The position numbers were made by a program, and so were the translations under genes. A stretch of DNA of 64,000 nt from Anaerolineales bacterium (GTDB lineage Bacteria > Chloroflexota > Anaerolineae > Anaerolineales > RBG-16-64-43), in contig JAFGKK010000068.1 in NCBI GenBank assembly GCA_016928575.1, positions 26,319 through 90,318 on the forward strand, written 5' to 3'. The notes beneath the pieces were generated by a model. It was given only the letters and a program-made list of their open reading frames with translations. It did not search any database and had not been told where the DNA came from. Below are positions 1 to 64,000 of the stretch, piece by piece; position 1 is the stretch's first letter, and every line of letters starts with the position of its first letter.

Positions 1-1
1 C

Positions 2-232
2 ATTTGCATCCCTTTGGGCTTCTGTCCGCTGATCCTCGGATCGCTGGAGATCCTCTACGCCGCGAAGCTGCTGCGGAATCCGATTTCTCCGAAGGTCCGG
101 CCCGCATATCACATTGCCGTGCTGGAAATCCTCGGCGCCCTTTTTGGAAACGTCTTCGCGCTGATTGCCGGCATCGCTTCGCTGATCTTCTACAACGACC
201 GGGAAGTCCGGCGCGCCTTCGGAGAAACATGA
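2..232 (+). CDS. C-terminal fragment of a hydrophobic membrane protein (gene begins upstream of window)
   Basis: The frame is open to the window edge. It encodes hydrophobic helices (LILGSLEILYAA, VLEILGALFGNVFALIAGIASLIF). The competing 4..294 ORF is an Arg-rich frame artefact. Confidence 0.4.
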   Translation: MCIPLGFCPLILGSLEILYAAKLLRNPISPKVRPAYHIAVLEILGALFGNVFALIAGIASLIFYNDREVRRAFGET

Positions 233-290
233 CCGTCCCGAGCGGCGGACTCCGCTGGCGTTCGGCCGCGGGAAGGGGGAGGATTTTCCG

Positions 291-2003
291 ATGAAGCCCG
301 CCAAACGATGGGAAATCGCTCCGGAGCCCGGGGAGCCGGTCTTCCGGGAACTGCATTTCATCCCCAAGCCCATCGTACGCGCCTTGTTCCACCGCGGCAT
401 CGCCGAGGAGGATGCGGCGCGCGCCTTTTTCCAATCCGACCTCGAGCCTGCGGCGGATCCATTCCTGCTGGAGGGCATGTCCGAGGCGGTGGAGAGGATC
501 CTGCGCGGGATCCGGTCCGGGGAGCCGATCGTCGTCTACGGCGATTACGACACCGACGGCGTGACGGCCACCGCCATGCTGGTGGATTTCCTGGAATCGA
601 TCGGCGCGCGCGCCTCCCATTACATCCCCAGCCGGTTCGCAGAAGGCTATGGATTGAACCGCCCTGCGCTGGAGGGTTTGGCCGCCGAGGGCGCGCGGAT
701 CGTGGTGACGGTAGATTGCGGCGCCCGGTCGGCGGCCGAAGCCGAGTTTGCGGCCAAGCGCAACCTGGATCTGATCATCACCGATCATCATCCCCCGGGG
801 AAAGAAGAGCCTGCCGCCTTGGCGTTCCTCGATCCCAAACGGTCCGGTTCCGCGTACCCCGAGAAAAACCTCGCGGGAGTGGGAGTGGCTTACCGCTTGG
901 TACAGGCGATCTCCCGCCGGATCGGAGCGGGCGCCTGCCCCGCACCCGAAGGGTATCTCGACCTCGTCGCCGTCGGTACGGTGGCCGACATGGTGCCCCT
1001 GTTGGGGGAAAACCGCCGCCTGGTCCGCGAAGGTCTGGAAATCCTCAACGCTCCGGTGCGGCTCCACATGCGGCCCGGGCTGGAGCAATTGATGCAGGCG
1101 GCGGGGCTGAAGTGCGGTGACGTCTCCGCCCAGGGGATCGGTTTCATCCTCGGCCCCCGGCTGAACGCCTCGGGCCGGCTGGATACCGCGGACTCGGCTG
1201 TGCGCCTGCTCCTCTCCCGCGACGCGCAGCAAGCCCGGGAATATGCTTCGCGGCTGAACGCCCAAAACCGGGAACGCCAGTCGCTGACCAAAGCCGCCGT
1301 CGCCCAGGCGCGGACCCTAGCCTCGCAGGCCGCGGATTGGGATCCGGATTCTCCCCCGTTCTTCATCATGGTGGAACACGAAGGATTCAATCCCGGAGTG
1401 ATCGGGCTGGCGGCATCCCGCCTGATGGAGGACTACTTCCGCCCGGTGGCGGTGGTCGCGGTCGAAGGGGAGAAAGCGCGGGGCTCGATCCGCAGCATAC
1501 CGGGTTTCCACATCACTGAAGCGCTGGAAGCCTGCCGCGAAATCCTCGACCGCTTCGGGGGACATTCCGCGGCCGCGGGCTTTACCGTCGCGCGGGATCG
1601 CCTCCCCGATTTACGGAGCAGGCTGGAAAAACTCGCCGCGGACGCCCTCCGCGGGAAGGCGCTTCATCCGGTCTTGGCGTTGGATTCGGAAGTCCGGCTT
1701 AACGAAATTTCGTGGGACTTGCACCGGTGGATCGCCCGCCTGGAACCGTGCGGGCAGGGGAATCCGGCGCCGGCATTCTTCAGCCGCGGATTGCGCGTGC
1801 TGCAAAAACGTTGCGTGGGCAAGGATTCTTCGCATTTGAAACTGACCCTGGCCGAGGGGGATGCTTCCATCGGCGCCATTGCCTTCGGCTTCGGTTCCAT
1901 GGAAAGCGTCCTGCCGCGGACCGTGGATGTCGCCTTCTCGCTCGAAGAGGATACCTATTACGGCAGGCGGTTGCAGATGCGGGTGATCGATATTAAAGGA
2001 TAG
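291..2003 (+). CDS. recJ: Single-stranded-DNA-specific exonuclease RecJ
   Basis: DHH-family motifs are present (VVYGDYDTDGV, VTVDCG, ITDHH) with a DHHA1-like GGHSAAAGF. Length of 570 aa is typical for RecJ. Confidence 0.9.
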   Translation: MKPAKRWEIAPEPGEPVFRELHFIPKPIVRALFHRGIAEEDAARAFFQSDLEPAADPFLLEGMSEAVERILRGIRSGEPIVVYGDYDTDGVTATAMLVDFLESIGARASHYIPSRFAEGYGLNRPALEGLAAEGARIVVTVDCGARSAAEAEFAAKRNLDLIITDHHPPGKEEPAALAFLDPKRSGSAYPEKNLAGVGVAYRLVQAISRRIGAGACPAPEGYLDLVAVGTVADMVPLLGENRRLVREGLEILNAPVRLHMRPGLEQLMQAAGLKCGDVSAQGIGFILGPRLNASGRLDTADSAVRLLLSRDAQQAREYASRLNAQNRERQSLTKAAVAQARTLASQAADWDPDSPPFFIMVEHEGFNPGVIGLAASRLMEDYFRPVAVVAVEGEKARGSIRSIPGFHITEALEACREILDRFGGHSAAAGFTVARDRLPDLRSRLEKLAADALRGKALHPVLALDSEVRLNEISWDLHRWIARLEPCGQGNPAPAFFSRGLRVLQKRCVGKDSSHLKLTLAEGDASIGAIAFGFGSMESVLPRTVDVAFSLEEDTYYGRRLQMRVIDIKG

Positions 2004-2516
2004 CCTGACACCAGCGCCCTCTCCGCTGACCATTCTCCATCGATTATGAAAATGAAAAAAGGAATTTTTCCTCACCCTGCAAAAGGATTTTTCGAGACAC
2101 CACACTTGGCAGGGTGTTGAAAAAAACATGGCGGTTGAGAAGCCCCAGTGCATTTTCAGAGCGCAACGAAATTATTGAAAATTGCTAGGGTCTCGTCCGC
2201 CCTGGCCGGGCTGGGCCAGGGATGCGCCTGAATAAACAGCGGCCTACCCCGGCCTTGCTCCGAGTAGCGGGGCGAGGCTCGACTACCCTTATCAACATAC
2301 AAAAAAAGTCCCGAGCGGATATTACGAGTGAAGCGAGGGAAAGGCGGATGGGGGGAGGCTGAGATAGGTAAAAAAACCGTTCTTAGCTTCATCGCGCCTT
2401 AGTGGTTATTAAGAAAAAAGCCCGCCGAGCGAAGGAATGTCAGGGACAACTATGCCGATTCATCTCTCTGCGTGTATTTGCGACTTGGTTTTCTATCACC
2501 CAGGCCGAGAAGACGG

Positions 2517-3200
2517 TTAATCCACAAAACGGTACTTTACCAGCGCCCAAACGGCCGCGAAGGCGTCGGCCAGCCCGATCTTTTTCCCTTCGTTGTACTC
2601 CCGCGGATTGAAGGAGATCGGAATTTCAAAAAGCCGCGCCTTGCGCTTCAGGACCTTGGCGGTGATTTCGGGTTCGAAGTCGAACCGGTTAGCGCGTAAT
2701 GGAATGCTTTTCAGCAGATCGGCTTTAAACACCTTGTATCCGGTTTCCATATCCGAGAGGATGCTGTTGTAGAGAACATTGGTCGCCAGGGTCAGCAAGT
2801 GGTTGGCCACCATGTGCCAGAACATCGTCACCCGGCGTTTGGCTCCGAGGAAGCGGGATCCGTACACCACGTCCGCCACTCCACATTCGATCGGCTCCAG
2901 CAGGGCGGGGTATTCCGCCGGGTTGTATTCAAGGTCGGCATCCTGGACCAGGATCACGTCGCCGGAGGCTTTGCGGAATCCCGTCCGCAGCGCCGCGCCC
3001 TTTCCCTGATTGCAATCATGGAATACGGCGACGACCTCGGGGGGAGAGTCGAGCGAACGGAGGATCTCGCGGGTTCCGTCGGTCGAGCCGTCGTCGACCA
3101 ACAGTATCTCGGATGCCAAGCCGGTGGCCTTTACCCTGCGGACGATCTCGGCCGCCGTTTCCTTCTCGTTGAAGACGGGGATCACCACGCTTAATTTCAT
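2517..3200 (-). CDS. GT2 glycosyltransferase, polyprenyl/dolichyl-phosphate sugar (mannose/glucose) synthase-like
   Basis: N-terminus [25 protein letters not shown] and the QDADLEY (DxD) motif are present. The protein is 227 aa and soluble, Ppm1/DPM1-like in size. Confidence 0.85.
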
Positions 3201-3229
3201 CGAGGGAAAGTATACCGGGACTGACGGTG

Positions 3230-3258
3230 TTGGGCAACCCGCGAGCTCGTGCTATAAT
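3230..3258 (+). promoter_or_regulatory. Candidate sigma70-type promoter for the + strand array (TTGGGC -17 nt- TGcTATAAT)
   Basis: Perfect TATAAT at 3253-3258 with a TG extension at 3250-3251, and TTGGGC at 3230-3235. It lies in the divergent gap between the GT2 gene and the ATPase gene. Confidence 0.45.
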
Positions 3259-3309
3259 TCGTTGGAATCAGGATCCAGCCCCCCGGTCTTCTGCATCTGG
3301 AGGTGTCCT

Positions 3310-4644
3310 TTGCCCACTCCTGCATCGATCCCCCGCGCCGCCGAATCGGGCCCCCGTTTCACACCGCCCGTCATCACCCGCGTGGAAGATACCGGCCTCT
3401 CTTCGCTGTGGCTGCAGGACCTGGCTTTAAAAATTTTCTACTTCCGCGGATACCTCACCGGCTTCCGGGTGGCCGACCTCATGGCGCTGCCCTTTACCGG
3501 GATCGTGGACCAGATCGTCGAAACCCTGAAGCGGGAAAAACTGATCGAGGTGAAATCCCAAACCGGGATCGGCGACGGCGCCTACCAGTACGCCATTACC
3601 GGTCAGGGGATGATTCGCGCGCGGGAGGCGCTGGATCGCAGCCAGTATGCGGGAGCGGCGCCCGTTCCGCTCACCGACTACAATGCGGCGATTCGCAAAC
3701 AAGCCCGGGCGCGCCCGGCCGTCAACGCCCGCGTGATGCATCAATGCCTGCACGCCCTGACGCTTTCGGAGACGACATTTTCCCGGATCGGTCCGGCGGT
3801 GAACTCCGGAACGTCGATCTTCCTGTACGGACCTCCCGGAAACGGAAAAACCACTATGGCCCGGGCGATCGGCGACCTGATTCTTCAAGAAGAAATGTAC
3901 ATTCCCTACGCCCTGGACGTGGAAGGACATGTCGTCAAGTTATACGATTCCGTGAACCACCAATTGGTTCCCGAAGACGATCCTTCCTCCAGCCAGGCCA
4001 CCAGCACCATCCAGCGCAGCGCCAGCAAACGGGATCCGCGCTGGGTGCGGATCCGGCGGCCGTTCATCATGGTCGGAGGCGAATTAACCCTGGCCGGATT
4101 GGATCTGGTGTTCAACGACGTGCAGAAATACTACGAGGCGCCGTTTCAGGTGAAGGCCAACGGCGGCATCCTGCTGATCGACGACTTCGGCCGCCAGCAG
4201 GTGCGTCCGCGGGATCTGTTGAACCGCTGGATCGTGCCCCTCGAAAATCGGATCGACTATCTGACCCTCCACACCGGACAAAAAATCGAAATCCCCTTCG
4301 ACGTGATGGTGGTGTTCTCGACCAACCTTCCGCCGAAGGATCTGGTGGATGAAGCCTTCCTGCGCCGCCTGCGCCACAAGATCGAAGTGGTGGATCCGAC
4401 CTTTGACGAGTACCGCGAAATCTTCAAACGGGTTGCGGAATCGAAGGGCGTGGCTTACAACGAACAGGCGCTGGCGTACCTGATCCAGGAATACTATATC
4501 AAGACCAACCGCAAACCGCGGGCTTCGCATCCGCGCGATTTGTGCGATCAGATCCTCGACATCGGCCGCTATATGGGCACGGAACCCACCATGACCAAGG
4601 ACCTGATCGACCGGGCCGCGCAATCTTACTTCGTCGAGCTCTAA
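3310..4644 (+). CDS. AAA+ ATPase with a possible N-terminal winged-helix-like domain, function unknown
   Basis: Walker A is LYGPPGNGKTT, Walker B is GILLIDDFG, and there is an arginine-rich FLRRLRHKIEV region. I prefer the in-frame TTG at 3310, preceded by GGAGG at 3299-3303. The track ATG at 3010 would overlap the GT2 gene antisense by 190 nt. Confidence 0.75.
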   Translation: MPTPASIPRAAESGPRFTPPVITRVEDTGLSSLWLQDLALKIFYFRGYLTGFRVADLMALPFTGIVDQIVETLKREKLIEVKSQTGIGDGAYQYAITGQGMIRAREALDRSQYAGAAPVPLTDYNAAIRKQARARPAVNARVMHQCLHALTLSETTFSRIGPAVNSGTSIFLYGPPGNGKTTMARAIGDLILQEEMYIPYALDVEGHVVKLYDSVNHQLVPEDDPSSSQATSTIQRSASKRDPRWVRIRRPFIMVGGELTLAGLDLVFNDVQKYYEAPFQVKANGGILLIDDFGRQQVRPRDLLNRWIVPLENRIDYLTLHTGQKIEIPFDVMVVFSTNLPPKDLVDEAFLRRLRHKIEVVDPTFDEYREIFKRVAESKGVAYNEQALAYLIQEYYIKTNRKPRASHPRDLCDQILDIGRYMGTEPTMTKDLIDRAAQSYFVEL

Positions 4645-4837
4645 CCGGAATGCCGGCTTCTCCCGGCCCCATCCTCCGAACGACGCCGGCGGAATTGCCC
4701 ACCGCCGGCTTTTTTCCGCCCGGGCGGGCGCGGAATCGAACGGAGGAATCCGGCGGCACCGGGCTGCGTTTCTTGAATCCCCCCAACGATTTTCTTATAA
4801 TGGATGGTGTTCTTATCCTGATCATGGGAAGGGCATT

Positions 4838-6481
4838 ATGGATCGGACAACCGGCCTTTGGACCTCCGGCAAGCGGGCCGTCATCGTCGGCCTGATCGCC
4901 GCAGCGCTCCTGATCCTCACCGCCGACGCCATCGGACTCACCTGGGATGAGCCGGCCTACATCACGGCCTCGGAATCCTACACAGGCTGGTTCCACCGGC
5001 TGGTGTTCGGTCCGCACGGCGTATTGAACCGGAAGGTCATCGACGGTCATTGGACGGCGAACTCCGAGCATCCGCCCCTTAACAAGGTTTTCTCCGGGCT
5101 GGTGTGGGGGGTGACGCACACCCTCGTCGACGATCTGCTGGCGCACCGGTTGGCCAACATGCTGTTGTTCGGGCTGATGGCCGCGCTTTTGTATCACATG
5201 ATCGCGGACGAGTTGGGGGAAGCGGCGGCGATCGGGTCCGTGGCCGCCCTCATGACCTTGCCGAGGCTCTTCTTCCACGCCCACTTGGCGGCGCTCGACG
5301 TTCCCGCCGCCGGGATGATCGTGGTCGTCACCTACGTATTCTGGCGCACGAAGGAAAGCGCCCGTTGGCGCTATACGGTCCTGCTGGGCGCGGTGTGGGG
5401 CTTGGCCCTCTCCACCAAAATCAACACAGCCTTCGTGCTGCCGACCCTTTTCCTGTGGACGTTGGTTTTCCGGCGGAAACCCTACCTGATCCTGCGTTTG
5501 GTGCTGGCCGGTATCCTCGCCGCGCCCGTCTTCGTCGGGTTATGGCCGTGGCTGTATTACGACACCTTTGAGCGAATTAAGGATTTTGTGGCTTTCCAGA
5601 CGGTAAGCCACTGGAAGATACCGCAGTATTATCTCGGCCGGCTGTTCATGCCGCCCCCGTGGCATTTCCCCTTCGTGATGACCTTGGCCGTCGTTCCCTT
5701 GGGTACGCTGATCCTGGCCGGCCTCGGAATCCTGCGCGGAATATTCCGACGGCGGGACCGGGCGTTCTGCAGTCTGTTGCTCCTAAACGCGTTGGTGCCG
5801 ATGCTCGTGGTGGCCGCCGGACGGACCATGGTTTACGACAACGAACGGTTGATCATGCCCGCCTTTCCGTTTCTGGCCGCACTGGCCGGCGCCGGATTCT
5901 CCTGGCTGGCGCGCATGCTGCGGTCGATGTTCCAACGCGTCCGGGTTCCCGTTCTGGGAACCGCGCTGTCCGCCGCGGCGGCCCTGATCGTGCTTGCCCC
6001 GGCCGTGCACGGCATCACCTCCTACTTTCCGCACCTGCTTTCGTATTATTCCGAAGCCGTGGGCGGATTGCCCGGAGCGGCGAAAATGGGATTGGAGACC
6101 ACGTATTGGTGTGAAAGTTACCGCGAGGCGATCGATTTCATCAACGCCAACGCCAAACCCGGGGATTCGGTGTGGGTCGAATCCTCGAGCTACGAAGTAT
6201 TGGTGTACTACCAGTTGCACGGCGTCCTGCGGCAGGATGTCGTCATCGCCGTTCCGGAAGGCTTCGGAACGGAATCGATCTTCGGCGGCGGAGTCACCTC
6301 CCTTAAGCCCGCGGTCGCCTTCGACGAAGCGACATTCGTGATCCTCCAATACCGCCAATCCGGCCTTTACCAACCGGACAATTCCGAGACCGAGCTGCTG
6401 GAATGGGCCTCCGGCCGGCAGCCGGCCTACCGTTTGGAGCGGGAGGGGGTTCCCGTCATGGATGTGTATTGGAGTTACTGA
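4838..6481 (+). CDS. Polytopic membrane glycosyltransferase, GT-C fold (GT39/PMT_2/ArnT-like)
   Basis: There are at least 10 predicted hydrophobic helices. An acidic first-loop motif LTWDEPAYI follows TM1. A soluble C-terminal domain of about 140 aa is present. Confidence 0.75.
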   Translation: MDRTTGLWTSGKRAVIVGLIAAALLILTADAIGLTWDEPAYITASESYTGWFHRLVFGPHGVLNRKVIDGHWTANSEHPPLNKVFSGLVWGVTHTLVDDLLAHRLANMLLFGLMAALLYHMIADELGEAAAIGSVAALMTLPRLFFHAHLAALDVPAAGMIVVVTYVFWRTKESARWRYTVLLGAVWGLALSTKINTAFVLPTLFLWTLVFRRKPYLILRLVLAGILAAPVFVGLWPWLYYDTFERIKDFVAFQTVSHWKIPQYYLGRLFMPPPWHFPFVMTLAVVPLGTLILAGLGILRGIFRRRDRAFCSLLLLNALVPMLVVAAGRTMVYDNERLIMPAFPFLAALAGAGFSWLARMLRSMFQRVRVPVLGTALSAAAALIVLAPAVHGITSYFPHLLSYYSEAVGGLPGAAKMGLETTYWCESYREAIDFINANAKPGDSVWVESSSYEVLVYYQLHGVLRQDVVIAVPEGFGTESIFGGGVTSLKPAVAFDEATFVILQYRQSGLYQPDNSETELLEWASGRQPAYRLEREGVPVMDVYWSY

Positions 6482-6623
6482 GCGGGCAATTCGGCGGATC
6501 GTCCGCGCCGCCGCGGTCCGCCGACGGTATTGATGTCTGAAAGGGCGCATGGAAACCGGAGGAGATGCCCTTTGGGTTGCGATTTCTCATAAGATGATGC
6601 ATACTTAATGCGAAGGATGACGG

Positions 6624-9600
6624 ATGACGGAAATCGCACTCCGCGCGTATAACCAGGAGATCAAGGACCTTATCGATCACGGCCATTTCGATGAGGCGAT
6701 CGCGCATTGCCAGCACGTCTTGGAATCCTTCCCACGCCATATCGAAACCTACCGGCTCTTGGGAAAGGCGTTCTTGGAACAAGGCCGCCACGGCGATGCT
6801 GCGGACGTGTTCCAGCGGGTGCTTTCCGCCATACCCGAAGACTGGCTTTCGCACGTGGCGATGGCCATCGTCCGGGAGGACGAAAGCAACCTCGATATGG
6901 CGATCTGGCATATGGAGCGCGCCTACGAGGTGAATCCGTCCAATCCGACGGTTCAGCAGGAGGTGCGCAGGCTGCGCGGCCGGCGGGACGGGGTGGAACC
7001 GCCGAAACTCCGCCTTACCCGTTCGGCGCTGGCGCGGATGTACATCAAAGGGGGGTTGTACGGGCAGGCGATCGCGGAGATCCGCGGCGCTCTGTCAGAG
7101 GATCCGGACCGGCCGGATTTGCAGGTCCTGCTGGCATCCGCACTATACGATTCCGGTGCAATCCAGGAGGCCGCCGACCTCTGCAACACCCTTTTGCAGA
7201 AGCTCCCCTATTGCCTGGAGGCCAACCGGATACTGGGCTTGGTCCTGCTGGCGACGGACAAAGCGGAGGACGCGGAAAAATTATTCCAGCGGATAGAATC
7301 GCTGGATCCCCATATCGATATCGAGATCTTGAAAAAAGACAAGCGGATTGCTGAGCATCCCGGGCAAATGGTCTCTCTCTCCCGTCTGGAGTATGAGGGG
7401 CAGGAAAAGACCGTCCGCACAAAGCAGCAGCCGTCTTGGGCGTCGTCTTTGGGATTGAAGATCGAAGAACCGCAGCAAAAACAAGCCATTCCGGATTGGC
7501 TGGCGGCGGCCTCCCAGTCTTCAGCCGCATCCCCGTCCACTCCCAAACCCGCCGAGTCTTCGGCGGAATCCGCGGCAGCGATTCCCTCCTGGCTGGAGCA
7601 AGCCTCGGCTGCTGTCACGCCTCCCGTTCCGTCGGGTCCTTCGATTGGCACTCCGGCGGAGCCGCCCATCCCGATCGCCCGAACTGCGACGGGCGAACTT
7701 CCGGATTGGATTCAGAAGCAGGCGATTCCAGCCGAAACGCCGCCGGAGAGGACGTCCAGCCCGCTTCCGGATTGGTTGTCGGCGGCGGCTGCGCCGCCTG
7801 AAACGGCCTCCCCCGTTTCCGCAACGGCAACCGGTGATGCGCTTCCGGATTGGCTGGCCGCCGCCGCGGCGGCGCCGATGGCGGACCAGCCGGTCGAACC
7901 CAAGGCGCCCGCAGGAACGGCGGAACAGGCCACCGGCAACGCTTTACCGGATTGGATCAAAACGTCCTCCCTGACGTCGGAGCCGCCGAAGGAAAAAATT
8001 TCCGATATTCCGGATTGGCTATCTACTCCGCCTCCACCCGCGGTGGATGCTCTGCCGCCCACATCTTTGCCGGAGTGGTCCAGGCCGGAAACGAAAACCG
8101 GCCCGTTGGAAATCGAATCCGGAAATATCCCCGATTGGCTGAGTTCATCGCAACCCACCAGCTCCGGGGTCGCGCCGGAACAGGAATGGATGAAAGAGGC
8201 ACCCAAACCGCCCTCCGACGCCATGCCGGAATGGATGAAGGGAGTATCCCCGGCCGAACCTCAGGCCTCCGTCCAACCCTCCGGCGAAGACGTTCCGGAT
8301 TGGCTGCGGGAGACGACAGCCCCGGCCGCGAAACCGGTGGAACTGGTTCCCGAATGGATGCGCGGCGAAGCCTCGGCACCCGCCGCCAGCCCGCCCAAAA
8401 AATCGGCCGGCAAAATGCCTCCGCCGGAAGAAGATATTCCAGAATGGATGAAACCGGAACCGTCCGAGGTGCCGGTTCTCCCGCCGTCGAAACCGATCTT
8501 CGGTGCAAAAACCGAACCGCCGGCAGAGGCGCCTTCGGCGCCGCCTTCCGCCCCAACGCCAGCGGCATCCGCTCCGGAAGTAGACTTGCCGGATTGGATG
8601 AAAGCCGCTTCATCCCCGGAGCCCGCCGCCGAAAAACCGCGGGAGGCCGAACCCGAGGCGGCACCCGCGGAGGAAATTCCAGATTGGTTGAAAGGCGCCG
8701 CCCCATCGGGGATCCAACCCGCCGCGATGCCGGTGGAAGGCGCGGAATCTCCGGCGGCCGCAGAGGAACGCCCTCCGGCGGAACCCGTTCCGGATGTCGA
8801 TATGCCCGACTGGTTGAAAGCGGTCCCGGCACGGCCGCCGGCCCCCGTGGAAGCAAAACCGTCCGTCGAAGCTCCGGTTCAAACGGCTCCTGCTGTGGAA
8901 ATCCCGGATTGGTTGAAGGGCGGGCCCTCAGCAGCCGCCGCGGAATCGGGCCAGCCGAAAGCGCCCGCCGAAGTCCCGGCAGGAGCCGAACCGGAGGTGG
9001 AACTGCCGGATTGGCTCAGAGATGCTTCGTCCGTACCGGCTTCGGGAGCCGTTGCGGCAACACCCGTGGTAACACCTTCCTCACCCCCGTCAGAGGCTGT
9101 TGCCTCTGCGGAGGCCCCTGAGACTCCTTTCATTTCGCAAAAATCCGCTCCTCCCAAACCGCCACAAACCCTGCCGGGACAAGCGGCCGAGGAACCGGGT
9201 CCAGCCCATGCAACGCCGACGGCCAAAGACGGAATAGACCTGCCGGATTGGCTGGTCACCCAACTGCAGGGAAAACCGAATGCCGCGGAAGCCGCTCCCG
9301 CCGCGGCGAAAGCCGAGGCGCCGTTGCCCGATTGGTTGAGGCCGGCGAATTCCGGAGCGGCGGCTCCCGTCGTGGACTGGGAAAAAGCCGCCAGCCAGCC
9401 GTTGCCTGCGGCGCCGGTCGATGCGACGAGGCCGGCAAAACCAGCGGAGGAAAAACCCGCGGGCGGGGCGGCGCAAGTCCCCGGATGGCTGGATAAATCC
9501 AAACCGACTGGAAGCGATACGGTGGCCCGATGGCTGGACCGGCGGTTGAAAACCTCCACGTTGAGTTCTTTGGATGAAGCGGTATTGAAAAGCGGTGTGA

Positions 9601-10685
9601 AGCCTTCCACAGCACCGCCGCCGGGCCGGACCGGCACCGGAACACAGCTGCCGACTTGGCTGGATGCCCAAAAACCGGGCGCCTCCGACACCGTCGTCCG
9701 TTGGATGGACAAGCGGGAGACCGGGTCGCTGAGGAAGACACCAACCGCGACCTTTTCATCCGTCTCTAAAGCTGCAGCCATTGCGAGAGGGGAATCCCTC
9801 CCTCCGTCTGCGGAGACGCCGGCCAAAAGCGAAGCACCGGCGCCGGTATCCGGGTCGGAGGATACCGTCACCTCAAAGAGGTCACCTGTCGAAAGCACGC
9901 CGGTCCAGGCGCAACCGGCCGCCGCTGTTCCATTCCCTGCGCCGGTTCCGCCGAAACCGCCGGCGGAACCGAGAATTCCCAAACCGGCCCAGGCCGAGGC
10001 GACTGTGTCTACGGCCGGCACGGCCGCCGGCGAAGATGATGAGGGGGAATTCGTTCCGCCGCCGGAATGGCTGCAGAAAGCCTTGGGAAGCGCCGTGGCG
10101 GACGTGCCGCCCATTCCAAAGAAACAAACCGGCAACCTCAAACCCGGGACCGTATCCCCGGTTTCCGCGTCCACTCCGAAGAGCATGTCCCGCCCCGCGG
10201 CGCCGCCGGAGAAATCCGTTGCCGCGGTTTCCCCGCCACCCGCCGAAGTGACTCGCAAGACCGTTCCGGCCGAAGAATCGGAGCCCGCCGCCGTCGCCAG
10301 ACCCGGCGCTTGGGTTCCGTTGGCCCCGCAGGCGGCAACAGCTCCGACTGCACCCGAACCGGCGCCTGCGGCCGCCAAACCCGAAAAAGCCGCAAAGAAA
10401 TCCTCCCGAAAGAAGGCTCGGAAAATTACCGCCGTGGAAGCGGAAGCGATCATCCGCGAAGCCCGCATCTATCTGGAAACCGATTTGCAGAAAGCATCCG
10501 AGGCGTATCAGCAAGTGATCGAGGATCCCGAACGCGCAGAGATCGTCGCGGGAGACCTGACGACCTATCTGGAGCAGGATCCGGCGTCGCCCCAGCTCTG
10601 GAACCTTCTGGGAGATGCTTGCAGCCGCGCCGGCCGCCTGCAAGACGCCTACCGGGCTTATGCGGAAGCCTTGCGCCGGATGTAG
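6624..10685 (+). CDS. Giant TPR-flanked low-complexity protein with repeated PDWL-type motifs
   Basis: 1353-aa ORF with a GAAGGA RBS. The N-terminal ~235 aa and C-terminal ~90 aa are TPR-like helical repeats. The centre is Pro/Ala/Ser/Glu-rich with recurring [ILMV]P[DE]W[LIM]. No signal peptide or TM helix is visible. Confidence 0.85.
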   Translation: MTEIALRAYNQEIKDLIDHGHFDEAIAHCQHVLESFPRHIETYRLLGKAFLEQGRHGDAADVFQRVLSAIPEDWLSHVAMAIVREDESNLDMAIWHMERAYEVNPSNPTVQQEVRRLRGRRDGVEPPKLRLTRSALARMYIKGGLYGQAIAEIRGALSEDPDRPDLQVLLASALYDSGAIQEAADLCNTLLQKLPYCLEANRILGLVLLATDKAEDAEKLFQRIESLDPHIDIEILKKDKRIAEHPGQMVSLSRLEYEGQEKTVRTKQQPSWASSLGLKIEEPQQKQAIPDWLAAASQSSAASPSTPKPAESSAESAAAIPSWLEQASAAVTPPVPSGPSIGTPAEPPIPIARTATGELPDWIQKQAIPAETPPERTSSPLPDWLSAAAAPPETASPVSATATGDALPDWLAAAAAAPMADQPVEPKAPAGTAEQATGNALPDWIKTSSLTSEPPKEKISDIPDWLSTPPPPAVDALPPTSLPEWSRPETKTGPLEIESGNIPDWLSSSQPTSSGVAPEQEWMKEAPKPPSDAMPEWMKGVSPAEPQASVQPSGEDVPDWLRETTAPAAKPVELVPEWMRGEASAPAASPPKKSAGKMPPPEEDIPEWMKPEPSEVPVLPPSKPIFGAKTEPPAEAPSAPPSAPTPAASAPEVDLPDWMKAASSPEPAAEKPREAEPEAAPAEEIPDWLKGAAPSGIQPAAMPVEGAESPAAAEERPPAEPVPDVDMPDWLKAVPARPPAPVEAKPSVEAPVQTAPAVEIPDWLKGGPSAAAAESGQPKAPAEVPAGAEPEVELPDWLRDASSVPASGAVAATPVVTPSSPPSEAVASAEAPETPFISQKSAPPKPPQTLPGQAAEEPGPAHATPTAKDGIDLPDWLVTQLQGKPNAAEAAPAAAKAEAPLPDWLRPANSGAAAPVVDWEKAASQPLPAAPVDATRPAKPAEEKPAGGAAQVPGWLDKSKPTGSDTVARWLDRRLKTSTLSSLDEAVLKSGVKPSTAPPPGRTGTGTQLPTWLDAQKPGASDTVVRWMDKRETGSLRKTPTATFSSVSKAAAIARGESLPPSAETPAKSEAPAPVSGSEDTVTSKRSPVESTPVQAQPAAAVPFPAPVPPKPPAEPRIPKPAQAEATVSTAGTAAGEDDEGEFVPPPEWLQKALGSAVADVPPIPKKQTGNLKPGTVSPVSASTPKSMSRPAAPPEKSVAAVSPPPAEVTRKTVPAEESEPAAVARPGAWVPLAPQAATAPTAPEPAPAAAKPEKAAKKSSRKKARKITAVEAEAIIREARIYLETDLQKASEAYQQVIEDPERAEIVAGDLTTYLEQDPASPQLWNLLGDACSRAGRLQDAYRAYAEALRRM
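7488..10075 (+). repeat. In-frame array of about 27 short [ILMV]P[DE]W[LIM] motifs (18 strict, about 9 degenerate) at irregular 20-60 aa spacing
   Basis: Examples are IPDWL, LPDWI, LPDWL, MPEWM, VPDWL, IPEWM, LPDWM and MPDWL. At the DNA level the 9-mer CCGGATTGG recurs at least ten times (for example near 7491, 7701, 7766, 7846, 7939, 8011, 8295, 8590, 9006, 9243). Confidence 0.9.
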
Positions 10686-10765
10686 CCGCGCTGAATTGCT
10701 GATTGCGCTCCGCCGCCCGCCAATTCTCCGATTTCGCCCCCGCTCGATATCGAATTGAGGTAGCC

Positions 10766-12208
10766 GTGAACATACGCCGCCTGGTGATTACCGTCGTTTT
10801 TCTAGGTCTGCTGTATATGGCCGCCCGGCCGATGATCGACACGGACACCTGGTGGCACCTGCGGACCGGGCAATGGATCCTGGAAAACCGGGCTCTGCCG
10901 CAAGTGGATCGGTTCTCCTTTTCACGGGACGGCGAACCGTGGTACTACCCGGGCTGGCTGGCGGAAATACTCATGGCCAAGGTGCACGCGCTGGGCGGCT
11001 TGGCGGGGTTGAATCTCCTGTTCGGCGGCGTACTGGTTTTGGCTTTTCTCGTCATCCATCTCACCATGGAAGGGAATCCCTTCCTGCGCGGCGCGGTTTT
11101 TATCCTGGCCGCGGGCGCATCCGAAATTTATTGGAATGCGCGTCCGCAACTGTTCACATTTCTGTTCACCGCCTGCTTTTACCTTTGCCTGCGGCGGTAT
11201 CTTTGGGGCAGACGGAACGCACTATGGGTTCTGCCCCTGATCATGGTCCTGTGGGTCAATATCCACGCCGGGTTTGCAGTTGGGTTCATTCTTTTGCTTG
11301 TTGCGGTTTTCGGGCAGGGGTTGCATTTCCTGGCGCAAGGCGCCTCCCGGCCTCCCGAGACGGGCCGGAAGCTGGCCTGGCTGGTCGGAACGCTTGCGGC
11401 GTGCCTGGCTGCGGCCGCCGTCAATCCGCATGGAATAACCATCCTCGCCTACCCGTTTAAGACCGTATCGATCCAATTCCTACAGAGATTCATCCAGGAA
11501 TGGCAGTCGCCCGATTTCCATTACCTGGAAGCCCAGCTGTTCCTGATCCTCTTTTTTGCGGCGTGGGCCGCGGTCGTTTTCTCCCCCGAGAAGATGGATG
11601 TCCGCGATTTTTGTTTCCTCGCGTTTATCGGCTATATGGGTTTTCTGGCCTGGCGGAACACCAATTTGCTTTCCATCGTCGCTCCGGCCGTCATCATGAA
11701 ATACGCCCAGCCCATCGTGGACCGTCTTTTCCCAGGCTGGGATCCGGACCATGCCGTATCGAAACTGCAGTCCGCCGTCCACATCGCGGCGGCCGCCTGC
11801 CTGACCGTCGCGGTTCTGTTTCTCGGAGCCGCATCGCTTTCACCGGAATCCATCCAAACGGCCATCCGCCGGCAGGTGCCGGTTGACGCCGTCTCCTATT
11901 TGGCGGAAAATCCGGTGCAAGGCAGGATGTTCAATTCCTACAACTTCGGTTCTTATCTGTTGTGGTATCTGCCCGGAATCCCGGTGTTTGTGGACGGCAG
12001 GACGGACCTCTACGATGACGAAATCCTGAGTCAATACCTCACGGTCATTCATGCGCGGGAAGGCTGGCGCGAGATCATGGAACAATGGCGGATTGAAGTA
12101 GTGTTTGTCGAAGTCACCGCCCCGATCCGGCAGGTTCTACTTTCTGAGGGATGGACGGTTTTGTATCAGGACGATAAAGCCGTCATCCTCGTCTTGCCCG
12201 GAGGCTGA
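10766..12208 (+). CDS. Polytopic membrane protein, putative GT-C-like glycosyltransferase
   Basis: GTG start at 10766 after a GAGG RBS (the track start at 10703 is less likely). Multiple TM helices are present. The first-loop acidic motif is MIDTDTWWHLRTG. The C-terminal domain is soluble. Confidence 0.6.
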   Translation: MNIRRLVITVVFLGLLYMAARPMIDTDTWWHLRTGQWILENRALPQVDRFSFSRDGEPWYYPGWLAEILMAKVHALGGLAGLNLLFGGVLVLAFLVIHLTMEGNPFLRGAVFILAAGASEIYWNARPQLFTFLFTACFYLCLRRYLWGRRNALWVLPLIMVLWVNIHAGFAVGFILLLVAVFGQGLHFLAQGASRPPETGRKLAWLVGTLAACLAAAAVNPHGITILAYPFKTVSIQFLQRFIQEWQSPDFHYLEAQLFLILFFAAWAAVVFSPEKMDVRDFCFLAFIGYMGFLAWRNTNLLSIVAPAVIMKYAQPIVDRLFPGWDPDHAVSKLQSAVHIAAAACLTVAVLFLGAASLSPESIQTAIRRQVPVDAVSYLAENPVQGRMFNSYNFGSYLLWYLPGIPVFVDGRTDLYDDEILSQYLTVIHAREGWREIMEQWRIEVVFVEVTAPIRQVLLSEGWTVLYQDDKAVILVLPGG

Positions 12209-12220
12209 ACCTCCCCGGCC

Positions 12221-13840
12221 ATGACCCCCCAAACCCGATCGGCCTCCGCGTGGCGCGGGTTCCTCTTGCTCCTGCTTCTGCTGACGGCTTCGGCGGCGGC
12301 GTGGATGGAAGCCTTCTTCATCCGCCGGCCCGGAACGATGGATGCCTGCTACTACTACAGCGGCGGCGTGAACCTCGTCCGCGGAACGGGTTGGCAGGAG
12401 TTTTTTTTATGGAACTACTTGGATGAGGAGGCTGAGATTCCTTACCCCGCCTACCAATACTGGATGCCGCTCGCTTCATTCGTCGCGGCGGCGGGGATGG
12501 GATTGTTGGGGGAGGGCTTCCGGCAAGCCCAGGCGCCGTTGTTGCTTCTCGCCGTATCCTTCCCCTGGCTGGCCTTCCTCACGGGCAAGCAGTTGACCGG
12601 TTCTTTCCGGGTCGGCATCCTCGCCGGTTTTTTCGCGATCGGTTCGGGTTTCTACACCGTCTACTGGTTGAATACCGAGAGTTTTCTGATTTATGCGTGG
12701 ATTGGAGGTTTGACCCTCCTGCTGGCCGCCCGGTCAGGCCGATCGCAAACCCGCCGGCGTGTTTTTCTGATCGGCGCACTGTGCGGATTGGCGCATCTTG
12801 CCCGAGCGGACGGCATCCTCTTGTTGGGAGTGGCCGCCATCCTAATCCTGGCAGACGGTTGCTTTTCCTACCCGGCCCGCGCCGGCCGGACCTGTCTTCT
12901 AGCGGCCGGGTATTTCCTCACCAGCGGAATCTGGTATCTCCGCAACCTGCGGGTATGGGGAAGCCCGTTTCCTCCCGGCACGGGAAAGGCGTTTTTCCTC
13001 AACGAATACAACGACCTTTTCCGATACCCCTCCGCCGATCTCACCCTGGAGCGATTCCTCTCCGCCGGCTTGGAGGATATGCTGGCCGCGCGCTGGGAGG
13101 CGTTTCAGGCCAACCTGACCACGACGGTTTTCGTACTCGGCTTGGTTTTTTTGTTCCCGCTAATGGCCTGGGGTGCGTATCTCCTCAGGCGCAAATCCGA
13201 AATCCGGACCGCTGCCGGTTATCTGCTGATTCTTTTTTTCCTGATGACCGCGGTATATCCGTTCCAAGGGTCGCGCGGCGGTTTTCTCCATTCATCTGCG
13301 GCGCTGATTCCGGCGGCGGCGGCGGCGGCGGCGTTGGGTTTGGAGGACGTTGTCGAACGGCTGATTCGCTGGAGGAAATGGGAAGCGGTTTCCGCACGCG
13401 CTTTCCTGGGAGCCGGCATGGCCGGTTTGGCGCTTTCTGCCAGCGCATTCATCTATTACAGCCGCGTGGTCGGCTCGGCGTCCGGAGGGTCCGCTTGGGA
13501 TGGATTGAACGTCCAATACGTAATGGGTGTCTCCCGCTTGGAACCGGTGCCGCCCGGAACCATCCGGTTCATGGTCAACAATCCGCCGTGCTTCTATGTT
13601 CGGACGGGGTATCCGGGCCTACCGGTGCCGGCAGGGGATTCCACAATGCTTCTCGAAGCCGCCGACCGATATGGAGTCCGTTTTGTCGTGTTGGACGGAA
13701 ACGCTCCGGAAGGACTGCAGTCCCTGTACCGGGGTACGGACTCGCATCCGCGGCTGAGGCGGATTTTCAGCTTGGAGTACGACGGCATGGAGTATGTGTG
13801 GTTTGAAGTGATCCCCGCCGCTCCGGGAACGGATTCATGA
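12221..13840 (+). CDS. Polytopic membrane protein, GT-C/GT39-like glycosyltransferase
   Basis: More than 10 hydrophobic helices. The first loop reads PGTMDACYYYSGG. The C-terminal domain is soluble. The gene starts 13 nt after the previous gene. Confidence 0.6.
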   Translation: MTPQTRSASAWRGFLLLLLLLTASAAAWMEAFFIRRPGTMDACYYYSGGVNLVRGTGWQEFFLWNYLDEEAEIPYPAYQYWMPLASFVAAAGMGLLGEGFRQAQAPLLLLAVSFPWLAFLTGKQLTGSFRVGILAGFFAIGSGFYTVYWLNTESFLIYAWIGGLTLLLAARSGRSQTRRRVFLIGALCGLAHLARADGILLLGVAAILILADGCFSYPARAGRTCLLAAGYFLTSGIWYLRNLRVWGSPFPPGTGKAFFLNEYNDLFRYPSADLTLERFLSAGLEDMLAARWEAFQANLTTTVFVLGLVFLFPLMAWGAYLLRRKSEIRTAAGYLLILFFLMTAVYPFQGSRGGFLHSSAALIPAAAAAAALGLEDVVERLIRWRKWEAVSARAFLGAGMAGLALSASAFIYYSRVVGSASGGSAWDGLNVQYVMGVSRLEPVPPGTIRFMVNNPPCFYVRTGYPGLPVPAGDSTMLLEAADRYGVRFVVLDGNAPEGLQSLYRGTDSHPRLRRIFSLEYDGMEYVWFEVIPAAPGTDS

Positions 13841-15324
13841 AGCGCCTTTTGCGCGTCGCGGCTTGGGGATGCCTCTGGTTGGCCGGGCCGGCCTTGTTCC
13901 TAGTTCGGGAACAAGCCGGCGGGGTATCCGGATTTCCGCTGGATGACGCGTGGATTCACCAAACCTATGCCCGTTCCCTGGCCGGAGGCTTGGGGTGGTC
14001 CTACGCCGGCGGGCCGCAGTCCGCAGGATCCACTTCGCCTTTGTGGACTCTTTTGCAGGTTCCCGCATTTTGGTTTTCCCTGCCGCCCAAAGTCTGGAGC
14101 AGTGTGTTGGGCATCGTTCTGCTGGCCGCCAACGCCGGACTGATCGGGCTGTGGATCCGACGAATCGACCGCGGAGCCTCCCGTTTGGCGTTTTTTTTCT
14201 GCTTGGCGGAATGGCACCTGGTATGGGCGGCGCTGTCCGGAATGGAAACCGTCCTGTTTTGCACCTGGATTTCCGCAATCCTTTTCCTTTTCTTTCCGGT
14301 GCATGATGACCGGGGCGGACAATCCCAATTCCCGCTGGCGGCTGCGGCGATGGGTGCGCTTTCGGGCATGGGCGTATGGATTCGGCCGGAGGCGCTTCTG
14401 CTTACCGGACTGGCAGGGCTCGCCGCGGCGATCCAATGGCGGCCGGTTTCGGCCGGGAAGGCGGCGGGTTACCTGGCGGGCGCGGCGATGCCGATTTTTC
14501 TATACGCGGCCTTGGAGTATTCCCTGAACGGACGCATGCTGCCGAACACCTATTTCGTAAAAACCGTGGAATATACATCTTTGACCTCGACCACGATCCT
14601 GATCCGTTTGCTGCAGCCGTGGATCCCGCTGCTCGCGGGGCCGATCGCCGTCCTGGCATTCTTCCTGCCGAGCGGGGCGCTGGGAGTGCTCCGCGGGCGC
14701 GGGGCGGTGTGGGGGTTGCCTTTGCTCTGGGCGGTTGCCCATCTCGCCCTGTATGCCGTGCAGCTTCCGGCGACCTACCAGCACGGGCGCTATTTCATCC
14801 CCGTCCTTCCGGTCCTGATCGCGTACGGCACAGTTGGAGGCCACCGCTTATGGAAAAAACACTCCTCCGCGGGAGCCGGACGGATTGCCGTTCGCACGCT
14901 GTCGATCAGCGCGGCGGGACTGGCGGCCGCCTTCTTATGGATCGGCGCCGGACAATTCGCGGAAGACGTCCGCCTGATCGAATCCGAAATGGTCGCGGCA
15001 TCGGTCTGGATCCGCGACCACATGCCGCCGGAAACGGTGGTGGCCGCCCACGATATCGGCGCGCTGGGATTCTTCGGCGGCAGGAGAATCCTGGACTTGG
15101 GGGGGGTGACCGACCTGGGCGCCGTGAACCTTCTGGCGGGGAAGATCAGCCTCCGCGAATACCTGGAACGGGGGGAGGCCGATCTGCTGATGACCATGCC
15201 GGATTTTTACCCCGGTGAATTGGACTCCTGCACGCCGTTGGAGGGGTTTTCCGGCGGAATTCCCGCGGCGGAATCAAGCCGGCGCACTCGGATTTACCTC
15301 TGGCGGGAGGCTTGCGCATGGTGA
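13837..15324 (+). CDS. Polytopic membrane protein, GT-C-like glycosyltransferase (DD first-loop motif)
   Basis: Its start overlaps the upstream stop by 4 nt (ATGA). The first loop reads FPLDDAWIHQTYARS. Multiple TM helices are followed by a soluble C-terminal domain. Confidence 0.6.
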   Translation: MKRLLRVAAWGCLWLAGPALFLVREQAGGVSGFPLDDAWIHQTYARSLAGGLGWSYAGGPQSAGSTSPLWTLLQVPAFWFSLPPKVWSSVLGIVLLAANAGLIGLWIRRIDRGASRLAFFFCLAEWHLVWAALSGMETVLFCTWISAILFLFFPVHDDRGGQSQFPLAAAAMGALSGMGVWIRPEALLLTGLAGLAAAIQWRPVSAGKAAGYLAGAAMPIFLYAALEYSLNGRMLPNTYFVKTVEYTSLTSTTILIRLLQPWIPLLAGPIAVLAFFLPSGALGVLRGRGAVWGLPLLWAVAHLALYAVQLPATYQHGRYFIPVLPVLIAYGTVGGHRLWKKHSSAGAGRIAVRTLSISAAGLAAAFLWIGAGQFAEDVRLIESEMVAASVWIRDHMPPETVVAAHDIGALGFFGGRRILDLGGVTDLGAVNLLAGKISLREYLERGEADLLMTMPDFYPGELDSCTPLEGFSGGIPAAESSRRTRIYLWREACAW

Positions 15325-15406
15325 GGCGCAGAGCGGAGGGGCCGCGGATTCGCCCGCATGTTTGCCAAGCCACAGGGGTAATGCTATACTTTCGTGCGGG
15401 AGTTCC

Positions 15407-16132
15407 ATGACCGATATTAGAATCGTACTCATCGACGATCATCCGCTTTACCGCGAGGGCGTGAAGAAAGCCATCACGTCTTTTTCGGATTTGACCATCG
15501 TGGGCGAAGCCGGAAACGGACACGACGGGCTGGACTTGCTCCGCAACACCCGTCCGGACGTTGCGATCCTCGACGTCAATCTCCCGGATGAAAACGGCCT
15601 GCAGATCGCCCGGCGGGCGGGATCCGAGATGCCCGACATAAAAATCGTCCTCCTGACGGGCTACACGGATTGCGAGCAGCCGCTGCACGCCTTTCGAGCG
15701 GGCGCCCGGGCGTATTGCTCCAAGGACATCGAACATGAACAGCTGGCGGAAATCATCCGGATCGTCGCCTCGGGAAAATGGGTGTACGAGGGCCGGATCA
15801 TGGACGCCAAGGAAAAGCAGGCCTGGTTGGACGATCAGATGGCCGGGCTCAAGACGGAAACCGGTTCCGAGGATCTTTTCGCCCCCTTGACCCAACGGGA
15901 ATCCGAGATCCTCAACCTGGTGGCACGCGGATTGACCAACAAACAAATCGGATACCTGCTGGGAATCAGCGAGCAAACGGTTAAAAACCACCTCACTTCG
16001 CTGCTGCGGAAGATCGGCGCCAGCGACCGGACCCAAGCCGTGGTCTACGCGCTAAAGCACGGGTGGATCCGCCTCCCGGAAGGAAACGAAACATCGGAAC
16101 CATCCTCCCTACCGTTCTCCAAAGAGGAATGA
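15407..16132 (+). CDS. Response regulator, NarL/LuxR (DegU-like) family
   Basis: ATG at 15407 gives MTDIRIVLIDDHPLYREG. The receiver Asp lies in VAILDVNLPDENG. The C-terminal LuxR HTH reads LTQRESEILNLVARGLTNKQIG. The track start at 15215 is an upstream extension. Confidence 0.85.
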   Translation: MTDIRIVLIDDHPLYREGVKKAITSFSDLTIVGEAGNGHDGLDLLRNTRPDVAILDVNLPDENGLQIARRAGSEMPDIKIVLLTGYTDCEQPLHAFRAGARAYCSKDIEHEQLAEIIRIVASGKWVYEGRIMDAKEKQAWLDDQMAGLKTETGSEDLFAPLTQRESEILNLVARGLTNKQIGYLLGISEQTVKNHLTSLLRKIGASDRTQAVVYALKHGWIRLPEGNETSEPSSLPFSKEE

Positions 16133-16144
16133 TCAGGGCCGCCC

Positions 16145-17203
16145 ATGACGAAAGAGTCCAAAACCCCGGAGCCCGCGGATCTGGAAAAAGAAACCCTGTC
16201 CGTAGACGATCTCGTCCCCTTGATCGGATCGCAATTGGACGAGATAAAAACCCAGTCGAAAGAAATCCGGTCGCTGATAAGTCAAAGCCGCAGCGAAGTA
16301 GAAAAAATGAAGATGCGGCAGGCTTCCGAGGCCATGCGGCTGAAGCAGATCCAATCCTCCTTCGATTCCGTGCCCCGGGAGGACATCCGCAAGGCGTATG
16401 AATCCTCGATGGACACCCAACAACGCCTGTTCGCCATGAGCGGACAACTGGAGCGCCTGCAAGCCCAGCAAGGGGTCCTCGACCAATTCGCTTCCTTCCT
16501 TGAAAAAATCCACGAAACCCTGCGGATCAGCCAGCCGGATGCGGCCGCCGGCCCGGCGCCGAAATCGGTCGTCGTCCGGGTGGTGGAAGCCCAGGAGGAG
16601 GAGCGCAAGCGGCTTTCGCGGCAGATGCACGACGGACCGGCGCAAGTCCTATCCAACTTCATCCTCCAGGCGGAAATTGCCGCGCGGCTGTTCGAAATGG
16701 ATCCGGTCCGCGCCAAAGAGGAACTGAACAACCTGAAAGCCACCGCCAACTCCGCCTTCCAGAGGGTCCGCAATTACATTTTCGAACTGCGTCCAATGAT
16801 GCTCGACGATCTAGGGCTTGTCCCGACGTTGAGAAAGTATCTGGACAGCATCAAAGAACAGGGACAACAGGAGATAACCTTCGTGTTCACGGGAACCGAA
16901 CGCCGGATGCCGAGCCACATTGAAGTGGTTACGTTCCGGGCGATCCAGGAATTGGTAGCCCTGGCCCGCGATGAGGCCGAGGCGGGAAAAATCAAAGTCT
17001 CGGTGGATCTGGACGACGTGCGGGTGAAGACGGTTTTGGAAAACGACGGGAAAATCCTGGAAGAAAAAAGCAGCGGAGAGGAAGATCCGCATGGTTTAAA
17101 GTCGTTGCGGGAGAGGGTGGAAATGCTGGGTGGGTCGTTCGATTACGCATCCCAGGCGGGGCAGGGCACATACACCGCGATCGAACTTCCCGCGGGAGAA
17201 TAA
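16145..17203 (+). CDS. Cytoplasmic sensor histidine kinase, HisKA_3 (DegS/NarX-type)
   Basis: The H-box is EEERKRLSRQMHDGPAQ and a C-terminal HATPase region is present. There is no TM helix. The N-terminal region looks like a coiled coil. Confidence 0.85.
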   Translation: MTKESKTPEPADLEKETLSVDDLVPLIGSQLDEIKTQSKEIRSLISQSRSEVEKMKMRQASEAMRLKQIQSSFDSVPREDIRKAYESSMDTQQRLFAMSGQLERLQAQQGVLDQFASFLEKIHETLRISQPDAAAGPAPKSVVVRVVEAQEEERKRLSRQMHDGPAQVLSNFILQAEIAARLFEMDPVRAKEELNNLKATANSAFQRVRNYIFELRPMMLDDLGLVPTLRKYLDSIKEQGQQEITFVFTGTERRMPSHIEVVTFRAIQELVALARDEAEAGKIKVSVDLDDVRVKTVLENDGKILEEKSSGEEDPHGLKSLRERVEMLGGSFDYASQAGQGTYTAIELPAGE

Positions 17204-17489
17204 ACATCCCGCCGCGGCGGGCAAGAAGGCGCGCGCCCCAGTGGTTTTGCGATCTAAAACACCGGAAATATTTCGACCGGTTGTTATTAATACCGCTGGC
17301 TTTGCCGGCCGGTATCGACAATTCCGGAAAATCAAGAAATCGATCTCGGCATACTTCCGACGTTTGTTTCGGGAATTGCGACTTTCCCGAGGGATGCTTT
17401 CGTTCATCTAGTACTAAAGTCTTTCTCGCAGAGAAAGAGTATTCTCCGCCACAAGCCGCCGAATAGCGCCCTCGGCAAGTATTCCGCAA

Positions 17490-17518
17490 TTTACCTTCCA
17501 AACCGGGGAAGGTATAAT
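17490..17518 (+). promoter_or_regulatory. Candidate promoter for the flp pilin gene (TTTACC -17 nt- TATAAT)
   Basis: Perfect TATAAT at 17513-17518, 42 nt upstream of the flp ATG, with TTTACC at 17490-17495. The local region is AT-rich. Confidence 0.5.
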
Positions 17519-17560
17519 GGAAAAAACCAGATCCATTTTCTAGGAAAGGAGGTGAAAGCC

Positions 17561-17707
17561 ATGCTAAAGAAATTGCAGAAGAAAGGGCAAGGTTTGGTCG
17601 AGTATGCATTGATTTTGGTGTTGGTTGCCATCGTGATTATTATTATCCTTTCGGTCCTCGGTCCCGCCATCGGCAACGTCTTCAGCCAGATCATCAGCGC
17701 GATCTAG
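17561..17707 (+). CDS. flp: Flp/Fap-family type IVb prepilin (48 aa; not in the supplied ORF track)
   Basis: The product is MLKKLQKKGQGLVEYALILVLVAIVIIIILSVLGPAIGNVFSQIISAI. It has the G-xxxx-EY Flp processing motif (G9, E14, Y15), a hydrophobic core, an AGGAGG RBS at 17548-17553 and a terminator immediately downstream. Confidence 0.85.
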   Translation: MLKKLQKKGQGLVEYALILVLVAIVIIIILSVLGPAIGNVFSQIISAI

Positions 17708-17725
17708 CGACCGATAGCAGACCGG

Positions 17726-17762
17726 AAAATTGAGCCCCGTTTTTCGGGGCTCAATTTATTTC
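17726..17762 (+). terminator. Rho-independent terminator after flp
   Basis: A 10-bp stem (TTGAGCCCCG / CGGGGCTCAA, 17730-17739 and 17745-17754) with a TTTTT loop, followed by a T-rich tail. Confidence 0.7.
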
Positions 17763-17813
17763 GGAGTAATATTATCCGCAATCAAAAAATATACTGTTTT
17801 TTTACGCCTCTCC

Positions 17814-17841
17814 TTGACTTTTGTCATATTATTAGTATGAT
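17814..17841 (+). promoter_or_regulatory. Candidate promoter for the cpaB-tadC operon (TTGACT -16 nt- TATGAT)
   Basis: TTGACT at 17814-17819 and TATGAT at 17836-17841 in an AT-rich gap upstream of cpaB. The cpaB RBS is GGAGG. Confidence 0.4.
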
Positions 17842-17877
17842 AGCAAACATTCGGCGCCTATCCACCTGGAGGTCCAA

Positions 17878-18903
17878 ATGAGACGAAGGATGTTGTTGAT
17901 CCTTGCCCTGGTTATTTTTGTCGTCGCCGGGGTGGTCTATATCCTTTTACAGGGATTTCCCGGAACACAAAAACCCACGCCGACGCCCGAACTGAGTCCC
18001 TACACGATCATCTTCGTCGCCCAAGACATACCGGCGGGCTCTACGATAACCGCCGACAGCTTGGTGGAAGGGCCATGGCCGCGGGATATGCCGTTGCCGG
18101 GCTTGGTCACGGATATGTCCGCCGTGGTCGGCAAGCGGGCGCGGATCGACCTCCGCCGCGGCGAACCGATCTTCTCCTCTCAGGTGGTGGAGAGCGGCGC
18201 GGCCGTGTCCGACACCGCATCCGCGACGGCTTTGAAGATCACCCCCGGGAAGGTGGCGATCGCCGTCCCGATGAACCGTCTGACCGGGGTCGCCTACGCC
18301 ATCGGCAACGGCGACCACATCATGATCATCGCCTCGATGCGGTTTATCAGCCTGGATAAGGAATTCCAGACTGAAATGCCGAACAACGTTCTGCTGGTGG
18401 GGATCGACTCGGAAGGAAAGATCACCTTCACCCAGATTCAAAGCGGCAAGATTTTCAAGGAATCACCTCTCAGCGACATTCTTCTGGCGACGTATTACAC
18501 GCCCATCGAACCCCAGCGTCCGCGCTTGGTCAGCGCAGTAATCGTTTCGGATGCCCGGGTGCTGAGCGTCGGAACGGTGAGTCGGCCTGTCGCCGCCGCA
18601 ACTCCCGCTGCGGGAGGAGGCGCCGCGGCCGCGGTTCCTTCGAGCACGCCAGACATCCTGGTGATCGAGGTCACGCCGGACGAGGCGCTGGCGGTTAATT
18701 TCGTGATGCGGCTCTATGCGGACCTGACCTACGCCCTGCGTTCCGCGGGCGACACCTCCGTAATCAGCGTCGAATCGATGGATTTGGAACGCTTGATGAC
18801 GGATTTCAAAATCGAGCTTCCGAACACACTTTCGTACGGGACGGTCCCGCGGATCGAAAATCCGTTCAGCTATCTGCTGGGCAACGACGTGGAAGCAAGG
18901 TAA
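17878..18903 (+). CDS. cpaB: Flp pilus assembly protein CpaB/RcpC
   Basis: N-terminal TM anchor, a SAF-like segment (VAQDIPAGSTITADSL), and a position directly after flp. Confidence 0.8.
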   Translation: MRRRMLLILALVIFVVAGVVYILLQGFPGTQKPTPTPELSPYTIIFVAQDIPAGSTITADSLVEGPWPRDMPLPGLVTDMSAVVGKRARIDLRRGEPIFSSQVVESGAAVSDTASATALKITPGKVAIAVPMNRLTGVAYAIGNGDHIMIIASMRFISLDKEFQTEMPNNVLLVGIDSEGKITFTQIQSGKIFKESPLSDILLATYYTPIEPQRPRLVSAVIVSDARVLSVGTVSRPVAAATPAAGGGAAAAVPSSTPDILVIEVTPDEALAVNFVMRLYADLTYALRSAGDTSVISVESMDLERLMTDFKIELPNTLSYGTVPRIENPFSYLLGNDVEAR

Positions 18904-18909
18904 CTGCGA

Positions 18910-20148
18910 GTGGCCGATAAAATCCGCGTTCTCATCGTCGATGATATCGCCGAAACCCGGGAGAATATCCGCCGCTTGTTGCAGTTCGAGCGGGATATGG
19001 AGGTTGTGGGCGGAGCCCGCACCGGCAAAGAAGCCCTCACCCTGGCGCGCGATACCACGCCGCATGTCGTCATCATGGACATCAACATGCCCGACATGGA
19101 CGGCATCTCGGCGACCGAGGCGCTGCTGAAGGATCTCCCCAACACTCAGATCGTCATCCTCTCCGTCCAAAACGAGCCGGACTACATGCGCCGGGCGATG
19201 CTGGCCGGAGCGCGGGATTTTCTCCCCAAACCCCCGTCCGCCGACGAATTGGTCAGCACGATCCGCAAGGTGGGCCAGCGAGCGCTGGCCCAGCCGAGCA
19301 TATCGCCTGTGGCGGCCACGCCCGGAGCGCCGGTCAACATCGCCTCCCCGCACGGCCTGCACGGCAAGGTGGTCGTCGTGTACAGCCCGCGGGGCGGGGT
19401 GGGGCGGACGATGGTGTCCACCAACCTGGCGCTGGCGCTGAACACCGCGGACACTCCGACGGTGGTCGTCGACGCCGCTCTGCAGTTCGGAGACGTGGCC
19501 GCCTGCCTAAACCTGCAAACCCGCAACAGCCTGATCGACCTGGTGGAGCAGGCGGGGGATCTGGACAACGACCTGGTGGAACGCATCGCCATCCATCATC
19601 CCTCCGGGATGAAGGTGATCGCGGCGCCGGCCCGCCCCGAACAGGCGGAAGGCGTCCAGGGAGCCCAGATCAGCAAGGTGATCCGCTTTCTCGCGAACGT
19701 GTTTCAGTACGTCGTGGTCGACACTGCTTCGGCACTCAACGAGGCTACGATCGGGGCGATCGACGCCAGCGACGTGGTGGTTCTCATCGGCGCCCCCGAC
19801 CTTCCCACCATCAAGAACCTGAGGATGTTCTTCGATCTGGGCGAGGCGCTAAACCTGACGCCGCAGAAGATGGTCCTGATCATGAATCGCATGGACAAAC
19901 GCTTCGGGATCTCGGCGGAGAAGGTTGCGGATCTATTAAAGCAGCCGATAGTCGCCCAAATCCCCCTGGACGACAGAGTCGTCCCCCTGTCCACAAACAA
20001 CGGCGAGCCGTTCATCCTGGCGGACCGCACCAAGCCCATCGCCCGCGCCGTGCTGGAAATGGCCCAGGCGGTGAAAACCCGGCTGGCGGAGATCGCCCAG
20101 GCCGGCGTGGAAGAAAGGAAACCGGCGGCGGTCGGCAAAGTCCGGTAA
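18910..20148 (+). CDS. cpaE: CpaE/TadZ-like ParA/MinD ATPase fused to an N-terminal receiver (REC) domain
   Basis: The REC region carries VLIVDD, VIMDINMPDMDG and LPKP. The C-terminal half has a deviant Walker A (VVVYSPRGGVGRT). Confidence 0.85.
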   Translation: MADKIRVLIVDDIAETRENIRRLLQFERDMEVVGGARTGKEALTLARDTTPHVVIMDINMPDMDGISATEALLKDLPNTQIVILSVQNEPDYMRRAMLAGARDFLPKPPSADELVSTIRKVGQRALAQPSISPVAATPGAPVNIASPHGLHGKVVVVYSPRGGVGRTMVSTNLALALNTADTPTVVVDAALQFGDVAACLNLQTRNSLIDLVEQAGDLDNDLVERIAIHHPSGMKVIAAPARPEQAEGVQGAQISKVIRFLANVFQYVVVDTASALNEATIGAIDASDVVVLIGAPDLPTIKNLRMFFDLGEALNLTPQKMVLIMNRMDKRFGISAEKVADLLKQPIVAQIPLDDRVVPLSTNNGEPFILADRTKPIARAVLEMAQAVKTRLAEIAQAGVEERKPAAVGKVR

Positions 20149-20187
20149 GCCGTGCCGGGGGTATTCCTGTAGAAAGGAAGTGGCACC

Positions 20188-21588
20188 GTGTCGCTGCTTC
20201 GCAGAATCGAACAAGGGCAAGCGCAGACTCCGCAGCAAGAGGACCTTAGCGCTTCGCGCTTGGCGGAATTGCGGTCGCGCCGTCCCACCACCCAGGCGGC
20301 CGCACAAACGGGCACTCGCGACGCGTATTTCGACCTGAAAACCCGGGTGCAGAACAAACTCCTGGGGGAATTGGATCCCTCCATGGACGTCAACCGGACG
20401 GCCGAAGTGCGCCGGACGATTGAGGAGCTATTCGAAAACATCCTTGCGGAGGAGAGCATTGCCCTCTCCCGCGCGGAAAAAAAACGGCTGTTTGAGGCGA
20501 TCGTGGCGGAAATCCTCGGTTTCGGCCCGCTGGAACCGCTGTTGGCCGAAGAGGCCGTGACCGAAATCATGGTGAACGGATCCAAGAACGTGTTCGTCGA
20601 GCGCAAAGGGAAAATCGAACGGGTCCCGGTGAGCTTCGAGAGCGACGACCACGTGATGCGGATCATCGACCGGATTGTCTCCCCGCTCGGCCGCCGGATC
20701 GACGAATCCAGCCCGTACGTAGACGCCCGTCTGCCCGACGGTTCCCGCGTCAACGCGGTCATTCCGCCCATTTCGCTGGTCGGCCCGATCCTCACCATCC
20801 GGAAATTCGCCAAGATCCCGATCACCATCGAGAACCTGATCAGCTTCGGAACCATCACCGCCGAAGCGGTGGAGTTCCTGAAGGCTTGCGTTATCGCCCG
20901 GATGAACATCGTCATCTCCGGAGGCACCGGTTCGGGGAAGACCACATTGCTCAACATCATTTCCCAGTTCATCCCCTCCGACGAGCGGATCATCACCATT
21001 GAGAACGCGGCCGAGCTTCAACTGCGCCAGGAACACGTCGTCTCGCTGGAATCCCGCCCGCCGAACATTGAAGGGCGCGGCGAAGTGACCATCCGCGACC
21101 TGGTGATCAACGCGTTGCGGATGCGTCCCGAGCGGATCGTCGTCGGGGAGGTCCGCGACGACGCGGCCCTTGACATGCTCCAGGCGATGAACACCGGCCA
21201 CGACGGCTCGATGACCACCCTGCACTCTAACAGCCCGCGCGACACGCTCTCGCGCTTGGAGACGATGGTCATGATGGCGGGTATGGATCTGCCGTCCCGC
21301 GCCATCCGCGAGCAAATCGCCTCGGCCATCAACATGGTCGTGCACCAGGAGCGCCTTCGCGACGGTTCCCGCCACGTGACCTACATCACGGAGGTGCAGG
21401 GAATGGAAGGCGACGTCATCACCATGACGGACCTGTTCGTCTTCGAGCAGACCGGGATTGAATCGGGCAGGGTGGTTGGGCGCCTGCGGCCGACGGGGCT
21501 GCGTCCGAAGTTCATGGACCGGATCGAAGCCTCAGGGATTCACCTGCCCGCGTCGGTCTTCGGCATCGGGGAACGCATGCGCTATTGA
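20188..21588 (+). CDS. cpaF: Tad secretion ATPase CpaF/TadA
   Basis: Walker A is [15 protein letters not shown]2SS/T4SS ATPase boxes are present ([36 protein letters not shown]). GTG start at 20188 with an AAGGAAG RBS. Confidence 0.9.
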
Positions 21589-21607
21589 TCTCCCCCGGAG
21601 TCATCTC

Positions 21608-22576
21608 ATGTCCCCAGCGTTGATTTCCATCATCTTTGTCGCCGTCGCCGTCATCCTGCTGGTGTTTGCCTTCCTGGGTTCCGGCGACACCTCGGTGGAA
21701 GAACGGCTGAGCCGCTATACGGAATTCACCGTACCGGTTGAGGAAAATGAGCCCACCAAAGAAGATAAACAACGAAGCAGTCCGGTGGCGGATTACCTGG
21801 AAAAGAACTTTTCACATTCAGATTGGTTTGAAGGCATCTCCAAGGACATCGCCCGGGCGGATCTGAAACTGAGGCCGACGGAATACATCGCCCTGATCGT
21901 CATCGCCACCATCGGGATGGGGGCGATCGCATTCCTCCTCTTTAAGAGCATCCTGTTGGCCCCCGTCGGCGCGGTGATCGGATTCTTCCTTCCCGGTTTC
22001 TACATCAAGCAAAAACAAAGCGGGCGGCTGCATCAATTCGAAGCCCAAATGGCGGACATGCTGAACCTCAGCGTCAACAGCCTCAGGGCCGGCTATTCCG
22101 TGATCCAGGCGCTGGAATCCGTCGCCAAGGAGATGCCGTCCCCCATGTCAGTGGAGATCCGCCGCGTCGTCCAGGAAGTCCAGATCGGCCTTACCCTGGA
22201 CGTGGCGCTGGAAAACCTCCTGCGCCGGATGAACAGCCCCGACCTGAAGCTGATCATCACGGCGATCAACATCCAGCGCGAGGTCGGCGGCAACCTGGCG
22301 GAAATTCTAGACACGATCTCGCACACCATCCGCGAACGGGTCCGGATCAAAGGCGAAATCCGCGTGTTGACAGCCCAGCAGTCGATTACGGGGTATCTGA
22401 TCGGGTTCCTTCCGTTCGGTTTGGGAGGATTCCTCTACCTCTACAATCCATCCTACATCGGAAAATTTTTTGCGCCGGAATCCCGCGCCTGCGGGATCCC
22501 GATGGTGATCTGCGGCGGACTTCTGATCGTTGGAGGGTTCGTCGCCGTCCGGAAAATCGTGTCGATCGAGATTTAA
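21608..22576 (+). CDS. tadB: Tad platform protein TadB (T2SSF domain)
   Basis: ATG at 21608 gives MSPALISIIFVAV. The T2SSF-like region reads LRAGYSVIQALESVAKEMPSP. The track start at 21458 overlaps cpaF. Confidence 0.85.
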   Translation: MSPALISIIFVAVAVILLVFAFLGSGDTSVEERLSRYTEFTVPVEENEPTKEDKQRSSPVADYLEKNFSHSDWFEGISKDIARADLKLRPTEYIALIVIATIGMGAIAFLLFKSILLAPVGAVIGFFLPGFYIKQKQSGRLHQFEAQMADMLNLSVNSLRAGYSVIQALESVAKEMPSPMSVEIRRVVQEVQIGLTLDVALENLLRRMNSPDLKLIITAINIQREVGGNLAEILDTISHTIRERVRIKGEIRVLTAQQSITGYLIGFLPFGLGGFLYLYNPSYIGKFFAPESRACGIPMVICGGLLIVGGFVAVRKIVSIEI

Positions 22577-22585
22577 CAGGCCATC

Positions 22586-23536
22586 ATGCTTATCGCCGTT
22601 TTCATCGGGATTGTTGTCATCGGGGCCGCCGCGCTGGTGTATGCGGCGGTCAAGATGCCCAAGGACCAAACCCCGCTGGACGCCCGGTTGTCGGAATACG
22701 CCGGACGGGAAGTGCCGATCAGCCTGGAAGAAATCGAGCTGCAGCAGCCGTTTCACGAGCGGGTGATCCTGCCCATCCTCAAAGGGATCAGCGATCTCAT
22801 CGTCCGGTTTACGCCGGCCGCCAACATCCAGACCATCCAGAAAAAACTCGATTTGGCCGGCAATCCGTGGGGAGTCGAAGCTCCGGTCTACTGGTCGATG
22901 CAGATCGTCTTCGCAGTCCTGTTTGGGGGGGTCTTGTCCTTCCTGTTCCTGTTCGGCACCTGGCGGCCGCAGTGGTTCATCGCGATCGGCTTGGTGATCT
23001 TCGGCTTGGTGTTCGGATACTTCTTCCCGCGGCTGTATCTGGACAGCCGAATCGCGCGCCGCCAGGAGAATGTCCGCAAGGCGATGCCGGACGCCTTGGA
23101 CCTGCTGACCATCTGCGTCGAAGCCGGCCTGGGATTCGATTCCGCCATGTCGAAGGTGACCGAGGAATGGGAGAACGAGTTGAGCATGGCATTAGGCCGG
23201 GTGATTCAGGAAATCCGCCTGGGAAAACTCCGCCGCGACGCCTTGCGGGACATGGCCGAACGGATCGGCATCTCCGAAATGACGAGCTTCGTCGCGGCCG
23301 TGATCCAATCCGAACAGTTGGGCGTCAGCATGTCGCGGGTATTACGGATCCAAGCCGACCAAATGCGCATGCGCCGAAGGCAGCGCGCCGAAGAGAAGGC
23401 CCGTCAAGCCCCCGTGAAGATGATGATTCCGCTCGTGTTCCTGATCTTCCCGTCGATCCTGATCGTGCTCCTGGGTCCTGCGGGATTGATCCTGTTCACG
23501 TCGCCGGTCGGGAAGATGTTCTTCGGTGGAGGCTAA
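22586..23536 (+). CDS. tadC: Tad platform protein TadC (T2SSF domain)
   Basis: The T2SSF region reads MPDALDLLTICVEAGLGFDSAM, with terminal TM helices. Confidence 0.85.
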   Translation: MLIAVFIGIVVIGAAALVYAAVKMPKDQTPLDARLSEYAGREVPISLEEIELQQPFHERVILPILKGISDLIVRFTPAANIQTIQKKLDLAGNPWGVEAPVYWSMQIVFAVLFGGVLSFLFLFGTWRPQWFIAIGLVIFGLVFGYFFPRLYLDSRIARRQENVRKAMPDALDLLTICVEAGLGFDSAMSKVTEEWENELSMALGRVIQEIRLGKLRRDALRDMAERIGISEMTSFVAAVIQSEQLGVSMSRVLRIQADQMRMRRRQRAEEKARQAPVKMMIPLVFLIFPSILIVLLGPAGLILFTSPVGKMFFGGG

Positions 23537-24282
23537 TGGGCGCCCGGATCATGCGGAGAAGGTTCCCGAGGCTCGAGGAAAACGACCGCTCGCTACAATC
23601 CTTCCTGCTTGACCTTTTTTTCCCCCCCCAATGCGTATATTGCCGATCGCTCGGCCCCCGAATTTGCGCCGCCTGCGCCGCCGGGATCGACTGGATCGAT
23701 TCGCGCCGTTGCCCATGGTGCGGCCTTCCTGAGCCGATCCCGCCGACGCACCGCTGCATCGACCGAACCCGGCTTGACTTCGTCCGGTCGGCGGCAGCCT
23801 TCTCGGGACCGCTGCGGAAAGCGCTGCATGCCTTGAAATATGATGCGGACCGCTCCCTGGCTGCGGAGTTGGTCAAACTCGCCTACCCCCATTGGTCTCC
23901 GCCGTCCTGGGAATTCGATCTGATCCTTCCTGTGCCGCTGGGGAAACGCCGTCAAATCCAGCGCGGATACAACCAGTCGCTTTTGCTGGCCGGGGCGATC
24001 GCGCGACGGTCGGTCATTCCGCTGGGCGAAAAAAACCTTGTCCGAGTCCGCGAGACACAAAGCCAAGTGGGATTGTCGCTCGGAGAGCGCCGGGAGAACG
24101 TGGCCGAGGCCTTCCGCGCCGCCGAAGTGGCGGGGCGGAGGATTCTCCTGGTCGACGACGTCTGCACCACGGGGGCGACCCTGGATAGCTGCGCGGCGGC
24201 ATTGCGCAAGGCAGGCGCCGCCGCAGTGGCAGCGCTGACTTTGGCACGCGCCGTCCTGCCCGCCGCAGGGAGGGAATCCTGA
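23536..24282 (+). CDS. comF: ComF-family protein (ComFC-like phosphoribosyltransferase fold)
   Basis: An N-terminal Cys pair motif (CVYCRS ... CPWCG) and a PRTase motif (ILLVDDVCTTGATL) are present. The ATG overlaps the tadC TAA (TAATG). The long track version (22867) overlaps tadC out of frame. Confidence 0.8.
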   Translation: MGARIMRRRFPRLEENDRSLQSFLLDLFFPPQCVYCRSLGPRICAACAAGIDWIDSRRCPWCGLPEPIPPTHRCIDRTRLDFVRSAAAFSGPLRKALHALKYDADRSLAAELVKLAYPHWSPPSWEFDLILPVPLGKRRQIQRGYNQSLLLAGAIARRSVIPLGEKNLVRVRETQSQVGLSLGERRENVAEAFRAAEVAGRRILLVDDVCTTGATLDSCAAALRKAGAAAVAALTLARAVLPAAGRES

Positions 24283-24307
24283 AACCATTCTCAATTGGAG
24301 GAAGACA

Positions 24308-24868
24308 ATGACCATCCAAATCCTTGTCAACACCACCGAAATGGAAATGACCCCGCACCTTCAGGAGTACGTGGAGAAGAAGATTAATAAGCTGAGCCGC
24401 TTTCTGGACAATATCGACGAGGCCAGGGCGGAATTGAAATACGACCGGGGCGTGCGCAGCGAGAACGACAAGCACGTCGCCCAGCTGACCATCCGGGGAA
24501 GGGACTTACTGTTGCGGGCCGAGGAGCGGAGCAACGACATTTACGCGTCCGTGGATGCGGCCCTCGACAAACTCCACCGTCAGATGGAAAAATACAAAGG
24601 CCGGCGGATGCGCGTCCGCGGAGAGGGTGGCCCTGTGAAAACCGGAATCGCCGACCACGTCGAGGACGAGCCGGACAAAGACCAAGTCGTCGTCCGCCGG
24701 AAGCGCTTCGCGCTCGAGCCGATGAGCGAAACGGAGGCGATCGAGCAAATGCACATGCTGGGACACGAGGAATTTTTCCTCTTCCAGAACGTGCGCAGCG
24801 GGGGAATCAACGTGGTATACCGGAGAAGGGACGGGGCCTACGGGATCCTGGAACCCGAGATCCGCTGA
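24308..24868 (+). CDS. hpf: Ribosome hibernation promoting factor, long form
   Basis: An N-terminal RaiA/HPF fold (MTPHLQEYVEKKINKLSRF) plus a C-terminal dimerisation domain (EAIEQMHMLGHEFFLF). Confidence 0.9.
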   Translation: MTIQILVNTTEMEMTPHLQEYVEKKINKLSRFLDNIDEARAELKYDRGVRSENDKHVAQLTIRGRDLLLRAEERSNDIYASVDAALDKLHRQMEKYKGRRMRVRGEGGPVKTGIADHVEDEPDKDQVVVRRKRFALEPMSETEAIEQMHMLGHEEFFLFQNVRSGGINVVYRRRDGAYGILEPEIR

Positions 24869-24889
24869 CGAAGCCGTCCGGACGGGGGA

Positions 24890-25657
24890 TCAGCGGATCG
24901 ACCGCAGGCCCCACCGTTCGCGGATGCGCCGCTCGAAGGGCGCAAACACGAGAAAGTCGACCAACAATCCGATGGCGACGATGATGATCATGACCGAGAT
25001 CACCTGCGCCATGTCGTTCAATTCGCGGCCCATCGTAAGCAGATGGCCGAGGCTGGCCTTCCCGCCGTAGTACAGCAGTTCGCCCGCCATCAGGGAGCGC
25101 CAGGCAAACGACCACCCCAATTTCATGCCCGAGATGATCGATGGGAACGCCGCCGGCAGGATCACCTGCGAATACAGCCTGATGCCGGCGGCTCCCATGG
25201 TTTTCGCCGCCTGAAGGAACAGCGGGGGGGTGTTGCGAATCCCGTCGGCGGTCGAGAGGGAGATGGACAGCAGGGCTCCCATGATGACCACGAAGATGAT
25301 CGCCCTTTCCGACAAGCCGAACCATAACAAAGCCAGGGGCAGCCAACACACGCTGGGCAGCGCCTGCAATCCCAGGATGACCGACCCGACGGTCTGCTGG
25401 ATGATCGGAATCCGTCCGATCAACATCCCAAGCGTTATTCCAACAAGAAGGGAAATCCCGTAGCCCGCGGCCAGCCTCCATAGGCTGTAGAGAATAGCCC
25501 TGGGAAAGGTTCCGTCCACAAAGCCGGTCCAGATGGAACGGAGAACATCGTAGAAAGACGGAATGATGTACTTGGGCCAAATGCCCAGCCGAACCACGGC
25601 TTCCCAGACAACGATCAGCAGTCCGAAAAACAGGATCCTAACCAACCAGGTTTTCAT
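24890..25657 (-). CDS. ABC transporter permease, NitT/TauT (SsuC/TauC-like) family
   Basis: Six hydrophobic helices and a BPD_transp_1-like loop. Start is taken at MKTWLVRILFFG (ATG at 25657). Confidence 0.8.
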   Translation of the reverse strand: MKTWLVRILFFGLLIVVWEAVVRLGIWPKYIIPSFYDVLRSIWTGFVDGTFPRAILYSLWRLAAGYGISLLVGITLGMLIGRIPIIQQTVGSVILGLQALPSVCWLPLALLWFGLSERAIIFVVIMGALLSISLSTADGIRNTPPLFLQAAKTMGAAGIRLYSQVILPAAFPSIISGMKLGWSFAWRSLMAGELLYYGGKASLGHLLTMGRELNDMAQVISVMIIIVAIGLLVDFLVFAPFERRIRERWGLRSIR

Positions 25658-26432
25658 GGTCCTGTTCCTTTTGCTTGGCCGCAAGGACTTCTTCCCGCAG
25701 ATCGGAAAGCACCTCCCGCACCGCCTCCACCAGCGCGAAATCTTCGATATGTCGCGGACGGGGCAGCTCGCATTTAAAGACCTTTTTCAACCGTCCAGGC
25801 CGCGCCGAAAGCAACAACACGCGGTCCCCAAGGACGAAGGCTTCGCGTACGTTGTGGGTGACGAAAAGGATGGTGGTTCCCGTTTTCTGCCAGATTTCCT
25901 GCAGTTCCGTATGCAACATGTCCCGGGTCTGGGCGTCGAGGGCCGCGAACGGCTCATCCATCAGGAGGACGTCCGGCTCCAAGGCCAGCGCCCTGGCCAG
26001 CGCCACCCTTTGCTTCATGCCTCCGGAGAGTTCATGGGTGTAGGCTTTGCGGAAACTGTTCAGCCCCACCAAGCGCAGATATTCCAAAGCCTTCTTCGGT
26101 TGGTCCTTTTTCGGTATACCCGCGCAATCCAACCCGAAGGAGACGTTGTCCATCACGTTAAGCCAGGGAAATAGCGCCGGCTCCTGAAAAATAACCACTC
26201 GGTCGCGGCCGGGGCCGGTGATGAGCTTGCCGTCCAGCAGGACACTGCCGGAATCCGCCTGTTCCAACCCGGCGATGATGTGCAACAGCGTCGTTTTTCC
26301 GCAGCCGGAAGGACCCAGCAGGCATAAGAACTCCCCGGCCTTCACGTCAAAGGTAAGATCCTCCAGCGCAAGGGTGGATTCACGGTGGCTGTGTTCAAAG
26401 ATTTTCGACAAAGACTGGACGGATAGCTTCAA
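25638..26432 (-). CDS. ABC transporter ATP-binding protein, NitT/TauT family
   Basis: Walker A is GPSGCGKTT, the signature is LSGGMKQRVALA and Walker B is LLMDEPF. Confidence 0.9.
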   Translation of the reverse strand: MKLSVQSLSKIFEHSHRESTLALEDLTFDVKAGEFLCLLGPSGCGKTTLLHIIAGLEQADSGSVLLDGKLITGPGRDRVVIFQEPALFPWLNVMDNVSFGLDCAGIPKKDQPKKALEYLRLVGLNSFRKAYTHELSGGMKQRVALARALALEPDVLLMDEPFAALDAQTRDMLHTELQEIWQKTGTTILFVTHNVREAFVLGDRVLLLSARPGRLKKVFKCELPRPRHIEDFALVEAVREVLSDLREEVLAAKQKEQDHENLVG

Positions 26433-26636
26433 CGCCTCTCCTTTACGGAGGAAGGTGAAAAAACGCAGTTCGAAGAGCCGTTTTCTTATGTTACTCCGAA
26501 AAAAGGGGGTGGATTGCCGTTTTCCTCACTCCGGATTATCTCCCTTGAGGAATCCTGGTTTGTCCAAGGACTGGAGTAGAATTATACCGTATTCCCCCCG
26601 TTTTCCGTGTATCAGGAGGCGTCAGGATAACCCGGC

Positions 26637-28682
26637 ATGGACCCCACCAACGCGTCCCAGCGGCTGGAAGAGTTGAAGCGGCGCATCCAATATCATTCCT
26701 ACCAGTATCATGTGATGGATTCTCCCGTTATCAGCGACGCCGAATACGACGCGATGATGCGCGAATTAACCGCCCTCGAGGCGCGATACCCTGAATTAAA
26801 AACCCCCGATTCGCCGACCCAACGAGTTGGCGGATCCGTCTCGGAAAAATTCAACCGCACCGCCCATCCCCATCCGGTATTGAGTCTCGGAAACGCGTTC
26901 CACCCCGATGATCTTCGCGGCTGGTTCGACCGGATCATGAAGCTGTCACCCGATGTAGCCCGCGCCGGCTTTGTGATCGAACCGAAAATCGACGGGCTGA
27001 CCGTGATCCTTCACTACAACGAGGGCGTGTTCCGGTTGGGGGCGACCCGGGGCGACGGCCTGGAGGGGGAGGACATCACCCCGAACCTGCGGACCATCCG
27101 GTCCTTGCCGCTGCGAATCCCCGCGGATCCGCACGTACGCCGCATCCCGCCGCGGCGGTTGGTGGTTCGGGGGGAAGCGTTCATACCGGTCGCCGAATTC
27201 GAGGCCTTGAACGAAAGATTGGCCCGCGAGGGGGAAAAGGTGTATGTCAATCCACGCAATGCGGCGGCCGGGGCTTTGCGCCAATTGGATTCCAGCCTGA
27301 CGGCGCGGCGGCCGATCGACGTGTTGTGTTATTCCGTTCTCGTGTGGGAGGGGGCGAACCGGCCCGCGACCCAAATCCAAACCCTGGCTGTGCTGAAGGA
27401 ATTGGGCTTTCCCGTACCCGCCATGGCAGAGCGGGCGGCGACCATTGAGGAAGCGATCCGCATTTGCGGATCCTTCGAGGAGCGTAGGAATTCCTTTAAA
27501 TTCGAAACCGACGGATTGGTGGTGAAACTCGACGATCTGGCGTTGGCCGACCGGCTAGGGTATGTCGGCAAGGATCCCCGGGGCGCCATCGCCTATAAGT
27601 TCGCCGCCCGTGAGGTCAGCACCCGGCTCCAGGATATCGGCGTAAACGTCGGCCGGACCGGCGTCCTCACCCCGTATGCCGTCCTCGAACCGGTCGCTGT
27701 TGGCGGGGTGACCGTCAGCCGGGCCACCCTTCACAACTTCGATTTCATTCGTGAGCGCGACATCCGCATCGGGGACCGGGTGATGATCAAGCGGGCGGGG
27801 GAGGTGATTCCTTACGTCATCGGCCCCATACCCGATGCGCGCACGGGATCGGAGCGGGTTTACTTGCCCCCCAAACGGTGCCCGTCCTGCCAGGAAGAAG
27901 TCCGCAAAGAGGAAGGGGAGGTGGCCTATTATTGCATCAATTCCGCCTGTCCCGACCAATTGGTCCGCCATCTGGAGCATTTTGCCTCGCGGACCGCGAT
28001 GGATATCGAAGGGCTGGGAATAAAAATCGTCGAACAACTCGTCCAATCCGGCTTGGTGAAGGATTTGGCGGGATTGTACGATCTAACCGCCGAGGACCTG
28101 CTTTCGCTCGAAGGATTTGCGGAAAAAAAAGCGGATAACTTGGTGGCGTCGATCGCGGCATCAAAAAAACGCCCGCTGAACCGCCTGCTCGTCGGATTGG
28201 GCATTCCGGGCGTGGGCGAAGTTTTGGCCGGAGACCTGGCGAGGGAGTTCGGGGATGTCTCCGCGCTGGGAAACGCTTCCTCGGATCGGCTTCAGCAAAT
28301 CGACGGCGTCGGGCCGAACCTCGCCGAGGAAATTTTGGATTGGTTCTCGCGCAAGCCGAACCGCCGGCTATTGGAGCGATTTCGGAAAAAGGAAATTTGG
28401 CCGTCGTTTCGCCCGGAGTCTGCGCCCGCAGCACCGCAGACACTGGCCGGTAAAACGTTTGTCATCACCGGAACTCTCAGCAGGTATTCCCGCGAAGAAG
28501 CCAAACGCCGGATCGAATCTCACGGCGGCAAGGTTTCCGAAAGCGTAACAAAGAAAACCGGTTATGTGGTCGTCGGAGACGCGCCGGGCTCAAAACTGCA
28601 AAAAGCTCAAAAGTTGAATATCCCCACGCTCGACGAGGAAACCTTGGAAAAAATGATCTCTTCGAAGGAGAGACAGGCTTGA
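26637..28682 (+). CDS. ligA: NAD-dependent DNA ligase
   Basis: The adenylation motif is EPKIDG. A Cys4 zinc finger (CPSCQ ... CINSACP), HhH repeats and a C-terminal BRCT domain are present. Confidence 0.95.
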   Translation: MDPTNASQRLEELKRRIQYHSYQYHVMDSPVISDAEYDAMMRELTALEARYPELKTPDSPTQRVGGSVSEKFNRTAHPHPVLSLGNAFHPDDLRGWFDRIMKLSPDVARAGFVIEPKIDGLTVILHYNEGVFRLGATRGDGLEGEDITPNLRTIRSLPLRIPADPHVRRIPPRRLVVRGEAFIPVAEFEALNERLAREGEKVYVNPRNAAAGALRQLDSSLTARRPIDVLCYSVLVWEGANRPATQIQTLAVLKELGFPVPAMAERAATIEEAIRICGSFEERRNSFKFETDGLVVKLDDLALADRLGYVGKDPRGAIAYKFAAREVSTRLQDIGVNVGRTGVLTPYAVLEPVAVGGVTVSRATLHNFDFIRERDIRIGDRVMIKRAGEVIPYVIGPIPDARTGSERVYLPPKRCPSCQEEVRKEEGEVAYYCINSACPDQLVRHLEHFASRTAMDIEGLGIKIVEQLVQSGLVKDLAGLYDLTAEDLLSLEGFAEKKADNLVASIAASKKRPLNRLLVGLGIPGVGEVLAGDLAREFGDVSALGNASSDRLQQIDGVGPNLAEEILDWFSRKPNRRLLERFRKKEIWPSFRPESAPAAPQTLAGKTFVITGTLSRYSREEAKRRIESHGGKVSESVTKKTGYVVVGDAPGSKLQKAQKLNIPTLDEETLEKMISSKERQA

Positions 28683-29878
28683 CGGAAGCGGGGTTGGTTT
28701 TGAAAGCCGGACGGGAAAAATCCGTACGCCAGAGGCATCCGTGGATTTTTTCCGGAGCGATAGACCGTATCGTAGGCGGACCGGGCAGGGGGGATACGGT
28801 CGACGTACTCAGCCAAGGCGGATCATGGCTTGCCAAAGCCGGATACAGCCCGGAATCCCAGATCAGAGCACGGATTTGGACATGGGACCGGGATCACGCC
28901 ATTGACGAAAGCTTCTTTGAAGCCGCACTGCGGGAGGCGGATTCTTTCCGGCGGCCGCTGGAGGCTTACACAGACGGATACCGCCTGGTCAACGCGGAGA
29001 ACGACGGACTGCCCGGCCTGGTCATCGACCGGTATGGGGGATACTTCACCGTCCAGTTCTTATCCGCGCCGGCTGAAAAACACAAACCCGCGGTTACCAA
29101 TATTCTTTCACGGTTCGAAAAAACCCAAGGGATTTTTGAAAGGTCCGATGCCGACGTTCGGAGCAAGGAAGGACTTCCGCCCGCGACCGGCGTCTTGTGG
29201 GGATCGGAACCGCCGCAAACGGTAAACATTCGGGAAGGGAATTGGAAATTCATAGTAGACTTGCGGCAAGGGCACAAAACGGGGTTCTATCTGGATCAAA
29301 GGGATAATCGCATGCTCGTCCGCGACCTGGTTTCGCAATTCGCCCGCGGAGGAGAAATTTTAAATGTTTTTTCTTATACCGGAGCTTTCGCCGTGGCGGC
29401 GTATTCCGGAGGGGCCGGGCGTGTAATTAACGTCGATTCCTCCCCGGCCATGCTGTCCATCGCATCTGGCCAATTAGCGCTGAACGGCATGCCGGCAGGG
29501 AAGGACTCTATTCTGGAAGGCAATGCGTTCGAGGTTTTGAGACAACTCCGAGATGAAAAGCGCCTTTTCGATCTCGTCATTTTGGATCCTCCCAAATTCG
29601 CAGTAAATCAAAAAGATATTCGCAGAGCATCCAGGGCTTATAAGGATATCAATTGGTTAGCTATGCGAATATTGAGGAAAAACGGGATTTTATTGACATT
29701 TTCATGTTCCGGGCTTGTCAGTGAGGATCTTTTTCAGAAAATCGTTTTTTCGGCGGCGATCGACGCCGGGAGGGATGCGCAAATCATCGGCCGTTGCGGA
29801 CAACCTTCGGACCATCCGGTGCGATTGACCTTTCCGGAGGGGCGATATCTTAAAGGTCTCGTCTGCCGGGTGCCCTAA
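28679..29878 (+). CDS. rlmI: Class I SAM-dependent rRNA methyltransferase, RlmI-like
   Basis: N-terminal PUA-like region (LKAGREKSVRQRHPWIFSGAI) and a SAM-binding region (LNVFSYTGAF ... ILDPPKF). The start overlaps the ligA stop. Confidence 0.8.
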   Translation: MTEAGLVLKAGREKSVRQRHPWIFSGAIDRIVGGPGRGDTVDVLSQGGSWLAKAGYSPESQIRARIWTWDRDHAIDESFFEAALREADSFRRPLEAYTDGYRLVNAENDGLPGLVIDRYGGYFTVQFLSAPAEKHKPAVTNILSRFEKTQGIFERSDADVRSKEGLPPATGVLWGSEPPQTVNIREGNWKFIVDLRQGHKTGFYLDQRDNRMLVRDLVSQFARGGEILNVFSYTGAFAVAAYSGGAGRVINVDSSPAMLSIASGQLALNGMPAGKDSILEGNAFEVLRQLRDEKRLFDLVILDPPKFAVNQKDIRRASRAYKDINWLAMRILRKNGILLTFSCSGLVSEDLFQKIVFSAAIDAGRDAQIIGRCGQPSDHPVRLTFPEGRYLKGLVCRVP

Positions 29879-29967
29879 TGTGGACTACTGGATCTACTTG
29901 CTGGGATGCAATCCGCTTGCCAAAACATGAGTCCGGCCGAGAAAGCGTAGCTGATCCGCCGGTAATT

Positions 29968-30068
29968 GTCATGCCGGGGTCATTCTAGCTGGCAGCCATT
30001 GAATGTCAAAAATCACTGGATCCCGGCTCCGAGCATCACCGCTCCGCGAGGGCCGGCGCCGGGATGAC
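29968..30068. repeat. Palindromic intergenic element, copy A (GTCATGCC ... GGGATGAC type)
   Basis: The termini GTCATGCCGG and CCGGGATGAC are inverted repeats. There is an internal 8-bp stem ATCCCGGC/GCCGGGAT (30020-30027 and 30058-30065). The right arm closely matches the element at 58322-58475. Confidence 0.45.
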
Positions 30069-30140
30069 GAATAAAACCAAAAACGCAAGCAACGTTTTTT
30101 TGTAATTATTAACGAAAGTAGACAGCCTGAGCAGGGCCAA

Positions 30141-30806
30141 TTAATTTTTTATTTCCACGCCGCCGAACATTGCCAGACATCGGACCGTAAGGACCGGTCC
30201 TTCCGCAACGGGAGCGGGATTTGTGTTGTTTGACCAACCGCCGAAGACGGGCAATCCGTCGATGTCCAAACGCCAATCTTTCGGAACGATGACGTCGATT
30301 CCGCCGAACGCCGCTGTCAATTCCAAATACCCTCCTTCCGGCGCCAGTACAGCCGAGCGTAAATCTAGATCGATTCCTCCGAAAAGGACCGTCGCCGAAC
30401 CGCCGTCGAATTCCGCGGACGGGTGGCGGATATCCATACCGCCGAAGACTATAAAATGCTGGAACGGCGCATGGCTTTTTCCAGCGGAGCCACCGGGAAG
30501 CCTCGGGCGCAACAGCACCAGCGCGCCCAGCAGGATCAGAAGGATTGGCCCCGCCAAACCCCAGGCTTCACCTCCGAGGATACCAAGCATGAGAATTTGC
30601 AGAAGGACCCCGGCCAAAACGATAATCATTCCACCGATCCTAGTGGAGCTCCGGGTAAGGAGAATAACCGCTCCCAGCAGAATGATGGCCAACGGCCACA
30701 AGCGTGCGATCCACGATCCCAACGCCAACTCTGGAAACTGGCGGTCGAGGAACAGCCCGCCTCCAAGCAATACCAGGACGGAGCCAAACCAATAACGCAT
30801 TGCCAT
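30141..30806 (-). CDS. LiaF-like membrane protein (cell-wall-active antibiotic response, DUF2154-like C-terminus)
   Basis: ATG at 30806 follows a GAGGAAGG RBS. Four N-terminal TM helices are followed by a beta-rich C-terminus with repeated FGG motifs (VFGGMDI, LFGGIDLDL, AFGGIDVIVP, MFGGVEIKN). Confidence 0.55.
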   Translation of the reverse strand: MAMRYWFGSVLVLLGGGLFLDRQFPELALGSWIARLWPLAIILLGAVILLTRSSTRIGGMIIVLAGVLLQILMLGILGGEAWGLAGPILLILLGALVLLRPRLPGGSAGKSHAPFQHFIVFGGMDIRHPSAEFDGGSATVLFGGIDLDLRSAVLAPEGGYLELTAAFGGIDVIVPKDWRLDIDGLPVFGGWSNNTNPAPVAEGPVLTVRCLAMFGGVEIKN

Positions 30807-30874
30807 GGGATGTCCTTCCTCTATTGGCAAAAACCAAACGGGAAACGGTTTCCCGTTTCCCGACGAACGATCAG

Positions 30875-31264
30875 TGGAGATGGCGGGAATCGAACCCGCG
30901 TCCGAGAAGACTCGGCACCGGACCTCTACAGGCTTAGCCGGACATTTTTTCTCGTCGACCGGCTGCCTGCCCGGCAAGGAAAACCGATCGACCATCCACT
31001 CGGACCCGAAAGCCCTCTTTCGCTTGCGCCGCGGATTCGCAAACGGCACTCCGGCTTTCTCACGCCCGCTTCCCTCCCAGCCGGAGGTAGGGAGGGGCGA
31101 ACGTGACCCCGCTAGGGGTCAGGCTCTATGTAGCGGGTTAAGCCGCAACAGGAAGAGCAGAGTAAGTGCGGTTGGCACTTGAAGGGTTGCGCTGATTTTT
31201 CGAGGTCGGCGCCTCTCGGCCTGCCATCCGGGACCAGCCTCTTCCGTCGAAGCCTGTCATCCCC
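30875..31264 (-). ncRNA. ssrA: tmRNA (SsrA)
   Basis: The 5-prime end is GGGGATGACAGGCTTCGACGG and the 3-prime end is GGACGCGGGTTCGATTCCCGCCATCTCCA. The acceptor stem has a G3:U wobble. The tag reading frame GCC AAC CGC ACT TAC TCT GCT CTT CCT GTT GCG GCT TAA gives ANRTYSALPVAA (31138-31176). smpB lies directly upstream. Confidence 0.93.
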
Positions 31265-31285
31265 GTAGCAAGCATTATAACATTT

Positions 31286-31744
31286 TTATCCGCGTCCGCT
31301 CAACGCCCGGCGCATGTCCCGTTCCGCGTCCCGCTTGGCGATCGCCTGCCGTTTATCGTATTTCTTCAACCCGCGCCCAAGGCCGATCTCGACCTTGGCC
31401 AGCCCCTTCTTCAGGTATACCCGCAACGGAACGATGGCCAGTCCCTTCTGTTGTTGGGCTTCCTGCAAGCGGATTATCTCTTTGCGGTGCAGGAGAAGGC
31501 GCTTTTTCCGGAGGGGATCATGGTTGGCCAGGCTGGCCGGATCGTAGGGAGCGATATGCACGCCGAGAAGCCAAGCCTGCCGGCCCTCGATGAGGATGTA
31601 TCCCTCCTTCAGATTGATCTGTCCGGCGCGGATGGACTTGATTTCGCTGCCGAACAAAGCGATGCCCGCCTCGATCCTATCCAGGATGGCGTAATCATGC
31701 GTCGCTTTGCGGTTGCTTGCCACCACCTTGACGTGTTCGTCCAC
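31286..31744 (-). CDS. smpB: SsrA-binding protein SmpB
   Basis: GTG at 31744 follows a GGAG RBS. The sequence VASNRKATHDYAILDRIEAGIALFGSEIKSIR is typical SmpB. The track ORF extends 93 codons further upstream. Confidence 0.9.
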   Translation of the reverse strand: MDEHVKVVASNRKATHDYAILDRIEAGIALFGSEIKSIRAGQINLKEGYILIEGRQAWLLGVHIAPYDPASLANHDPLRKKRLLLHRKEIIRLQEAQQQKGLAIVPLRVYLKKGLAKVEIGLGRGLKKYDKRQAIAKRDAERDMRRALSGRG

Positions 31745-31984
31745 GCGATTTCTCCATGATCTTTTCCGGCCCGGACGCAAGCGATAACGAAGGAGCGGGT
31801 TATTGTATCGTAAAAAGAGGGGGCGGACGATGGAAGGTGCCGCCGTGCGGACCTCCCGTTCCGAACGATCGGGATATCCCTCCAAAGCGGCGGGCATGGT
31901 CCACCGCCGCCGGCCGGGTATAATTTCGCCCGTTGCCAAGTATCCGGCTTCCGCATTTCCCACCCCTTCCGACAGGAGACCTTC

Positions 31985-32341
31985 TTGGGCAGAGTCATCC
32001 ATACCACTAATCCGACCCGGCAACGAAAAGCGATCTTGAAAAAAATGAGCCTCGCCATCGGGGAATTTCTTCGCTCAAAAAACCAAGGAAACAGCGCGGC
32101 AGAAACGGCGGCGGTCCTGATCCAGGGCCTGCAAGAAATCCGCGAGTCCGTCAACCGGACGGCCGAAGCGTGGGAGAAAAGGGATTATTGGGTGAAAGCG
32201 GACGCCTTCCGCAGGCAATGGTCTTGGGTTGAAAGACACGAATCGAATTTAACACGATGCCTGCCGTCGGCGGACAGCGACGGCATGCTAGGGGAAATTC
32301 TTGCCTTGGGGGAAAGGTTGTCCGCCATCCGGAGTGGATGA
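31985..32341 (+). CDS. Hypothetical small soluble protein
   Basis: Codon usage is consistent with its neighbours. The gene is divergent from smpB. The start is uncertain (TTG at 31985 or ATG at 32045). No recognisable motif. Confidence 0.4.
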   Translation: MGRVIHTTNPTRQRKAILKKMSLAIGEFLRSKNQGNSAAETAAVLIQGLQEIRESVNRTAEAWEKRDYWVKADAFRRQWSWVERHESNLTRCLPSADSDGMLGEILALGERLSAIRSG

Positions 32342-32385
32342 CGCCGCGGTGCGACCGGTTTTCCAGGCCGGGCAAAAACCGGAAG

Positions 32386-33474
32386 TCATTCCCCCATCCT
32401 GGGGATACCGTCGACGAGATTCAGCCGGATCAGGTTGTATTCCACCGGTGCGCCGGGGTACACCTTCACCCACAGAATGGCGCTGCGGTTCGCCTTGCCG
32501 TCGAATTCATCGAAGACGAAGTTCCCCAAACTATAGAAAATCCGCCCCCCTCGGTATTCCTCCTCCCCCTGAAGGACGTGCGGATGCGAGCCGACCACCA
32601 AGTCCGCGCCGTAATCGATCGCCAGGCGGGATAGTTGGATTTGCCGCGGGTTGGGCACATCGACCCCCTCGTCGCCGTAATGGAAAAGAACGACGAGAAA
32701 ATCCGAAACCGGGGAAACGGCTTCAAGATCGCGGATGATTTTATCGTCATCAGCCCAGGAAATTCCGGGGGTGTCCGGCCCGGCGGTCCAGCTTTTCGGA
32801 TCGAACCCGCCGGTGTACTCCTTGGGCACTTCGGCGTATGCCAGAAAGGCCAGCCGCAAGCCGCCCACGGTGAACACCGCCGGCGCCCGCGCCTGGGCGT
32901 CATTGAATCCCGCTCCCACATGCGCCAACCCGTTGGATTCCAACATGGCCATAGTTTGCTCGAACGCCTCGATACCGTAGTCAAAACTGTGGTTGTTGGC
33001 CAGCGACAGCAGACCGAACCCGGCGCGTTTGAGAAGGGCGGCGGATTCCGGCGGCGCCAGGAAGGTGTAGTATTTCGGCGCTTTAACGCCGTCCTCCCCG
33101 ATCGCGCATTCCAAGTTTCCAACCGCCAGGTCGGCCGCTTGAAGGATGGGTTCGACCGAGGCGAAGACCGCATCCCCGCGCCGGATCCGATCGCCGATCG
33201 AGCGGCCGAGCATGATGTCGCCCACGAACGCCAATTCGGCGCCGGCGGAGGAATCGGTCGGAGAAGGGGAGGGCGGGATGGCCGATCGCTCCTCCGGCTC
33301 GGGCAAAGTCGTCCTGGTCGGAACGGGGAACGAATTCGTCGGGGCGGCGGTTGTGTCCGCCGGATCCGAACTCTGCGGGGAAATGCTTGCGGCGACCGCC
33401 TCCCCGCGAGGCGCAGGGCCCCGGCAACCCCACAACAGCAGGACCATTGCGCATACAGCGGTTGGCCGTTTCAT
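32386..33474 (-). CDS. CapA-family (poly-gamma-glutamate synthesis / metallophosphatase-like) lipoprotein
   Basis: A lipobox-like signal (VLLLWGC) is present. PGA_cap motifs are FVGDIMLGR, LANNHSFDYG and VVGSHPHV. Confidence 0.8.
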   Translation of the reverse strand: MKRPTAVCAMVLLLWGCRGPAPRGEAVAASISPQSSDPADTTAAPTNSFPVPTRTTLPEPEERSAIPPSPSPTDSSAGAELAFVGDIMLGRSIGDRIRRGDAVFASVEPILQAADLAVGNLECAIGEDGVKAPKYYTFLAPPESAALLKRAGFGLLSLANNHSFDYGIEAFEQTMAMLESNGLAHVGAGFNDAQARAPAVFTVGGLRLAFLAYAEVPKEYTGGFDPKSWTAGPDTPGISWADDDKIIRDLEAVSPVSDFLVVLFHYGDEGVDVPNPRQIQLSRLAIDYGADLVVGSHPHVLQGEEEYRGGRIFYSLGNFVFDEFDGKANRSAILWVKVYPGAPVEYNLIRLNLVDGIPRMGE

Positions 33475-33485
33475 GGCGCGTCCGT

Positions 33486-34814
33486 CTACTCCTTATTCCG
33501 CCGATCGGCAAGCTGGTATTCGCGGAATTCCGCCAAGCAAAAACCGGGGATCCGGCCCGACACCAGGATCCCGTCCTCCCGGTGGACGAGGTTTTCGACG
33601 GAACCCTCCTTGTAAAACACGTGCAAGAGTCGTCCGGCGTTGAGCGGGAGTTTCACCCGGATATAGCGCATCCGATTGTAAAGCGATTTTTCGATCGTCT
33701 CCAGGAGCGCGGGGATTCCGTTTCCGTTAAGCGCCGAAAGCATGACGGTGTTCGGATACAACCTTGTCAGCGGCTCATCGCGGAAATCGGGAAGGAGATC
33801 GATCTTGTTGATCGCCGTGATGACGGGGTAATCCCGCAATCCGAGGGCCTGCAGGGTTTGCTGGACGGCATCGACCTGCTGGCGCGCGTTGGGATGCGAG
33901 ATGTCGACCACGTGCAGAAGGAGGTCCGCCTCGGAGATTTCCTCCAGCGTGGCGCGGAACGCGGCGATCAAAGAAGCGGGCAGCTTTTGGATGAATCCGA
34001 CCGTATCGGTCAGCAGAATGGTTTTCCCGCCCGGCAGGCGGACCCGCCGCGTTGTTGGGTCGAGGGTCGCAAACAGCTGGTCGGCGACATACACGCCCGC
34101 ATCGGTGAGCCGGTTCAGGAGCGTGCTTTTTCCGGCGTTGGTATACCCGACCAACGCCACCACCGCGATTCCGGACCGTTTCCTCCGGCTGCGGTATCGA
34201 AGGCGGTGATCGCGGACGTTTTCCAATTCCGTTTTCAGATGGACGATCTTCCGGGCGATTTCCCGTTTGTCGATTTCCAACTGGGTTTCCCCCGGGCCGC
34301 GTAAGCCGACACCTCCGGTTCCGCCGCGGCCCGCCGCGCCCCCGGCTTGCCGGGCCAAGTGGGTCCAGGCTCGGGTCAGGCGCGGAAGACGATATTCATA
34401 TTGGGCCAATTCCACCTGCAAGGACCCCTCGCGGGTATGGGCGTGCTGGGCGAAGATGTCGAGGATCAATGCCGTCCGGTCCAGAACATGAACCGCGTCC
34501 CCCAACTCCTTCTGCAATTCGCGAAGGTGACGGGGAGAAAGCTCTTCGTCGAATACGACGATTCCGGCCCGGGTTTCTTCCACCCAACGCTTGAGTTCCG
34601 TCACCTTGCCGGATCCGATCAGGGTGGCGGTATCCGGTTTAGCGATCCGCTGGAAATCCCGGCCGGCCACGTCCATCCCCGCGGTTCGGCACAACACTTC
34701 CAATTCGTCGAGGCTGTCCTGCAAGGAAAGGACGGCCGGCCGGCCTTTCCAATCGATTCCGAACAGGAAGGCCAGCGGTTTTTTATCGGTAGAAATGGTT
34801 TTCGTTCGCGGCAT
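33486..34814 (-). CDS. hflX: GTPase HflX
   Basis: The G1 motif is GYTNAGKSTLLN and G3 is DTVGF. An N-terminal HflX domain is present. Start is taken at the ATG at 34814 (MPRTKT). Confidence 0.9.
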   Translation of the reverse strand: MPRTKTISTDKKPLAFLFGIDWKGRPAVLSLQDSLDELEVLCRTAGMDVAGRDFQRIAKPDTATLIGSGKVTELKRWVEETRAGIVVFDEELSPRHLRELQKELGDAVHVLDRTALILDIFAQHAHTREGSLQVELAQYEYRLPRLTRAWTHLARQAGGAAGRGGTGGVGLRGPGETQLEIDKREIARKIVHLKTELENVRDHRLRYRSRRKRSGIAVVALVGYTNAGKSTLLNRLTDAGVYVADQLFATLDPTTRRVRLPGGKTILLTDTVGFIQKLPASLIAAFRATLEEISEADLLLHVVDISHPNARQQVDAVQQTLQALGLRDYPVITAINKIDLLPDFRDEPLTRLYPNTVMLSALNGNGIPALLETIEKSLYNRMRYIRVKLPLNAGRLLHVFYKEGSVENLVHREDGILVSGRIPGFCLAEFREYQLADRRNKE

Positions 34815-35055
34815 GTTTTCGTTTTTCTCACGGGCGGGAGGCCGGTCCCGATCCGCGGAGCGACGAATCCTCCGAAGCGGGCTTGTCAATGGCAACCGGG
34901 GGAAACGCCGGTATGCCGCCCGGCGGTTCATTATAAACGGAAGCGATCTGCGCGAGCGGACGAAAGCCTTCCGCCATCCGCGGCCGAGGGTCTGGTCCGG
35001 TAAGAGGATGGTAGAATTCGCCCAGGGGATTTTGCGATACATCGGAGAGACATCA

Positions 35056-36108
35056 ATGGCTTGGAGTGGAGTGATCCCTACCTACCGGGAATGGATCGAT
35101 CTTCCCGCAAGTGCGCCGGTCATCTCGCTGCTCGAAGGGAATACGCCGCTGATTCCCCTCCCGCGGTTGGCGAAGCAATTAGGCAAGGGAGTGTCGCTGT
35201 ATGCTAAGTTCGAAGGGCTGAATCCCACCGGTTCGTTCAAAGACCGGGGCATGACCGTCGCCATCAGCGAGGCCGTGGGACGGAAGGTGAAATCCGTCAT
35301 CTGCGCTTCGACCGGAAACACCGCCGCCTCCGCCGCGGCGTACGCCGCCCGCTCGGGGATCCAATGCATCGTCCTCATCCCGCAAGGGAAAGTGGCGATG
35401 GGCAAACTGGCCGGCGCGATCGCCTACGGTTCCAGAGTCATCCAAATCGAAGGATCGTTCGACGACGCCCTGACGCTGGTGGTGCAGATCAGCCAAAAAC
35501 ATTCCATCGCGCTAGTCAATTCGCTTAATCCCTACCGGCTGGAAGGACAAAAAACCGGCGCTTTTGAAATCTGCGACGCTTTGGGAAAAGCGCCGGATTG
35601 GTTCTGCCTGCCGGTCGGAAACGCCGGAAACATCACCTCCTATTGGATGGGGTTTCAGCAGTATCATCGGGCGAAGAACACCGGATTGCCGCGCATCCTG
35701 GGCGTTCAAGCCGAAGGATCCGCGCCGCTGGTTCTCGGCCATCCGGTGGAGAATCCGGAAACGGTCGCCACCGCCATCCGGATCGGAAAGCCCGCGCGCG
35801 GAGAACAGGCGCTGGAAGCCGCCCAGGAATCCGGCGGCCGGATCATCGCGGAAAGCGACGAGGCCATCTTGGAGATGCAATCCGCGCTGGCCGGCGAAGG
35901 CTTGTGGGTGGAACCGGCGTCCGCAGCGGGTTTGGCCGGCCTGCTTCACGATGTCCGCTCCGGCGCACTGACGCTTGAGGGCCAGACGGTGGTCGCCGTT
36001 TGCACCGGCCATGGGCTAAAGGACCCCGATATCGTCGCCCGACGGGCGCCGTCGATCCAATTGCTGCGTCCCGTTCTCGGCGATTTGGAGCAAGCCCTCC
36101 TCGGATGA
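35056..36108 (+). CDS. thrC: Threonine synthase
   Basis: The PLP-lysine motif is GSFKDRG. The N-terminus reads LLEGNTPLIPL. ATG at 35056; the track start at 34591 runs antisense into hflX. Confidence 0.9.
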   Translation: MAWSGVIPTYREWIDLPASAPVISLLEGNTPLIPLPRLAKQLGKGVSLYAKFEGLNPTGSFKDRGMTVAISEAVGRKVKSVICASTGNTAASAAAYAARSGIQCIVLIPQGKVAMGKLAGAIAYGSRVIQIEGSFDDALTLVVQISQKHSIALVNSLNPYRLEGQKTGAFEICDALGKAPDWFCLPVGNAGNITSYWMGFQQYHRAKNTGLPRILGVQAEGSAPLVLGHPVENPETVATAIRIGKPARGEQALEAAQESGGRIIAESDEAILEMQSALAGEGLWVEPASAAGLAGLLHDVRSGALTLEGQTVVAVCTGHGLKDPDIVARRAPSIQLLRPVLGDLEQALLG

Positions 36109-37022
36109 CCGCTTCGGTCCGGCGCGCCAAGATCCGGATTCCCGCCACCTCGGCCAACCTCGGCCCCGGATTTGACTGCATGGCGCTCGCACTGGATTTA
36201 TGGAACGAGGTGACCATCGCAAACTCCGCGGGAGGGGTGCGTGTGTCGGTGAAGGGCGAGGGGGCCGGTTTGCTTCCCCAAGACCGCGGCAACCGGGTGG
36301 CGCTGGCCGCGTTGCAGGTCTTTGAACAAGCGGGATGGCCGGAGGCGGAATTCAGCGTCGACTGCTTGAACCGGATTCCGGTGGCCTCGGGGATGGGATC
36401 CAGCGCGGCGGCAGCCGTGGGCGGGCTGATGGCCGCCAACACCGCACTCGGCCTCCCATACTCGCGCCAGAACCTGATCCGGCTATGCCTGGCTCTGGAA
36501 GCCCATGCCGACAATGCCGCAGCCGCATTTGCTGGAGGGTTGGTCGTATTAGGGATTGAGGAGAGCGGGGTTCTCTGGCGCCGCTATGAACTGCCGCCGA
36601 TGCGGGTATGCGTGGTCGTCCCGGAAAAGCGGGTTCCCACGTCCGATTCGCGGTCCTTCCTTCCCGAAACGGTGGCTCATCGCGACGCCGCGTTCAACCT
36701 CGGCCGGGCGCTGCTTACGGCGGAAGCCCTGCGCAGTGCGGATTACCGCCTGTTGGCGGCGGCGATGCAGGACCGGCTTCACCAACCCTACCGGTTGGCC
36801 CGCCTGCCCGGCATCGCCGACATCCTGCAAGCGGCCACGCAGGCCGGCGCAGCGGCGGCGCTATCGGGTGCCGGCCCCGGGGTGATTGCGTTTGCGGAAT
36901 GCGGCCAAACGGAGATCCTGAATGCCATGCTGGCGGCCGCACGGGAGCGGAAGCTGGACGCCCGCGGGTTCCTCCTGAACGTCAGCAACGCCGGCGCTGA
37001 TGAAATCGAAACTAGGGACTGA
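36105..37022 (+). CDS. thrB: Homoserine kinase
   Basis: GHMP kinase motifs are PATSANLGPGFD and GMGSSAAAAV. The ATGA overlaps the thrC stop. Confidence 0.9.
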   Translation: MTASVRRAKIRIPATSANLGPGFDCMALALDLWNEVTIANSAGGVRVSVKGEGAGLLPQDRGNRVALAALQVFEQAGWPEAEFSVDCLNRIPVASGMGSSAAAAVGGLMAANTALGLPYSRQNLIRLCLALEAHADNAAAAFAGGLVVLGIEESGVLWRRYELPPMRVCVVVPEKRVPTSDSRSFLPETVAHRDAAFNLGRALLTAEALRSADYRLLAAAMQDRLHQPYRLARLPGIADILQAATQAGAAAALSGAGPGVIAFAECGQTEILNAMLAAARERKLDARGFLLNVSNAGADEIETRD

Positions 37023-37103
37023 CGACTTCTTTCCTGCGAACACGCCGGCACCGGTCCAAGACAGGAAAAAGCCGGGCTTCCGGCTTTTGGAGATGGGCAT
37101 GTT

Positions 37104-38336
37104 ATGAGAACCGTAATTGTGTTGGGAGACGGGATGTCGGACTACCCCGTCTCGGCGCTCGGCGGGAAAACCCCATTGCAGGCCGCGAAAAAACCGCACA
37201 TCGACCGCATCGCCCGGGAGGGGCGGATGGGGCTTTTTCAGACCATCCCTGACGGGTTCCCCAAAGGCTCCGAAGTGGCCAATTTGAGCGTGCTCGGCTA
37301 CGATCCCGCCAAAACCTACAACGGGCGGGCGGTGATTGAGGCCGCCAACATGGGGGTGGCCCTCGGCGGCGACGACGTGGCATTCCGATTGAATCTCATC
37401 TGCATGGAAAACGGTCTGATCAAGAACCACTCCGCCGGGCACATCACCACCGCGGAGGCAAGATCGATCTTGTGTTCCCTCCAGGAGGCGTTGGGCGAGG
37501 ACACTGGGGACATTCCGGTGGATCTTCATCCCGGGGTCGGATACCGGCACCTGATGGTCCTGCGGGGCGCCGGCGCGTCCCCCAAGCTGAGGTGCGCCCC
37601 GCCGCATGATCATGTCGGGGAACGAGCCGCGAACCTACTGCCCAAGGCCGAAACCGCCGAGGCGCAGGCTACGGAAAAAATGGTGCGCTCGCTGATGGTG
37701 CGGGCGGAGAAAATCCTCAAGGATCATCCCGTTAACTGCCGGCGCGTCGCCATCGGCAAGGATCCCGCGAATGCGGTTTGGCCCTGGTCGCCGGGCCGCA
37801 AGCCGTCGATGGAAACTCTCCAAACGCGATTCGGAATCCGCGGCGCCGTCATTTCGGCGGTCGATCTGATCATGGGCCTGGGTCTTTATGCCGGCATGGA
37901 CGTGATCCGAGTGGAAGGGGCGACCGGCCTGTGGGACACCAATTACGAAGGCAAGGCGGCGGCCTGCCTTCAAACCCTTCGGGATCACGACCTGGTGTAT
38001 GTGCATGTGGAAGCCACGGATGAAGCAGGCCATGCCAAGGATCCGGGATTGAAGATCAAATGCATCGAAATGCTGGACGACCGGCTGGTTCGACCGATCT
38101 TGGAGGGCGTGGAAAAGACCGGGATCGAGGCTACCCTCGCGGTGCTGGCGGATCATCCGACCCCGGTGGCCACAGGCATCCACGCCGCGGATCCCGTGCC
38201 GGTCGCCATCCGGCGCCCCGGAGTGCCCCCGGACGGCACAACCGCTTACGATGAGGAGCAAGCGAAGAACGGAATCCTGCCATTCATGCGCGGGGATGAT
38301 TTTATCCGCATTGCATTAGGGATGGATCAACCGTAA
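37104..38336 (+). CDS. Cofactor-independent phosphoglycerate mutase homologue (archaeal ApgM-type; family also proposed as an alternative homoserine kinase)
   Basis: The N-terminus is VLGDGMSDYP. An alkaline-phosphatase-superfamily metal site (HVEATDEAGH ... LADHPTP) is present. The gene sits directly after thrC-thrB. Confidence 0.8.
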   Translation: MRTVIVLGDGMSDYPVSALGGKTPLQAAKKPHIDRIAREGRMGLFQTIPDGFPKGSEVANLSVLGYDPAKTYNGRAVIEAANMGVALGGDDVAFRLNLICMENGLIKNHSAGHITTAEARSILCSLQEALGEDTGDIPVDLHPGVGYRHLMVLRGAGASPKLRCAPPHDHVGERAANLLPKAETAEAQATEKMVRSLMVRAEKILKDHPVNCRRVAIGKDPANAVWPWSPGRKPSMETLQTRFGIRGAVISAVDLIMGLGLYAGMDVIRVEGATGLWDTNYEGKAAACLQTLRDHDLVYVHVEATDEAGHAKDPGLKIKCIEMLDDRLVRPILEGVEKTGIEATLAVLADHPTPVATGIHAADPVPVAIRRPGVPPDGTTAYDEEQAKNGILPFMRGDDFIRIALGMDQP

Positions 38337-38509
38337 ACGACGCCCCGATCCGCAAACCCATGCGCTCGGATCCTGTGCCCAACCCCGGCAAGTCCCGGAT
38401 TCCACAAGGGACCGGTCCGGAAACGCCGTCTGCAAACCAAACCAGAAGGGCCCCTCTCCTGGAAGAGTCCCCGCCATCATTTCCTCATTCCATAGCGCTT
38501 GGCTTTTGC

Positions 38510-38550
38510 GCCTTCCGCGGCATCCGCCTCCGGCGGATGCCGCGGAAGGC
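38510..38550. repeat. Perfect 19-bp inverted repeat with a 3-nt loop in a convergent intergenic gap (probable bidirectional terminator or protein-binding palindrome)
   Basis: The sequence is GCCTTCCGCGGCATCCGCC tcc GGCGGATGCCGCGGAAGGC. A second 10-bp hairpin, AGACGGATGC/GCATCCGTCT, lies at 38609-38641. Confidence 0.7.
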
Positions 38551-38691
38551 ATGCAGGAACACGCCCGGATGCAGGACAAGGAACAAGAACATGCGGACGG
38601 TGAGAGAAAGACGGATGCCGGCCGACAGCCTGCATCCGTCTGTTATGAACCGTTGCTTTTTGGCCGGGTGCGGGAAACGCCGAAGCGGATG

Positions 38692-39864
38692 CTACCCCGC
38701 CGGCGTCGAGGCGGTTAGGCCGGTTCCGCCCCAGCCGAATACGCGACGCTCGCTCACGGCGCCGGCCGAGGCGTACACCGGATTCCCGGCGTCGGTGGTT
38801 CCCGTTTTACGAACCACGGTCACCCGCCACTCGAAAATATGCACCGTTCCGTCGGTCGGTTTGAAATCCGCCGGAACAATCAACCGGGTTTCCTTCACGT
38901 AGAACATGCTCTTCTCGCTTTCGGCGAGCGAGATATCCCGGATCGACACCTGGTATTCCTCGCTTTCACGCAGGGCGGCGACTTCCGCCCATTGCAGCGC
39001 GATTTCATTATCCGACATCCCGAAGATCGTCCCGTCCCGCGGCGTAAGCAGGTTGGGCGCCGGATAGGGCGGAGGCGTGGTCGGGGTAGGACTCGGCCCG
39101 GCGGTGGGTTCGCGTTCGCACACCGGAATCTTGAGTTTCATGCCGACGAAAACCACGTCGTTGGCGAAGGAATACTGCGGATTCCACCGCTTGATGGATT
39201 CGATGGACACGTCGTACATATCGGCGATCCCGGCCAGCGTATCGCCGTCTTTCACTTCATAGGGGATGAACTCGCAGGCGGCGTAGGTTTGGGTCACCGC
39301 GTTCGCCGTTTCCGTCGAAGCCGGAGGCGGAGTAGGCGTGGGCTGAGGAATATACAGCGTGGCTCCAATGACCAAAAGGTCGCAGTTAACGGATTTCCCG
39401 CCCTCCTGTTTGATCTGGTTGGGATCGGTGATCCCGTATTCCGACATGTACAAAGAGCACGTGTCTCCCGCCTGAACGGTGATCACGATCGGCGGCAGCG
39501 GGGTGAAAGTGAGCGTCGGCGCCGGAGTGCCGCTCGGCTGGAGGGTGAGCGTGATGGTCGGGGTGACCGGCGGTGCGGTGGCGATGGCCACGGGTCCGGC
39601 GATCAAGCCGCCCTTTACCAGGGCGACCATGATCAGAGCGCCGAGGATAAGCGCGATGACGGGCGCGGCAACCGCCGCGCCGACCGGGATATTGATGCTG
39701 CCCGATTGGCCGGACATCCGCGCCGGGGCTTTCAAAGCCTTTCCGGAACCGGCCGCAAAAACCATTCCGCAAACGGCGCAACGGGAGGCGGTGTCCGCGA
39801 TCCGCGTGCCGCAAGCAGGGCATATTCGACTGGGTACGGAAGGTCGAGGACTGGTGTTCGTCAT
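38692..39864 (-). CDS. Membrane-anchored LysM-domain protein with an N-terminal zinc ribbon
   Basis: A CPACG...CAVCG ribbon and one TM helix are followed by a Pro/Thr linker. There are two LysM-like segments (VQAGDTCSLYMSEYGI; VKDGDTLAGIADMYDVSIESIKRWNP). Confidence 0.8.
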   Translation of the reverse strand: MTNTSPRPSVPSRICPACGTRIADTASRCAVCGMVFAAGSGKALKAPARMSGQSGSINIPVGAAVAAPVIALILGALIMVALVKGGLIAGPVAIATAPPVTPTITLTLQPSGTPAPTLTFTPLPPIVITVQAGDTCSLYMSEYGITDPNQIKQEGGKSVNCDLLVIGATLYIPQPTPTPPPASTETANAVTQTYAACEFIPYEVKDGDTLAGIADMYDVSIESIKRWNPQYSFANDVVFVGMKLKIPVCEREPTAGPSPTPTTPPPYPAPNLLTPRDGTIFGMSDNEIALQWAEVAALRESEEYQVSIRDISLAESEKSMFYVKETRLIVPADFKPTDGTVHIFEWRVTVVRKTGTTDAGNPVYASAGAVSERRVFGWGGTGLTASTPAG

Positions 39865-40046
39865 TTTCTCTCCGTTTGGCGTACGGACATTATACCAAAG
39901 GGGAATCCTCCTATTTCCAGGACGATTCGTCTTGACTCATTCATTCCAACGGTGTTCCACAAGGGGTTTTCGCGCATCCCGGCCGGAGACGTCTTCCGGC
40001 CGATGGCTTGAATCCGCCTTCCCCGATACGGAGTAACCTTATCTGG

Positions 40047-41081
40047 TCAAGAGAGTTCTGGGGCGGCGGGGTGGGGAGCATTCTTCGACAATGACGTCAA
40101 TTCCGAAGCGAGATCGGAGATCTGACCTTCGATCTTTTCATCCTTCCCCCAAAGCTGCCGTTGTTTTTCCTTGAACGCCAACTCCGCGCAGACCGTGTGC
40201 AGACGGGCGATGAGCCGGTAGCGCCGGAAATCGAAGCGGCAAATCGCCTCCCATTCCGAAAGCAACCGGGTCCGCATCGAAACCGCCGCTTCCCACTGGT
40301 GGGGACGGATGATTCCGCTGTCTACATACGGACGCAAATACTTGCGGATGGTACCCCGCTCACGGATCAAGGAGCCGAACGACAGCAGGGCGATCGCCAC
40401 CGCGCCGATCCCATACACCAGCAGGCTGGCGGGCAGGGCGATCAGTAAGGAAGGGATCCGGGCTGAGAGGGTAATGGCGAAATTGTGCAGGCCGTGAAAG
40501 AGGGCGGCCGTCAGGTATCCTCCCGCCGCCCATGCCACAGCCCTTCCCGGGGACCGCGCATATTTGGCAAACGCCAGCCCCAAGCCGGAGAACGATGTGA
40601 ACACCGCATGCATGGACCCGAACACCATGGCGCGCAGGAAAAAGAACAGGACCAATTCCTCCATGGTTTGGCTGGATAGAAAAATGATCAGGTTTTCGGT
40701 GGCGGCGAAGCCGAACCCGACCATTGCCCCGTAAATGATCCCGTCCAGCGGACCGTCGACTTCCCTTTGGGCAAGCCCGAAGATACCCAGCAGGCCGAGC
40801 AGCTTCACGCCCTCCTCGACGAGCGGCGCGACAAGGCCGAGGTTGAAAAGAGTCAATCCGGCGGGGGCGTCGGTTCCCGCATACCCGGAAACCAAGGCCA
40901 GGATCAACTCCGCGACAATGGAGAGGATCGCCGCCGGCGCCACGCCCCACAGGAACGAGAGCAGAAGCAGGTGGGCCGGTTCCTTTTCATACCGGTCGAA
41001 CCACCAAACCAGCATCGCCCAACAAACCATGGGCAGAATGCCGGCGAAGATCGACATGACCAACAGCAGCAAAAGGTTCAC
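40047..41081 (-). CDS. prsW: PrsW-family intramembrane metalloprotease
   Basis: It is a multi-TM protein with the motifs VEEGVKLLG, FAATENL and HAVFTSFSG, plus a cytoplasmic C-terminal tail. Confidence 0.75.
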   Translation of the reverse strand: MNLLLLLVMSIFAGILPMVCWAMLVWWFDRYEKEPAHLLLLSFLWGVAPAAILSIVAELILALVSGYAGTDAPAGLTLFNLGLVAPLVEEGVKLLGLLGIFGLAQREVDGPLDGIIYGAMVGFGFAATENLIIFLSSQTMEELVLFFFLRAMVFGSMHAVFTSFSGLGLAFAKYARSPGRAVAWAAGGYLTAALFHGLHNFAITLSARIPSLLIALPASLLVYGIGAVAIALLSFGSLIRERGTIRKYLRPYVDSGIIRPHQWEAAVSMRTRLLSEWEAICRFDFRRYRLIARLHTVCAELAFKEKQRQLWGKDEKIEGQISDLASELTSLSKNAPHPAAPELS

Positions 41082-41100
41082 GGAGATCCTGCCCCGAACG

Positions 41101-41754
41101 CTAGAGGTACGATTTTAAATTATGGGAAACCGCGTAGGCCGCGGCTTCGGTCCGGTTGGCCACGTTCAGTTTTGAGAGGATTGATGAGACGTAATTGCGG
41201 ACGGTCCCTTCGCCGAGGAAAAGCGCCTGGGAAATTTCGCGGTTGGTTTTCCCTTCCGCCACCAGCTGAAGGACGTGCATTTCCTGCTGGGTTAATCCGG
41301 AGAAGGTGGAAGCCTCCTCATCCTGCGCCATCTTGCGCATCTCTGCGAACACCCGTTTGGTGACGGCGGGATCCAGAAGGGCCTCGCCGCGGCCCACGCG
41401 TTCAATGGCCTGCACGAGTTCCCCCCCCCCGATCTGCTTGAGAAGATATCCGGAGGCGCCGGCGCGGATGGCGGAAAACAGCATCTCATCCTCCGCATAC
41501 GATGTCAGCATGATCACTTTAATTTCCGGGTTCATCTGGAGGATGTCTTGGCAGGCTTCGATCCCGGACATTCCCGGAAGGCGGATGTCCATCAGCACGA
41601 CGTCCGGTTTGAGGGCCAGCGCCTTCTCGACGGCTTCGGCCGCGGAGCCGGCCTCGGCAATCACTTCGAATCCCTGATGGTGCTCCAGCAGGGATTTCAA
41701 CCCCAGCCGGACCACCTCGTGGTCATCCACCAACATTATTCTTTGAGTGCTCAT
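41101..41754 (-). CDS. Response regulator, NarL/LuxR family, with no adjacent kinase
   Basis: ATG at 41754 gives MSTQRIMLVDDHEVVRLG. The receiver Asp lies in VVLMDIRLPGMSG. The C-terminal LuxR HTH reads LTQQEMHVLQLVAEGKTNREI. The gene ends 19 nt upstream of prsW. Confidence 0.85.
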   Translation of the reverse strand: MSTQRIMLVDDHEVVRLGLKSLLEHHQGFEVIAEAGSAAEAVEKALALKPDVVLMDIRLPGMSGIEACQDILQMNPEIKVIMLTSYAEDEMLFSAIRAGASGYLLKQIGGGELVQAIERVGRGEALLDPAVTKRVFAEMRKMAQDEEASTFSGLTQQEMHVLQLVAEGKTNREISQALFLGEGTVRNYVSSILSKLNVANRTEAAAYAVSHNLKSYL

Positions 41755-41891
41755 GCCGATCGACCGGGCCCGGGCGCCGTCCGGCGCAGGACGGGATGAA
41801 TTCTTGCGGTAAGGATAATTCAATGCCGATTGATTGACAAGCCCAAACCGGTCTGTTACACTCCGGCACGATCCTCTTTCGGAATGTTTCC

Positions 41892-43043
41892 ATGCGCTTC
41901 GACCGCAAAGCACTGGAAGACATCGAAGACCGAACCCTCGCTCCGTACGCTTCCCGCAGCAAACACTCGCGCGGAAGGGTTTATCCCGAGGCGGAACCCG
42001 GATACCGGACCTGCTACCAGCGGGACCGCGACCGGATCCTGCATACCACCGCCTTCCGCAGGCTGGAGCATAAGACCCAGGTTTTCGTATCCTACGAAGG
42101 GGATTATTACCGCACCCGGCTGACCCACACGCTGGAAGTCGCGCAAATCGGACGCTCGCTGGCCCGCGCATTGGGCGTTAACGAGGATCTGGTGGAGGCG
42201 ATCTGCCTGGCGCACGACCTGGGTCATCCGCCGTTCGGGCATTCGGGGGAAGCGGTGCTCTCACGGCTGATGGAAGCGCACGGCGGCTTCGATCATAACC
42301 GGCAATCCATGCGGATTGTGACCGTCCTGGAGCGTCGCTACCCCGGGTTCCCGGGATTGAACCTGACCTGGGAGACCCGCGAAGGGATCGTCAAGCACGA
42401 GACGGCGTTCGACATCCCCGATGTGTCCGAGTACGCGCCGCAGGAACGCGCCAGCGTGGAAGCGCAGATCGCCAATGCCGCGGACGAATGCGCCTACACC
42501 TCGCACGACCTGGACGACGGCCTCCGGTCCGGGATGCTTGCGCCGGAGGACCTTGCAGATCTGGCGATTTGGAAAACCCTGCGCCAGGAATCGCTGCCGG
42601 GGTCTGACCCGCGCGACGACCTTGTCCGCCATCGGATGATCCGCGCCTTTATCGGCCTTGCCGTGCAGGACCTGATAGACACCGCCGACGCTCAATTGAC
42701 GGAATTCGGCGTCAAGCGCAACGCGGATGTGAGGAGCGCTCCGGAAAGCGTCGTGCGTCCGTCGGACGCTTTTCTTCCGCCCCTGGAAGCCCTGCGCCAA
42801 CGGCTTTTCGAGAGGATGTACCGCCACCACCGGGTGATGCGCATGGCGCTGAAAGCGGAAAAATTCCTGTCCGAACTGTTTTCGATGTACGTCGCCAACC
42901 CAAAGATCCTGCCCCCGGCTGTGCTGAGCCGGACCGAGGAAGAGGATCCGCACCGGGTTGTGTGCGATTACATCGCCGGTATGACCGATCGCTTCGCCCT
43001 GGAAGAATACCAAAAACTCAACGACCCCCACGCAAAGCCCTGA
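41892..43043 (+). CDS. dgt: dGTP triphosphohydrolase-like HD-domain protein
   Basis: The motifs RTRLTHTLEVAQIGRSLA and AHDLGHPPFGH are present, followed by a C-terminal helical domain. Confidence 0.85.
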   Translation: MRFDRKALEDIEDRTLAPYASRSKHSRGRVYPEAEPGYRTCYQRDRDRILHTTAFRRLEHKTQVFVSYEGDYYRTRLTHTLEVAQIGRSLARALGVNEDLVEAICLAHDLGHPPFGHSGEAVLSRLMEAHGGFDHNRQSMRIVTVLERRYPGFPGLNLTWETREGIVKHETAFDIPDVSEYAPQERASVEAQIANAADECAYTSHDLDDGLRSGMLAPEDLADLAIWKTLRQESLPGSDPRDDLVRHRMIRAFIGLAVQDLIDTADAQLTEFGVKRNADVRSAPESVVRPSDAFLPPLEALRQRLFERMYRHHRVMRMALKAEKFLSELFSMYVANPKILPPAVLSRTEEEDPHRVVCDYIAGMTDRFALEEYQKLNDPHAKP

Positions 43044-43077
43044 GGGAAAAACCGGACCGGGAGAAAAAAAGAAAATC

Positions 43078-43542
43078 ATGGAACGGAAGATCCTGACGCC
43101 CGAGGGGGCCCGAAAAATCAAGGAAGAGTTGGCGCAGCTTCGAGGGCCGGCGCGGTCTGCGCTGGCAAATCGCCTGCGGGCCGCCATCCAGCAGGGCGAT
43201 TTGTCGGAAAACGCAGACTATACCTCGGCCAAAGAGGAACAGGGCTTTCTGGAAGGGCGGATTTTGGAATTAGAAACGCTGATAAAAACAGCCGAGATTG
43301 TCGATCCGGCATTCACGTCCCGCAACGTGGTGTCGCTCGGATGCCGCGTGCATGTTTCGGATGAGGAAAACGAATCCGATGTGTTTCAAATTGTGGGAAG
43401 CACGGAGGGGGATTCCCGGGCGGGAAAGATCTCCCATGAATCGCCGATCGGAAAAGCGCTGCTCGGACACAAAGCCGGCGACACCGTGACGGTCGCCACG
43501 CCGGGCGGTTCGCGTTTTTTCCGGATAACGAAAATCGAGTGA
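43078..43542 (+). CDS. greA: Transcription elongation factor GreA
   Basis: The coiled-coil N-terminus carries the GDLSENADY acidic tip. The C-terminal domain reads ISHESPIGKALLGHKAGD. Confidence 0.9.
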   Translation: MERKILTPEGARKIKEELAQLRGPARSALANRLRAAIQQGDLSENADYTSAKEEQGFLEGRILELETLIKTAEIVDPAFTSRNVVSLGCRVHVSDEENESDVFQIVGSTEGDSRAGKISHESPIGKALLGHKAGDTVTVATPGGSRFFRITKIE

Positions 43543-43755
43543 GATAGATCATCGGCCGAATCATCGCCTTCCGGTGGCGTCGTCATTCCTGCGTTTTTTT
43601 ATGGGAATCCGCGGGTTGGGAGGCGTCGATGCCCGACAGATCCGCCCCGCTGCGCAGGGCAGGCGCGGACATGACACCATGGTAAGCCTTTTAAGATTTT
43701 CAACGGATTAACAAGATATTATTTGAGGACGGCAGTTTTTTTTTCAACCTTCCAG

Positions 43756-43784
43756 AAAAACCGCATGGTATGCCGTGCGGTTTT
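43756..43784 (-). terminator. Rho-independent terminator immediately after the 43785..44855 gene
   Basis: A stem ACCGCATGG/CCGTGCGGT (one wobble) is flanked by A and T runs. It is usable on both strands. Confidence 0.6.
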
Positions 43785-44855
43785 TTATTTTTCCTTCGCC
43801 CAAACTTCCAATTGCAATGTCACCCGTTCAAAATAGGAATTCTGAGGGAGGGAGCCGGCCCCGTAGACCAATTCGCGGATCAGCACCCGCAGTTGCAAGC
43901 CGGGGGTTTCCATCCAAAAATCCGCTCCGGGGAGGGCCAAGACGGGCAGTCCGCGGGGCGCCAGCGTGGAGCGGACATCTTCTTTCTCAAACGAATACTG
44001 ACTCATCAAGACGGAGGTTGAGGTTCGGCTCGGCTTGCGGTCGAACAACCAGACCTCCAAAGCAGTGACTTTTTTGGGTTCTCCCACGCCGATCGGCTCG
44101 GAGATCCCCACGCCGCATTCGCCCAGAAAATCCCCGCTTGGTGAATTAATCGTGAAGCTGTCTTCGTACAGGTCGTCGCCCAACGCATAGGTGGTCACAA
44201 AGCGCTCCAGGGGTTCCGTCCCCTCGCCGCTTTCCGTTTCTTCCTCCGCCGGAGGCGGACTGGGGGCGCTTTGCAGCTCCTCCTCGGCTTCCAGGGAAAG
44301 TTCCTCCGGAACGGAAGACACATTCAACGACGGAGCGGGGGCGGCGCGGTGCCTGCGAATGTTCACCGCCAACACCAGAGCAATCGCGCCCCCGATTATT
44401 ACTCCCAGAAGAGCCAGAAGGCCGAAGGCGCCCTGAAGTCCGCCGGTGGATGCCGCCGGGACGGGTTCGCCTGCATCGGCCGCTCCGGAAACATAGAGGT
44501 TGGCGATCAAGACCTCGAATTGATTCAGCCTCTCGGGATCCGTTAGGTTGTCGCCGCGCAGCTGCGCCAGCACATCCAGCTTGTTTTCGCCCAAAGCCTC
44601 GAATCGGCTGCGGGCCAGGACTGCATCCCCGTTTACGCCGTAGGAATCGACCGCCATCCGCAAGTAGTCCAGCTGGATATCCGAGCGGAGCATCTCGGGG
44701 GTGGTGTCGACGTACTCGACCGGCCACACAATCCAGCCCAAGACGATCAATCCGAACAGCGTTCCCAACAGAAAACTCGCCCCGTTAAGGAACATCGGGG
44801 AGCGGAGAAGATTTTCCAGGTTGCCGCGCCAAGGAATCCGGCTTGTCATAGCCAC
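43785..44855 (-). CDS. Hypothetical two-TM membrane protein with an acidic linker
   Basis: TM1 is ASFLLGTLFGLIVLGWIVW and TM2 is AFGLLALLGVIIGGAIALVLAV. An acidic tract (EELSLEAEEELQ...EEETESGEG) and a C-terminal soluble domain follow. No recognisable motif. Confidence 0.6.
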   Translation of the reverse strand: MAMTSRIPWRGNLENLLRSPMFLNGASFLLGTLFGLIVLGWIVWPVEYVDTTPEMLRSDIQLDYLRMAVDSYGVNGDAVLARSRFEALGENKLDVLAQLRGDNLTDPERLNQFEVLIANLYVSGAADAGEPVPAASTGGLQGAFGLLALLGVIIGGAIALVLAVNIRRHRAAPAPSLNVSSVPEELSLEAEEELQSAPSPPPAEEETESGEGTEPLERFVTTYALGDDLYEDSFTINSPSGDFLGECGVGISEPIGVGEPKKVTALEVWLFDRKPSRTSTSVLMSQYSFEKEDVRSTLAPRGLPVLALPGADFWMETPGLQLRVLIRELVYGAGSLPQNSYFERVTLQLEVWAKEK

Positions 44856-44939
44856 CTTATCCCGATTGTATCTTCAGAAGGCTCCGCCTGGCAATTCCAT
44901 CCTTCTTCGTCGCCCGGGCCTTCGCCTCCCCGCCGAAAC

Positions 44940-47258
44940 TCACCGCGCCTCCGCCTCTTTGGCCGAGATGGCGTCGAGGGGGAACTTCGCTTCGCATTTA
45001 ATGCATTGGGCCGTCTGCCGGCCGCTCAGAACCAGCAGGCCGCCGCATGCCGGGCAGGGGATGGGCAACGGTTTCTTCCATGAGGTGAAATCACAGGTCG
45101 GATAATTCGAGCAGGCGTAGAAGGTTCGTCCTTTGCGCGTCTTGCGCTCGACCAGGTCTCCGCCGTCCTTAGGGCAAGCCACGCCCGTCTTTTCCAGCCA
45201 GGGTTCCACGTAGCGGCAGGCGGGAAACGTCGAGCAGCCGATGAACTTCCCGAACCGCCCGAAGCGGATCACCAGCGGGTTGCCGCAGGTGGGGCAATCG
45301 CGTCCGGCCGGCTCCGGCTTGTCATCTGCCTTCGGGATCTCCTGCTCCGCGTGCTTGACGTCCCTGGAAAACGGCTCGTAGAATTCCTTAAGGGTCGCCG
45401 TCCAGTCGTGAGCCCCTTCGGCGATCTCGTCCAATTCGTCTTCCATGGTGGCTGTGAAACCGGTGTTGATCACGTCGGGAAAGTACGTGACCAGCATGTC
45501 GTTCACGGTAAAGCCGATTTCCGTCGGCAGCAGGCGCTTCTCTTCGCGGACGGCGTATCCGCGCTGTTGGATGGTGGACAAGATCGGAGCGTAGGTCGAC
45601 GGCCTGCCGATGTCGAACTCCTCCAGGGCGCGGATAAGCGCCGCCTCGGTGTAGCGGGGGGGCGGTTGGGTGAAATGCTGCTCGGGAAGCACGCCGATCA
45701 GCCGCAGCGGCTCGCCTTCCTCCAGGGGCGGAAGGGTCGCTTGGGCCTCTTCTTCCGCCTCCTGGTCCTCGTCCTTGGCTTCTTCGTAGACCGCCAGAAA
45801 CCCCTGGAAGCGCAACATGGCTCCAGAAGCCCGCAGAAGGTATTTCCGGGCCCCTGAGGCCTCTACATCGACCTGGACGGTATCAAATTGGGCCGGAGCC
45901 ATCTGCGAAGCCAAGAACCTCTGCCAGATCAGTCCGTAGAGCCGGTTCTGGTCCCGGCTGAGGTATTCCTGAAGCGCCTTCGGCTGACGCAGGACCGATG
46001 TCGGCCGAATGGCCTCATGCGCCTCCTGGGCGGAACGGGAGCGGGTCCGGTATTGGGGAGGTTCGGCCGGGAGGAATTCCTTGCCGAATTTCTCGGCGAT
46101 CCACTCCCGGGCTTCTTGCTGGGCAACTTCAGCCACTTGGGTGGAATCGGTGCGCATGTACGTGATCAGGCCGGTCATGCCCTGGGAATCGAGTTCCACG
46201 CCCTCGTACAATTGCTGAGCGATAGCCATTGTTTTCTTGGGAGAAAAGCCGAGTTTTCGGGACGCTTCCTGTTGCAGGGTGGAAGTGGTGAAGGGGGCGG
46301 ATGGATTCCGTTTCCGGATGCCCCGGCGCACCCGGGCCGCGAGGTAGGAAGCCTTTTCCAGATCGGCGGCCATGGACGCGGCGTCCGCCTGCGAACCCAA
46401 AGACACCTCCTGATCGTCCGCCTTCATTAATTTCGCGCGGAAGGCGATGCCGCCGTTCGTCTGCTTGGCGAGATCGGTTTCGATCGACCAATACTCCTTG
46501 GCCTCGAAGGCGTTGATCTCGCGCTCCCGTTCCACCACCAACCGCAGCGCCACCGATTGCACCCGCCCGGCCGAAAGCCGGCTGCGGACCTTGGCCCACA
46601 GCAGCGGACTGAGCATATAGCCGACCAGCCGGTCCAGGATTCTCCGGGCTTGCTGGGCGTTGACCAGGTTCATGTCGATTTCGCGCGGATGCCGGAAGGC
46701 CTCCTCGACCGCGGACCTCGTGATCTCGTGGAATACGACGCGGCGGGTCCGAGCGTCGTCCAATTCGACGGCTTCTTTTAGGTGCCAGGCGATGGCCTCC
46801 CCCTCCCGGTCCGGATCCGTGGCGAGGTACACCTCCTCGGATTGCTGGGCGAGGGCTTTTAATTCTTTCACCACCGGACGTTTTTCGTTGGGAATCCGGT
46901 ATTTCGGAGTGAAGCCGTTGTCGACGTCCACCGAAAGTTGGGAGCGCAGCAGGTCGCGCACGTGGCCGACGGAGGCCCGGACCTGGAACCCTTTGCCGAG
47001 AAACCGACCGACGGTTTTTGCCTTGGTCGGCGATTCCACGATCACCAGCTTTCCGTTCCGCTTGGGGCGTTTTGTCTCACGCTGGACCGGAGCGGGGGGC
47101 GTCAGGCCGGCGTGGGCCTCGGTCAAACCCATTTTTTGGATCTTCGTTCCGCAGACGGCGCAGAGGCCCTTGGTGGTCGGCCGGCCGTTGGAGAGAAAGG
47201 CCGGCTCCGGATGAGCGATCTCCCGTTTGGCCTTGCATTTTAGACAGTACCCTTCCAT
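44940..47258 (-). CDS. topA: DNA topoisomerase I with an extra N-terminal CxxC...CxxC ribbon
   Basis: TOPRIM is LVIVESPTKAKT. The active-site region reads YMRTDST. There are three C-terminal zinc ribbons. The N-terminus is MEGYCLKCKAK...CAVCGTKI. Start is ATG at 47258 or 47318. Confidence 0.9.
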   Translation of the reverse strand: MEGYCLKCKAKREIAHPEPAFLSNGRPTTKGLCAVCGTKIQKMGLTEAHAGLTPPAPVQRETKRPKRNGKLVIVESPTKAKTVGRFLGKGFQVRASVGHVRDLLRSQLSVDVDNGFTPKYRIPNEKRPVVKELKALAQQSEEVYLATDPDREGEAIAWHLKEAVELDDARTRRVVFHEITRSAVEEAFRHPREIDMNLVNAQQARRILDRLVGYMLSPLLWAKVRSRLSAGRVQSVALRLVVEREREINAFEAKEYWSIETDLAKQTNGGIAFRAKLMKADDQEVSLGSQADAASMAADLEKASYLAARVRRGIRKRNPSAPFTTSTLQQEASRKLGFSPKKTMAIAQQLYEGVELDSQGMTGLITYMRTDSTQVAEVAQQEAREWIAEKFGKEFLPAEPPQYRTRSRSAQEAHEAIRPTSVLRQPKALQEYLSRDQNRLYGLIWQRFLASQMAPAQFDTVQVDVEASGARKYLLRASGAMLRFQGFLAVYEEAKDEDQEAEEEAQATLPPLEEGEPLRLIGVLPEQHFTQPPPRYTEAALIRALEEFDIGRPSTYAPILSTIQQRGYAVREEKRLLPTEIGFTVNDMLVTYFPDVINTGFTATMEDELDEIAEGAHDWTATLKEFYEPFSRDVKHAEQEIPKADDKPEPAGRDCPTCGNPLVIRFGRFGKFIGCSTFPACRYVEPWLEKTGVACPKDGGDLVERKTRKGRTFYACSNYPTCDFTSWKKPLPIPCPACGGLLVLSGRQTAQCIKCEAKFPLDAISAKEAEAR

Positions 47259-47342
47259 AACCGCAAAAAACTCCGTTCTTGTAGAATGAGATACGATTTC
47301 TTCGCGGCGGCACGTCAAACTTAAACGCGTCCGATCCGCGGG

Positions 47343-48437
47343 TTATTTTTTGTATACGGCGTTATAAATTTCCCGGACGTCCTGAGACCTCCCGCTCCGG
47401 CAGACGAGGATGGCATCGTCCGTCTCGACGATGATGACGTCCTCCAAGCCGACGGTGGCCAGGATTCGGTCGTCTTGGATCCTGCGAAGGACGGTGACGG
47501 ATTTCGACCCCGCATCGAGATGCCGGCCCGCCGCACTCGAACGCAATTCCGGACGCTCGCGGTAAAGCTCGACCAGCGCGTCCCAACTGCCGATATCGGT
47601 CCAACCCAAATCCCGCGCCGAAAGGACCGCAACCCGTTCGGACTTTTCGAGGATCCCGTAATCCAGCGATACGGATGGGACGCCTTCCCAAAGCCTCTCG
47701 AAAACCCCGGCCTGCGCGTTCCCGCGCACCGCGTCCGTCAACGGATCCAGAACGGCTGCGATGGCCGGTTGGTGCCTGCGGAATTCTTCTGCGATCACAT
47801 CCGACCGCCAGAAGAACATTCCGGAATTCCAACTAAACCCGCCGCGGCGGATCATTTCGCGGGCTTGCTCCAAGTCGGGCTTCTCGGTGAAGCGCCGGAC
47901 CCGGTAGGCTGGGAAGCCTTCCACCGGTCCCAAAGCGTCGCCCTGTTCGATGTACCCGTATCCGGTGAGGGGACCGGACGGATCGATCCCGAGCGTTACC
48001 AAGTATCCGCGCTCGGCAAGGGTTTGGGCGGCGCGGACAAGCGCGCGGTACTTTGGCACGTCCGCGATGAAATGGTCCGAAGGCAGACAAGCCATCACGA
48101 ACTGCGGCACGCGGGCGCGCAGGCAAGCCAGGGCGAAGGCCGCCGCCGGGGCGGTGTTGCGCGGGCTGGGCTCGGAGAAAAAATTCCGATCCGGGACCGG
48201 CGTCCGCGCGGCCCGCAGCAGCCTTTCCAGCCTGCGGTTGGAAACGACAAAGACATCCTGCGGGGCGGCGACCCCCTCCAGGCGCTCAACGGTTAATTCG
48301 AACAGCGACCTCCCGCCCAACAGCGGCAGGCATTGCTTGGGTTCCTCTGGGCGCGAAAACGGCCACAACCGCGTGCCGCCGCCTCCGGCCATCAGCACCA
48401 CCAGCAAGGGAAGGTTGCCTTGCGGCTCGGTTTCCAT
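47343..48437 (-). CDS. Mannose-1-phosphate guanylyltransferase-like nucleotidyltransferase
   Basis: The N-terminus is LMAGGGGTRLWPFSR and the body is a GT-A-like NTP-transferase. The ATG overlaps the dprA TAA by 1 nt. Confidence 0.8.
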   Translation of the reverse strand: METEPQGNLPLLVVLMAGGGGTRLWPFSRPEEPKQCLPLLGGRSLFELTVERLEGVAAPQDVFVVSNRRLERLLRAARTPVPDRNFFSEPSPRNTAPAAAFALACLRARVPQFVMACLPSDHFIADVPKYRALVRAAQTLAERGYLVTLGIDPSGPLTGYGYIEQGDALGPVEGFPAYRVRRFTEKPDLEQAREMIRRGGFSWNSGMFFWRSDVIAEEFRRHQPAIAAVLDPLTDAVRGNAQAGVFERLWEGVPSVSLDYGILEKSERVAVLSARDLGWTDIGSWDALVELYRERPELRSSAAGRHLDAGSKSVTVLRRIQDDRILATVGLEDVIIVETDDAILVCRSGRSQDVREIYNAVYKK

Positions 48438-49552
48438 TAGGTCCGCCGATCTTCCGGCCCGACCGACGCCGCGGCGACATACTGCATGCCGCCGACCGGC
48501 CGGACCAGACCTTTCAATTCCATCAGCGCCAGCGTGCTGGAGACCGTCTCGACCGGCAGATCCACGCTGGCACGCACAAGATCAATATGCATTGGCTCCG
48601 AACCGATCGCCTCGAGGATCTTCGCTTCGATCGGGGTGGCCGGCACCGCCATCCGCATCTGCAACGCGGGCGCGATCCGTTCCGCATTCAGCGCGAGGAT
48701 GAGATCCTCGGGGGACAAGGCTGGCTGGGCTCCGTCCCCGATCAACCGGTTGCAGCCCCGGCTGGCGGGGCTGAGAATGCTGCCGGGAACGGCGAACACA
48801 TCCCGCCCGTAATCGCCTGCATAGGATGCGGTAAGCAAAGCGCCGCTTTCCTCTCCGGCTTCGACGACCAGCGTCGCCAGCGCCAATCCGGCGATGATTC
48901 GGTTGCGGGGAGGAAAATTGGCCGCATCGGGAGGCGTGCCCGGGGGATAATCGCTCAGCACCGCCCCGGATTCCGCAATCCGCCGAGTCAACCGCGCATG
49001 CTCGGGCGGATACACCACATCGGCTCCGCAACCCAGCACCGCCAGCGTGCGCCCGCCGCCTTCCAGCGCGGCTTGGTGCGCTTCGGCATCCACGCCGCGC
49101 GCCAGGCCGCTGACGACGGTGATCCCGCTTGACGCCAGCGCGGACGCGAACATCCGCGCGGCTTCCCGGCCGTAAGGGGTGGCCCGGCGCGTTCCCACCA
49201 CCGCCACCGCCAATCCATCCGCCGGAATAATTCCGCCGCGCAGGTAAAGAACCGGCGGAGGGGCCGGCAGCTCCTTTAATCGCGGCGGATAATCCGGATC
49301 CTCCCAAATCAACACCCGCAGCCCAAGCTCGGTGCAACGGTCCAGCAGCCGTCGCGGATCCAAGTGCGGACGGACGGCGGCGACGGCGGATGCGCTGCGT
49401 TCATCCAGACCGGCTTCCATGAGACCTGTCCGCGGGACTTCCCAGGCCGATTGCAGATTTCCGAAAGCCTTCAGCAACCGTTGAAATCGGACCGCACCGA
49501 TACCGCGGATGTGGTTGAAAGCGATCCAATATGCTCGTTCCACCGCCGTCAT
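48437..49552 (-). CDS. dprA: DNA-processing protein DprA
   Basis: The Rossmann-like DprA core reads VVSGLARGVDAEAHQAAL ... VVYPPEH ... LVVEAGEESGAL. A C-terminal winged-helix-like tail is present. Confidence 0.9.
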   Translation of the reverse strand: MTAVERAYWIAFNHIRGIGAVRFQRLLKAFGNLQSAWEVPRTGLMEAGLDERSASAVAAVRPHLDPRRLLDRCTELGLRVLIWEDPDYPPRLKELPAPPPVLYLRGGIIPADGLAVAVVGTRRATPYGREAARMFASALASSGITVVSGLARGVDAEAHQAALEGGGRTLAVLGCGADVVYPPEHARLTRRIAESGAVLSDYPPGTPPDAANFPPRNRIIAGLALATLVVEAGEESGALLTASYAGDYGRDVFAVPGSILSPASRGCNRLIGDGAQPALSPEDLILALNAERIAPALQMRMAVPATPIEAKILEAIGSEPMHIDLVRASVDLPVETVSSTLALMELKGLVRPVGGMQYVAAASVGPEDRRT

Positions 49553-49728
49553 GGTTCCCCCCCTGGATCAAAAAATCCGGGCTGAGAATACCACGAGCCC
49601 CGCAAATGGGTCAAGTTGCGCTTTTTTTCAGCGTTTTTTTCGAATTCCCGGAAAGACCGGACTCGGTTGGAGACAGGACGCCCCTGTCACGAATCTCCCA
49701 TAACACTCCGGAAGATATAATACCCCTT

Positions 49729-50985
49729 ATGCGCGTGGCAATGCTTTCATATCACACCTGCCCCTTGGCGGCGCTGGGGGGCAAAGACACCGGCGGCATG
49801 AACGTCTACGTCCGAGAATTGACCCGATCGCTTGGGAAGGCGGGCATCCGGGTGGACGTGTTTACCCGCTCCCAGGATGAGCACATTCCGCACGTCGTCC
49901 ATGATTTGGGGAATGGGAATCGCGTGATTCATATCCCGGCCGGACCGGAAAGTCCTCTGCCGCGGGATCGGCTTTCCCGCTACGTAGACGCGTTTGCGGA
50001 GGGAATCCGGCAGTTCGCCGCTGACAACGCACTCGCGTACGATCTGATCCACAGCCACTACTGGCTGTCCGGATTGGCGGGATTGGCCCTGAAACGGGAG
50101 TGGGGTTCCCCGCTTCTGCACATGTTCCACACGCTGGGGGAGATGAAAAACCGCCTGGGCGGAACCGTCGAGGATCCCGCGCGGCGCCAAGCCGAGAACG
50201 CCGTCCTTTCCGGCGCGGACCGGATCGTATCCGCCACCCCCGCGGAACGAATGCAATTGCATTGGCTGTACCAGGCGGATCCGCGCAAGGTGGTTGTTCT
50301 CCCTCCCGGAGTGGATCTCGAGCTGTTCCACCCGCATCCGGAGGCGGAAACGAGGCGGCGGCTCGGCCTTCCCGTCGACGCGCGGATGATCCTCTTCGTC
50401 GGCCGGATCGAGCGTCTGAAAGGCTTGGAGACTCTCCTGCGGGCGGCCGCGCTGCTGCAGGAGCGCGGTTTTCTTTCCCCTCCCTGCCCGTGCGTGATGG
50501 TCATCGGCGGGGAGCCCGATGCTCCGAAGGACGAAATGCAATACCTTCAAGACCTGCGGAAATCCCTCTCCCTTACCGGCGTGGTTACGTTTCTTGGGAA
50601 GCGGCCGCAGACCGAATTGCCCATGTATTATTCCTCGGCGCAAGCCGTCGTCATGCCATCGCAATACGAATCCTTCGGAATGGTCGCGCTGGAGGCGATG
50701 GCCTGCGGCACCCCGGTGGTGGCCTCCGGGGTGGGAGGCCTTCTGTACCTTGTCCGCGACGGCCGGACCGGTTACCACATCCCGGATTCCGATCCGAACG
50801 CGCTGGCGGACCGTCTTCAGCGGATCCTTTCCAACGAACGCCTGCGCCGCGAGCTGGGGCGCCATGCGGCCAATGTAGCCCACGGCTATTCCTGGGATCG
50901 GATTACCGACCAGATGCTGACCTTGTATGAAAGCGTCCTGGCCGGCTGTTATACATCGGATCCGAACATGGAACACGCGCATTGA
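49729..50985 (+). CDS. GT4 glycosyltransferase (MshA / sucrose-phosphate-synthase-like)
   Basis: ATG at 49729 gives MRVAMLSYHTCPLAALGGKDTGGMNVYV. The C-terminal motif is PSQYESFGMVALEAMACGTPVV. Confidence 0.85.
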   Translation: MRVAMLSYHTCPLAALGGKDTGGMNVYVRELTRSLGKAGIRVDVFTRSQDEHIPHVVHDLGNGNRVIHIPAGPESPLPRDRLSRYVDAFAEGIRQFAADNALAYDLIHSHYWLSGLAGLALKREWGSPLLHMFHTLGEMKNRLGGTVEDPARRQAENAVLSGADRIVSATPAERMQLHWLYQADPRKVVVLPPGVDLELFHPHPEAETRRRLGLPVDARMILFVGRIERLKGLETLLRAAALLQERGFLSPPCPCVMVIGGEPDAPKDEMQYLQDLRKSLSLTGVVTFLGKRPQTELPMYYSSAQAVVMPSQYESFGMVALEAMACGTPVVASGVGGLLYLVRDGRTGYHIPDSDPNALADRLQRILSNERLRRELGRHAANVAHGYSWDRITDQMLTLYESVLAGCYTSDPNMEHAH

Positions 50986-51534
50986 CCAGCTCCAGATCCA
51001 CCCCGTTGGCTTAAAGTAAATCCCTCGCATTTTCTCAACCTTCCCTGTAAACGTCCTCCCTTTGCTTTCCCTCGCTTTTCCTCGGGACAGGCGCTCGGGA
51101 CAAGGTCGGGCAACCATTCCTGGATTTGCTCCGGGATGGGCTTCCCAGACACCTCACATCGGAAAATGGGGGTAATGATTAACCCAACCGGAAAAAGGGG
51201 AGTCAGCTTATCTTCCTCCGCACCTTGTTATCCCTTTCCTAGCTTATGCAGGTGGAGGGGTAACAGGGATAGGACGATGAGGATTCCGTCGGATCCCGCG
51301 GACGGCGCAGAAAAATGTCTGTGCAGGGAAATCATTATTCGAGGCGATCATTCTGGGGAGTCGGACTGGGAGCCCGCCACCCGGAACGCCCATTCCGGGC
51401 GAAGCGAAGAAAACCAAGCGGAGGGTGCCGTCGCCGCGGTAATCTTCCGGGAAGAAGACTGAGAAGGGCGAGCGGGCACCCTTTGAATATGGACGGGCAG
51501 GCCTTGTCCAAAGGGGAAAGACCGGGGAGGAGGG

Positions 51535-52602
51535 TTACCCGAAATAAGAGCCCGTGGCCTGATACAGCGTGCAACGGTGGGCAAGGTACGCGGCGAGTTC
51601 GATGAGTTTCGTCTCGCGTTCCCTTTTCCGCAAGGCGAGGCGCAACTCCTTGGCGCGGTGGTGGCATTTATCCAGCAGGTCCTTCAACACCAGCGGATCG
51701 AACTTGGCGGGGGCCAAAACCCGCTTCATCAGGAAGGGGCGGTTCTCCTTCAAGTATCCGTCAGCCGGAAGATAGCTCGACTGAAGATCCGTGCGCGAAG
51801 GCATCCGATGGAACAGGCGCCGCAGATCGCCGTCCACGTATCCGGTGGCGCCCCGGCGGTAGCGGCGGATGTTTTTCGCTTTAAGGAACTCGGCCAAGGT
51901 CATCGTATTTTCGCTGATGGGCTCGTCCAGCATGGCCGGATCGTTGACCGTCTCCGGCTCCTTGCGGCGCAGGCTGTGCACGAGCTCGTCCACGTATTGT
52001 AGTTTCCGCAGTGCGCCGGGGAACCGGCGGTACTTCTTGCGCCAACTCCGGCGCGAGGAAAACCACTCGCAGAACGTTTCGGCGAAATCATCGTCGGGAT
52101 GCTTTTGGGCGTAGTGGTCGCCGGACGGGTTGACGTAATCCCGGCTCCAGGGATTGGCGCGCTCAACGTAGCGGTCCGTGACCGGATAGGTGTGGAAAAA
52201 ATGGCCGCGCACGTGAAAGGTCTCGCGGAAGTCCTTGCGCCGGTAAAGCTTGTAGGCGTAGCAAAAAGCATGGCCGACTTCGTGGCGCAGGGTGGCGAGG
52301 ATCTCCTCCGGGCTGTAGGACCAGCGCCGGTACTCCTTATGCAATTCGCGGATCAGGGCGTGCGCGTCGTAAAAACCGACCGCGATGTTGGTCGTCCCTT
52401 CCACCGTGCCGTATCCCGTGGAGAGGTAGAAATTCGGCTGGATGCGCTCCAGTTTCAGCCGCTTAAGGTCTTCGCGCAAAAGTAAGATCGCGTCACCGAC
52501 CGGTCCGTCGCTGATAGAGATCGGCAAATGCGACAGCGGCGTGAGCAGCAGCTCCAATTTGGTCGTTTTTGGGCCGAAAAGCAGGCGGCGCGAATGGCGC
52601 AC
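51535..52602 (-). CDS. Putative zinc metallopeptidase (HExxH)
   Basis: HEVGH occurs within TLRHEVGHAFCYAY. The protein is soluble, 355 aa. Confidence 0.55.
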   Translation of the reverse strand: MRHSRRLLFGPKTTKLELLLTPLSHLPISISDGPVGDAILLLREDLKRLKLERIQPNFYLSTGYGTVEGTTNIAVGFYDAHALIRELHKEYRRWSYSPEEILATLRHEVGHAFCYAYKLYRRKDFRETFHVRGHFFHTYPVTDRYVERANPWSRDYVNPSGDHYAQKHPDDDFAETFCEWFSSRRSWRKKYRRFPGALRKLQYVDELVHSLRRKEPETVNDPAMLDEPISENTMTLAEFLKAKNIRRYRRGATGYVDGDLRRLFHRMPSRTDLQSSYLPADGYLKENRPFLMKRVLAPAKFDPLVLKDLLDKCHHRAKELRLALRKRERETKLIELAAYLAHRCTLYQATGSYFG

Positions 52603-52670
52603 GGGATTACACCTTGCATTTCATGATTTCCATCAGCGCAGAATCGTTGCCGCTGACAAAGGATCGCGAG

Positions 52671-52743
52671 CGCCCCCGGAGGGATTCGAACCCCCAGCCT
52701 ACTGATTCGAAGTCAGCCGCTCTATCCTTTGAGCTACGGGGGC
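52671..52743 (-). tRNA. tRNA-Arg (anticodon TCG)
   Basis: A cloverleaf can be drawn by hand: acceptor GCCCCCG/CGGGGGC, D arm GCTC-AAAGGATA-GAGC, anticodon loop CTTCGAA, T arm GGGGG-TTCGAAT-CCCTC. CCA is not encoded. Confidence 0.9.
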
Positions 52744-53281
52744 GAACCGGTTATGGGGTTGAAAATCCACCGAATGGATGAATTGGACCCAAAAACCGAA
52801 AACGCGCAAAGATTATAACGCGCTAATTCGGCCTGTCAATGAAACACCGCACGGCTTGCCCACCGCTTCCTCCGCTTCGCGAGGCCAGGCGCGCGGTGTC
52901 GCGGAGCGCAATCCCGGCCTTGCCGCGGCGTGCCGGGGCGGGGCGCCAAGACCTGCGCATAGCGCGCGGGTACCCCGGCCGCGCTCGGCGAAGCGGGGCG
53001 GGATTCGACCGCCTTTTACAACTCCTTGGGAAAGACGAAAAAACGGCGTTTTACGCCGAAAAACTTCCCTTTTTTAGATTTTTCCGGCGCCTGGACGAGG
53101 AAACCGCTATTGGGCAACTCCCTTTGATTTCGATTTCACCTTTTTGGGATCAGGCTTTTTTCCCTTCTGGGGAGAACCCGCAGGAGTTGCTGCACTGGAA
53201 GAACCCGCGGCGGCCGCGGCGCACGGATTGGCTTCCCGGAGAACGTATTGGTAGATCGGAATCAATTGCAGGAAGAAAAAA

Positions 53282-54385
53282 TCAGCCCGCACTCTGAACC
53301 GTGAAATACGTGTAATGGTATTGGATTTTTCCGTCTCGGATCCCGATCGTATCGTTGCCGTCGTGGACGGATCCCGCTTGGCTGGTTGCGGTCCAGGAGA
53401 TGTGGCGGGAATTGCCCGTCCCGCTGAATCCGTTCAGTTGGAACAGCGCGCCGGGAAGCCGTTCGGTGAACAATTGCGCATACCAATCCAATATCGCCTG
53501 GATCCCGACGACGGTTCGGGCTCCGGTGACGTGGGCGGCGTTGTCTTGGTAGAGGGAGATCACCCGGTTGGGGTCGTGGGTATTCCACAGACCGGGTAGC
53601 TGCTGGGCGATGTCCGCGGCCGGGGCCGGCGGCCAAGGGAAATTGGCGACCGCGTTCCACAAATCCAAGTAACTGGATTGCGTGGAATAGTCCCACGACC
53701 AGAAATTGGCGCCGGTCAGCCCGAGCTCAAGCGCCTTCTGCATGAAGGCGGTCAATTCCGAAGCGGCCGGGCGCCATCCGCCGTTGGAGTAAGCCGGCCC
53801 GGTGGGGATGATCGGACGGAAGGGGGAGATTTTTCGGAACTCCTCGACGCACCGCTGCAGCTGTTCCGCGCCGTTGTGCGACCCCTCCCAGTACACCTGC
53901 GGAAAATTGTAGTCGCAATACTCAAGGAACACGGACCATGGGAAGGCGGTGTGGTACTGCGGAAATCGGTAGGAGGAAAGGGCGATCGGCATGGAACCCA
54001 GCCCCGCCCGAAGCTGCTGGCAAAAGGTTCGGGCGACCGCCGCCCGGCCCGAATATTGGAATTCCGCCTCGGCATCGATGACGTACCCATCCAGGTTGAG
54101 GGGAAGGGTCCGCTGGACGGCCACCCGGGCTTCCGCCGCCGGATCGTATCCGTAAACGTAATGCCAGCCCCAGGCTTGGATTCCGCGGGCGTGGAGGGCG
54201 GCGACGACCGGCGGAACCAAATCCCGCCCGTTCCGGTCGATGTTAAATGCGTTCCCGGCGTCGGCGATTTTAATCAGCACGTGGCTCAATCCCGCCGCCT
54301 CGGCGCGGGCGGCGATCTGCGTTGCGTTGCCGGATTCGCAGTGCGGGATCTGCCAGATGTAGAAGCCTTTTCCGTTCAGCGCCAT
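53282..54385 (-). CDS. Hypothetical protein: TIM-barrel-like (glycoside-hydrolase-like) N-domain fused to an NTF2/SnoaL-like C-domain
   Basis: ATG at 54385 follows a GGAGGA RBS. The N-domain has alternating beta/alpha segments (GFYIWQI, HVLIKIAD, IQAWGWHYVY, GYVIDAE). The C-terminal ~120 aa resemble the NTF2 fold (VISLYQDNAAHV ... IQYHYTYFTV). Confidence 0.5.
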   Translation of the reverse strand: MALNGKGFYIWQIPHCESGNATQIAARAEAAGLSHVLIKIADAGNAFNIDRNGRDLVPPVVAALHARGIQAWGWHYVYGYDPAAEARVAVQRTLPLNLDGYVIDAEAEFQYSGRAAVARTFCQQLRAGLGSMPIALSSYRFPQYHTAFPWSVFLEYCDYNFPQVYWEGSHNGAEQLQRCVEEFRKISPFRPIIPTGPAYSNGGWRPAASELTAFMQKALELGLTGANFWSWDYSTQSSYLDLWNAVANFPWPPAPAADIAQQLPGLWNTHDPNRVISLYQDNAAHVTGARTVVGIQAILDWYAQLFTERLPGALFQLNGFSGTGNSRHISWTATSQAGSVHDGNDTIGIRDGKIQYHYTYFTVQSAG

Positions 54386-54630
54386 GGATTCCTCCACAAA
54401 GGGGACGCCCACATCCCAACCGGCGGAAGAACAGCCAAAGCCCGCCGGAGCCGAGTCGCCTTGGGAGGATCCGTGCAAGGAAAATGCCACCTGATTCCTT
54501 GCTTCTCCCTCCCGTTAGCTCGGGCCAAGATCCTTGCCTCCGCAAGGAAGGCAAATACAGCCCGAGGAAGCGGGATTGGGAGGGGCAGGGGACGGGCGAG
54601 GTATACTTACCGGAACAATCAGCAACGGCT

Positions 54631-56793
54631 ATGGAATACCAGGATCTCTCCGCAACCCTCTCCTACCTTTCTCCCGCGGACCGCGAGATGATTGAGCGGG
54701 CATACCGCCTGGCGCTCCGCGCCCACGAAGGGCAAAAACGCGCTTCCGGCGAACCCTACATCCAGCATTGCCTGGCCGTCGCCAAGATCCTTGCCGATCT
54801 CCACCTCCCAGGGGCGGCGATCGCCGCCGGTCTGTTGCATGATGTCGTCGAAGATACGCCGGTCTCCCTGGAGATGATCCGCAAGGAATTCGGCGACGAA
54901 GTGCTGGCGCTGGTGGACGGCGTAACCAAGCTGACCCAGCTCCCGCGGGTCACCCGAGACGACGGCCGCGGGCAGCCGGTGGACGAGGAAACCCGCCGCA
55001 AAGCCCTCGACGTCGAGACCCTGCGGAAGATCTTCTTTGCCATGGGCGATGACGTGCGGGTGGTGGTGATCAAGCTCGCCGACCGCCTGCACAACCTGCG
55101 CACGCTCAACCACCTTCCTCCCGACCGCCGCAAAGCGATTGCCCAGGAAACCCTGGAACTGTTTGCGCCGCTGGCCAACCGGCTCGGGATCTGGCAGATG
55201 AAGTGGGAATTGGAGGATTTGGCGTTCCACTACGTCAACTCGTCCAAGTACAAGGAGATCGCCTCCAAGCTCGAGGAGCGCCGCTCGGACCGCGAGACGA
55301 TGATGAAAACCATCGTCGAAAACCTGCGCGCCGAATTAACCCGGGCCGGGGTCAAGGCCGAAGTCACCGGCAGGCCCAAGCACATCTACTCGATCTACCG
55401 CAAGATGGTCCGCAAGGGGGTCCCCTTCGAATCGGTCCACGACGTCCGCGCCGTGCGCATCATCGTCAAGGACATCCCCGCCTGCTACGTCGCGCTTGGC
55501 GTGATCCACAACCTGTGGGTGCCGCTGCCGAAGGAATTTGACGATTACATCGCCTCGCCGAAGGACAATTTTTACCAATCCTTGCATACTGCGGTCGTCT
55601 ATGAGGACGGGAAAACGCTTGAAGTGCAGATCCGCACGCCGGAAATGCATGTCAGCGCGGAGCTTGGAATCGCAGCCCATTGGCGCTACAAGGAGGAGGG
55701 CACCAAACGCGACGAATCCTTCGAGCGCCGGGTATTGTGGCTGCGGGGGCTGATGGATTGGCGCCAGGAGGTCCCCGACGCCGGAGACTTCCTGGACGGG
55801 ATGAAGACCGACGTCTTCGAAGACCGCGTGTTCGCATTCACTCCCAAGGGCGATGTCTTCGACATGCCCGCGGGATCCACGCCGATCGACTTCGCCTACC
55901 ACGTTCACACCGAAATCGGCCACCACTGCCGCGGCGCGCGCGTCAATGGCAAGATGGTCTCGCTCGATCACCGGCTGCGAACCGGGGATCAGGTGGAGAT
56001 CGTCACCACCCGCAGCGGCGGCCCGAGCCGCGATTGGATGAATCCGCACCTGGGATTGGTAAAATCCCAGCGGGCCCTCAGCAAGATCCGCCAATGGTTC
56101 AAGCATCAAGACCTGGAGCAGAAGATCGCCACCGGGCGCGACATTCTCCTGCGGGAATTGCACCGTTTGGGAATCGAAGAGGAAATCACGCTGGAATCAC
56201 TGGCCAAGCAAGCCGGCTTCCCGGCGGTGAACGATTTTTTAGCGGCGATCGGATCCGGCGACGTTTCGCCTTCGCGCCTGGTGTCGAAGTTTTTGGAAAC
56301 CGAGCGGCCCGGGGAAGAACTCGTCCCCGATTCGAGCGCCGCGGCTTCGGCCACCACCGGGGAAGTCAACGTCACCGGCCTGCGCGGGATGCTCACCAAC
56401 TTGGCCCGCTGCTGCAAACCGGTGCCCGGGGATCCCATCGTCGGTTACATCACGCGCGGGCAGGGAGCCACCATCCACCGCTCGGACTGCAAGAACATCC
56501 TGCGCATCCCCGACAAGGAACGCTTGGTGCGCGTGTCGTGGGGCCGCGTCCTCCGGACCTATCCGGTGGAAATCCGGATTTCCGCTTTCGACCGCGAAGG
56601 GCTGCTGCGCGACGTCTCCTCGGTCGTCACCGAGGACCACATCAGCATGCGCAAGGTCAACGTCAGCACCAAAGCCCACGAAGCGACGATCGACATGCTG
56701 ATGGAAGTGACCGACCTGACCCAGCTCAGCCGGGTTCTCAGCCGGATCGAAGCCCTGCCGAACGTGTTCGAAGCCCGCCGGATTCGGCCCTGA
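54631..56793 (+). CDS. rel: Bifunctional (p)ppGpp synthetase/hydrolase RelA/SpoT (Rel)
   Basis: The HD domain reads HCLAVAKILADLHL...HDVVEDT. The synthetase region reads RPKHIYSIYRKM ... YQSLHTAV. TGS and ACT domains are present. ATG at 54631. Confidence 0.92.
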   Translation: MEYQDLSATLSYLSPADREMIERAYRLALRAHEGQKRASGEPYIQHCLAVAKILADLHLPGAAIAAGLLHDVVEDTPVSLEMIRKEFGDEVLALVDGVTKLTQLPRVTRDDGRGQPVDEETRRKALDVETLRKIFFAMGDDVRVVVIKLADRLHNLRTLNHLPPDRRKAIAQETLELFAPLANRLGIWQMKWELEDLAFHYVNSSKYKEIASKLEERRSDRETMMKTIVENLRAELTRAGVKAEVTGRPKHIYSIYRKMVRKGVPFESVHDVRAVRIIVKDIPACYVALGVIHNLWVPLPKEFDDYIASPKDNFYQSLHTAVVYEDGKTLEVQIRTPEMHVSAELGIAAHWRYKEEGTKRDESFERRVLWLRGLMDWRQEVPDAGDFLDGMKTDVFEDRVFAFTPKGDVFDMPAGSTPIDFAYHVHTEIGHHCRGARVNGKMVSLDHRLRTGDQVEIVTTRSGGPSRDWMNPHLGLVKSQRALSKIRQWFKHQDLEQKIATGRDILLRELHRLGIEEEITLESLAKQAGFPAVNDFLAAIGSGDVSPSRLVSKFLETERPGEELVPDSSAAASATTGEVNVTGLRGMLTNLARCCKPVPGDPIVGYITRGQGATIHRSDCKNILRIPDKERLVRVSWGRVLRTYPVEIRISAFDREGLLRDVSSVVTEDHISMRKVNVSTKAHEATIDMLMEVTDLTQLSRVLSRIEALPNVFEARRIRP

Positions 56794-56825
56794 GGGGAGG
56801 CGGAGAACTGGGGTTTGGAAAGCAC

Positions 56826-56854
56826 TTGACCGAACGCTTTTTTGGCCTTAGAGT
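56826..56854 (+). promoter_or_regulatory. Candidate promoter (TTGACC -17 nt- TAGAGT) for the small acidic protein gene
   Basis: Spacing and hexamers were read directly from the sequence. The site lies 92 nt upstream of the ATG at 56946. Confidence 0.35.
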
Positions 56855-56945
56855 AAAAAAATTCCGTCCTCCGGAATCGGAATTGCGGGGCGGGCGCTTC
56901 CCGGTTTGCGATATACTTCGGGGGCCCGAACAAGGAGGAGGCTTA

Positions 56946-57185
56946 ATGCCCAGGATACGTTGCCGATACATGGATTGCATTTTCCTGGAGGGTCATTATT
57001 GCGGCGCCGCGGCGATCGAATTGGATCCGGATACCGGCTGTCTGACGTATTCGCAATCCGCGGAAACGGAAACCGATCCGGATTGGGAGGACGACGAATT
57101 TGACGACGATTGGGAAAACGAGGAAGAGGGTTTTGAAATCGAGGAGGACGAAGAGGACGAATCCTGGGACGAAGACGAACAATAA
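56946..57185 (+). CDS. Small Cys-motif (DUF1540-like) protein with a hyper-acidic Trp-containing tail
   Basis: An AGGAGGAGG RBS precedes the ATG. The product is MPRIRCRYMDCIFLEGHYCGAAAIELD... followed by DPDWEDDEFDDDWENEEEGFEIEEDEEDESWDEDEQ. It is hidden in the 3-prime end of a spurious 501-aa track ORF. A terminator follows. Confidence 0.65.
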   Translation: MPRIRCRYMDCIFLEGHYCGAAAIELDPDTGCLTYSQSAETETDPDWEDDEFDDDWENEEEGFEIEEDEEDESWDEDEQ

Positions 57186-57208
57186 TTATTTTCTTCCGGC
57201 GCCGGCCG

Positions 57209-57248
57209 AAAAAAAACGGGCGAGGACATTCTCCTCGCCCGTTTTTTC
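57209..57248. terminator. Bidirectional rho-independent terminator
   Basis: An 11-bp stem ACGGGCGAGGA/TCCTCGCCCGT (57216-57226 and 57232-57242) is flanked by an A-run and a T-run. It lies between convergent genes. Confidence 0.8.
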
Positions 57249-57261
57249 ATATTCCCTGCGG

Positions 57262-58026
57262 TCATTTGCGCGGGGCGGATTGCAAAGTCCGGCTGAGGAT
57301 GTCCTCCTGCTGGCGGCGCTTCTTTTCGCTGATCTGGCGCACCCGTTCGGCCGCGGGGAGGTCCGCCCCGGCAATTCCAGACTGGGCCTTCAGAAAAGCG
57401 GCCTCCATCGCGGTGATCGATTTTTCTTCCGGTTCTTCGAGCTCGACGGTTTCCTCTTTTTCCTGTTCCCTCGGCGGGGCTTTGGCTTCGAGGGCCTTGC
57501 GGCTTAGGTGGACCTGCTTCTTCTTGCGGTCGATTTCCAGGATGGCCGCCTCGACCTCGTCCCCGATTTTCGCCACGGCGGCGATGTCCTTGACGTATTC
57601 GTTCGACCATTCGCTGATGTGGATCAACCCCGGCCGTTCGGCGCCGAAATCCACGAACACGCCGAATTTCTCGACGCGGGTCACTTTCCCATGGATCGCC
57701 GTTCCCGAGCGCATTTCGTTCCAGTCGTAGGCCAGCGGCGGAATCATGGTCAACTGCAGTTCGCCTTTCTGGGGATCCACCTTCCTCACCCAGACCGGGA
57801 TCTCCTGCTCGGGTTGAAGCATGTCCTGCACCCGGTTCACTTTTTCCCTGCCGAGGGCCGAGATGTGCAACAGGCCGTCGCGTTCGGCCCCCACGTCCAC
57901 CACCGCGCCCGACAACTCAATCCGTTTGACTTTGCCCGTCAATGCGGTCTTCGGTTTTAGGTCCGACAGGAGGATTTTTCCATCCTTTGCGGGATTTTCG
58001 GTCATATGGACCTCCGATTTTTCCAA
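57262..58026 (-). CDS. S1 RNA-binding domain protein (two S1 domains plus a basic/acidic tail)
   Basis: S1 motifs are GKVKRIELSGAVVDVGAERDGLLHISAL and GKVTRVEKFGVFVDFGAERPGLIHISE. Confidence 0.8.
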   Translation of the reverse strand: MEKSEVHMTENPAKDGKILLSDLKPKTALTGKVKRIELSGAVVDVGAERDGLLHISALGREKVNRVQDMLQPEQEIPVWVRKVDPQKGELQLTMIPPLAYDWNEMRSGTAIHGKVTRVEKFGVFVDFGAERPGLIHISEWSNEYVKDIAAVAKIGDEVEAAILEIDRKKKQVHLSRKALEAKAPPREQEKEETVELEEPEEKSITAMEAAFLKAQSGIAGADLPAAERVRQISEKKRRQQEDILSRTLQSAPRK

Positions 58027-58321
58027 AGGCTTTGCTTCTCCATGCTTCCATGCGCCTGCGTCGGGGCGATTCCTCCGAAAGCCGATGGAATTCGGGCTGG
58101 GGGATGATGCAATCCGGAGAGGTGAGCCTTGAATTCACCGGGCATAAACCGGGGTCGCACTCAAAACTCGAGCCCGACCCCGCCCGGTTAACGCTGAAAC
58201 TGCGGCATTATACCCGCAGGTTACCCGTTCTGCAAGCCTTCTGATGCAAATCCATCCGATCCCCACCGGAAAGGCTTTGGCCGGGGGTTGTCCCAAAACG
58301 GCATTAGGTTGTCTCCGGATC

Positions 58322-58475
58322 GTCATGCCCACGCCCGCCCTTGCGCCTGCCCTCGGCATGCTCTATGCCGGGGGAAGCGGGGGTGTTCGTAGCGGGCATC
58401 CAGCCATGGAAACCCTGGATTCCCGCTAAACCCACCCCCGGCGAAGAACGCGCGGAGGGCCGGCGCGGGAATGAC
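58322..58475. repeat. Palindromic intergenic element, copy B (GTCATGCC ... GGAATGAC type)
   Basis: An internal stem ATTCCCGC/GCGGGAAT lies at 58419-58426 and 58465-58472. The right arm CGCGGAGGGCCGGCGCGGGAATGACGGA closely matches 30045-30070. Confidence 0.45.
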
Positions 58476-58566
58476 GGACTATCTCCGGCTGGGAATTTTC
58501 CACAAATACCATTGATTTACTTTATAGACAGCCTCCAGGCATCCGATAAAGAGCGGCTCGGTCCGA

Positions 58567-59685
58567 TCATTCCGGAAGCCGTTCTCTTACGGCGCTCAGG
58601 AGGGATTCGTAGGACTTCTGGAAGGCTTGTACGCCCTCGCTCTCCAGCCGTTGGGTTACCTGCTCCATAGCGATCCCCGCCCGGGCAAGCTTGTCGGCGT
58701 GGGCGCGGGCGTTCTCCAAGTCCGCCTCGATCCGCAAGGCCGGATCGCCGTGGTCGCGGTAGGCGTCGATGGTCGCGGGCGGCATGGTGTTGACGCTTGT
58801 CGGCGCAACGAGCGCCTCGACGTAGTAGGTGTCCTGGTAGGCGGGATCCTTGGTGCTGGTCGAAGCCCAGAGGGGGCGCTGAATCCGGGCTCCGAAGGCA
58901 GTGGCTTTCACCCAGCGCGGACCGCGGAAGAAATCCGAAAACGCCTGATACGCCAACCGCGTGTTGGCGATCGCGGCTTTTCCCCGCAGGTCGCGCAGAG
59001 TCCCCTCGGAGATCGCGCTTTCGCCCGCCAGCTGATCCAACAGGCGGTCGACCAGCGTGTCCACCCGGGAGACGAAGAAGGAGGCGACCGAAGCGATCTT
59101 CTCGACGCGCAATCCGCGCGCGATCCGGTCTTCCAGCCCGGACAAGTAGGCCTCCATCACCTGGCGGTACCGTTCGACCGAGAACAGGAGAGTGACGTTC
59201 ACCGGAATTCCCTCCCCGATCGCTTTGCGGATGGATTCCAGGCAGGCCGAGGTGCCCGGGATTTTGATCATCAGATTCGGGCGGCTCACGGTCTGGTGCA
59301 GGCGCATGGCTTCCCGCAGGGTCGCGTCGGGATTGTTCGCAAGGTTGGGGGAGACCTCCAGCGAGATGTATCCGTCCACTCCGTTGCTTTCCTCGAAGAC
59401 CGGCCGGAACACGTCCGCCGCGGCGCGGATATCCTCCACGGCGAGTACCTCGTAAGCCTGTTCGGCGGTGTATTGCTTCTTCGAGAGGCGCCCTATGGCG
59501 GCTTGGTATTCCTCGGAGCGGACGATCGCGTTTTCGAAAATCGTCGGGTTGGAGGTTACGCCGCGGATCTCCCCCGCAGCGACCATCCGGGCCAGTTCGC
59601 CGGATTCCAAAAGCCCGCGGCGGATGTTGTCGTACCAAACGGATTGTCCCAGGCGGTTCAGGCGGATTAATGGATTCGTAATCAT
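58567..59685 (-). CDS. tal: Transaldolase (long, type 2)
   Basis: ATG at 59685 gives MITNPLIRLNRLGQSVWYDNIRRG. GVTSNPTIF and the active-site region MIKIPGT are present. Confidence 0.9.
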   Translation of the reverse strand: MITNPLIRLNRLGQSVWYDNIRRGLLESGELARMVAAGEIRGVTSNPTIFENAIVRSEEYQAAIGRLSKKQYTAEQAYEVLAVEDIRAAADVFRPVFEESNGVDGYISLEVSPNLANNPDATLREAMRLHQTVSRPNLMIKIPGTSACLESIRKAIGEGIPVNVTLLFSVERYRQVMEAYLSGLEDRIARGLRVEKIASVASFFVSRVDTLVDRLLDQLAGESAISEGTLRDLRGKAAIANTRLAYQAFSDFFRGPRWVKATAFGARIQRPLWASTSTKDPAYQDTYYVEALVAPTSVNTMPPATIDAYRDHGDPALRIEADLENARAHADKLARAGIAMEQVTQRLESEGVQAFQKSYESLLSAVRERLPE

Positions 59686-60149
59686 CGCGGGGTTTTCCCT
59701 GTGTTTGCGGATTCGATCCGGCGGATTTTCTCCACCCTGCGCCGGTGGCGTTCCTCCTTCGAAAACCGCGCGGAGAGGTAGGCGCACGTCAGCTCGCGCG
59801 CGGGTTCCGGTCCGATGATGCGGGCGCCCAGGCACAGCACGTTCATATCGTCGTGTTCGACTCCCTGGTGCGCCGAGTAGGAATCGTGGCATACGCCCGC
59901 GTAAATTCCGGGAATTTTATTGGCGGCGATGCAGGCTCCGACGCCCGATCCGCAGAGGAGAATCCCGCGCTGCGCGCGCTTCTCCGCGATCGCCCTTCCC
60001 ACCCTTTCGGCGATGTCCGGATAATCCACCGGCTCGGGGGAATTCGTTCCGACGTCCAGAACCTGGTGCCCCGATTGGCGGATGGTTTCCAGCACAATGG
60101 ACTTGAGCGGAAACCCCGCATGATCGCATCCCAACGCAACTTTCATCAT
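59682..60149 (-). CDS. rpiB: Ribose-5-phosphate isomerase B
   Basis: MKVALGCDHAGFPLK and LCGSGVGACIAANK are present. The stop overlaps the tal start. Confidence 0.9.
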   Translation of the reverse strand: MMKVALGCDHAGFPLKSIVLETIRQSGHQVLDVGTNSPEPVDYPDIAERVGRAIAEKRAQRGILLCGSGVGACIAANKIPGIYAGVCHDSYSAHQGVEHDDMNVLCLGARIIGPEPARELTCAYLSARFSKEERHRRRVEKIRRIESANTGKTPR

Positions 60150-60295
60150 CCTCTCCCGTTCGATCCGCCGGATTCCGACGGAGGAATTTACGAGTGTTTT
60201 TTCCGACCGGCGATTTTACCATGGGCGGAGCGGCGGGCTTGCCGCTGCAAAGGTTTCGCAGTCCTGCGATCCCTTCGACTCCGCCCGGCGGCCGC

Positions 60296-62341
60296 TCAAC
60301 CCGGGACGCCCCATACGATTGCGCTGCCGTCGGATCCGGCGGACATTAGGTGCCGGCCGTCCGGGGAAAACGCCAAGCCGTTCACCCATCCATTGTGGGC
60401 GGGGACGGTTCGAAGCAGCCTTCCGCGGTTCATCGACCAGAATCGAATCGAACCATGGATTCCGCCGGCCGCCAGCAAAGAGCCGTCCGGCGCAAGCGCC
60501 AGGCTGAAGATCGACCCCATGTACCCGGAAACGGTTCGCAGCAATTGTCCGCTGGAGGTATCCCAGATGCGGATGTCGCCTCGGTCGTCGCCGGCGGCAA
60601 GCAAGGTTCCGGCACCGGCCACGCACCAGACTGGAGAGCCTCCGCCGTCCGAGAATACCTGCGGCGTCTTCTCAGGCGCGGCCGGATCCCACAACCGGAT
60701 CGATCCGTCTTCCATCGCGACGGCCAAGCGTAAGGAGGAAGCCTCGGAGCCTGCGACGAACGTCAGGCCGGTGATCCGGGATCCGACCTTCAGGATCCGA
60801 ATTTTTCCGGATGCCGTGTCGATCACGGTCAATTCCCCGTTTCCGCCGGCAGCCAGAATTCCGCCGTCGGGCGAGAACGCCACCGCTCGCACCCCCGGCA
60901 CGCGCGTCTCGGAGCGGGGGGAAAGCTCCGCCAAATCGTAGATCCGCAGGATACCGGCAAGGCCGTCGGCCACGGCCAGGATTTCCCCCCGCGGTGAAAA
61001 CACCGCGGCAACGTCCGCCTTGCTGGCCGGGCGGATCCCGCCGAGCGGGATCACTTCGCCTCCGGAAAGATTCCACAGGTAGGTCAGGCCGTTTTCTCCG
61101 CTGATGGCCGCCCATTCGCCACTCGGATAGAACGCCGCGGAGCGCAAACCGCCGGTGAAATCCAAAAATTCGCGGGTCACCGAAAGCGAGCGGGCATCGA
61201 GGATCAAAGCCCGTTCGCCGATCGAGACCGCCGCCAACCGTGCGCCGTCCGGGGAATACCGCAGGCTGTCGATTTTGGTGAACGCCGCCGCGCTTTCCCG
61301 CTCCAGAGTCGCTGTTTCCGCATCCCACAGCTTCACCATCCCGTCGCCGGAGGAGGTCGCCAACCGCTTCCCGTCTACCGACCAGGCGACGCTCCAGGCC
61401 CCGTAGGCATGGCCTGGCAGGAGGGCAAGCGGTTCTTCCGTGTCCCAATCCCAAATCTGAACCGTCCCGTCGCCGCAGGCGGAAGCCAGCCGGGCGCCGT
61501 CCGGCGAGAAGGCGACTCCGAAGAGCAGACCGAATTGGGTTTGCAGGCGCGGCAACTCCTCGCCGGTGGCAAGGTCCCAACGCGAGAGATACCCCTGATC
61601 GCCACCCGTGACCAGGACCGAATCATCGGCGGAAAAAGCCAGGCTGCGGATTCCATAGCCCCAATACCCCAGCAGAGGATTCTCGAATTTATGCCGGGCA
61701 ATTCCGGAGGATATATCCCAAACGACGACGGAGCCCTCTTCCGACCCGGAGGCGAGGTAGGCCGGTTGACTGCCGGCGCCGCTCCATCCGGAAAAAGCCA
61801 GCCCGTGGACCGGACGCGAATGCCAGGCCAGCCGCAGGATGATTTTCCATGAAACGGTATCTAGGACAACCACCTTCCCATCCTGCCGTCCGGCCGCCAG
61901 CCATTCGCCGCCGGGGGAAAAGAGGACGGCGAGGACCGGGGTGTCGGTGGGAAACACAGTTTGCACCCGCCATTCGTCGGTTCGGAAGACTTCGACTCCC
62001 CGCGCGGAAGCCAGCGCCAGCAGGGAGCCGTCCGGCGAAAAATCGGCCGCCGCCGGCCATCCGCCGCCGAACCGGCCAACCGCGGCCAACTTCTCCAGAT
62101 TGAACTCGCTCAAGACTTCCGCCGCAGGGGTGACGGCCGGGACGGACATTTGCTGCCGATCCGGAAGAAGCGTGGGATAAAAGGCCGGGACGGCGAGTGA
62201 AGGCGTTGAAGCCGCCGGGGAAAGCTCGTCTTGGAAGGCGGGGGTTCCGCGCGGCCAAAGGACAAAGGCGGCGGCGGCGACACCGGCGACACCGGCCAAC
62301 GCGAGGGTCGATCGAAGGATCCGATTACGATGAGATGCCAT
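60296..62341 (-). CDS. Membrane-anchored WD40-repeat protein (about 14 blades)
   Basis: An N-terminal TM helix (LALAGVAGVAAAAFVLW) is followed by repeated units of the form xxVxxLAFSPDGxxLASxxxDGxVxLWD throughout. Confidence 0.85.
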   Translation of the reverse strand: MASHRNRILRSTLALAGVAGVAAAAFVLWPRGTPAFQDELSPAASTPSLAVPAFYPTLLPDRQQMSVPAVTPAAEVLSEFNLEKLAAVGRFGGGWPAAADFSPDGSLLALASARGVEVFRTDEWRVQTVFPTDTPVLAVLFSPGGEWLAAGRQDGKVVVLDTVSWKIILRLAWHSRPVHGLAFSGWSGAGSQPAYLASGSEEGSVVVWDISSGIARHKFENPLLGYWGYGIRSLAFSADDSVLVTGGDQGYLSRWDLATGEELPRLQTQFGLLFGVAFSPDGARLASACGDGTVQIWDWDTEEPLALLPGHAYGAWSVAWSVDGKRLATSSGDGMVKLWDAETATLERESAAAFTKIDSLRYSPDGARLAAVSIGERALILDARSLSVTREFLDFTGGLRSAAFYPSGEWAAISGENGLTYLWNLSGGEVIPLGGIRPASKADVAAVFSPRGEILAVADGLAGILRIYDLAELSPRSETRVPGVRAVAFSPDGGILAAGGNGELTVIDTASGKIRILKVGSRITGLTFVAGSEASSLRLAVAMEDGSIRLWDPAAPEKTPQVFSDGGGSPVWCVAGAGTLLAAGDDRGDIRIWDTSSGQLLRTVSGYMGSIFSLALAPDGSLLAAGGIHGSIRFWSMNRGRLLRTVPAHNGWVNGLAFSPDGRHLMSAGSDGSAIVWGVPG

Positions 62342-62356
62342 TTGGCAAGCCTGGCG

Positions 62357-62608
62357 TCATGAGCCGTTCCCGGAAAGGCGGTCCGCGATCCATTGCATAA
62401 CGGACAGCGCCAACCCGATCAGCGCGACGGGGATCAGCGCCGCGAGGAAGAAGGCCAAACCGCAGATTGCGGCGGGCGTACCATAGGTCAGGGCGATCAG
62501 CGCCGTGCCTATAAGTATGGTCAGCGCCAAACCCCCGAATATAAGCCGCTGTTTCGTCTGCCGGGCATGCCGCCGCAGATCCACCGCTTCACCGGGCATA
62601 ACTTCCAT
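62357..62608 (-). CDS. Small hydrophobic membrane protein
   Basis: Two or three TM helices (LIFGGLALTILIGTALIAL; CGLAFFLAALIPVALIGLAL). The gene ends 15 nt upstream of the WD40 gene. Confidence 0.5.
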   Translation of the reverse strand: MEVMPGEAVDLRRHARQTKQRLIFGGLALTILIGTALIALTYGTPAAICGLAFFLAALIPVALIGLALSVMQWIADRLSGNGS

Positions 62609-62731
62609 CCTTGGTAAAATTGTATCATCCGCTGTGCAAAGCCACTTGACGCTGACATTTCGAGTGGCTATGATTCAAAGACCGCTTCCGGATCTCGACC
62701 GCCGGTCCTATTTCCTCTCGGAGAGACGTCC

Positions 62732-63667
62732 TTGATCATCCTCGAATTGCGCGAACTCGCCATGGTGCTGGATCGGAAGGTGACTGCCCTTCAAAGGGAG
62801 TTCACCCGTCTCGCCGATCGGCTTGTGGTTTTGCGCAGAAAATGGACGGAAGAGGAGGAAACGGAGCGGCCGAAAATCCTCAAGGAACAGGAAACCCTAA
62901 AAGAAAAACAGCTTCTCCTTGCCGAACAGGTTAATATCTGGCGGGACCGACTGCGGGCGATCGAAAACCCGTCCGGAGAAAAGGCGCTGCTGGCCTCGCT
63001 GGAGGAATCCCTGGCCTGCGGGGATGCGGAGGTGGTCGCCGCCGTCCAGCGGGCGAAGCAATTGTTGGAGATGGATCCGGAAGAGAAGGCGGCGCTGTTT
63101 AACCAAACCGTTTCCGCCGCCTCCAACACTCCGGTGGGCAGGCTCATCCAGCGCGCGAAAACCTCCTACGACCTCCGCAACGGCGGTCCCGTAACGCGCC
63201 AGGAAGTCGCGGTGGAATTCGCCAATCGTTCGGGCGTGGCTCAGGAGGATTCCATCCTTTCTGAGTTGGAGGCCGCCGCGCAGGATTCCGATCCGGTGGT
63301 CTCCGACGTCTGCCTCCGGACCTTGGTGCAGATCCTGCGCTTCCGCGCGGTGCGCGCCGCAGAATTGGATACCGTCCATGCGGCGGTTGTAAAATTGACG
63401 AAAATCCGGAACTCCGTCGTCGTTCCGGTTCTGATCGAAATCATGAAAAATCCACGTCAGGGTTACCTCATGGTGGACGGCAGCCTGCAGGAACAATCCA
63501 ACGGCCCGTCGCGCCTGCAGGCGCTGATCGCGCTGGTGGAATTCCGCACCAAGGAAGCCCAGACTGCGATCCGTACCCGACGCTTCGACAAAGATCCGAG
63601 CGTCGCCAACGCGGCCGAGCGGGCGCTCCAGGCATTCCCGGGCGAATGGGGCGAGAACCCGGAATAA
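62732..63667 (+). CDS. Hypothetical coiled-coil / HEAT-like repeat protein
   Basis: TTG at 62732 follows a GGAGAGA RBS. The N-terminal region is a charged coiled coil. The C-terminal region has helical repeats ending in DKDPSVANAAERAL. Confidence 0.55.
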   Translation: MIILELRELAMVLDRKVTALQREFTRLADRLVVLRRKWTEEEETERPKILKEQETLKEKQLLLAEQVNIWRDRLRAIENPSGEKALLASLEESLACGDAEVVAAVQRAKQLLEMDPEEKAALFNQTVSAASNTPVGRLIQRAKTSYDLRNGGPVTRQEVAVEFANRSGVAQEDSILSELEAAAQDSDPVVSDVCLRTLVQILRFRAVRAAELDTVHAAVVKLTKIRNSVVVPVLIEIMKNPRQGYLMVDGSLQEQSNGPSRLQALIALVEFRTKEAQTAIRTRRFDKDPSVANAAERALQAFPGEWGENPE

Positions 63668-63750
63668 GCGACGGTTCCGCACTTCTCCCGCCAAGCGGGA
63701 CGGGGCGGTCGCGGCGACGGGAGTAACAATGCGGCGGGGGAGGGGACGGG

Positions 63751-64000
63751 ATGCTATCCGACCAATCCAAACGCAGGCTGTTGGCCCTGGCCAGGGAATC
63801 GATAGCGGCGCAATTAAAGAATGAAACCGCGCCGCATTTGGATCCGGAAACCCTGCCGCCAGAATTGCTGGCGCCCGGCGCCAGTTTTGTCACCCTTTCC
63901 CGCGGCGGTCAGCTGCGCGGCTGCATCGGCAGCCTGGAAGCCCGCCAAAGCTTGGCGGCAGACGTTCAGGAGCACGCCGGTGACGCGGCGTTCCGGGATT
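63751..64000 (+). CDS. AMMECR1-domain protein (partial, runs off the window)
   Basis: ATG at 63751. GASFVTLSRGGQLRGCIGS is the conserved AMMECR1 core. The frame is open to the window end, so it is absent from the track. Confidence 0.75.
   Translation, partial: MLSDQSKRRLLALARESIAAQLKNETAPHLDPETLPPELLAPGASFVTLSRGGQLRGCIGSLEARQSLAADVQEHAGDAAFRD

Follow-up and report, generated by a model that had tools for sequence, protein, structure and literature searches.

The window analyzed here is a stretch of 64,000 nucleotides from an Anaerolineales bacterium (Chloroflexota). The span under study (2517-15324) and its downstream neighbours contain the features listed below, of which the promoters and the terminator are sequence predictions backed by conservation.

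2517-3200, minus strand: g1, soluble GT2 protein of 227 aa (PF00535, 3.7e-33)
3209-3258: predicted divergent promoters, back to back, for the GT2 gene (minus strand, 3237-3209) and the ATPase gene (plus strand, 3231-3258)
3310-4644, plus strand: g2, ATPase of 444 aa, TTG start with a GGAGGTG Shine-Dalgarno sequence
4685-4715, plus strand: predicted intrinsic terminator after g2, GCCGGCGG-loop-CCGCCGGC then TTTTTT
4773-4801, plus strand: predicted promoter P2 for g3, TTGAAT-17-TATAAT
4838-6481, plus strand: g3, predicted GT-C protein of PMT_2 type, 547 aa, about 9 or more TM helices
6577-6605, plus strand: predicted promoter footprint P3 for g4, TTGCGA-17-CATACT
6624-10685, plus strand: g4, cytoplasmic-looking protein of 1353 aa with TPR at both ends
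10766-12208, plus strand: g5, predicted GT-C fold, 480 aa (the reading frame opens at 10703; the true start is the GTG at 10766)
12221-13840, plus strand: g6, predicted GT-C protein and distant PMT_2 relative, 539 aa
13837-15324, plus strand: g7, predicted GT-C fold, 495 aa
15362-17203, plus strand: regulator/kinase pair with its own promoter
15362-15390, plus strand: fourth promoter-like site, upstream of the response regulator
15407-16132, plus strand: LuxR-type response regulator
16145-17203, plus strand: DegS-like HisKA_3 kinase
17552-23536, plus strand: Flp pilin gene and the Tad genes CpaB, CpaE, CpaF, TadB and TadC
17552-17707, plus strand: Flp pilin, 51 aa, with a G/LVEYAL site

The contents of the span are real, in part as first described: four membrane GT-C proteins, a likely lipid-linked-donor synthase, an ATPase and a giant repeat protein. 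An initial annotation had counted seven co-directional genes and the count is six, but its 1353-aa TPR/low-complexity protein and its polytopic proteins were found at the positions given above. The gaps it had reported also agree with those measured, which run from 193 nt between the ATPase gene and g3 to a 4-nt overlap between g6 and g7 (g5 and g6 are 12 nt apart).

The g1 product had been described as a soluble GT2 of the Ppm1/DPM1 type, and the matches support this. Residues 1-209 of 227 match the P. furiosus Dol-P-Man synthase 5mlz (4.7e-22), the match to ArnC (9bhc/8vxh, 1e-20) is nearly full length, and a scan of g1 for hydrophobic segments or TM helices found none. The NCBIfam models AglJ (2.9e-35), ArnC and PpgS are matched as well, every one under its equivalog cut-off, and g1 is predicted to be a polyprenyl-phosphate hexose synthase of the DPM1/ArnC/AglJ class. 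The promoter-like site reported near 3230-3258 was detected at 3231-3258, and the extended -10 TGCTATAAT and the GTATAC box on the opposite strand of this divergent region are kept across Anaerolineae loci.

The start and N-terminus of g2 are kept in its orthologues; an overlapping ORF at 3303-4352 was rejected as a wrong, Arg-rich frame. The protein has a Walker A motif (GPPGNGKT, 174-181), a Walker B motif (DD, 291-292) and a sensor-1/Arg region (336-353), which suggests a divergent classical-type AAA module behind an N-terminal domain at about 1-150; this domain of ~150 aa has no match in Pfam. When compared with classical-clade AAA ATPases (Vps4/CdvC, Cdc48/VAT, spastin), g2 can be aligned to Vps4 and VAT at Walker A and in the sensor-1/arginine region, but the similarity is confined to short stretches and the Walker A-Walker B spacing is about 110 residues. 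The ATPase is 90-95% identical in relatives whose adjacent genes are 50-60% identical. Its family forms 813 50%-identity clusters with full-length matches (E<1e-30) and extends outside the Anaerolineae to a Herpetosiphonaceae homologue (L026, 45% identity), beside which neither the GT2 gene nor RecJ is found.

The four membrane proteins had been proposed to be GT-C enzymes, and all four are of the GT-C type as judged by AF2 models with Foldseek (g5, g7), Pfam PMT_2 (g3), and profile-profile alignment with PMT_2 matches of orthologues (g6). The g3 protein matches PF13231 (2.7e-10, 41.1 bits against a cut-off of 26.1) and aligns to the g7 family in hhalign (94% probability, E 1.5e-7), as expected of a GT-C glycosyltransferase of PMT_2 type; among the loci compared it is restricted to the close clade. 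The g6 copy in the window matches PMT_2 at 2e-4, 12 of its 23 orthologues match that model (best 4.5e-9), and its alignment to the g7 family (92-94% probability, E 1e-7 to 6e-7) covers about 300 columns, so that g6 is probably a distant PMT_2 relative. The g5 protein, 480 aa in its database version too, has at least 979 homologues and no family match in Pfam or NCBIfam. Its model (pLDDT 92.7) found GT-C enzymes throughout its top 17 Foldseek matches (DPY19, STT3, ArnT, AglB, AftA, AftD). The g7 model (pLDDT 88.7) matched ArnT 5f15 (1.7e-7, TMq 0.63) and AftB 9dlh (TMq 0.62), with further matches to STT3, ALG12 and PglB. The significant PDB matches of both models are exclusively GT-C enzymes, and both proteins are predicted to have the GT-C fold. 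Invariant acidic residues after TM1 are common to all four: E38 in g3, which has a WDEP motif after TM1, D25 and D27 in g5, D41 in g6 and FPLDDAWIHQTYAR in g7. Some g7 homologues are named 'arabinofuranosyltransferase' by JGI.

The most unusual part of the span is g4. It has an N-terminal TPR region (1-260), a P/A/S/E-rich linker and a C-terminal TPR region (about 1280-1353), and residues 290-1150 hold about 20 [DE]-hydrophobic-P-[DE]-W-[LM]-[KR] motifs (19 counted against 0.05 expected). No TM helix was found in the protein and no DNA tandem repeat in the gene. Across Anaerolineae, identity in the N-terminal TPR domain is about 50%, and the linker motifs are retained in distant orthologues. 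FimV and HubP are hub proteins that pair TPR domains with long acidic repeat regions, and g4 resembles them in its TPR at both ends and its long Pro/Ala/Ser/Glu-rich region with 20 short motifs; however, g4 has no TM segment and no LysM domain, and the likeness is one of layout. The C-terminal peptide of FtsZ reads D-I-P-x-F-L-R, and the g4 consensus [DE]-[ILV]-P-D-W-[LM]-[KR] resembles it as a lead only; no FtsZ gene was found in the sequence examined. The gene often lies upstream of the g5-g7 block, a partial association, and it may be a true partner of g5-g7 because it adjoins g5 in two diverged lineages.

The transcription signals do not agree with the earlier proposal of one promoter and one operon. 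The terminator after g2 was read directly from the sequence, having been overlooked by the scan tool because its loop is 9 nt, and 6 more close loci have a corresponding CCGGCGG...CCGCCGG stem with its T-run and a loop that varies. P2 is kept in 11/11 close-clade loci although the spacer around it has diverged. P3 scores under the scan tool's consensus threshold, but its block GGGTTGCGATTTC..AAAGATG.TGCATACTT is nearly invariant (few positions vary) in all 11 of 11 loci while the remaining spacer has diverged.

Comparison of 114 related loci showed that the full gene order is confined to the 12 close loci in which the ATPase is at least 90% identical; within the close clade, where it is identical, the order is more than chance, which does not hold beyond it. 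What persists across Anaerolineae, down to 68% ATPase identity, is a RecJ-GT2-ATPase linkage, which outside the close clade is followed by GDPD and GH3-like genes. The ATPase gene had been put forward as a partner of the GT-C genes and the repeat protein, yet no g3-g7 gene lies within 10 kb of it in 14 of 24 genome loci, and ATPase, RecJ and g3 are all absent from the 77 distant g5 loci (772 kb in total). Since the ATPase mostly lies apart from g3-g7 elsewhere, the span joins blocks that are adjacent in one clade only. The other conserved unit consists of g5, variable extra GT-C genes, g6, g7, the DegS/LuxR-type two-component pair and the Flp/Tad pilus operon, in an order held at 32-47% identity while the flanks change. 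Of the distant g5 loci, 19 extend 9 kb or more downstream; g6 was found in 13 of these, g7 in 10 and the two-component pair in 9. No other neighbour of g7 is as constant as this pair, which follows it in L001, L003, L028, L029 (kinase only), L033 and 9 metagenome loci, and the Flp/Tad order is the same in L001, L028 and L033. In other Anaerolineae, GT87, DUF8201 and PMT_2 genes are inserted within the array, and at one locus g5 lies amid WecG, Wzy_C, YfhO, GT4 and about 8 further GT-C-like genes. The pairing of a donor synthase with GT-C enzymes, as first suggested, recurs independently: GT2 paralogues of the ArnC/GtrB/PgfS/AglJ class lie a few kb from g5 homologues in 9 of the 77 distant loci. 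The link of g1 itself to the GT-C array is one of logic, because g1 is conserved with the ATPase and RecJ and not with the GT-C genes.

Several known systems resemble parts of this arrangement. In the mycobacterial and corynebacterial sets (EmbA/B/C, AftA-D, PimE/GT87 with Ppm1), several GT-C enzymes are likewise encoded together and served by a soluble DPM1/Ppm1-type GT2; structure searches with g5 and g7 returned AftA, AftB, AftD, EmbB and PimE among others, and the inserted GT87 genes add to the likeness. However, PDB profile searches for sequence-level Emb/Aft membership were empty, the GT-C proteins here are ~500 aa with only a small C-terminal domain where Emb and AftD have large carbohydrate-binding ones, and they come from another phylum. 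Among those window ORFs that were scanned, none was a decaprenyl-phospho-arabinose gene. ArnC/ArnT and GtrA/GtrB/GtrX also combine a GT2 polyprenyl-P-sugar synthase with a GT-C transferase; ArnC is a top match of g1, g7 is structurally closest to ArnT, and GtrB-like genes lie beside g5 homologues elsewhere. In contrast to these systems, the span has four GT-C genes rather than one and no flippase gene (GtrA/ArnEF type) was found in it; the equivalog score is reached for neither ArnC nor ArnT, and g1 is divergent from the ATPase gene and not transcribed with a GT-C gene. Elsewhere in the window are a ManC-type GDP-mannose pyrophosphorylase and a GT4, which suit a polysaccharide setting. With protein O-mannosyltransferases (GT39 PMT, actinobacterial Pmt), g3 and more weakly the g6 family share the PMT_2 match and the acidic motif after TM1. 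The initial annotation's GT39/ArnT-like label for g3 holds as far as a PMT_2-type GT-C, but these proteins are not GT39 in the strict sense because Pfam gave no match to PF02366 (PMT), MIR or PMT_4TMC and Pmt1/2 and Pmt4 were weak structural matches only. TfpW is a Pseudomonas GT-C pilin arabinosyltransferase whose gene is directly beside pilA; the likeness is by gene position, a GT-C gene near a type IV-like pilin gene, although here g7 is separated from flp by two regulatory genes and by separate promoters, and the Flp pilin is tiny.

Taken as a whole, the span would comprise four or more transcription units brought side by side in one clade, with a GT-C array that assembles an envelope glycan extracytoplasmically, a reading to which we assign a probability of about 0.6. 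In the first unit, the soluble GT2 would work at the cytoplasmic face, moving a hexose from a nucleotide sugar onto polyprenyl phosphate. The second would be the divergently transcribed, monocistronic and very conserved AAA-type ATPase, which travels with RecJ and the GT2 and not with the GT-C genes. The third would be g3 under its own promoter, and the fourth g4, likewise with its own promoter, together with the closely spaced g5-g6-g7 downstream. The central function would lie with the GT-C array, whose enzymes differ strongly from one another; each is predicted to have its N-terminus inside the cell and to carry its invariant Asp/Glu motif on the first extracytoplasmic loop. Members of the GT-C class act on proteins too (PMT, PglB, TfpW) and the acceptor is not readable from the fold, and the constant Flp/Tad adjacency could mean a pilus-related role; both points speak against a glycan.

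One alternative is that the array glycosylates proteins, either the Flp pilin as in TfpW or an S-layer or surface protein as with PMT and actinobacterial Pmt, with the adjacent two-component system co-regulating glycosylation and piliation. The g6-g7-RR-HK-Flp-CpaB order kept at many loci, the PMT_2 matches of g3 and the g6 family, and the presence among the structural neighbours of enzymes that modify proteins (STT3, PglB, AglB, DPY19, Pmt4) fit this. However, besides the regulatory genes and the spacer before the pilin gene, the mature Flp has about 37 mainly hydrophobic residues, including only 3 Ser and not a single Thr, g5/g6/g7 persist with the kinase at L029 where Tad genes are absent, MIR and PMT_4TMC domains are missing in Pfam searches, and polymer building better explains arrays in which 3 to more than 10 different GT-C genes occur alongside Wzy_C, WecG, YfhO and GT4, so we consider protein glycosylation rather unlikely.

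It is improbable that there is no functional link and that an inherited order persists in a slowly rearranging lineage, each GT-C acting in a separate pathway. RecJ, a nuclease of DNA repair, is as constant beside the GT2 and ATPase genes as those two are beside each other, and an HPF gene after the Tad operon in several loci points to long-range synteny, but g5-g6-g7 are tightly spaced and remain together at 32-47% identity despite changing flanks, and the repeated gain of GT-C and donor-synthase GT2 genes at this one array speaks for a common pathway. It is very unlikely that all these genes form one co-transcribed envelope machine whose GT-C enzymes are organised or powered by the ATPase and the scaffold. 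The genes are adjacent and co-directional except for the GT2, the order is identical in the 12 close loci, the ATPase and GT2 genes have a conserved divergent promoter region in common, and g4 keeps its place beside g5-g7 even in a lineage whose g7 has dropped to 37% identity. Against this are the terminator and separate conserved promoters, the ATPase's distribution across loci, its large family reaching beyond the Anaerolineae with L026 lacking the adjacent GT2 and RecJ, and g4 orthologues that adjoin sigma-70, NDK or unrelated genes. The sequence comparisons argue for several separately transcribed and separately conserved units and for rejecting a single new machine.

In the envelope-glycan reading, each GT-C protein would most likely take a flipped polyprenyl-phosphate monosaccharide at the outer membrane face and add one linkage type, with the donor supplied in trans by g1 or by GT2 paralogues. 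The product may be a wall-linked or lipid-anchored polysaccharide, built as Emb, Aft and PimE build arabinogalactan and LAM. By this analogy, we read the array as a possible Chloroflexota analogue of the mycobacterial Emb/Aft/PimE logic.

ORF listing and translation of the span 2517-15324, which the initial annotation had described as one envelope module with seven co-directional genes, gave six co-directional genes and a divergent GT2 glycosyltransferase gene.

Genes of the span and its surroundings (window positions; g1, g3, g4, g6 and g7 from ORF listing and translation)
291-2003, upstream of the span: RecJ (the orthologue in the homologous locus L001 carries DHH, DHHA1 and RecJ_OB)
2517-3200, minus strand: g1, GT2 glycosyltransferase
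3310-4644, plus strand: g2, ATPase of 444 aa (TTG start at 3310 with GGAGGTG in front; start and N-terminus conserved in orthologues)
4838-6481, plus strand: g3, polytopic membrane protein
6624-10685, plus strand: g4, TPR/repeat protein of 1353 aa
10766-12208, plus strand: g5, polytopic membrane protein
12221-13840, plus strand: g6, polytopic membrane protein
13837-15324, plus strand: g7, polytopic membrane protein
15407-17203, downstream of g7: LuxR-type response regulator and soluble DegS-like HisKA_3 kinase
17552-17707, downstream of the kinase: Flp pilin, followed by CpaB, CpaE, CpaF, TadB and TadC

The start of g5 was set at 10766, inside the longest ORF (from 10703), because of a conserved GAGGA-GTG start and a 480-aa database protein. 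The g5 and g7 products are identical to the NCBI MAG proteins JW929_09160 and JW929_09170, encoded on a 91-kb contig of an uncultured Anaerolineales bacterium. An ORF at 3303-4352 that overlaps the ATPase gene was rejected as an arginine-rich wrong frame. Elsewhere the window carries a tmRNA gene (158 bits with Rfam) directly beside smpB, the two lying at 30872-31264 and 31286-32023 on the minus strand, a tRNA gene (52671-52743, minus strand) and a 681-aa protein made almost wholly of WD40 repeats (60296-62341, minus strand).

Gene order examined from the ATPase side, from the g5 and g7 side and from g4 leads to the conclusion that the span is a clade-specific joining of separate blocks. The first block is RecJ with the GT2 and ATPase genes, the second g3 and the third g4; the fourth, to which g4 is joined in some loci, comprises g5...g6-g7, the two-component genes and the Tad operon. 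The ATPase-side scan covered 24 loci, one genome per species, and used tblastn with all window proteins. RecJ, the GT2 gene (minus strand) and the ATPase gene (plus strand) occurred together in most Anaerolineae loci that extended upstream, down to an ATPase identity of 68% and including Bellilinea, with RecJ about 7 kb away in one Anaerolineaceae locus (L024). A Herpetosiphonaceae homologue of the ATPase (45% identity) had neither GT2 nor RecJ adjoining. The genes g3-g7 followed the ATPase only in the ten loci in which it was at least 90% identical, and where they were missing the genes after the ATPase encoded a glycerophosphodiester phosphodiesterase and a GH3-like protein.

Look-ups with homologues of g5 and g7 at 34-47% identity gave the order g5, variable inserts (GT87, DUF8201, PMT_2), g6, g7, response regulator, kinase, Flp and Tad genes, and these loci lacked the GT2, the ATPase and g3. 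Scanning metagenomes with a g5 profile added 80 loci, in 77 of which g5 was less than 55% identical (772 kb in total), and no ATPase, RecJ or g3 orthologue was found in any of these 77. Among those with at least 9 kb downstream (n=19), g6 was present in 13, g7 in 10 and two-component genes in 9, and g4 was present in 4 of the 14 with at least 9 kb upstream. In a second lineage (L033, L038, L039) g4 lies directly upstream of g5-g6-g7, with g7 37% identical; in some loci it is on the other strand, no more than 6-9 kb away, and elsewhere its orthologues adjoin sigma-70, NDK or unrelated genes. A gene order conserved in no related genome had been named as a second ground for abandoning the proposal, and it applies in part: the order proposed as one module is kept in close relatives but dissolves exactly at the boundary between the ATPase and the membrane protein genes. 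In most distant loci whose sequence continues beyond g7, the next genes are the response regulator and the kinase, ahead of the Flp/Tad operon, and no neighbour of the array is more constant than this pair. A stretch of 3.5-9 kb with additional genes, including those for GT87 and DUF8201 proteins, stands between g5 and g6 in most other Anaerolineae (L003, L028, L029, L034 and metagenome loci L043-L110), and the shortest version of the array is that of the window's clade.

The transcription signals of the span are predictions backed by phylogenetic footprinting. The promoter proposed at 3230-3258 matches consensus at 3231-3258, has an extended -10 that is conserved across the Anaerolineae, and stands back to back with a GT2 promoter. 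However, it is probably not the only promoter of the span. A perfect 8-bp GC stem followed by a T6 run, read from the sequence, lies after the ATPase stop (4685-4715), and equivalent stems with different loops are found there in six close relatives. Ahead of g3, a predicted promoter (TTGAAT-17-TATAAT, 4773-4801) is kept in 11 of 11 loci of the close clade, in which no alignment is possible for the rest of the 230-350-nt spacer. The spacer between g3 and g4 holds a 33-nt block with TTGCGA-17-CATACT (6577-6605) that is nearly invariant in all 11 loci, and a fourth promoter-like site (15362-15390) lies ahead of the response regulator. Operon-like packing is confined to g5-g6-g7, with 12 nt between g5 and g6 and a 4-nt overlap of g6 and g7, and transcription from g4 may continue into g5 across 80 nt that hold no clear promoter. 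Together with the separation of the ATPase from the membrane protein genes in 14 of the 24 genome loci and in all 77 distant g5 loci, the predicted terminator and internal promoters argue against a single operon. The g3 leader (4802-4837) and its equivalents in L001 and L004-L013 show a conserved GTTCTTATCTTCC..AGGAAGG palindrome over the g3 Shine-Dalgarno site. A regulatory hairpin was rejected because the folding energy resembled that of shuffled sequences (z -0.9 to +0.5). Rfam gave no match inside the span.

The initial annotation counted the AAA+ ATPase as a member of the module. Its separation from the membrane protein genes in 14 of the 24 genome loci and all 77 distant g5 loci is evidence that it is not a component of the system formed by the membrane proteins. 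Its sequence identity is 90-95% in relatives in which the genes next to it reach 50-60%, and its family, matched over the full length, has 813 clusters at E<1e-30, some members of which carry extra N-terminal domains and whose source names are generic (e.g. 'predicted ATPase with chaperone activity'). PF00004 scored 27.7 against a cut-off of 21.2 over a best-scoring stretch of only 20 residues. The profile search against the PDB aligned Walker A and residues 320-392 to Vps4, and the alignment to Vps4, CdvC, VAT and spastin is limited to the P-loop and the sensor-1/arginine region. About 110 residues separate Walker A from Walker B, a long and atypical insert, and neither this insert nor the N-terminal 150 residues matched Pfam. 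The Pfam, NCBIfam and PDB searches matched only P-loop and sensor stretches and gave no finer placement. A winged helix in the N-terminal domain was suspected and is not claimed, the only match being one to TFIIE_alpha at 0.06 in one homologue.

The assignment of the four membrane proteins to the GT-C type was upheld. The proteins have no significant pairwise BLASTP similarity to one another, and sequence and profile searches of all four against the PDB were empty. Structures were predicted with AF2 for g5 and g7, which match no Pfam or NCBIfam family. The g5 model (51-homologue alignment, pLDDT 92.7) gave 17 Foldseek matches in the PDB at E<=1e-3, all GT-C (TMq 0.44-0.60), among them DPY19, STT3, ArnT, AglB, AftA and AftD. 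The g7 model (56 homologues, pLDDT 88.7) gave 20 such matches, again all GT-C, including ArnT (TMq 0.63, the highest), AftB, STT3, ALG12, ALG9 and PglB. Failure of the membrane proteins to model as GT-C had been named as grounds for abandoning the proposal, and the two that were modelled are both predicted to have this fold. The protein g3 passes Pfam PMT_2 (PF13231; 41.1 bits against a gathering cut-off of 26.1). The window's g6 reaches 22.0 bits, below that cut-off, and 12 of 23 g6 orthologues match PMT_2 at E<=0.01 (best 4.5e-9). Profile-profile comparison with hhalign linked g7 to g3 (94% probability, E 1.5e-7) and to g6 (92-94%, E 1e-7 to 6e-7, about 300 columns). The PMT_2 and hhalign matches tie g3 and g6 to the GT-C type at the level of sequence.

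Hydropathy showed 7-9 peaks in each of the four proteins, and the models of g5 and g7 have about 11-13 long helices. All four have basic residues ahead of the first TM helix in their translations, as for an N-terminus on the inside, and an acidic motif in the first extracytoplasmic loop; they agree with the GT-C pattern of a polytopic protein with 8 or more TM helices. The invariant acidic residues follow closely on TM helix 1, across the membrane from the basic N-terminus: D25 and D27 of g5 in 51 sequences (VDxDTWWH), D36 and D37 of g7 in 56 (FPLDDAWIH), D41 of g6 in 23 (MDAxYYY) and E38 of g3 in 12 (WDEP). None of the four matched PMT (PF02366), MIR or PMT_4TMC at E<=0.01, and they are therefore not GT39 in the strict sense; nor are they ArnT equivalogs, as none matched the NCBIfam ArnT model. 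The g5 family has at least 979 members and is without a Pfam or NCBIfam model.

In the GT-C superfamily, the fold and an acidic motif in loop 1 imply transfer from lipid-phosphate-linked sugars at the outer face of the membrane. The predicted fold and the polyprenyl-phosphate sugar synthase genes nearby suggest that the donor of the array would be of this kind. The window's GT2 has a full GT2 domain (3.7e-33), and residues 1-209 of 227 align to the Pyrococcus Dol-P-Man synthase (DPMS 5mlz) at 4.7e-22; the match to the ArnC structure is 1e-20. Its NCBIfam matches are AglJ (2.9e-35), PpgS (2.5e-17), Dol-P-hexose transferase (2.3e-15) and ArnC, and it falls short of every equivalog cut-off in NCBIfam (ArnC, 82.6 bits against 529). 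A hydropathy scan found no hydrophobic segment. The near-full-length alignments, the best matches and the lack of a hydrophobic segment therefore agree with the class first proposed, and the GT2 is predicted to be a soluble polyprenyl-phosphate sugar synthase of the DPM1/Ppm1/AglJ class. GT2 genes like ArnC, GtrB, PgfS, AglJ or PpgS, 27-37% identical to that of the window, also occur no more than a few kb from g5 homologues in nine distant loci (L042, L048, L049, L051, L059, L070, L072, L099, L101). In L049 a GT2 gene of the polyprenyl-phosphate sugar synthase type is 55 nt downstream of the g5 homologue. A ManC-type sugar-1-phosphate nucleotidyltransferase gene (47343-48437, minus strand) and a GT4 glycosyltransferase gene (49531-50985, plus strand) flank dprA in the window. 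The former probably encodes a GDP-mannose pyrophosphorylase, which could supply the GT2 with its nucleotide sugar; it is only a hint that the sugar is mannose.

What the array makes can be approached through its gene content. We favour a stepwise builder or decorator of an envelope glycan, because the array lines up several GT-C paralogues that have diverged greatly from one another, because further GT-C genes (GT87, PMT_2, DUF8201) are repeatedly inserted among them, and because of the synthase-like GT2 genes near g5 in the nine distant loci. The same reading is favoured by L034, in which the g5 homologue sits in an array of about 8-10 GT-C-like genes together with WecG, a Wzy_C-TPR protein, YfhO and GT4. 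The closest functional analogy is mycobacterial Emb/Aft/PimE with Ppm1, a likeness in working and not in family membership. Glycosylation of a protein, either the Flp pilin or a surface protein, is possible because the Tad neighbourhood is constant and the GT-C proteins are related to PMT_2. We rate it lower, since regulators and promoters intervene between g7 and flp, the pilin is tiny and Ser-poor, and one locus (L029) keeps the array without Tad genes. In a TfpW-like system the GT-C gene is directly beside the pilin gene and is accompanied by arabinose-donor genes, whereas here 2.2 kb separate g7 from flp, a stretch that holds the response regulator and kinase genes and the promoter-like site ahead of them.

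The most unusual element of the region is g4, which is conserved across the Anaerolineae and often heads the g5-g7 array. Hydropathy and translation showed no TM segment and no signal-like N-terminus. TPR domains at both ends are joined by a linker of roughly 1000 residues, about 55% of them Pro, Ala, Ser or Glu, which holds 20 motifs with the consensus [DE]-[LIV]-P-[DE]-W-[LM]-[KR] (7491-10074, residues 290-1150) at spacings of 18-194 residues, mostly 18-79. The core P[DE]W[LIM] was observed 19 times against 0.05 by shuffling. In many Anaerolineae the identity of the N-terminal TPR domain is about 50%, and the motifs are retained in orthologues diverged to that degree. This retention and the lack of a DNA tandem repeat, which argues against recent duplication, indicate that they are short linear motifs under selection. 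The motif looks similar to the C-terminal peptide of FtsZ (D-I-P-x-F-L-R) and to TPR ligands of the W-acidic type; an FtsZ gene was sought in the examined sequence for comparison of its tail, and none was found. In several long-read assemblies the g4 orthologues (L030, L031, L032, L033) are split into 2-4 fragments in different frames, and more than one of these frames contains motifs. Frameshift errors in a low-complexity region are the probable cause, and would explain why all database matches to g4 are at most 506 aa.

One proposal for g4, which we regard as unlikely, is that it is a previously undescribed scaffold with multivalent short linear motifs, a TPR-tether-TPR protein that would gather many copies of a partner and thereby arrange the GT-C enzymes from inside the cell. 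The disordered tether of roughly 1000 residues would display about 20 copies of [DE]-hydrophobic-P-D-W-L-[KR]. Candidate partners are the TPR domains of g4 itself and a protein that recognises peptides like the FtsZ tail, and the gathering might take place at envelope-synthesis or septal sites of these filamentous bacteria. No description of the GT-C array or of the g4 motif was found in the literature.

The initial observation was partly confirmed and its interpretation is partly supported: the logic of GT-C enzymes with a donor synthase was right, and clade-specific adjacency accounts for the supposed single module that included an AAA+ ATPase. This removes a false lead and places outside the GT-C system an ATPase that is nevertheless very conserved, widespread and uncharacterised. 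None of these results overturns current understanding, and the array is classed as a variant of extracytoplasmic glycan assembly that depends on polyprenyl-phosphate sugars. The Anaerolineae, a filamentous group of Chloroflexota, are abundant in sediments and digesters, and to our knowledge almost nothing is known about how they build their envelope. The data presented here define in this class a conserved, uncharacterised array of very divergent GT-C enzymes with links to a two-component system, to the Tad locus and, frequently, to the TPR repeat-motif protein g4, and they supply candidate catalytic residues for the GT-C families that are open to test. They also tie the array to polyprenyl-phosphate sugar synthases, which points to a mycobacteria-like route of extracytoplasmic glycan assembly in an unrelated phylum.

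What the first reader, a model, noticed from the sequence alone, without database searches (positions are those of the whole stretch)
7488..10075. About 27 copies of a short [ILMV]P[DE]W[LIM] motif in an ~860-aa disordered tract
I count 18 strict copies (IPDWL, LPDWI, LPDWL, MPEWM, VPDWL, VPEWM, IPEWM, LPDWM, MPDWL and others). There are about 9 degenerate ones (IPSWL, LPEWS, EQEWM, VVDWE, VPGWL, VARWL, LPTWL, VVRWM, PPEWL). Nearly every Trp in the central region lies inside a motif. The spacers are 20-60 aa of Pro/Ala/Ser/Glu/Lys with no other conservation. Only the 5-residue core, and often the 9-mer CCGGATTGG, is maintained, so selection acts on the motif rather than on a repeat unit. Near the end a longer bipartite unit is duplicated: VPGWLDKSKPTGSDTVARWLDRR and LPTWLDAQKPGASDTVVRWMDKRE. 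This looks like a multivalent short-linear-motif array for recruiting many copies of one partner, a design better known from eukaryotic endocytic adaptors. I know of no described function for a PDWL array in bacteria.
Basis: seen in the sequence. Interest (0 to 1): 0.8.

Follow-up and report, generated by a model that had tools for sequence, protein, structure and literature searches.

The report
Conserved tryptophan-motif array in Anaerolineae scaffold
A 1353-residue cytoplasmic protein found across the Anaerolineae carries 27 conserved copies of a short tryptophan motif in a floppy acidic middle, and an unrelated membrane protein of the same bacteria carries the same motif array, so it is most likely a portable docking signal for a partner not yet identified.

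Summary
ORF 6624-10685 (+) has 18 strict and 9 degenerate [ILMV]P[DE]W[LIM] motifs, against 0.008 expected in shuffles. They lie in a low-confidence Pro/Ala/Ser/Glu tract between a 7-repeat N-terminal TPR domain and a small C-terminal TPR module.

- All 120 best homologues keep the array, and at least 521 species genomes encode a relative; every one named is Anaerolineae or Chloroflexota.
- In close orthologues the motif cores are 81% identical and the spacers 37%.
- There is no DNA-level repeat unit.

A motif profile found only 252 proteins among 1.84 billion. About a third of the top hits are an unrelated Anaerolineae membrane protein: Zn-ribbon, array, two TM segments. It sits in a conserved operon with a PF13941 ATPase.

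The array is therefore a portable short-linear-motif module, most likely a multivalent docking platform. The partner is unknown. The extended motif has the same register as the FtsZ C-terminal tail (IPxFLR), which is a testable lead only. The window's AAA+, GT-C and Tad neighbours are lineage-specific and are not supported as partners.

The parts
6624..10685 (+). Whole CDS, 1353 aa: N-terminal TPR, disordered motif array, basic patch, C-terminal TPR. No signal peptide or TM segment.
6624..7397 (+). N-terminal TPR domain, aa 1-258: 14 helices forming 7 TPRs, pLDDT above 90. This is the best-conserved part of the family, with signatures WHMERA[FY]E and GRRDGxEPP.
7488..10073 (+). Disordered Pro/Ala/Ser/Glu tract holding the 27 Trp-centred motifs.
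7488..7502 (+). IPDWL, strict; W292 conserved in 16/16 orthologues
7581..7595 (+). IPSWL, degenerate; W323 16/16
7698..7712 (+). LPDWI, strict; W362 16/16
7764..7778 (+). LPDWL, strict; W384 16/16
7842..7856 (+). LPDWL, strict; W410 present in only 5/16 orthologues, so a lineage-specific copy
7944..7958 (+). LPDWI, strict; W444 16/16
8007..8021 (+). IPDWL, strict; W465 16/16
8067..8081 (+). LPEWS, degenerate; W485 15/16
8127..8141 (+). IPDWL, strict; W505 16/16
8178..8192 (+). EQEWM, degenerate (EPEWL in most orthologues); W522 16/16
8223..8237 (+). MPEWM, strict; W537 16/16
8292..8306 (+). VPDWL, strict; W560 15/16
8346..8360 (+). VPEWM, strict; W578 16/16
8436..8450 (+). IPEWM, strict; W608 16/16
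8586..8600 (+). LPDWM, strict; W658 14/16
8676..8690 (+). IPDWL, strict; W688 14/16
8802..8816 (+). MPDWL, strict; W730 14/16
8901..8915 (+). IPDWL, strict; W763 16/16
9003..9017 (+). LPDWL, strict; W797 13/16
9240..9254 (+). LPDWL, strict; W876 14/16
9324..9338 (+). LPDWL, strict; W904 16/16
9369..9383 (+). VVDWE, degenerate; W919 16/16
9477..9545 (+). Bipartite unit 1, VPGWLDKSKPTGSDTVARWLDRR (aa 952-974). VARWL is 16/16 conserved. A helix is predicted over TVARWLDRRLKTS at pLDDT about 60-70.
9648..9719 (+). Bipartite unit 2, LPTWLDAQKPGASDTVVRWMDKRE (aa 1009-1032). Both Trp are 16/16 conserved. A helix is predicted over DTVVRWMDKRE.
10059..10073 (+). PPEWL, degenerate; W1149 16/16; short predicted helix PEWLQKAL. 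It corresponds to the PP[DE]W[VL] tail of the AWLE unit seen in distant relatives.
10377..10424 (+). Lys/Arg-rich patch KPEKAAKKSSRKKARK (aa 1252-1267). It occupies the position where 30 of 120 relatives carry a ComEA-like HHH_3 domain.
10431..10682 (+). C-terminal helical TPR module, aa 1270-1353: 5 helices, pLDDT 97, conserved W-x-LGDA...Y..A signature.

Best explanation
The tract is the disordered centre of a cytoplasmic scaffold protein that is conserved across the class Anaerolineae.

1. Embedded in an acidic, Pro/Ala-rich spacer are 27 copies of a Trp-centred short linear motif. The family consensus is [ED][ED]-[LIV]-P-[DE]-W-[LM]-[KRQ]-x-hydrophobic, with weak helical propensity.
2. Each copy is a separate, individually conserved docking site (shown).
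3. Together they form a multivalent, high-avidity platform that binds many copies, or a polymer, of one cytoplasmic reader protein (inferred).
4. The N-terminal 7-TPR domain, the small C-terminal TPR module and the basic patch position or cross-link the platform (inferred). In a quarter of relatives an HHH_3 DNA-binding domain replaces the basic patch, so the anchor may be DNA or another anionic surface.
5. The motif array is a portable module (shown). An unrelated Anaerolineae membrane protein carries the same array on its cytoplasmic side.
For: Motif excess:
- 18 strict motifs against 0.008 in shuffles.

Conservation:
- All 120 best homologues have 3-27 strict motifs and 7-35 P.W[LIMFV] motifs.
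- At least 521 species genomes encode a relative, and all those named are Anaerolineae or Chloroflexota.
- Motif cores are 81% identical and spacers 37% in 16 orthologues.
- Of 2267 Trp beyond aa 260 in distant homologues, 1542 have Pro at -2.
- The motif aromatic residue is W 1612: F 22: Y 0.
- There is no DNA repeat unit.

Specificity:
- The motif is confined to this gene in 757,000 aa of six-frame ORFs from 80 loci, with one exception.
- Only 252 of 1.84 billion representative proteins match a motif profile.

Portability:
- About 50 of the 142 new top hits are Zn-ribbon, array, TM, a domain of about 230 aa, TM proteins.
- They show the same extended logo, from 643 motifs.
- Two are named Anaerolineae or Anaerolineales.
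- 5 of 5 lie in a conserved operon.

Structure:
- Both TPR modules are modelled with confidence; the tract is not.
- HHH_3 is found in 30/120 relatives at a fixed position. Those without it have a more basic patch there: maximum K+R per 20 aa of 6.0 against 3.4.
Against: - No binding partner was identified or tested.
- AlphaFold2 did not dock any motif confidently.
- Gene neighbourhood gives no partner. ndk lies downstream in 43 of 66 loci, but it is a housekeeping gene.
- A sticker-and-spacer polymer that needs no specific reader would give the same conservation pattern.
- Co-occurrence of the two array families in one genome was not shown.
- The DNA-anchor role of the basic patch is inferred from position and composition only.
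Confidence: 0.6

Rival explanations
1. FtsZ-tail mimic. Each motif imitates the conserved C-terminal peptide of FtsZ and binds the proteins that read that peptide: the actin-fold protein FtsA, SepF, or a related actin-fold ATPase such as the PF13941 protein of the second family's operon. The array would then cluster or sequester division or cytoskeletal anchors, possibly near DNA.
For: - The register is the same. The family logo is [ED][ED]-[LIV]-P-[DE]-W-L-[KQR]. All 120 FtsZ retrieved end in [ED][DE]x[LM][DE]-[IV]-P-x-F-L-R.
- The E. coli tail is DYLDIPAFLRKQAD, with I374 and L378 critical. ZipA, FtsA, MinC, ZapD, ClpX and SlmA read it (PMC4117426).
- The cyanobacterial and plant FtsZ2 core is IPDFL (PMC11285052), one residue away from IPDWL.
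- One conserved family element is literally IPDFLRxAGWG; 71/120 proteins have the phi-P-x-[WF]-phi..AGW element, and 19 of the 22 Phe motifs lie in it.
- The second array family is co-operonic with a PF13941 protein. Its actin/ASKHA fold is from my own knowledge.
Against: - Phe is invariant in the 120 FtsZ tails, whereas the arrays use Trp 1612:22.
- No Anaerolineae FtsZ, FtsA or SepF could be fetched, and the FtsZ search returned mainly Bacillota.
- No binding test was possible.
- No division gene lies near the gene.
Confidence: 0.17
2. Self-reading network or condensate. The protein's own TPR modules bind the Trp motifs in trans, or the Trp and Leu stickers associate on their own. The protein would then form a gel or condensate rather than recruiting a separate client.
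For: - TPR concave grooves do read Trp-centred acidic motifs, as in kinesin light chain with W-acidic peptides (PMC6214655).
- The protein has TPR modules at both ends and many ligand-like sites.
- Trp is almost the only aromatic residue in the tract: 29 W against 5 F+Y.
Against: - AlphaFold2 gave no confident cis docking. Motif pLDDT was about 50-56 in the N-terminal fragment and 51-70 in the C-terminal one.
- The Zn-ribbon/2TM family carries the same array without any TPR. The motif therefore does not need an in-chain TPR, although the TPR family could still read it in trans.
Confidence: 0.15
3. Interface or membrane anchor. The Trp-Leu pairs insert into the membrane interface or another hydrophobic surface, and the array acts as a multivalent tether to that surface.
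For: - Trp prefers membrane interfaces (own knowledge).
- Short helices are predicted at the motifs.
Against: - The flanks and spacers are acidic. Net charge per residue runs from -0.05 to -0.30, which disfavours anionic bacterial membranes.
- The second family is already membrane-anchored by two TM segments.
Confidence: 0.05
4. The tract is a substrate or partner of locus-encoded functions: Trp or Ser/Thr glycosylation by the flanking GT-C (PMT_2-like) membrane proteins, the upstream AAA+ ATPase, or the Tad pilus machinery.
For: In the window and its closest relative the gene is flanked by AAA+, PMT_2-like and further membrane-protein genes, with a Tad locus beyond them.
Against: - The AAA+ and upstream PMT_2 genes are present in only 4 of 80 related loci; the two downstream membrane-protein genes match in 9 and 8.
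- The 80 loci reach only about 2 kb past the gene, so the CpaF probe (0 hits) could not detect a Tad cluster there. It is absent from all five distant 8-10 kb flanks, which have ndk, rpoD, PyNP or H+-PPase instead.
- The protein has no signal peptide or TM segment, whereas GT-C enzymes act outside the cytoplasm (own knowledge).
Confidence: 0.02
5. Chance or compositional artefact, or a recent tandem duplication with no function.
For: The tract is low-complexity, and CCG and GAT are common codons.
Against: - Shuffles give 0.008 motifs.
- There is no DNA repeat unit.
- Motifs are conserved position by position while the spacers diverge.
- Arrays are present across at least 521 species.
Confidence: 0.01

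Closest known systems
HubP/FimV polar hub proteins (Vibrio, Shewanella, Pseudomonas)
   Same: Large bacterial scaffolds with a long, unstructured, acidic cytoplasmic region. In HubP this region is made of imperfect acidic repeats. They end in a C-terminal TPR module that binds client proteins (PMC12918733).
   Different: - HubP/FimV have a periplasmic LysM domain and a TM anchor; this protein has neither.
- HubP repeats are units of about 46 aa (own knowledge), not a conserved 7-residue Trp motif in drifting spacers.
- No FimV-family model matched.
- Different phylum.
FtsZ C-terminal conserved peptide ([DE]-[IV]-P-x-F-L-[RK])
   Same: Same residue classes in the same register: acidic, aliphatic, Pro, x, aromatic, Leu/Met, basic (PMC4117426, PMC11285052). 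The peptide is embedded in a disordered linker and forms a short helix on binding (own knowledge).
   Different: - There is one copy at the end of a tubulin-like GTPase, against 27 internal copies and no FtsZ domain here.
- Phe is invariant in FtsZ tails; Trp is nearly invariant here.
PEX5 (eukaryotic peroxisomal import receptor)
   Same: A disordered region with multiple Trp-containing pentapeptide motifs, joined to a TPR domain in one chain. This rests on my own knowledge. The PEX5 TPR domain is among the generic structural matches.
   Different: - The PEX5 motif is WxxxF/Y, in about 6-8 copies, and binds PEX14 and PEX13.
- There is no sequence relation beyond generic TPR, and the lineage is eukaryotic.
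Kinesin light chain TPR with W-acidic cargo motifs
   Same: A TPR groove reads a Trp flanked by acidic residues within a disordered adaptor, with low micromolar affinity and partly electrostatic recognition (PMC6214655).
   Different: - The W-acidic core is [LM]-[DE]-W-[DE]. Here Trp is followed by Leu/Met and Lys/Arg and preceded by Pro-Asp.
- Adaptors have one or two copies.
- Binding to this protein's TPR modules is untested.
Eukaryotic multivalent motif scaffolds: GW182 GW repeats, Eps15/epsin DPW and NPF motifs, FG nucleoporins (own knowledge)
   Same: Dozens of minimal aromatic motifs in a disordered chain. Selection acts on the motif, not the spacer, and avidity comes from multivalency.
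   Different: - Different motifs and different readers.
- I found no bacterial cytoplasmic counterpart with this motif in the literature searched.

Membership tests
Tetratricopeptide-repeat proteins (Pfam TPR clan) | Helix-turn-helix 34-residue repeats detected by TPR models above the curated cut-off | tested here: met
   TPR_19, TPR_2, TPR_16 and TPR_14 score above cut-off at aa 13-230 and 1314-1351. AlphaFold2 gives 14 plus 5 helices at pLDDT above 90. Generic TPR matches appear in the PDB.
FtsZ C-terminal tail motif | Consensus [DE]-[IV]-P-x-[FY]-[LM]-[RK] | tested here: inconclusive
   The register and residue classes match. The aromatic residue is Trp, W:F = 1612:22, whereas Phe is 100% in 120 FtsZ tails.
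FtsZ C-terminal tail motif | A single copy at the C-terminal end of a tubulin/FtsZ GTPase domain and linker | tested here: not met
   No Tubulin or FtsZ_C domain is present; there are 27 internal copies.
FtsZ C-terminal tail motif | Binds FtsA, SepF or ZipA-type anchors | not testable with these tools
   No complex prediction or binding assay was available. No Anaerolineae FtsZ or FtsA could be retrieved.
HubP/FimV hub proteins | N-terminal periplasmic LysM domain and a TM segment | tested here: not met
   No LysM hit and no TM-like segment.
HubP/FimV hub proteins | Long acidic unstructured cytoplasmic region with repeats | tested here: met
   Net charge per residue runs from -0.05 in the window protein to -0.30 in relatives. 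pLDDT is 40-56 in fragment aa 1-420 and about 39-70 in aa 940-1353. What repeats, however, is a short motif and not a unit.
HubP/FimV hub proteins | C-terminal FimV-type TPR domain | tested here: inconclusive
   A small C-terminal TPR module exists, but no FimV model was hit in Pfam or NCBIfam, and the fold search gave only generic TPR matches.
PEX5-like receptors | WxxxF/Y pentapeptide motifs | tested here: not met
   Position +4 after Trp is Leu/Ala/Met/Ile/Val, not Phe/Tyr.
Kinesin-1 W-acidic ligands | [LM]-[DE]-W-[DE] core | tested here: not met
   Position -1 is Asp/Glu, but +1 is Leu/Met (73% and 9%), not acidic.
ComEA-like HHH_3 proteins | PF12836 helix-hairpin-helix domain | tested here: not met
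   Absent in the window protein. Present in 30/120 relatives, about 95-115 aa from the C-terminus in 27 of them.
Tandem-repeat proteins (unit duplication) | A repeat unit detectable at DNA or protein level beyond the motif | tested here: not met
   TRF found only a 25-nt microrepeat. Direct repeats extend 15-39 nt around the core at 60-82% identity.
Uncharacterised Anaerolineae TPR-array family (the homologues found here) | N-terminal TPR domain with WHMERA[FY]E and GRRDGxEPP, a Trp-motif array, and a C-terminal TPR with W-x-LGDA | tested here: met
   The window protein is identical to P0001. It shares 30-70% identity with the listed members, and all three parts align.

The most novel reading that the evidence does not exclude
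phi-P-D-W-L is a class-wide short-linear-motif code in Anaerolineae, read by an actin-fold ATPase (FtsA and/or the PF13941 protein) in the way FtsA reads the FtsZ tail. Two scaffolds display it in arrays of 10-50 copies. One is soluble, TPR-capped and tethered by HHH_3 or a basic patch. The other is a Zn-ribbon/2TM membrane protein encoded in an eight-gene operon. Together they would organise a cytoskeletal or division apparatus in these filamentous bacteria.
Probability: 0.15. Interest if true: 0.9.

Novelty: new variant of a known kind. Interest (0 to 1): 0.7.

Why it matters
Arrays of minimal motifs in disordered proteins are a well-known design in eukaryotic cells, for example in endocytic adaptors, GW182, PEX5 and nucleoporins. 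They are rarely documented for bacterial cytoplasmic proteins.

Here a 7-residue Trp motif is kept in 10-50 copies per protein across at least 521 species of a major, poorly studied class of filamentous environmental bacteria. Two unrelated scaffolds share it. That implies a dedicated reader protein and an uncharacterised cellular organising system.

The question is directly testable:
- The motif is short enough for peptide pull-downs and AlphaFold-Multimer screens.
- Cultured hosts exist (Longilinea, Anaerolinea).
- The resemblance to the FtsZ tail gives a concrete first hypothesis.

Tried and rejected
1. Locus partners. The AAA+ and upstream PMT_2 neighbourhood occurs in only 4 of 80 loci (the two downstream membrane genes in 9 and 8). 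The Tad cluster lay beyond the reach of those loci and is absent from the five distant flanks examined. Rejected as general partners.
2. Trp C-glycosylation by the flanking GT-C proteins. Rejected: there is no signal peptide and the synteny is not conserved.
3. In-cis docking of motifs on the N- or C-terminal TPR by AlphaFold2. There was no confident docking; contacts cannot be inspected with these tools.
4. Fold and sequence searches of both TPR modules against the PDB gave only generic TPR matches. NCBIfam had nothing above cut-off.
5. Literature searches for PDWL, LPDWL, IPDWL and DUF6754 found nothing relevant.
6. Fetching an Anaerolineae FtsZ to compare tails:
   - An X-masked FtsZ query with an IPDWL tail returned mainly Bacillota FtsZ, none with a Trp tail.
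7. A search with the 40-aa AWLE unit returned short proteins; those inspected look like frameshift fragments of the same family.
8. An HMM of the AWLE unit does not match the window's bipartite units, so I do not equate the two.
9. One alignment of 71 long hits failed internally.
10. P0363, which looked like a third architecture with HHH_5, is a split copy of the TPR family next to ndk. P0422 (He_PIG/RTX) is a false positive of the motif profile.

Full report
**1. What is there**

The finding lies inside one ORF, window 6624-10685 on the + strand, 1353 aa. Pfam finds TPR repeats at aa 13-230 and again at aa 1314-1351, and nothing in between.

Translation shows 32 Trp. Of these, 28 lie between aa 270 and 1160.
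- 18 sit in strict [ILMV]P[DE]W[LIM] pentapeptides.
- One sits in QPSWA, just after the TPR domain.

Twenty thousand shuffles of the central 890 residues gave a mean of 0.008 strict motifs and never more than 2.

The logo shows that the motif is longer than five residues. It has acidic residues at -5/-4, Leu/Ile/Val at -3, Pro, Asp/Glu, Trp, Leu/Met, then Lys/Arg.

At DNA level CCGGATTGG occurs 11 times. However, Tandem Repeats Finder finds no array, and direct repeats extend only 15-39 nt around the core at 60-82% identity.

One oddity is that Asp in the motif is encoded by GAT in 14 of 15 cases, against 28 of 51 elsewhere in the gene (Fisher p = 0.006).

**2. Structure**

AlphaFold2 was run with family alignments.
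- aa 1-258 is a confident 14-helix TPR solenoid of 7 repeats, with pLDDT above 90.
- aa 1270-1353 is a confident five-helix TPR-like module, with pLDDT 97.
- The tract between them has pLDDT about 40-56 in the N-terminal fragment and about 39-70 in the C-terminal one. Only one- to three-turn helices appear at some Trp sites, the longest over the two ARWL and VRWM elements.

No motif is docked with confidence on either TPR module. Fold and sequence searches against the PDB return only generic peptide-binding TPRs: consensus TPR, OGT, PEX5, APC subunits, Hip and SGT. NCBIfam has no model above its cut-off. There is no signal peptide or hydrophobic segment, so I take the protein to be cytoplasmic.

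**3. Is the motif conserved?

Yes.
- More than 2,153 homologues were found. Every named one is Anaerolineales, Anaerolineae or Chloroflexota, including the cultured Longilinea arvoryzae.
- Each of the 120 best hits carries 3-27 strict motifs and 7-35 looser ones. LPDWL, IPDWL and VPDWL are by far the commonest Trp contexts.
All 80 listed are Chloroflexota MAGs, nearly all labelled Anaerolineae or Anaerolineales.
- In 16 orthologues of 40-70% identity, the motif core columns are 81% identical to the window protein and the spacer columns 37%. Twenty of the 27 Trp are conserved in all 16.
- In distant homologues the positions no longer align, yet the logo from 1,260 sites is [ED][ED]-[LIV]-P-[DE]-W-L-[KQR]-x-[LAMIV]. 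Of 2,267 Trp beyond aa 260, 1,542 have Pro at -2.
- The aromatic position is W 1612: F 22: Y 0.
- Within 80 loci, about 757,000 residues of six-frame ORFs, the motif occurs outside this gene or its split fragments only once.

Selection therefore acts on the motif itself.

**4. Family architecture**

Members share three parts: the N-terminal TPR domain (signatures WHMERA[FY]E and GRRDGxEPP), the array, and the terminal TPR module.

Thirty of 120 also have a ComEA-like HHH_3 domain, lying about 95-115 residues before the C-terminus in 27 of them. Members without it, including the window protein, have a more basic stretch in the same place. The maximum K+R per 20 aa is 6.0 against 3.4, and here the stretch is KPEKAAKKSSRKKARK. 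I read this as an interchangeable module that binds nucleic acid or another anionic surface. That is an inference.

Distant members also carry one to three copies of a 40-residue unit, DDAxAWLExLAAxQGAxxEELxxxPExRxExPP[DE]WV. It is present in 74 of the 89 more distant members (P0032-P0120) and in none of the 31 closest relatives of the window protein.

The spacers are acidic throughout. Net charge per residue runs from -0.05 in this clade to -0.30 in others. Trp is almost the only aromatic residue in the window protein's tract.

**5. Gene neighbourhood**

The window order is RecJ, GT2, AAA+, PMT_2-like, this gene, three membrane proteins, a response regulator, a histidine kinase, an Flp pilin and Tad genes. 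The closest relative repeats this order.

Among 80 species loci, only 4 match the AAA+ and upstream PMT_2 genes; the two downstream membrane-protein genes match in 9 and 8. The CpaF probe matched none, but those loci reach only about 2 kb past the gene, so this says little about Tad; the five distant 8-10 kb flanks lack it. By contrast, ndk lies within 500 nt downstream on the same strand in 43 of the 66 loci with a complete gene. A pyrimidine-nucleoside phosphorylase gene, H+-PPase or rpoD lies nearby in many of them.

The conserved neighbour, ndk, is a housekeeping gene that suggests no mechanism.

**6. Is the array found anywhere else?**

I built a 31-column profile from 20 window motifs and ran it against 1.84 billion representative proteins. 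Only 252 reach E <= 1e-3 and 50 reach 1e-10.

Of the 142 new top hits, about 54 are the TPR family and 38 are fragments or false positives. About 50 belong to a different architecture:
- an N-terminal zinc ribbon or double zinc ribbon;
- 9-23 motifs;
- a TM segment;
- a conserved domain of about 230 residues;
- a C-terminal TM segment.

Their logo, from 643 motifs, is the same: [ED][ED]-[LVI]-P-D-W-L, with W:F:Y = 669:3:0. Two are named Anaerolineae or Anaerolineales bacterium. A sortase gene beside one of them is 64-69% identical to one in an Anaerolineales MAG that carries the TPR family.

In 5 of 5 contigs the gene lies in the same operon:
- a protein of about 85 aa;
- DUF6754;
- a membrane protein of about 210 aa;
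- the array protein;
- a membrane protein of about 220 aa;
- a PF13941 "MutL/GlmL" protein of about 590 aa (E = 2.6e-61 over the full model);
- a protein of about 350 aa;
- in four of the five contigs, a further membrane-anchored protein of about 180-240 aa.

No paper in the library mentions DUF6754.

A motif array shared by two unrelated scaffolds in the same class is the strongest evidence here that it is a portable ligand for a common reader.

**7. How it most likely works**

Shown:
- many individually conserved copies of a short Trp motif in a disordered acidic chain;
- folded TPR caps;
- portability of the array.

Inferred:
- each motif is a low-affinity docking site that becomes a short helix on binding;
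- the array gives avidity for an oligomeric or polymeric reader, or gathers many copies of it;
- the TPR modules and the basic patch or HHH_3 place the platform.

I put 0.6 on this general model.

The best lead is the resemblance to the FtsZ C-terminal tail.
- All 120 FtsZ proteins I retrieved end in [ED][DE]x[LM][DE]-[IV]-P-x-F-L-R.
- The E. coli tail is DYLDIPAFLRKQAD. It is read by FtsA, ZipA, MinC, ZapD, ClpX and SlmA, and I374 and L378 are critical (PMC4117426).
- The cyanobacterial and plant core is IPDFL (PMC11285052).
- The family motif has the same classes in the same register. One conserved family element is literally IPDFLRxAGWG.
- FtsA is an actin-fold protein. PF13941 proteins are also actin/ASKHA-fold by my own knowledge, which would link both array families to that kind of reader.

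Against this lead, FtsZ tails use Phe invariably and the arrays use Trp almost invariably. I could not obtain any Anaerolineae FtsZ, FtsA or SepF, and I could not run a binding test. I give it 0.17.

A second possibility, at 0.15, is that the protein's own TPRs read the motif. Kinesin light chain TPR with W-acidic peptides is a precedent (PMC6214655). This would produce a network or condensate. AlphaFold2 gave it no support, and the second family lacks TPRs, although reading in trans remains possible.

Membrane insertion (0.05), locus-encoded partners or glycosylation (0.02) and artefact (0.01) are unlikely, for the reasons given under the rivals.

**8. Comparison with known systems**

It works like a hub or multivalent-motif scaffold. 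The nearest bacterial analogues are HubP/FimV, which have an acidic unstructured cytoplasmic region, with repeats in HubP, and a C-terminal TPR client-binding domain (PMC12918733). This protein lacks their LysM domain and TM anchor, and its repeats are motifs rather than units.

PEX5 (Trp motifs plus TPR), the kinesin W-acidic adaptors, GW182 and the endocytic adaptors are functional analogies only. Their defining motifs are not met.

The protein is a member of the TPR superfamily and of an uncharacterised, Anaerolineae-wide family. It is not a member of any described functional family that I could test.

**9. Verdict**

The feature is real, strongly conserved and widespread, and I found no description of it. 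The design principle is known, so I class it as a new variant of a known kind. The motif, the two scaffolds and the implied reader appear to be new. Interest 0.7.

Noticed in passing
L087:8001-11612, L088:8001-11465, L089:8001-11195, L090:6630-11129, L092:3439-6879 and their flanks: A second, unrelated Anaerolineae protein family carries the same motif array: Zn-ribbon, 9-23 PDWL motifs, TM, a domain of about 230 aa, TM. It lies in a conserved operon in 5/5 contigs, together with DUF6754, two small membrane proteins, a PF13941 (GlmL/MutL-like) ATPase, a protein of about 350 aa and, in four of the five, a further membrane-anchored protein. No literature on DUF6754 was found.
   Followed up: partly
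P0047 aa ~590-630, 750-790, 930-970; P0086 aa ~520-700: Distant family members carry 1-3 copies of a 40-aa unit, DDAxAWLExLAAxQGAxxEELxxxPExRxExPP[DE]WV. It is in 74 of the 89 more distant members (P0032-P0120) and in none of the 31 closest relatives of the window protein. A search with it returned short proteins; those inspected look like frameshift fragments of the same family.
   Followed up: partly
window 10377-10424, and the equivalent position in relatives: A ComEA-like HHH_3 domain lies about 95-115 aa before the C-terminus in 27 of the 30 (of 120) relatives that have one. Where it is absent, as here, the same position is Lys/Arg-rich. This suggests interchangeable modules that bind DNA or an anionic surface.
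   Followed up: partly
L016-L086, downstream of the family gene: ndk lies within 500 nt downstream on the same strand in 43 of 66 loci. Pyrimidine-nucleoside phosphorylase (30 loci), H+-PPase (21) or rpoD (11) also lies in the locus, upstream in those inspected. The window clade has moved the gene into a GT-C/Tad neighbourhood.
   Followed up: yes
P0086 aa 322-342, and 71 of 120 family proteins: A longer conserved element follows the first motifs: D-x-IPD[WF][LM][RK]xAGWGxS. It holds 19 of the 22 Phe variants and reads IPDFLR, like an FtsZ tail. The window protein has IPSWLEQASAA there instead.
   Followed up: partly
window 7488-9338 (motif Asp codons): Asp within the motif is GAT in 14 of 15 cases, against 28 of 51 elsewhere in the gene (Fisher p = 0.006). 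This produces the recurrent CCGGATTGG. The cause is unknown; it could be a codon-pair preference before TGG or shared ancestry of the copies.
   Followed up: no
window 17552-23536: A complete Tad/Flp pilus locus: a 51-aa Flp pilin (17552-17707), CpaB-like (17878-18903), a response-regulator-CpaE-like ATPase (18910-20148), CpaF (20188-21588) and TadB/TadC (21458-23536). A LuxR-type response regulator and a HisKA_3 kinase precede it (15215-17203).
   Followed up: partly
window 4838-6481, 10703-12208, 12221-13840, 13837-15324: Four large polytopic membrane proteins flank the gene. Two give PMT_2 (GT-C glycosyltransferase) hits, one of them below Pfam's cut-off. One is weakly LA_3751/LA_3752-like and one has no family. 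A GT2 gene (2517-3200, - strand) and an AAA+ gene (3010-4644) lie upstream.
   Followed up: partly
L005:8001-13981, L043, L052, L066, L069, L086, L091: In several long-read MAGs the family gene is split into two or more ORFs. These are probably homopolymer frameshift errors in the GC-rich repetitive tract rather than real gene fission.
   Followed up: no
window 60296-62341 (-) and 44940-47318 (-): A 681-aa WD40 beta-propeller protein, and a topoisomerase I with an N-terminal DUF5679 zinc-ribbon-like extension. Neither is related to the finding.
   Followed up: no
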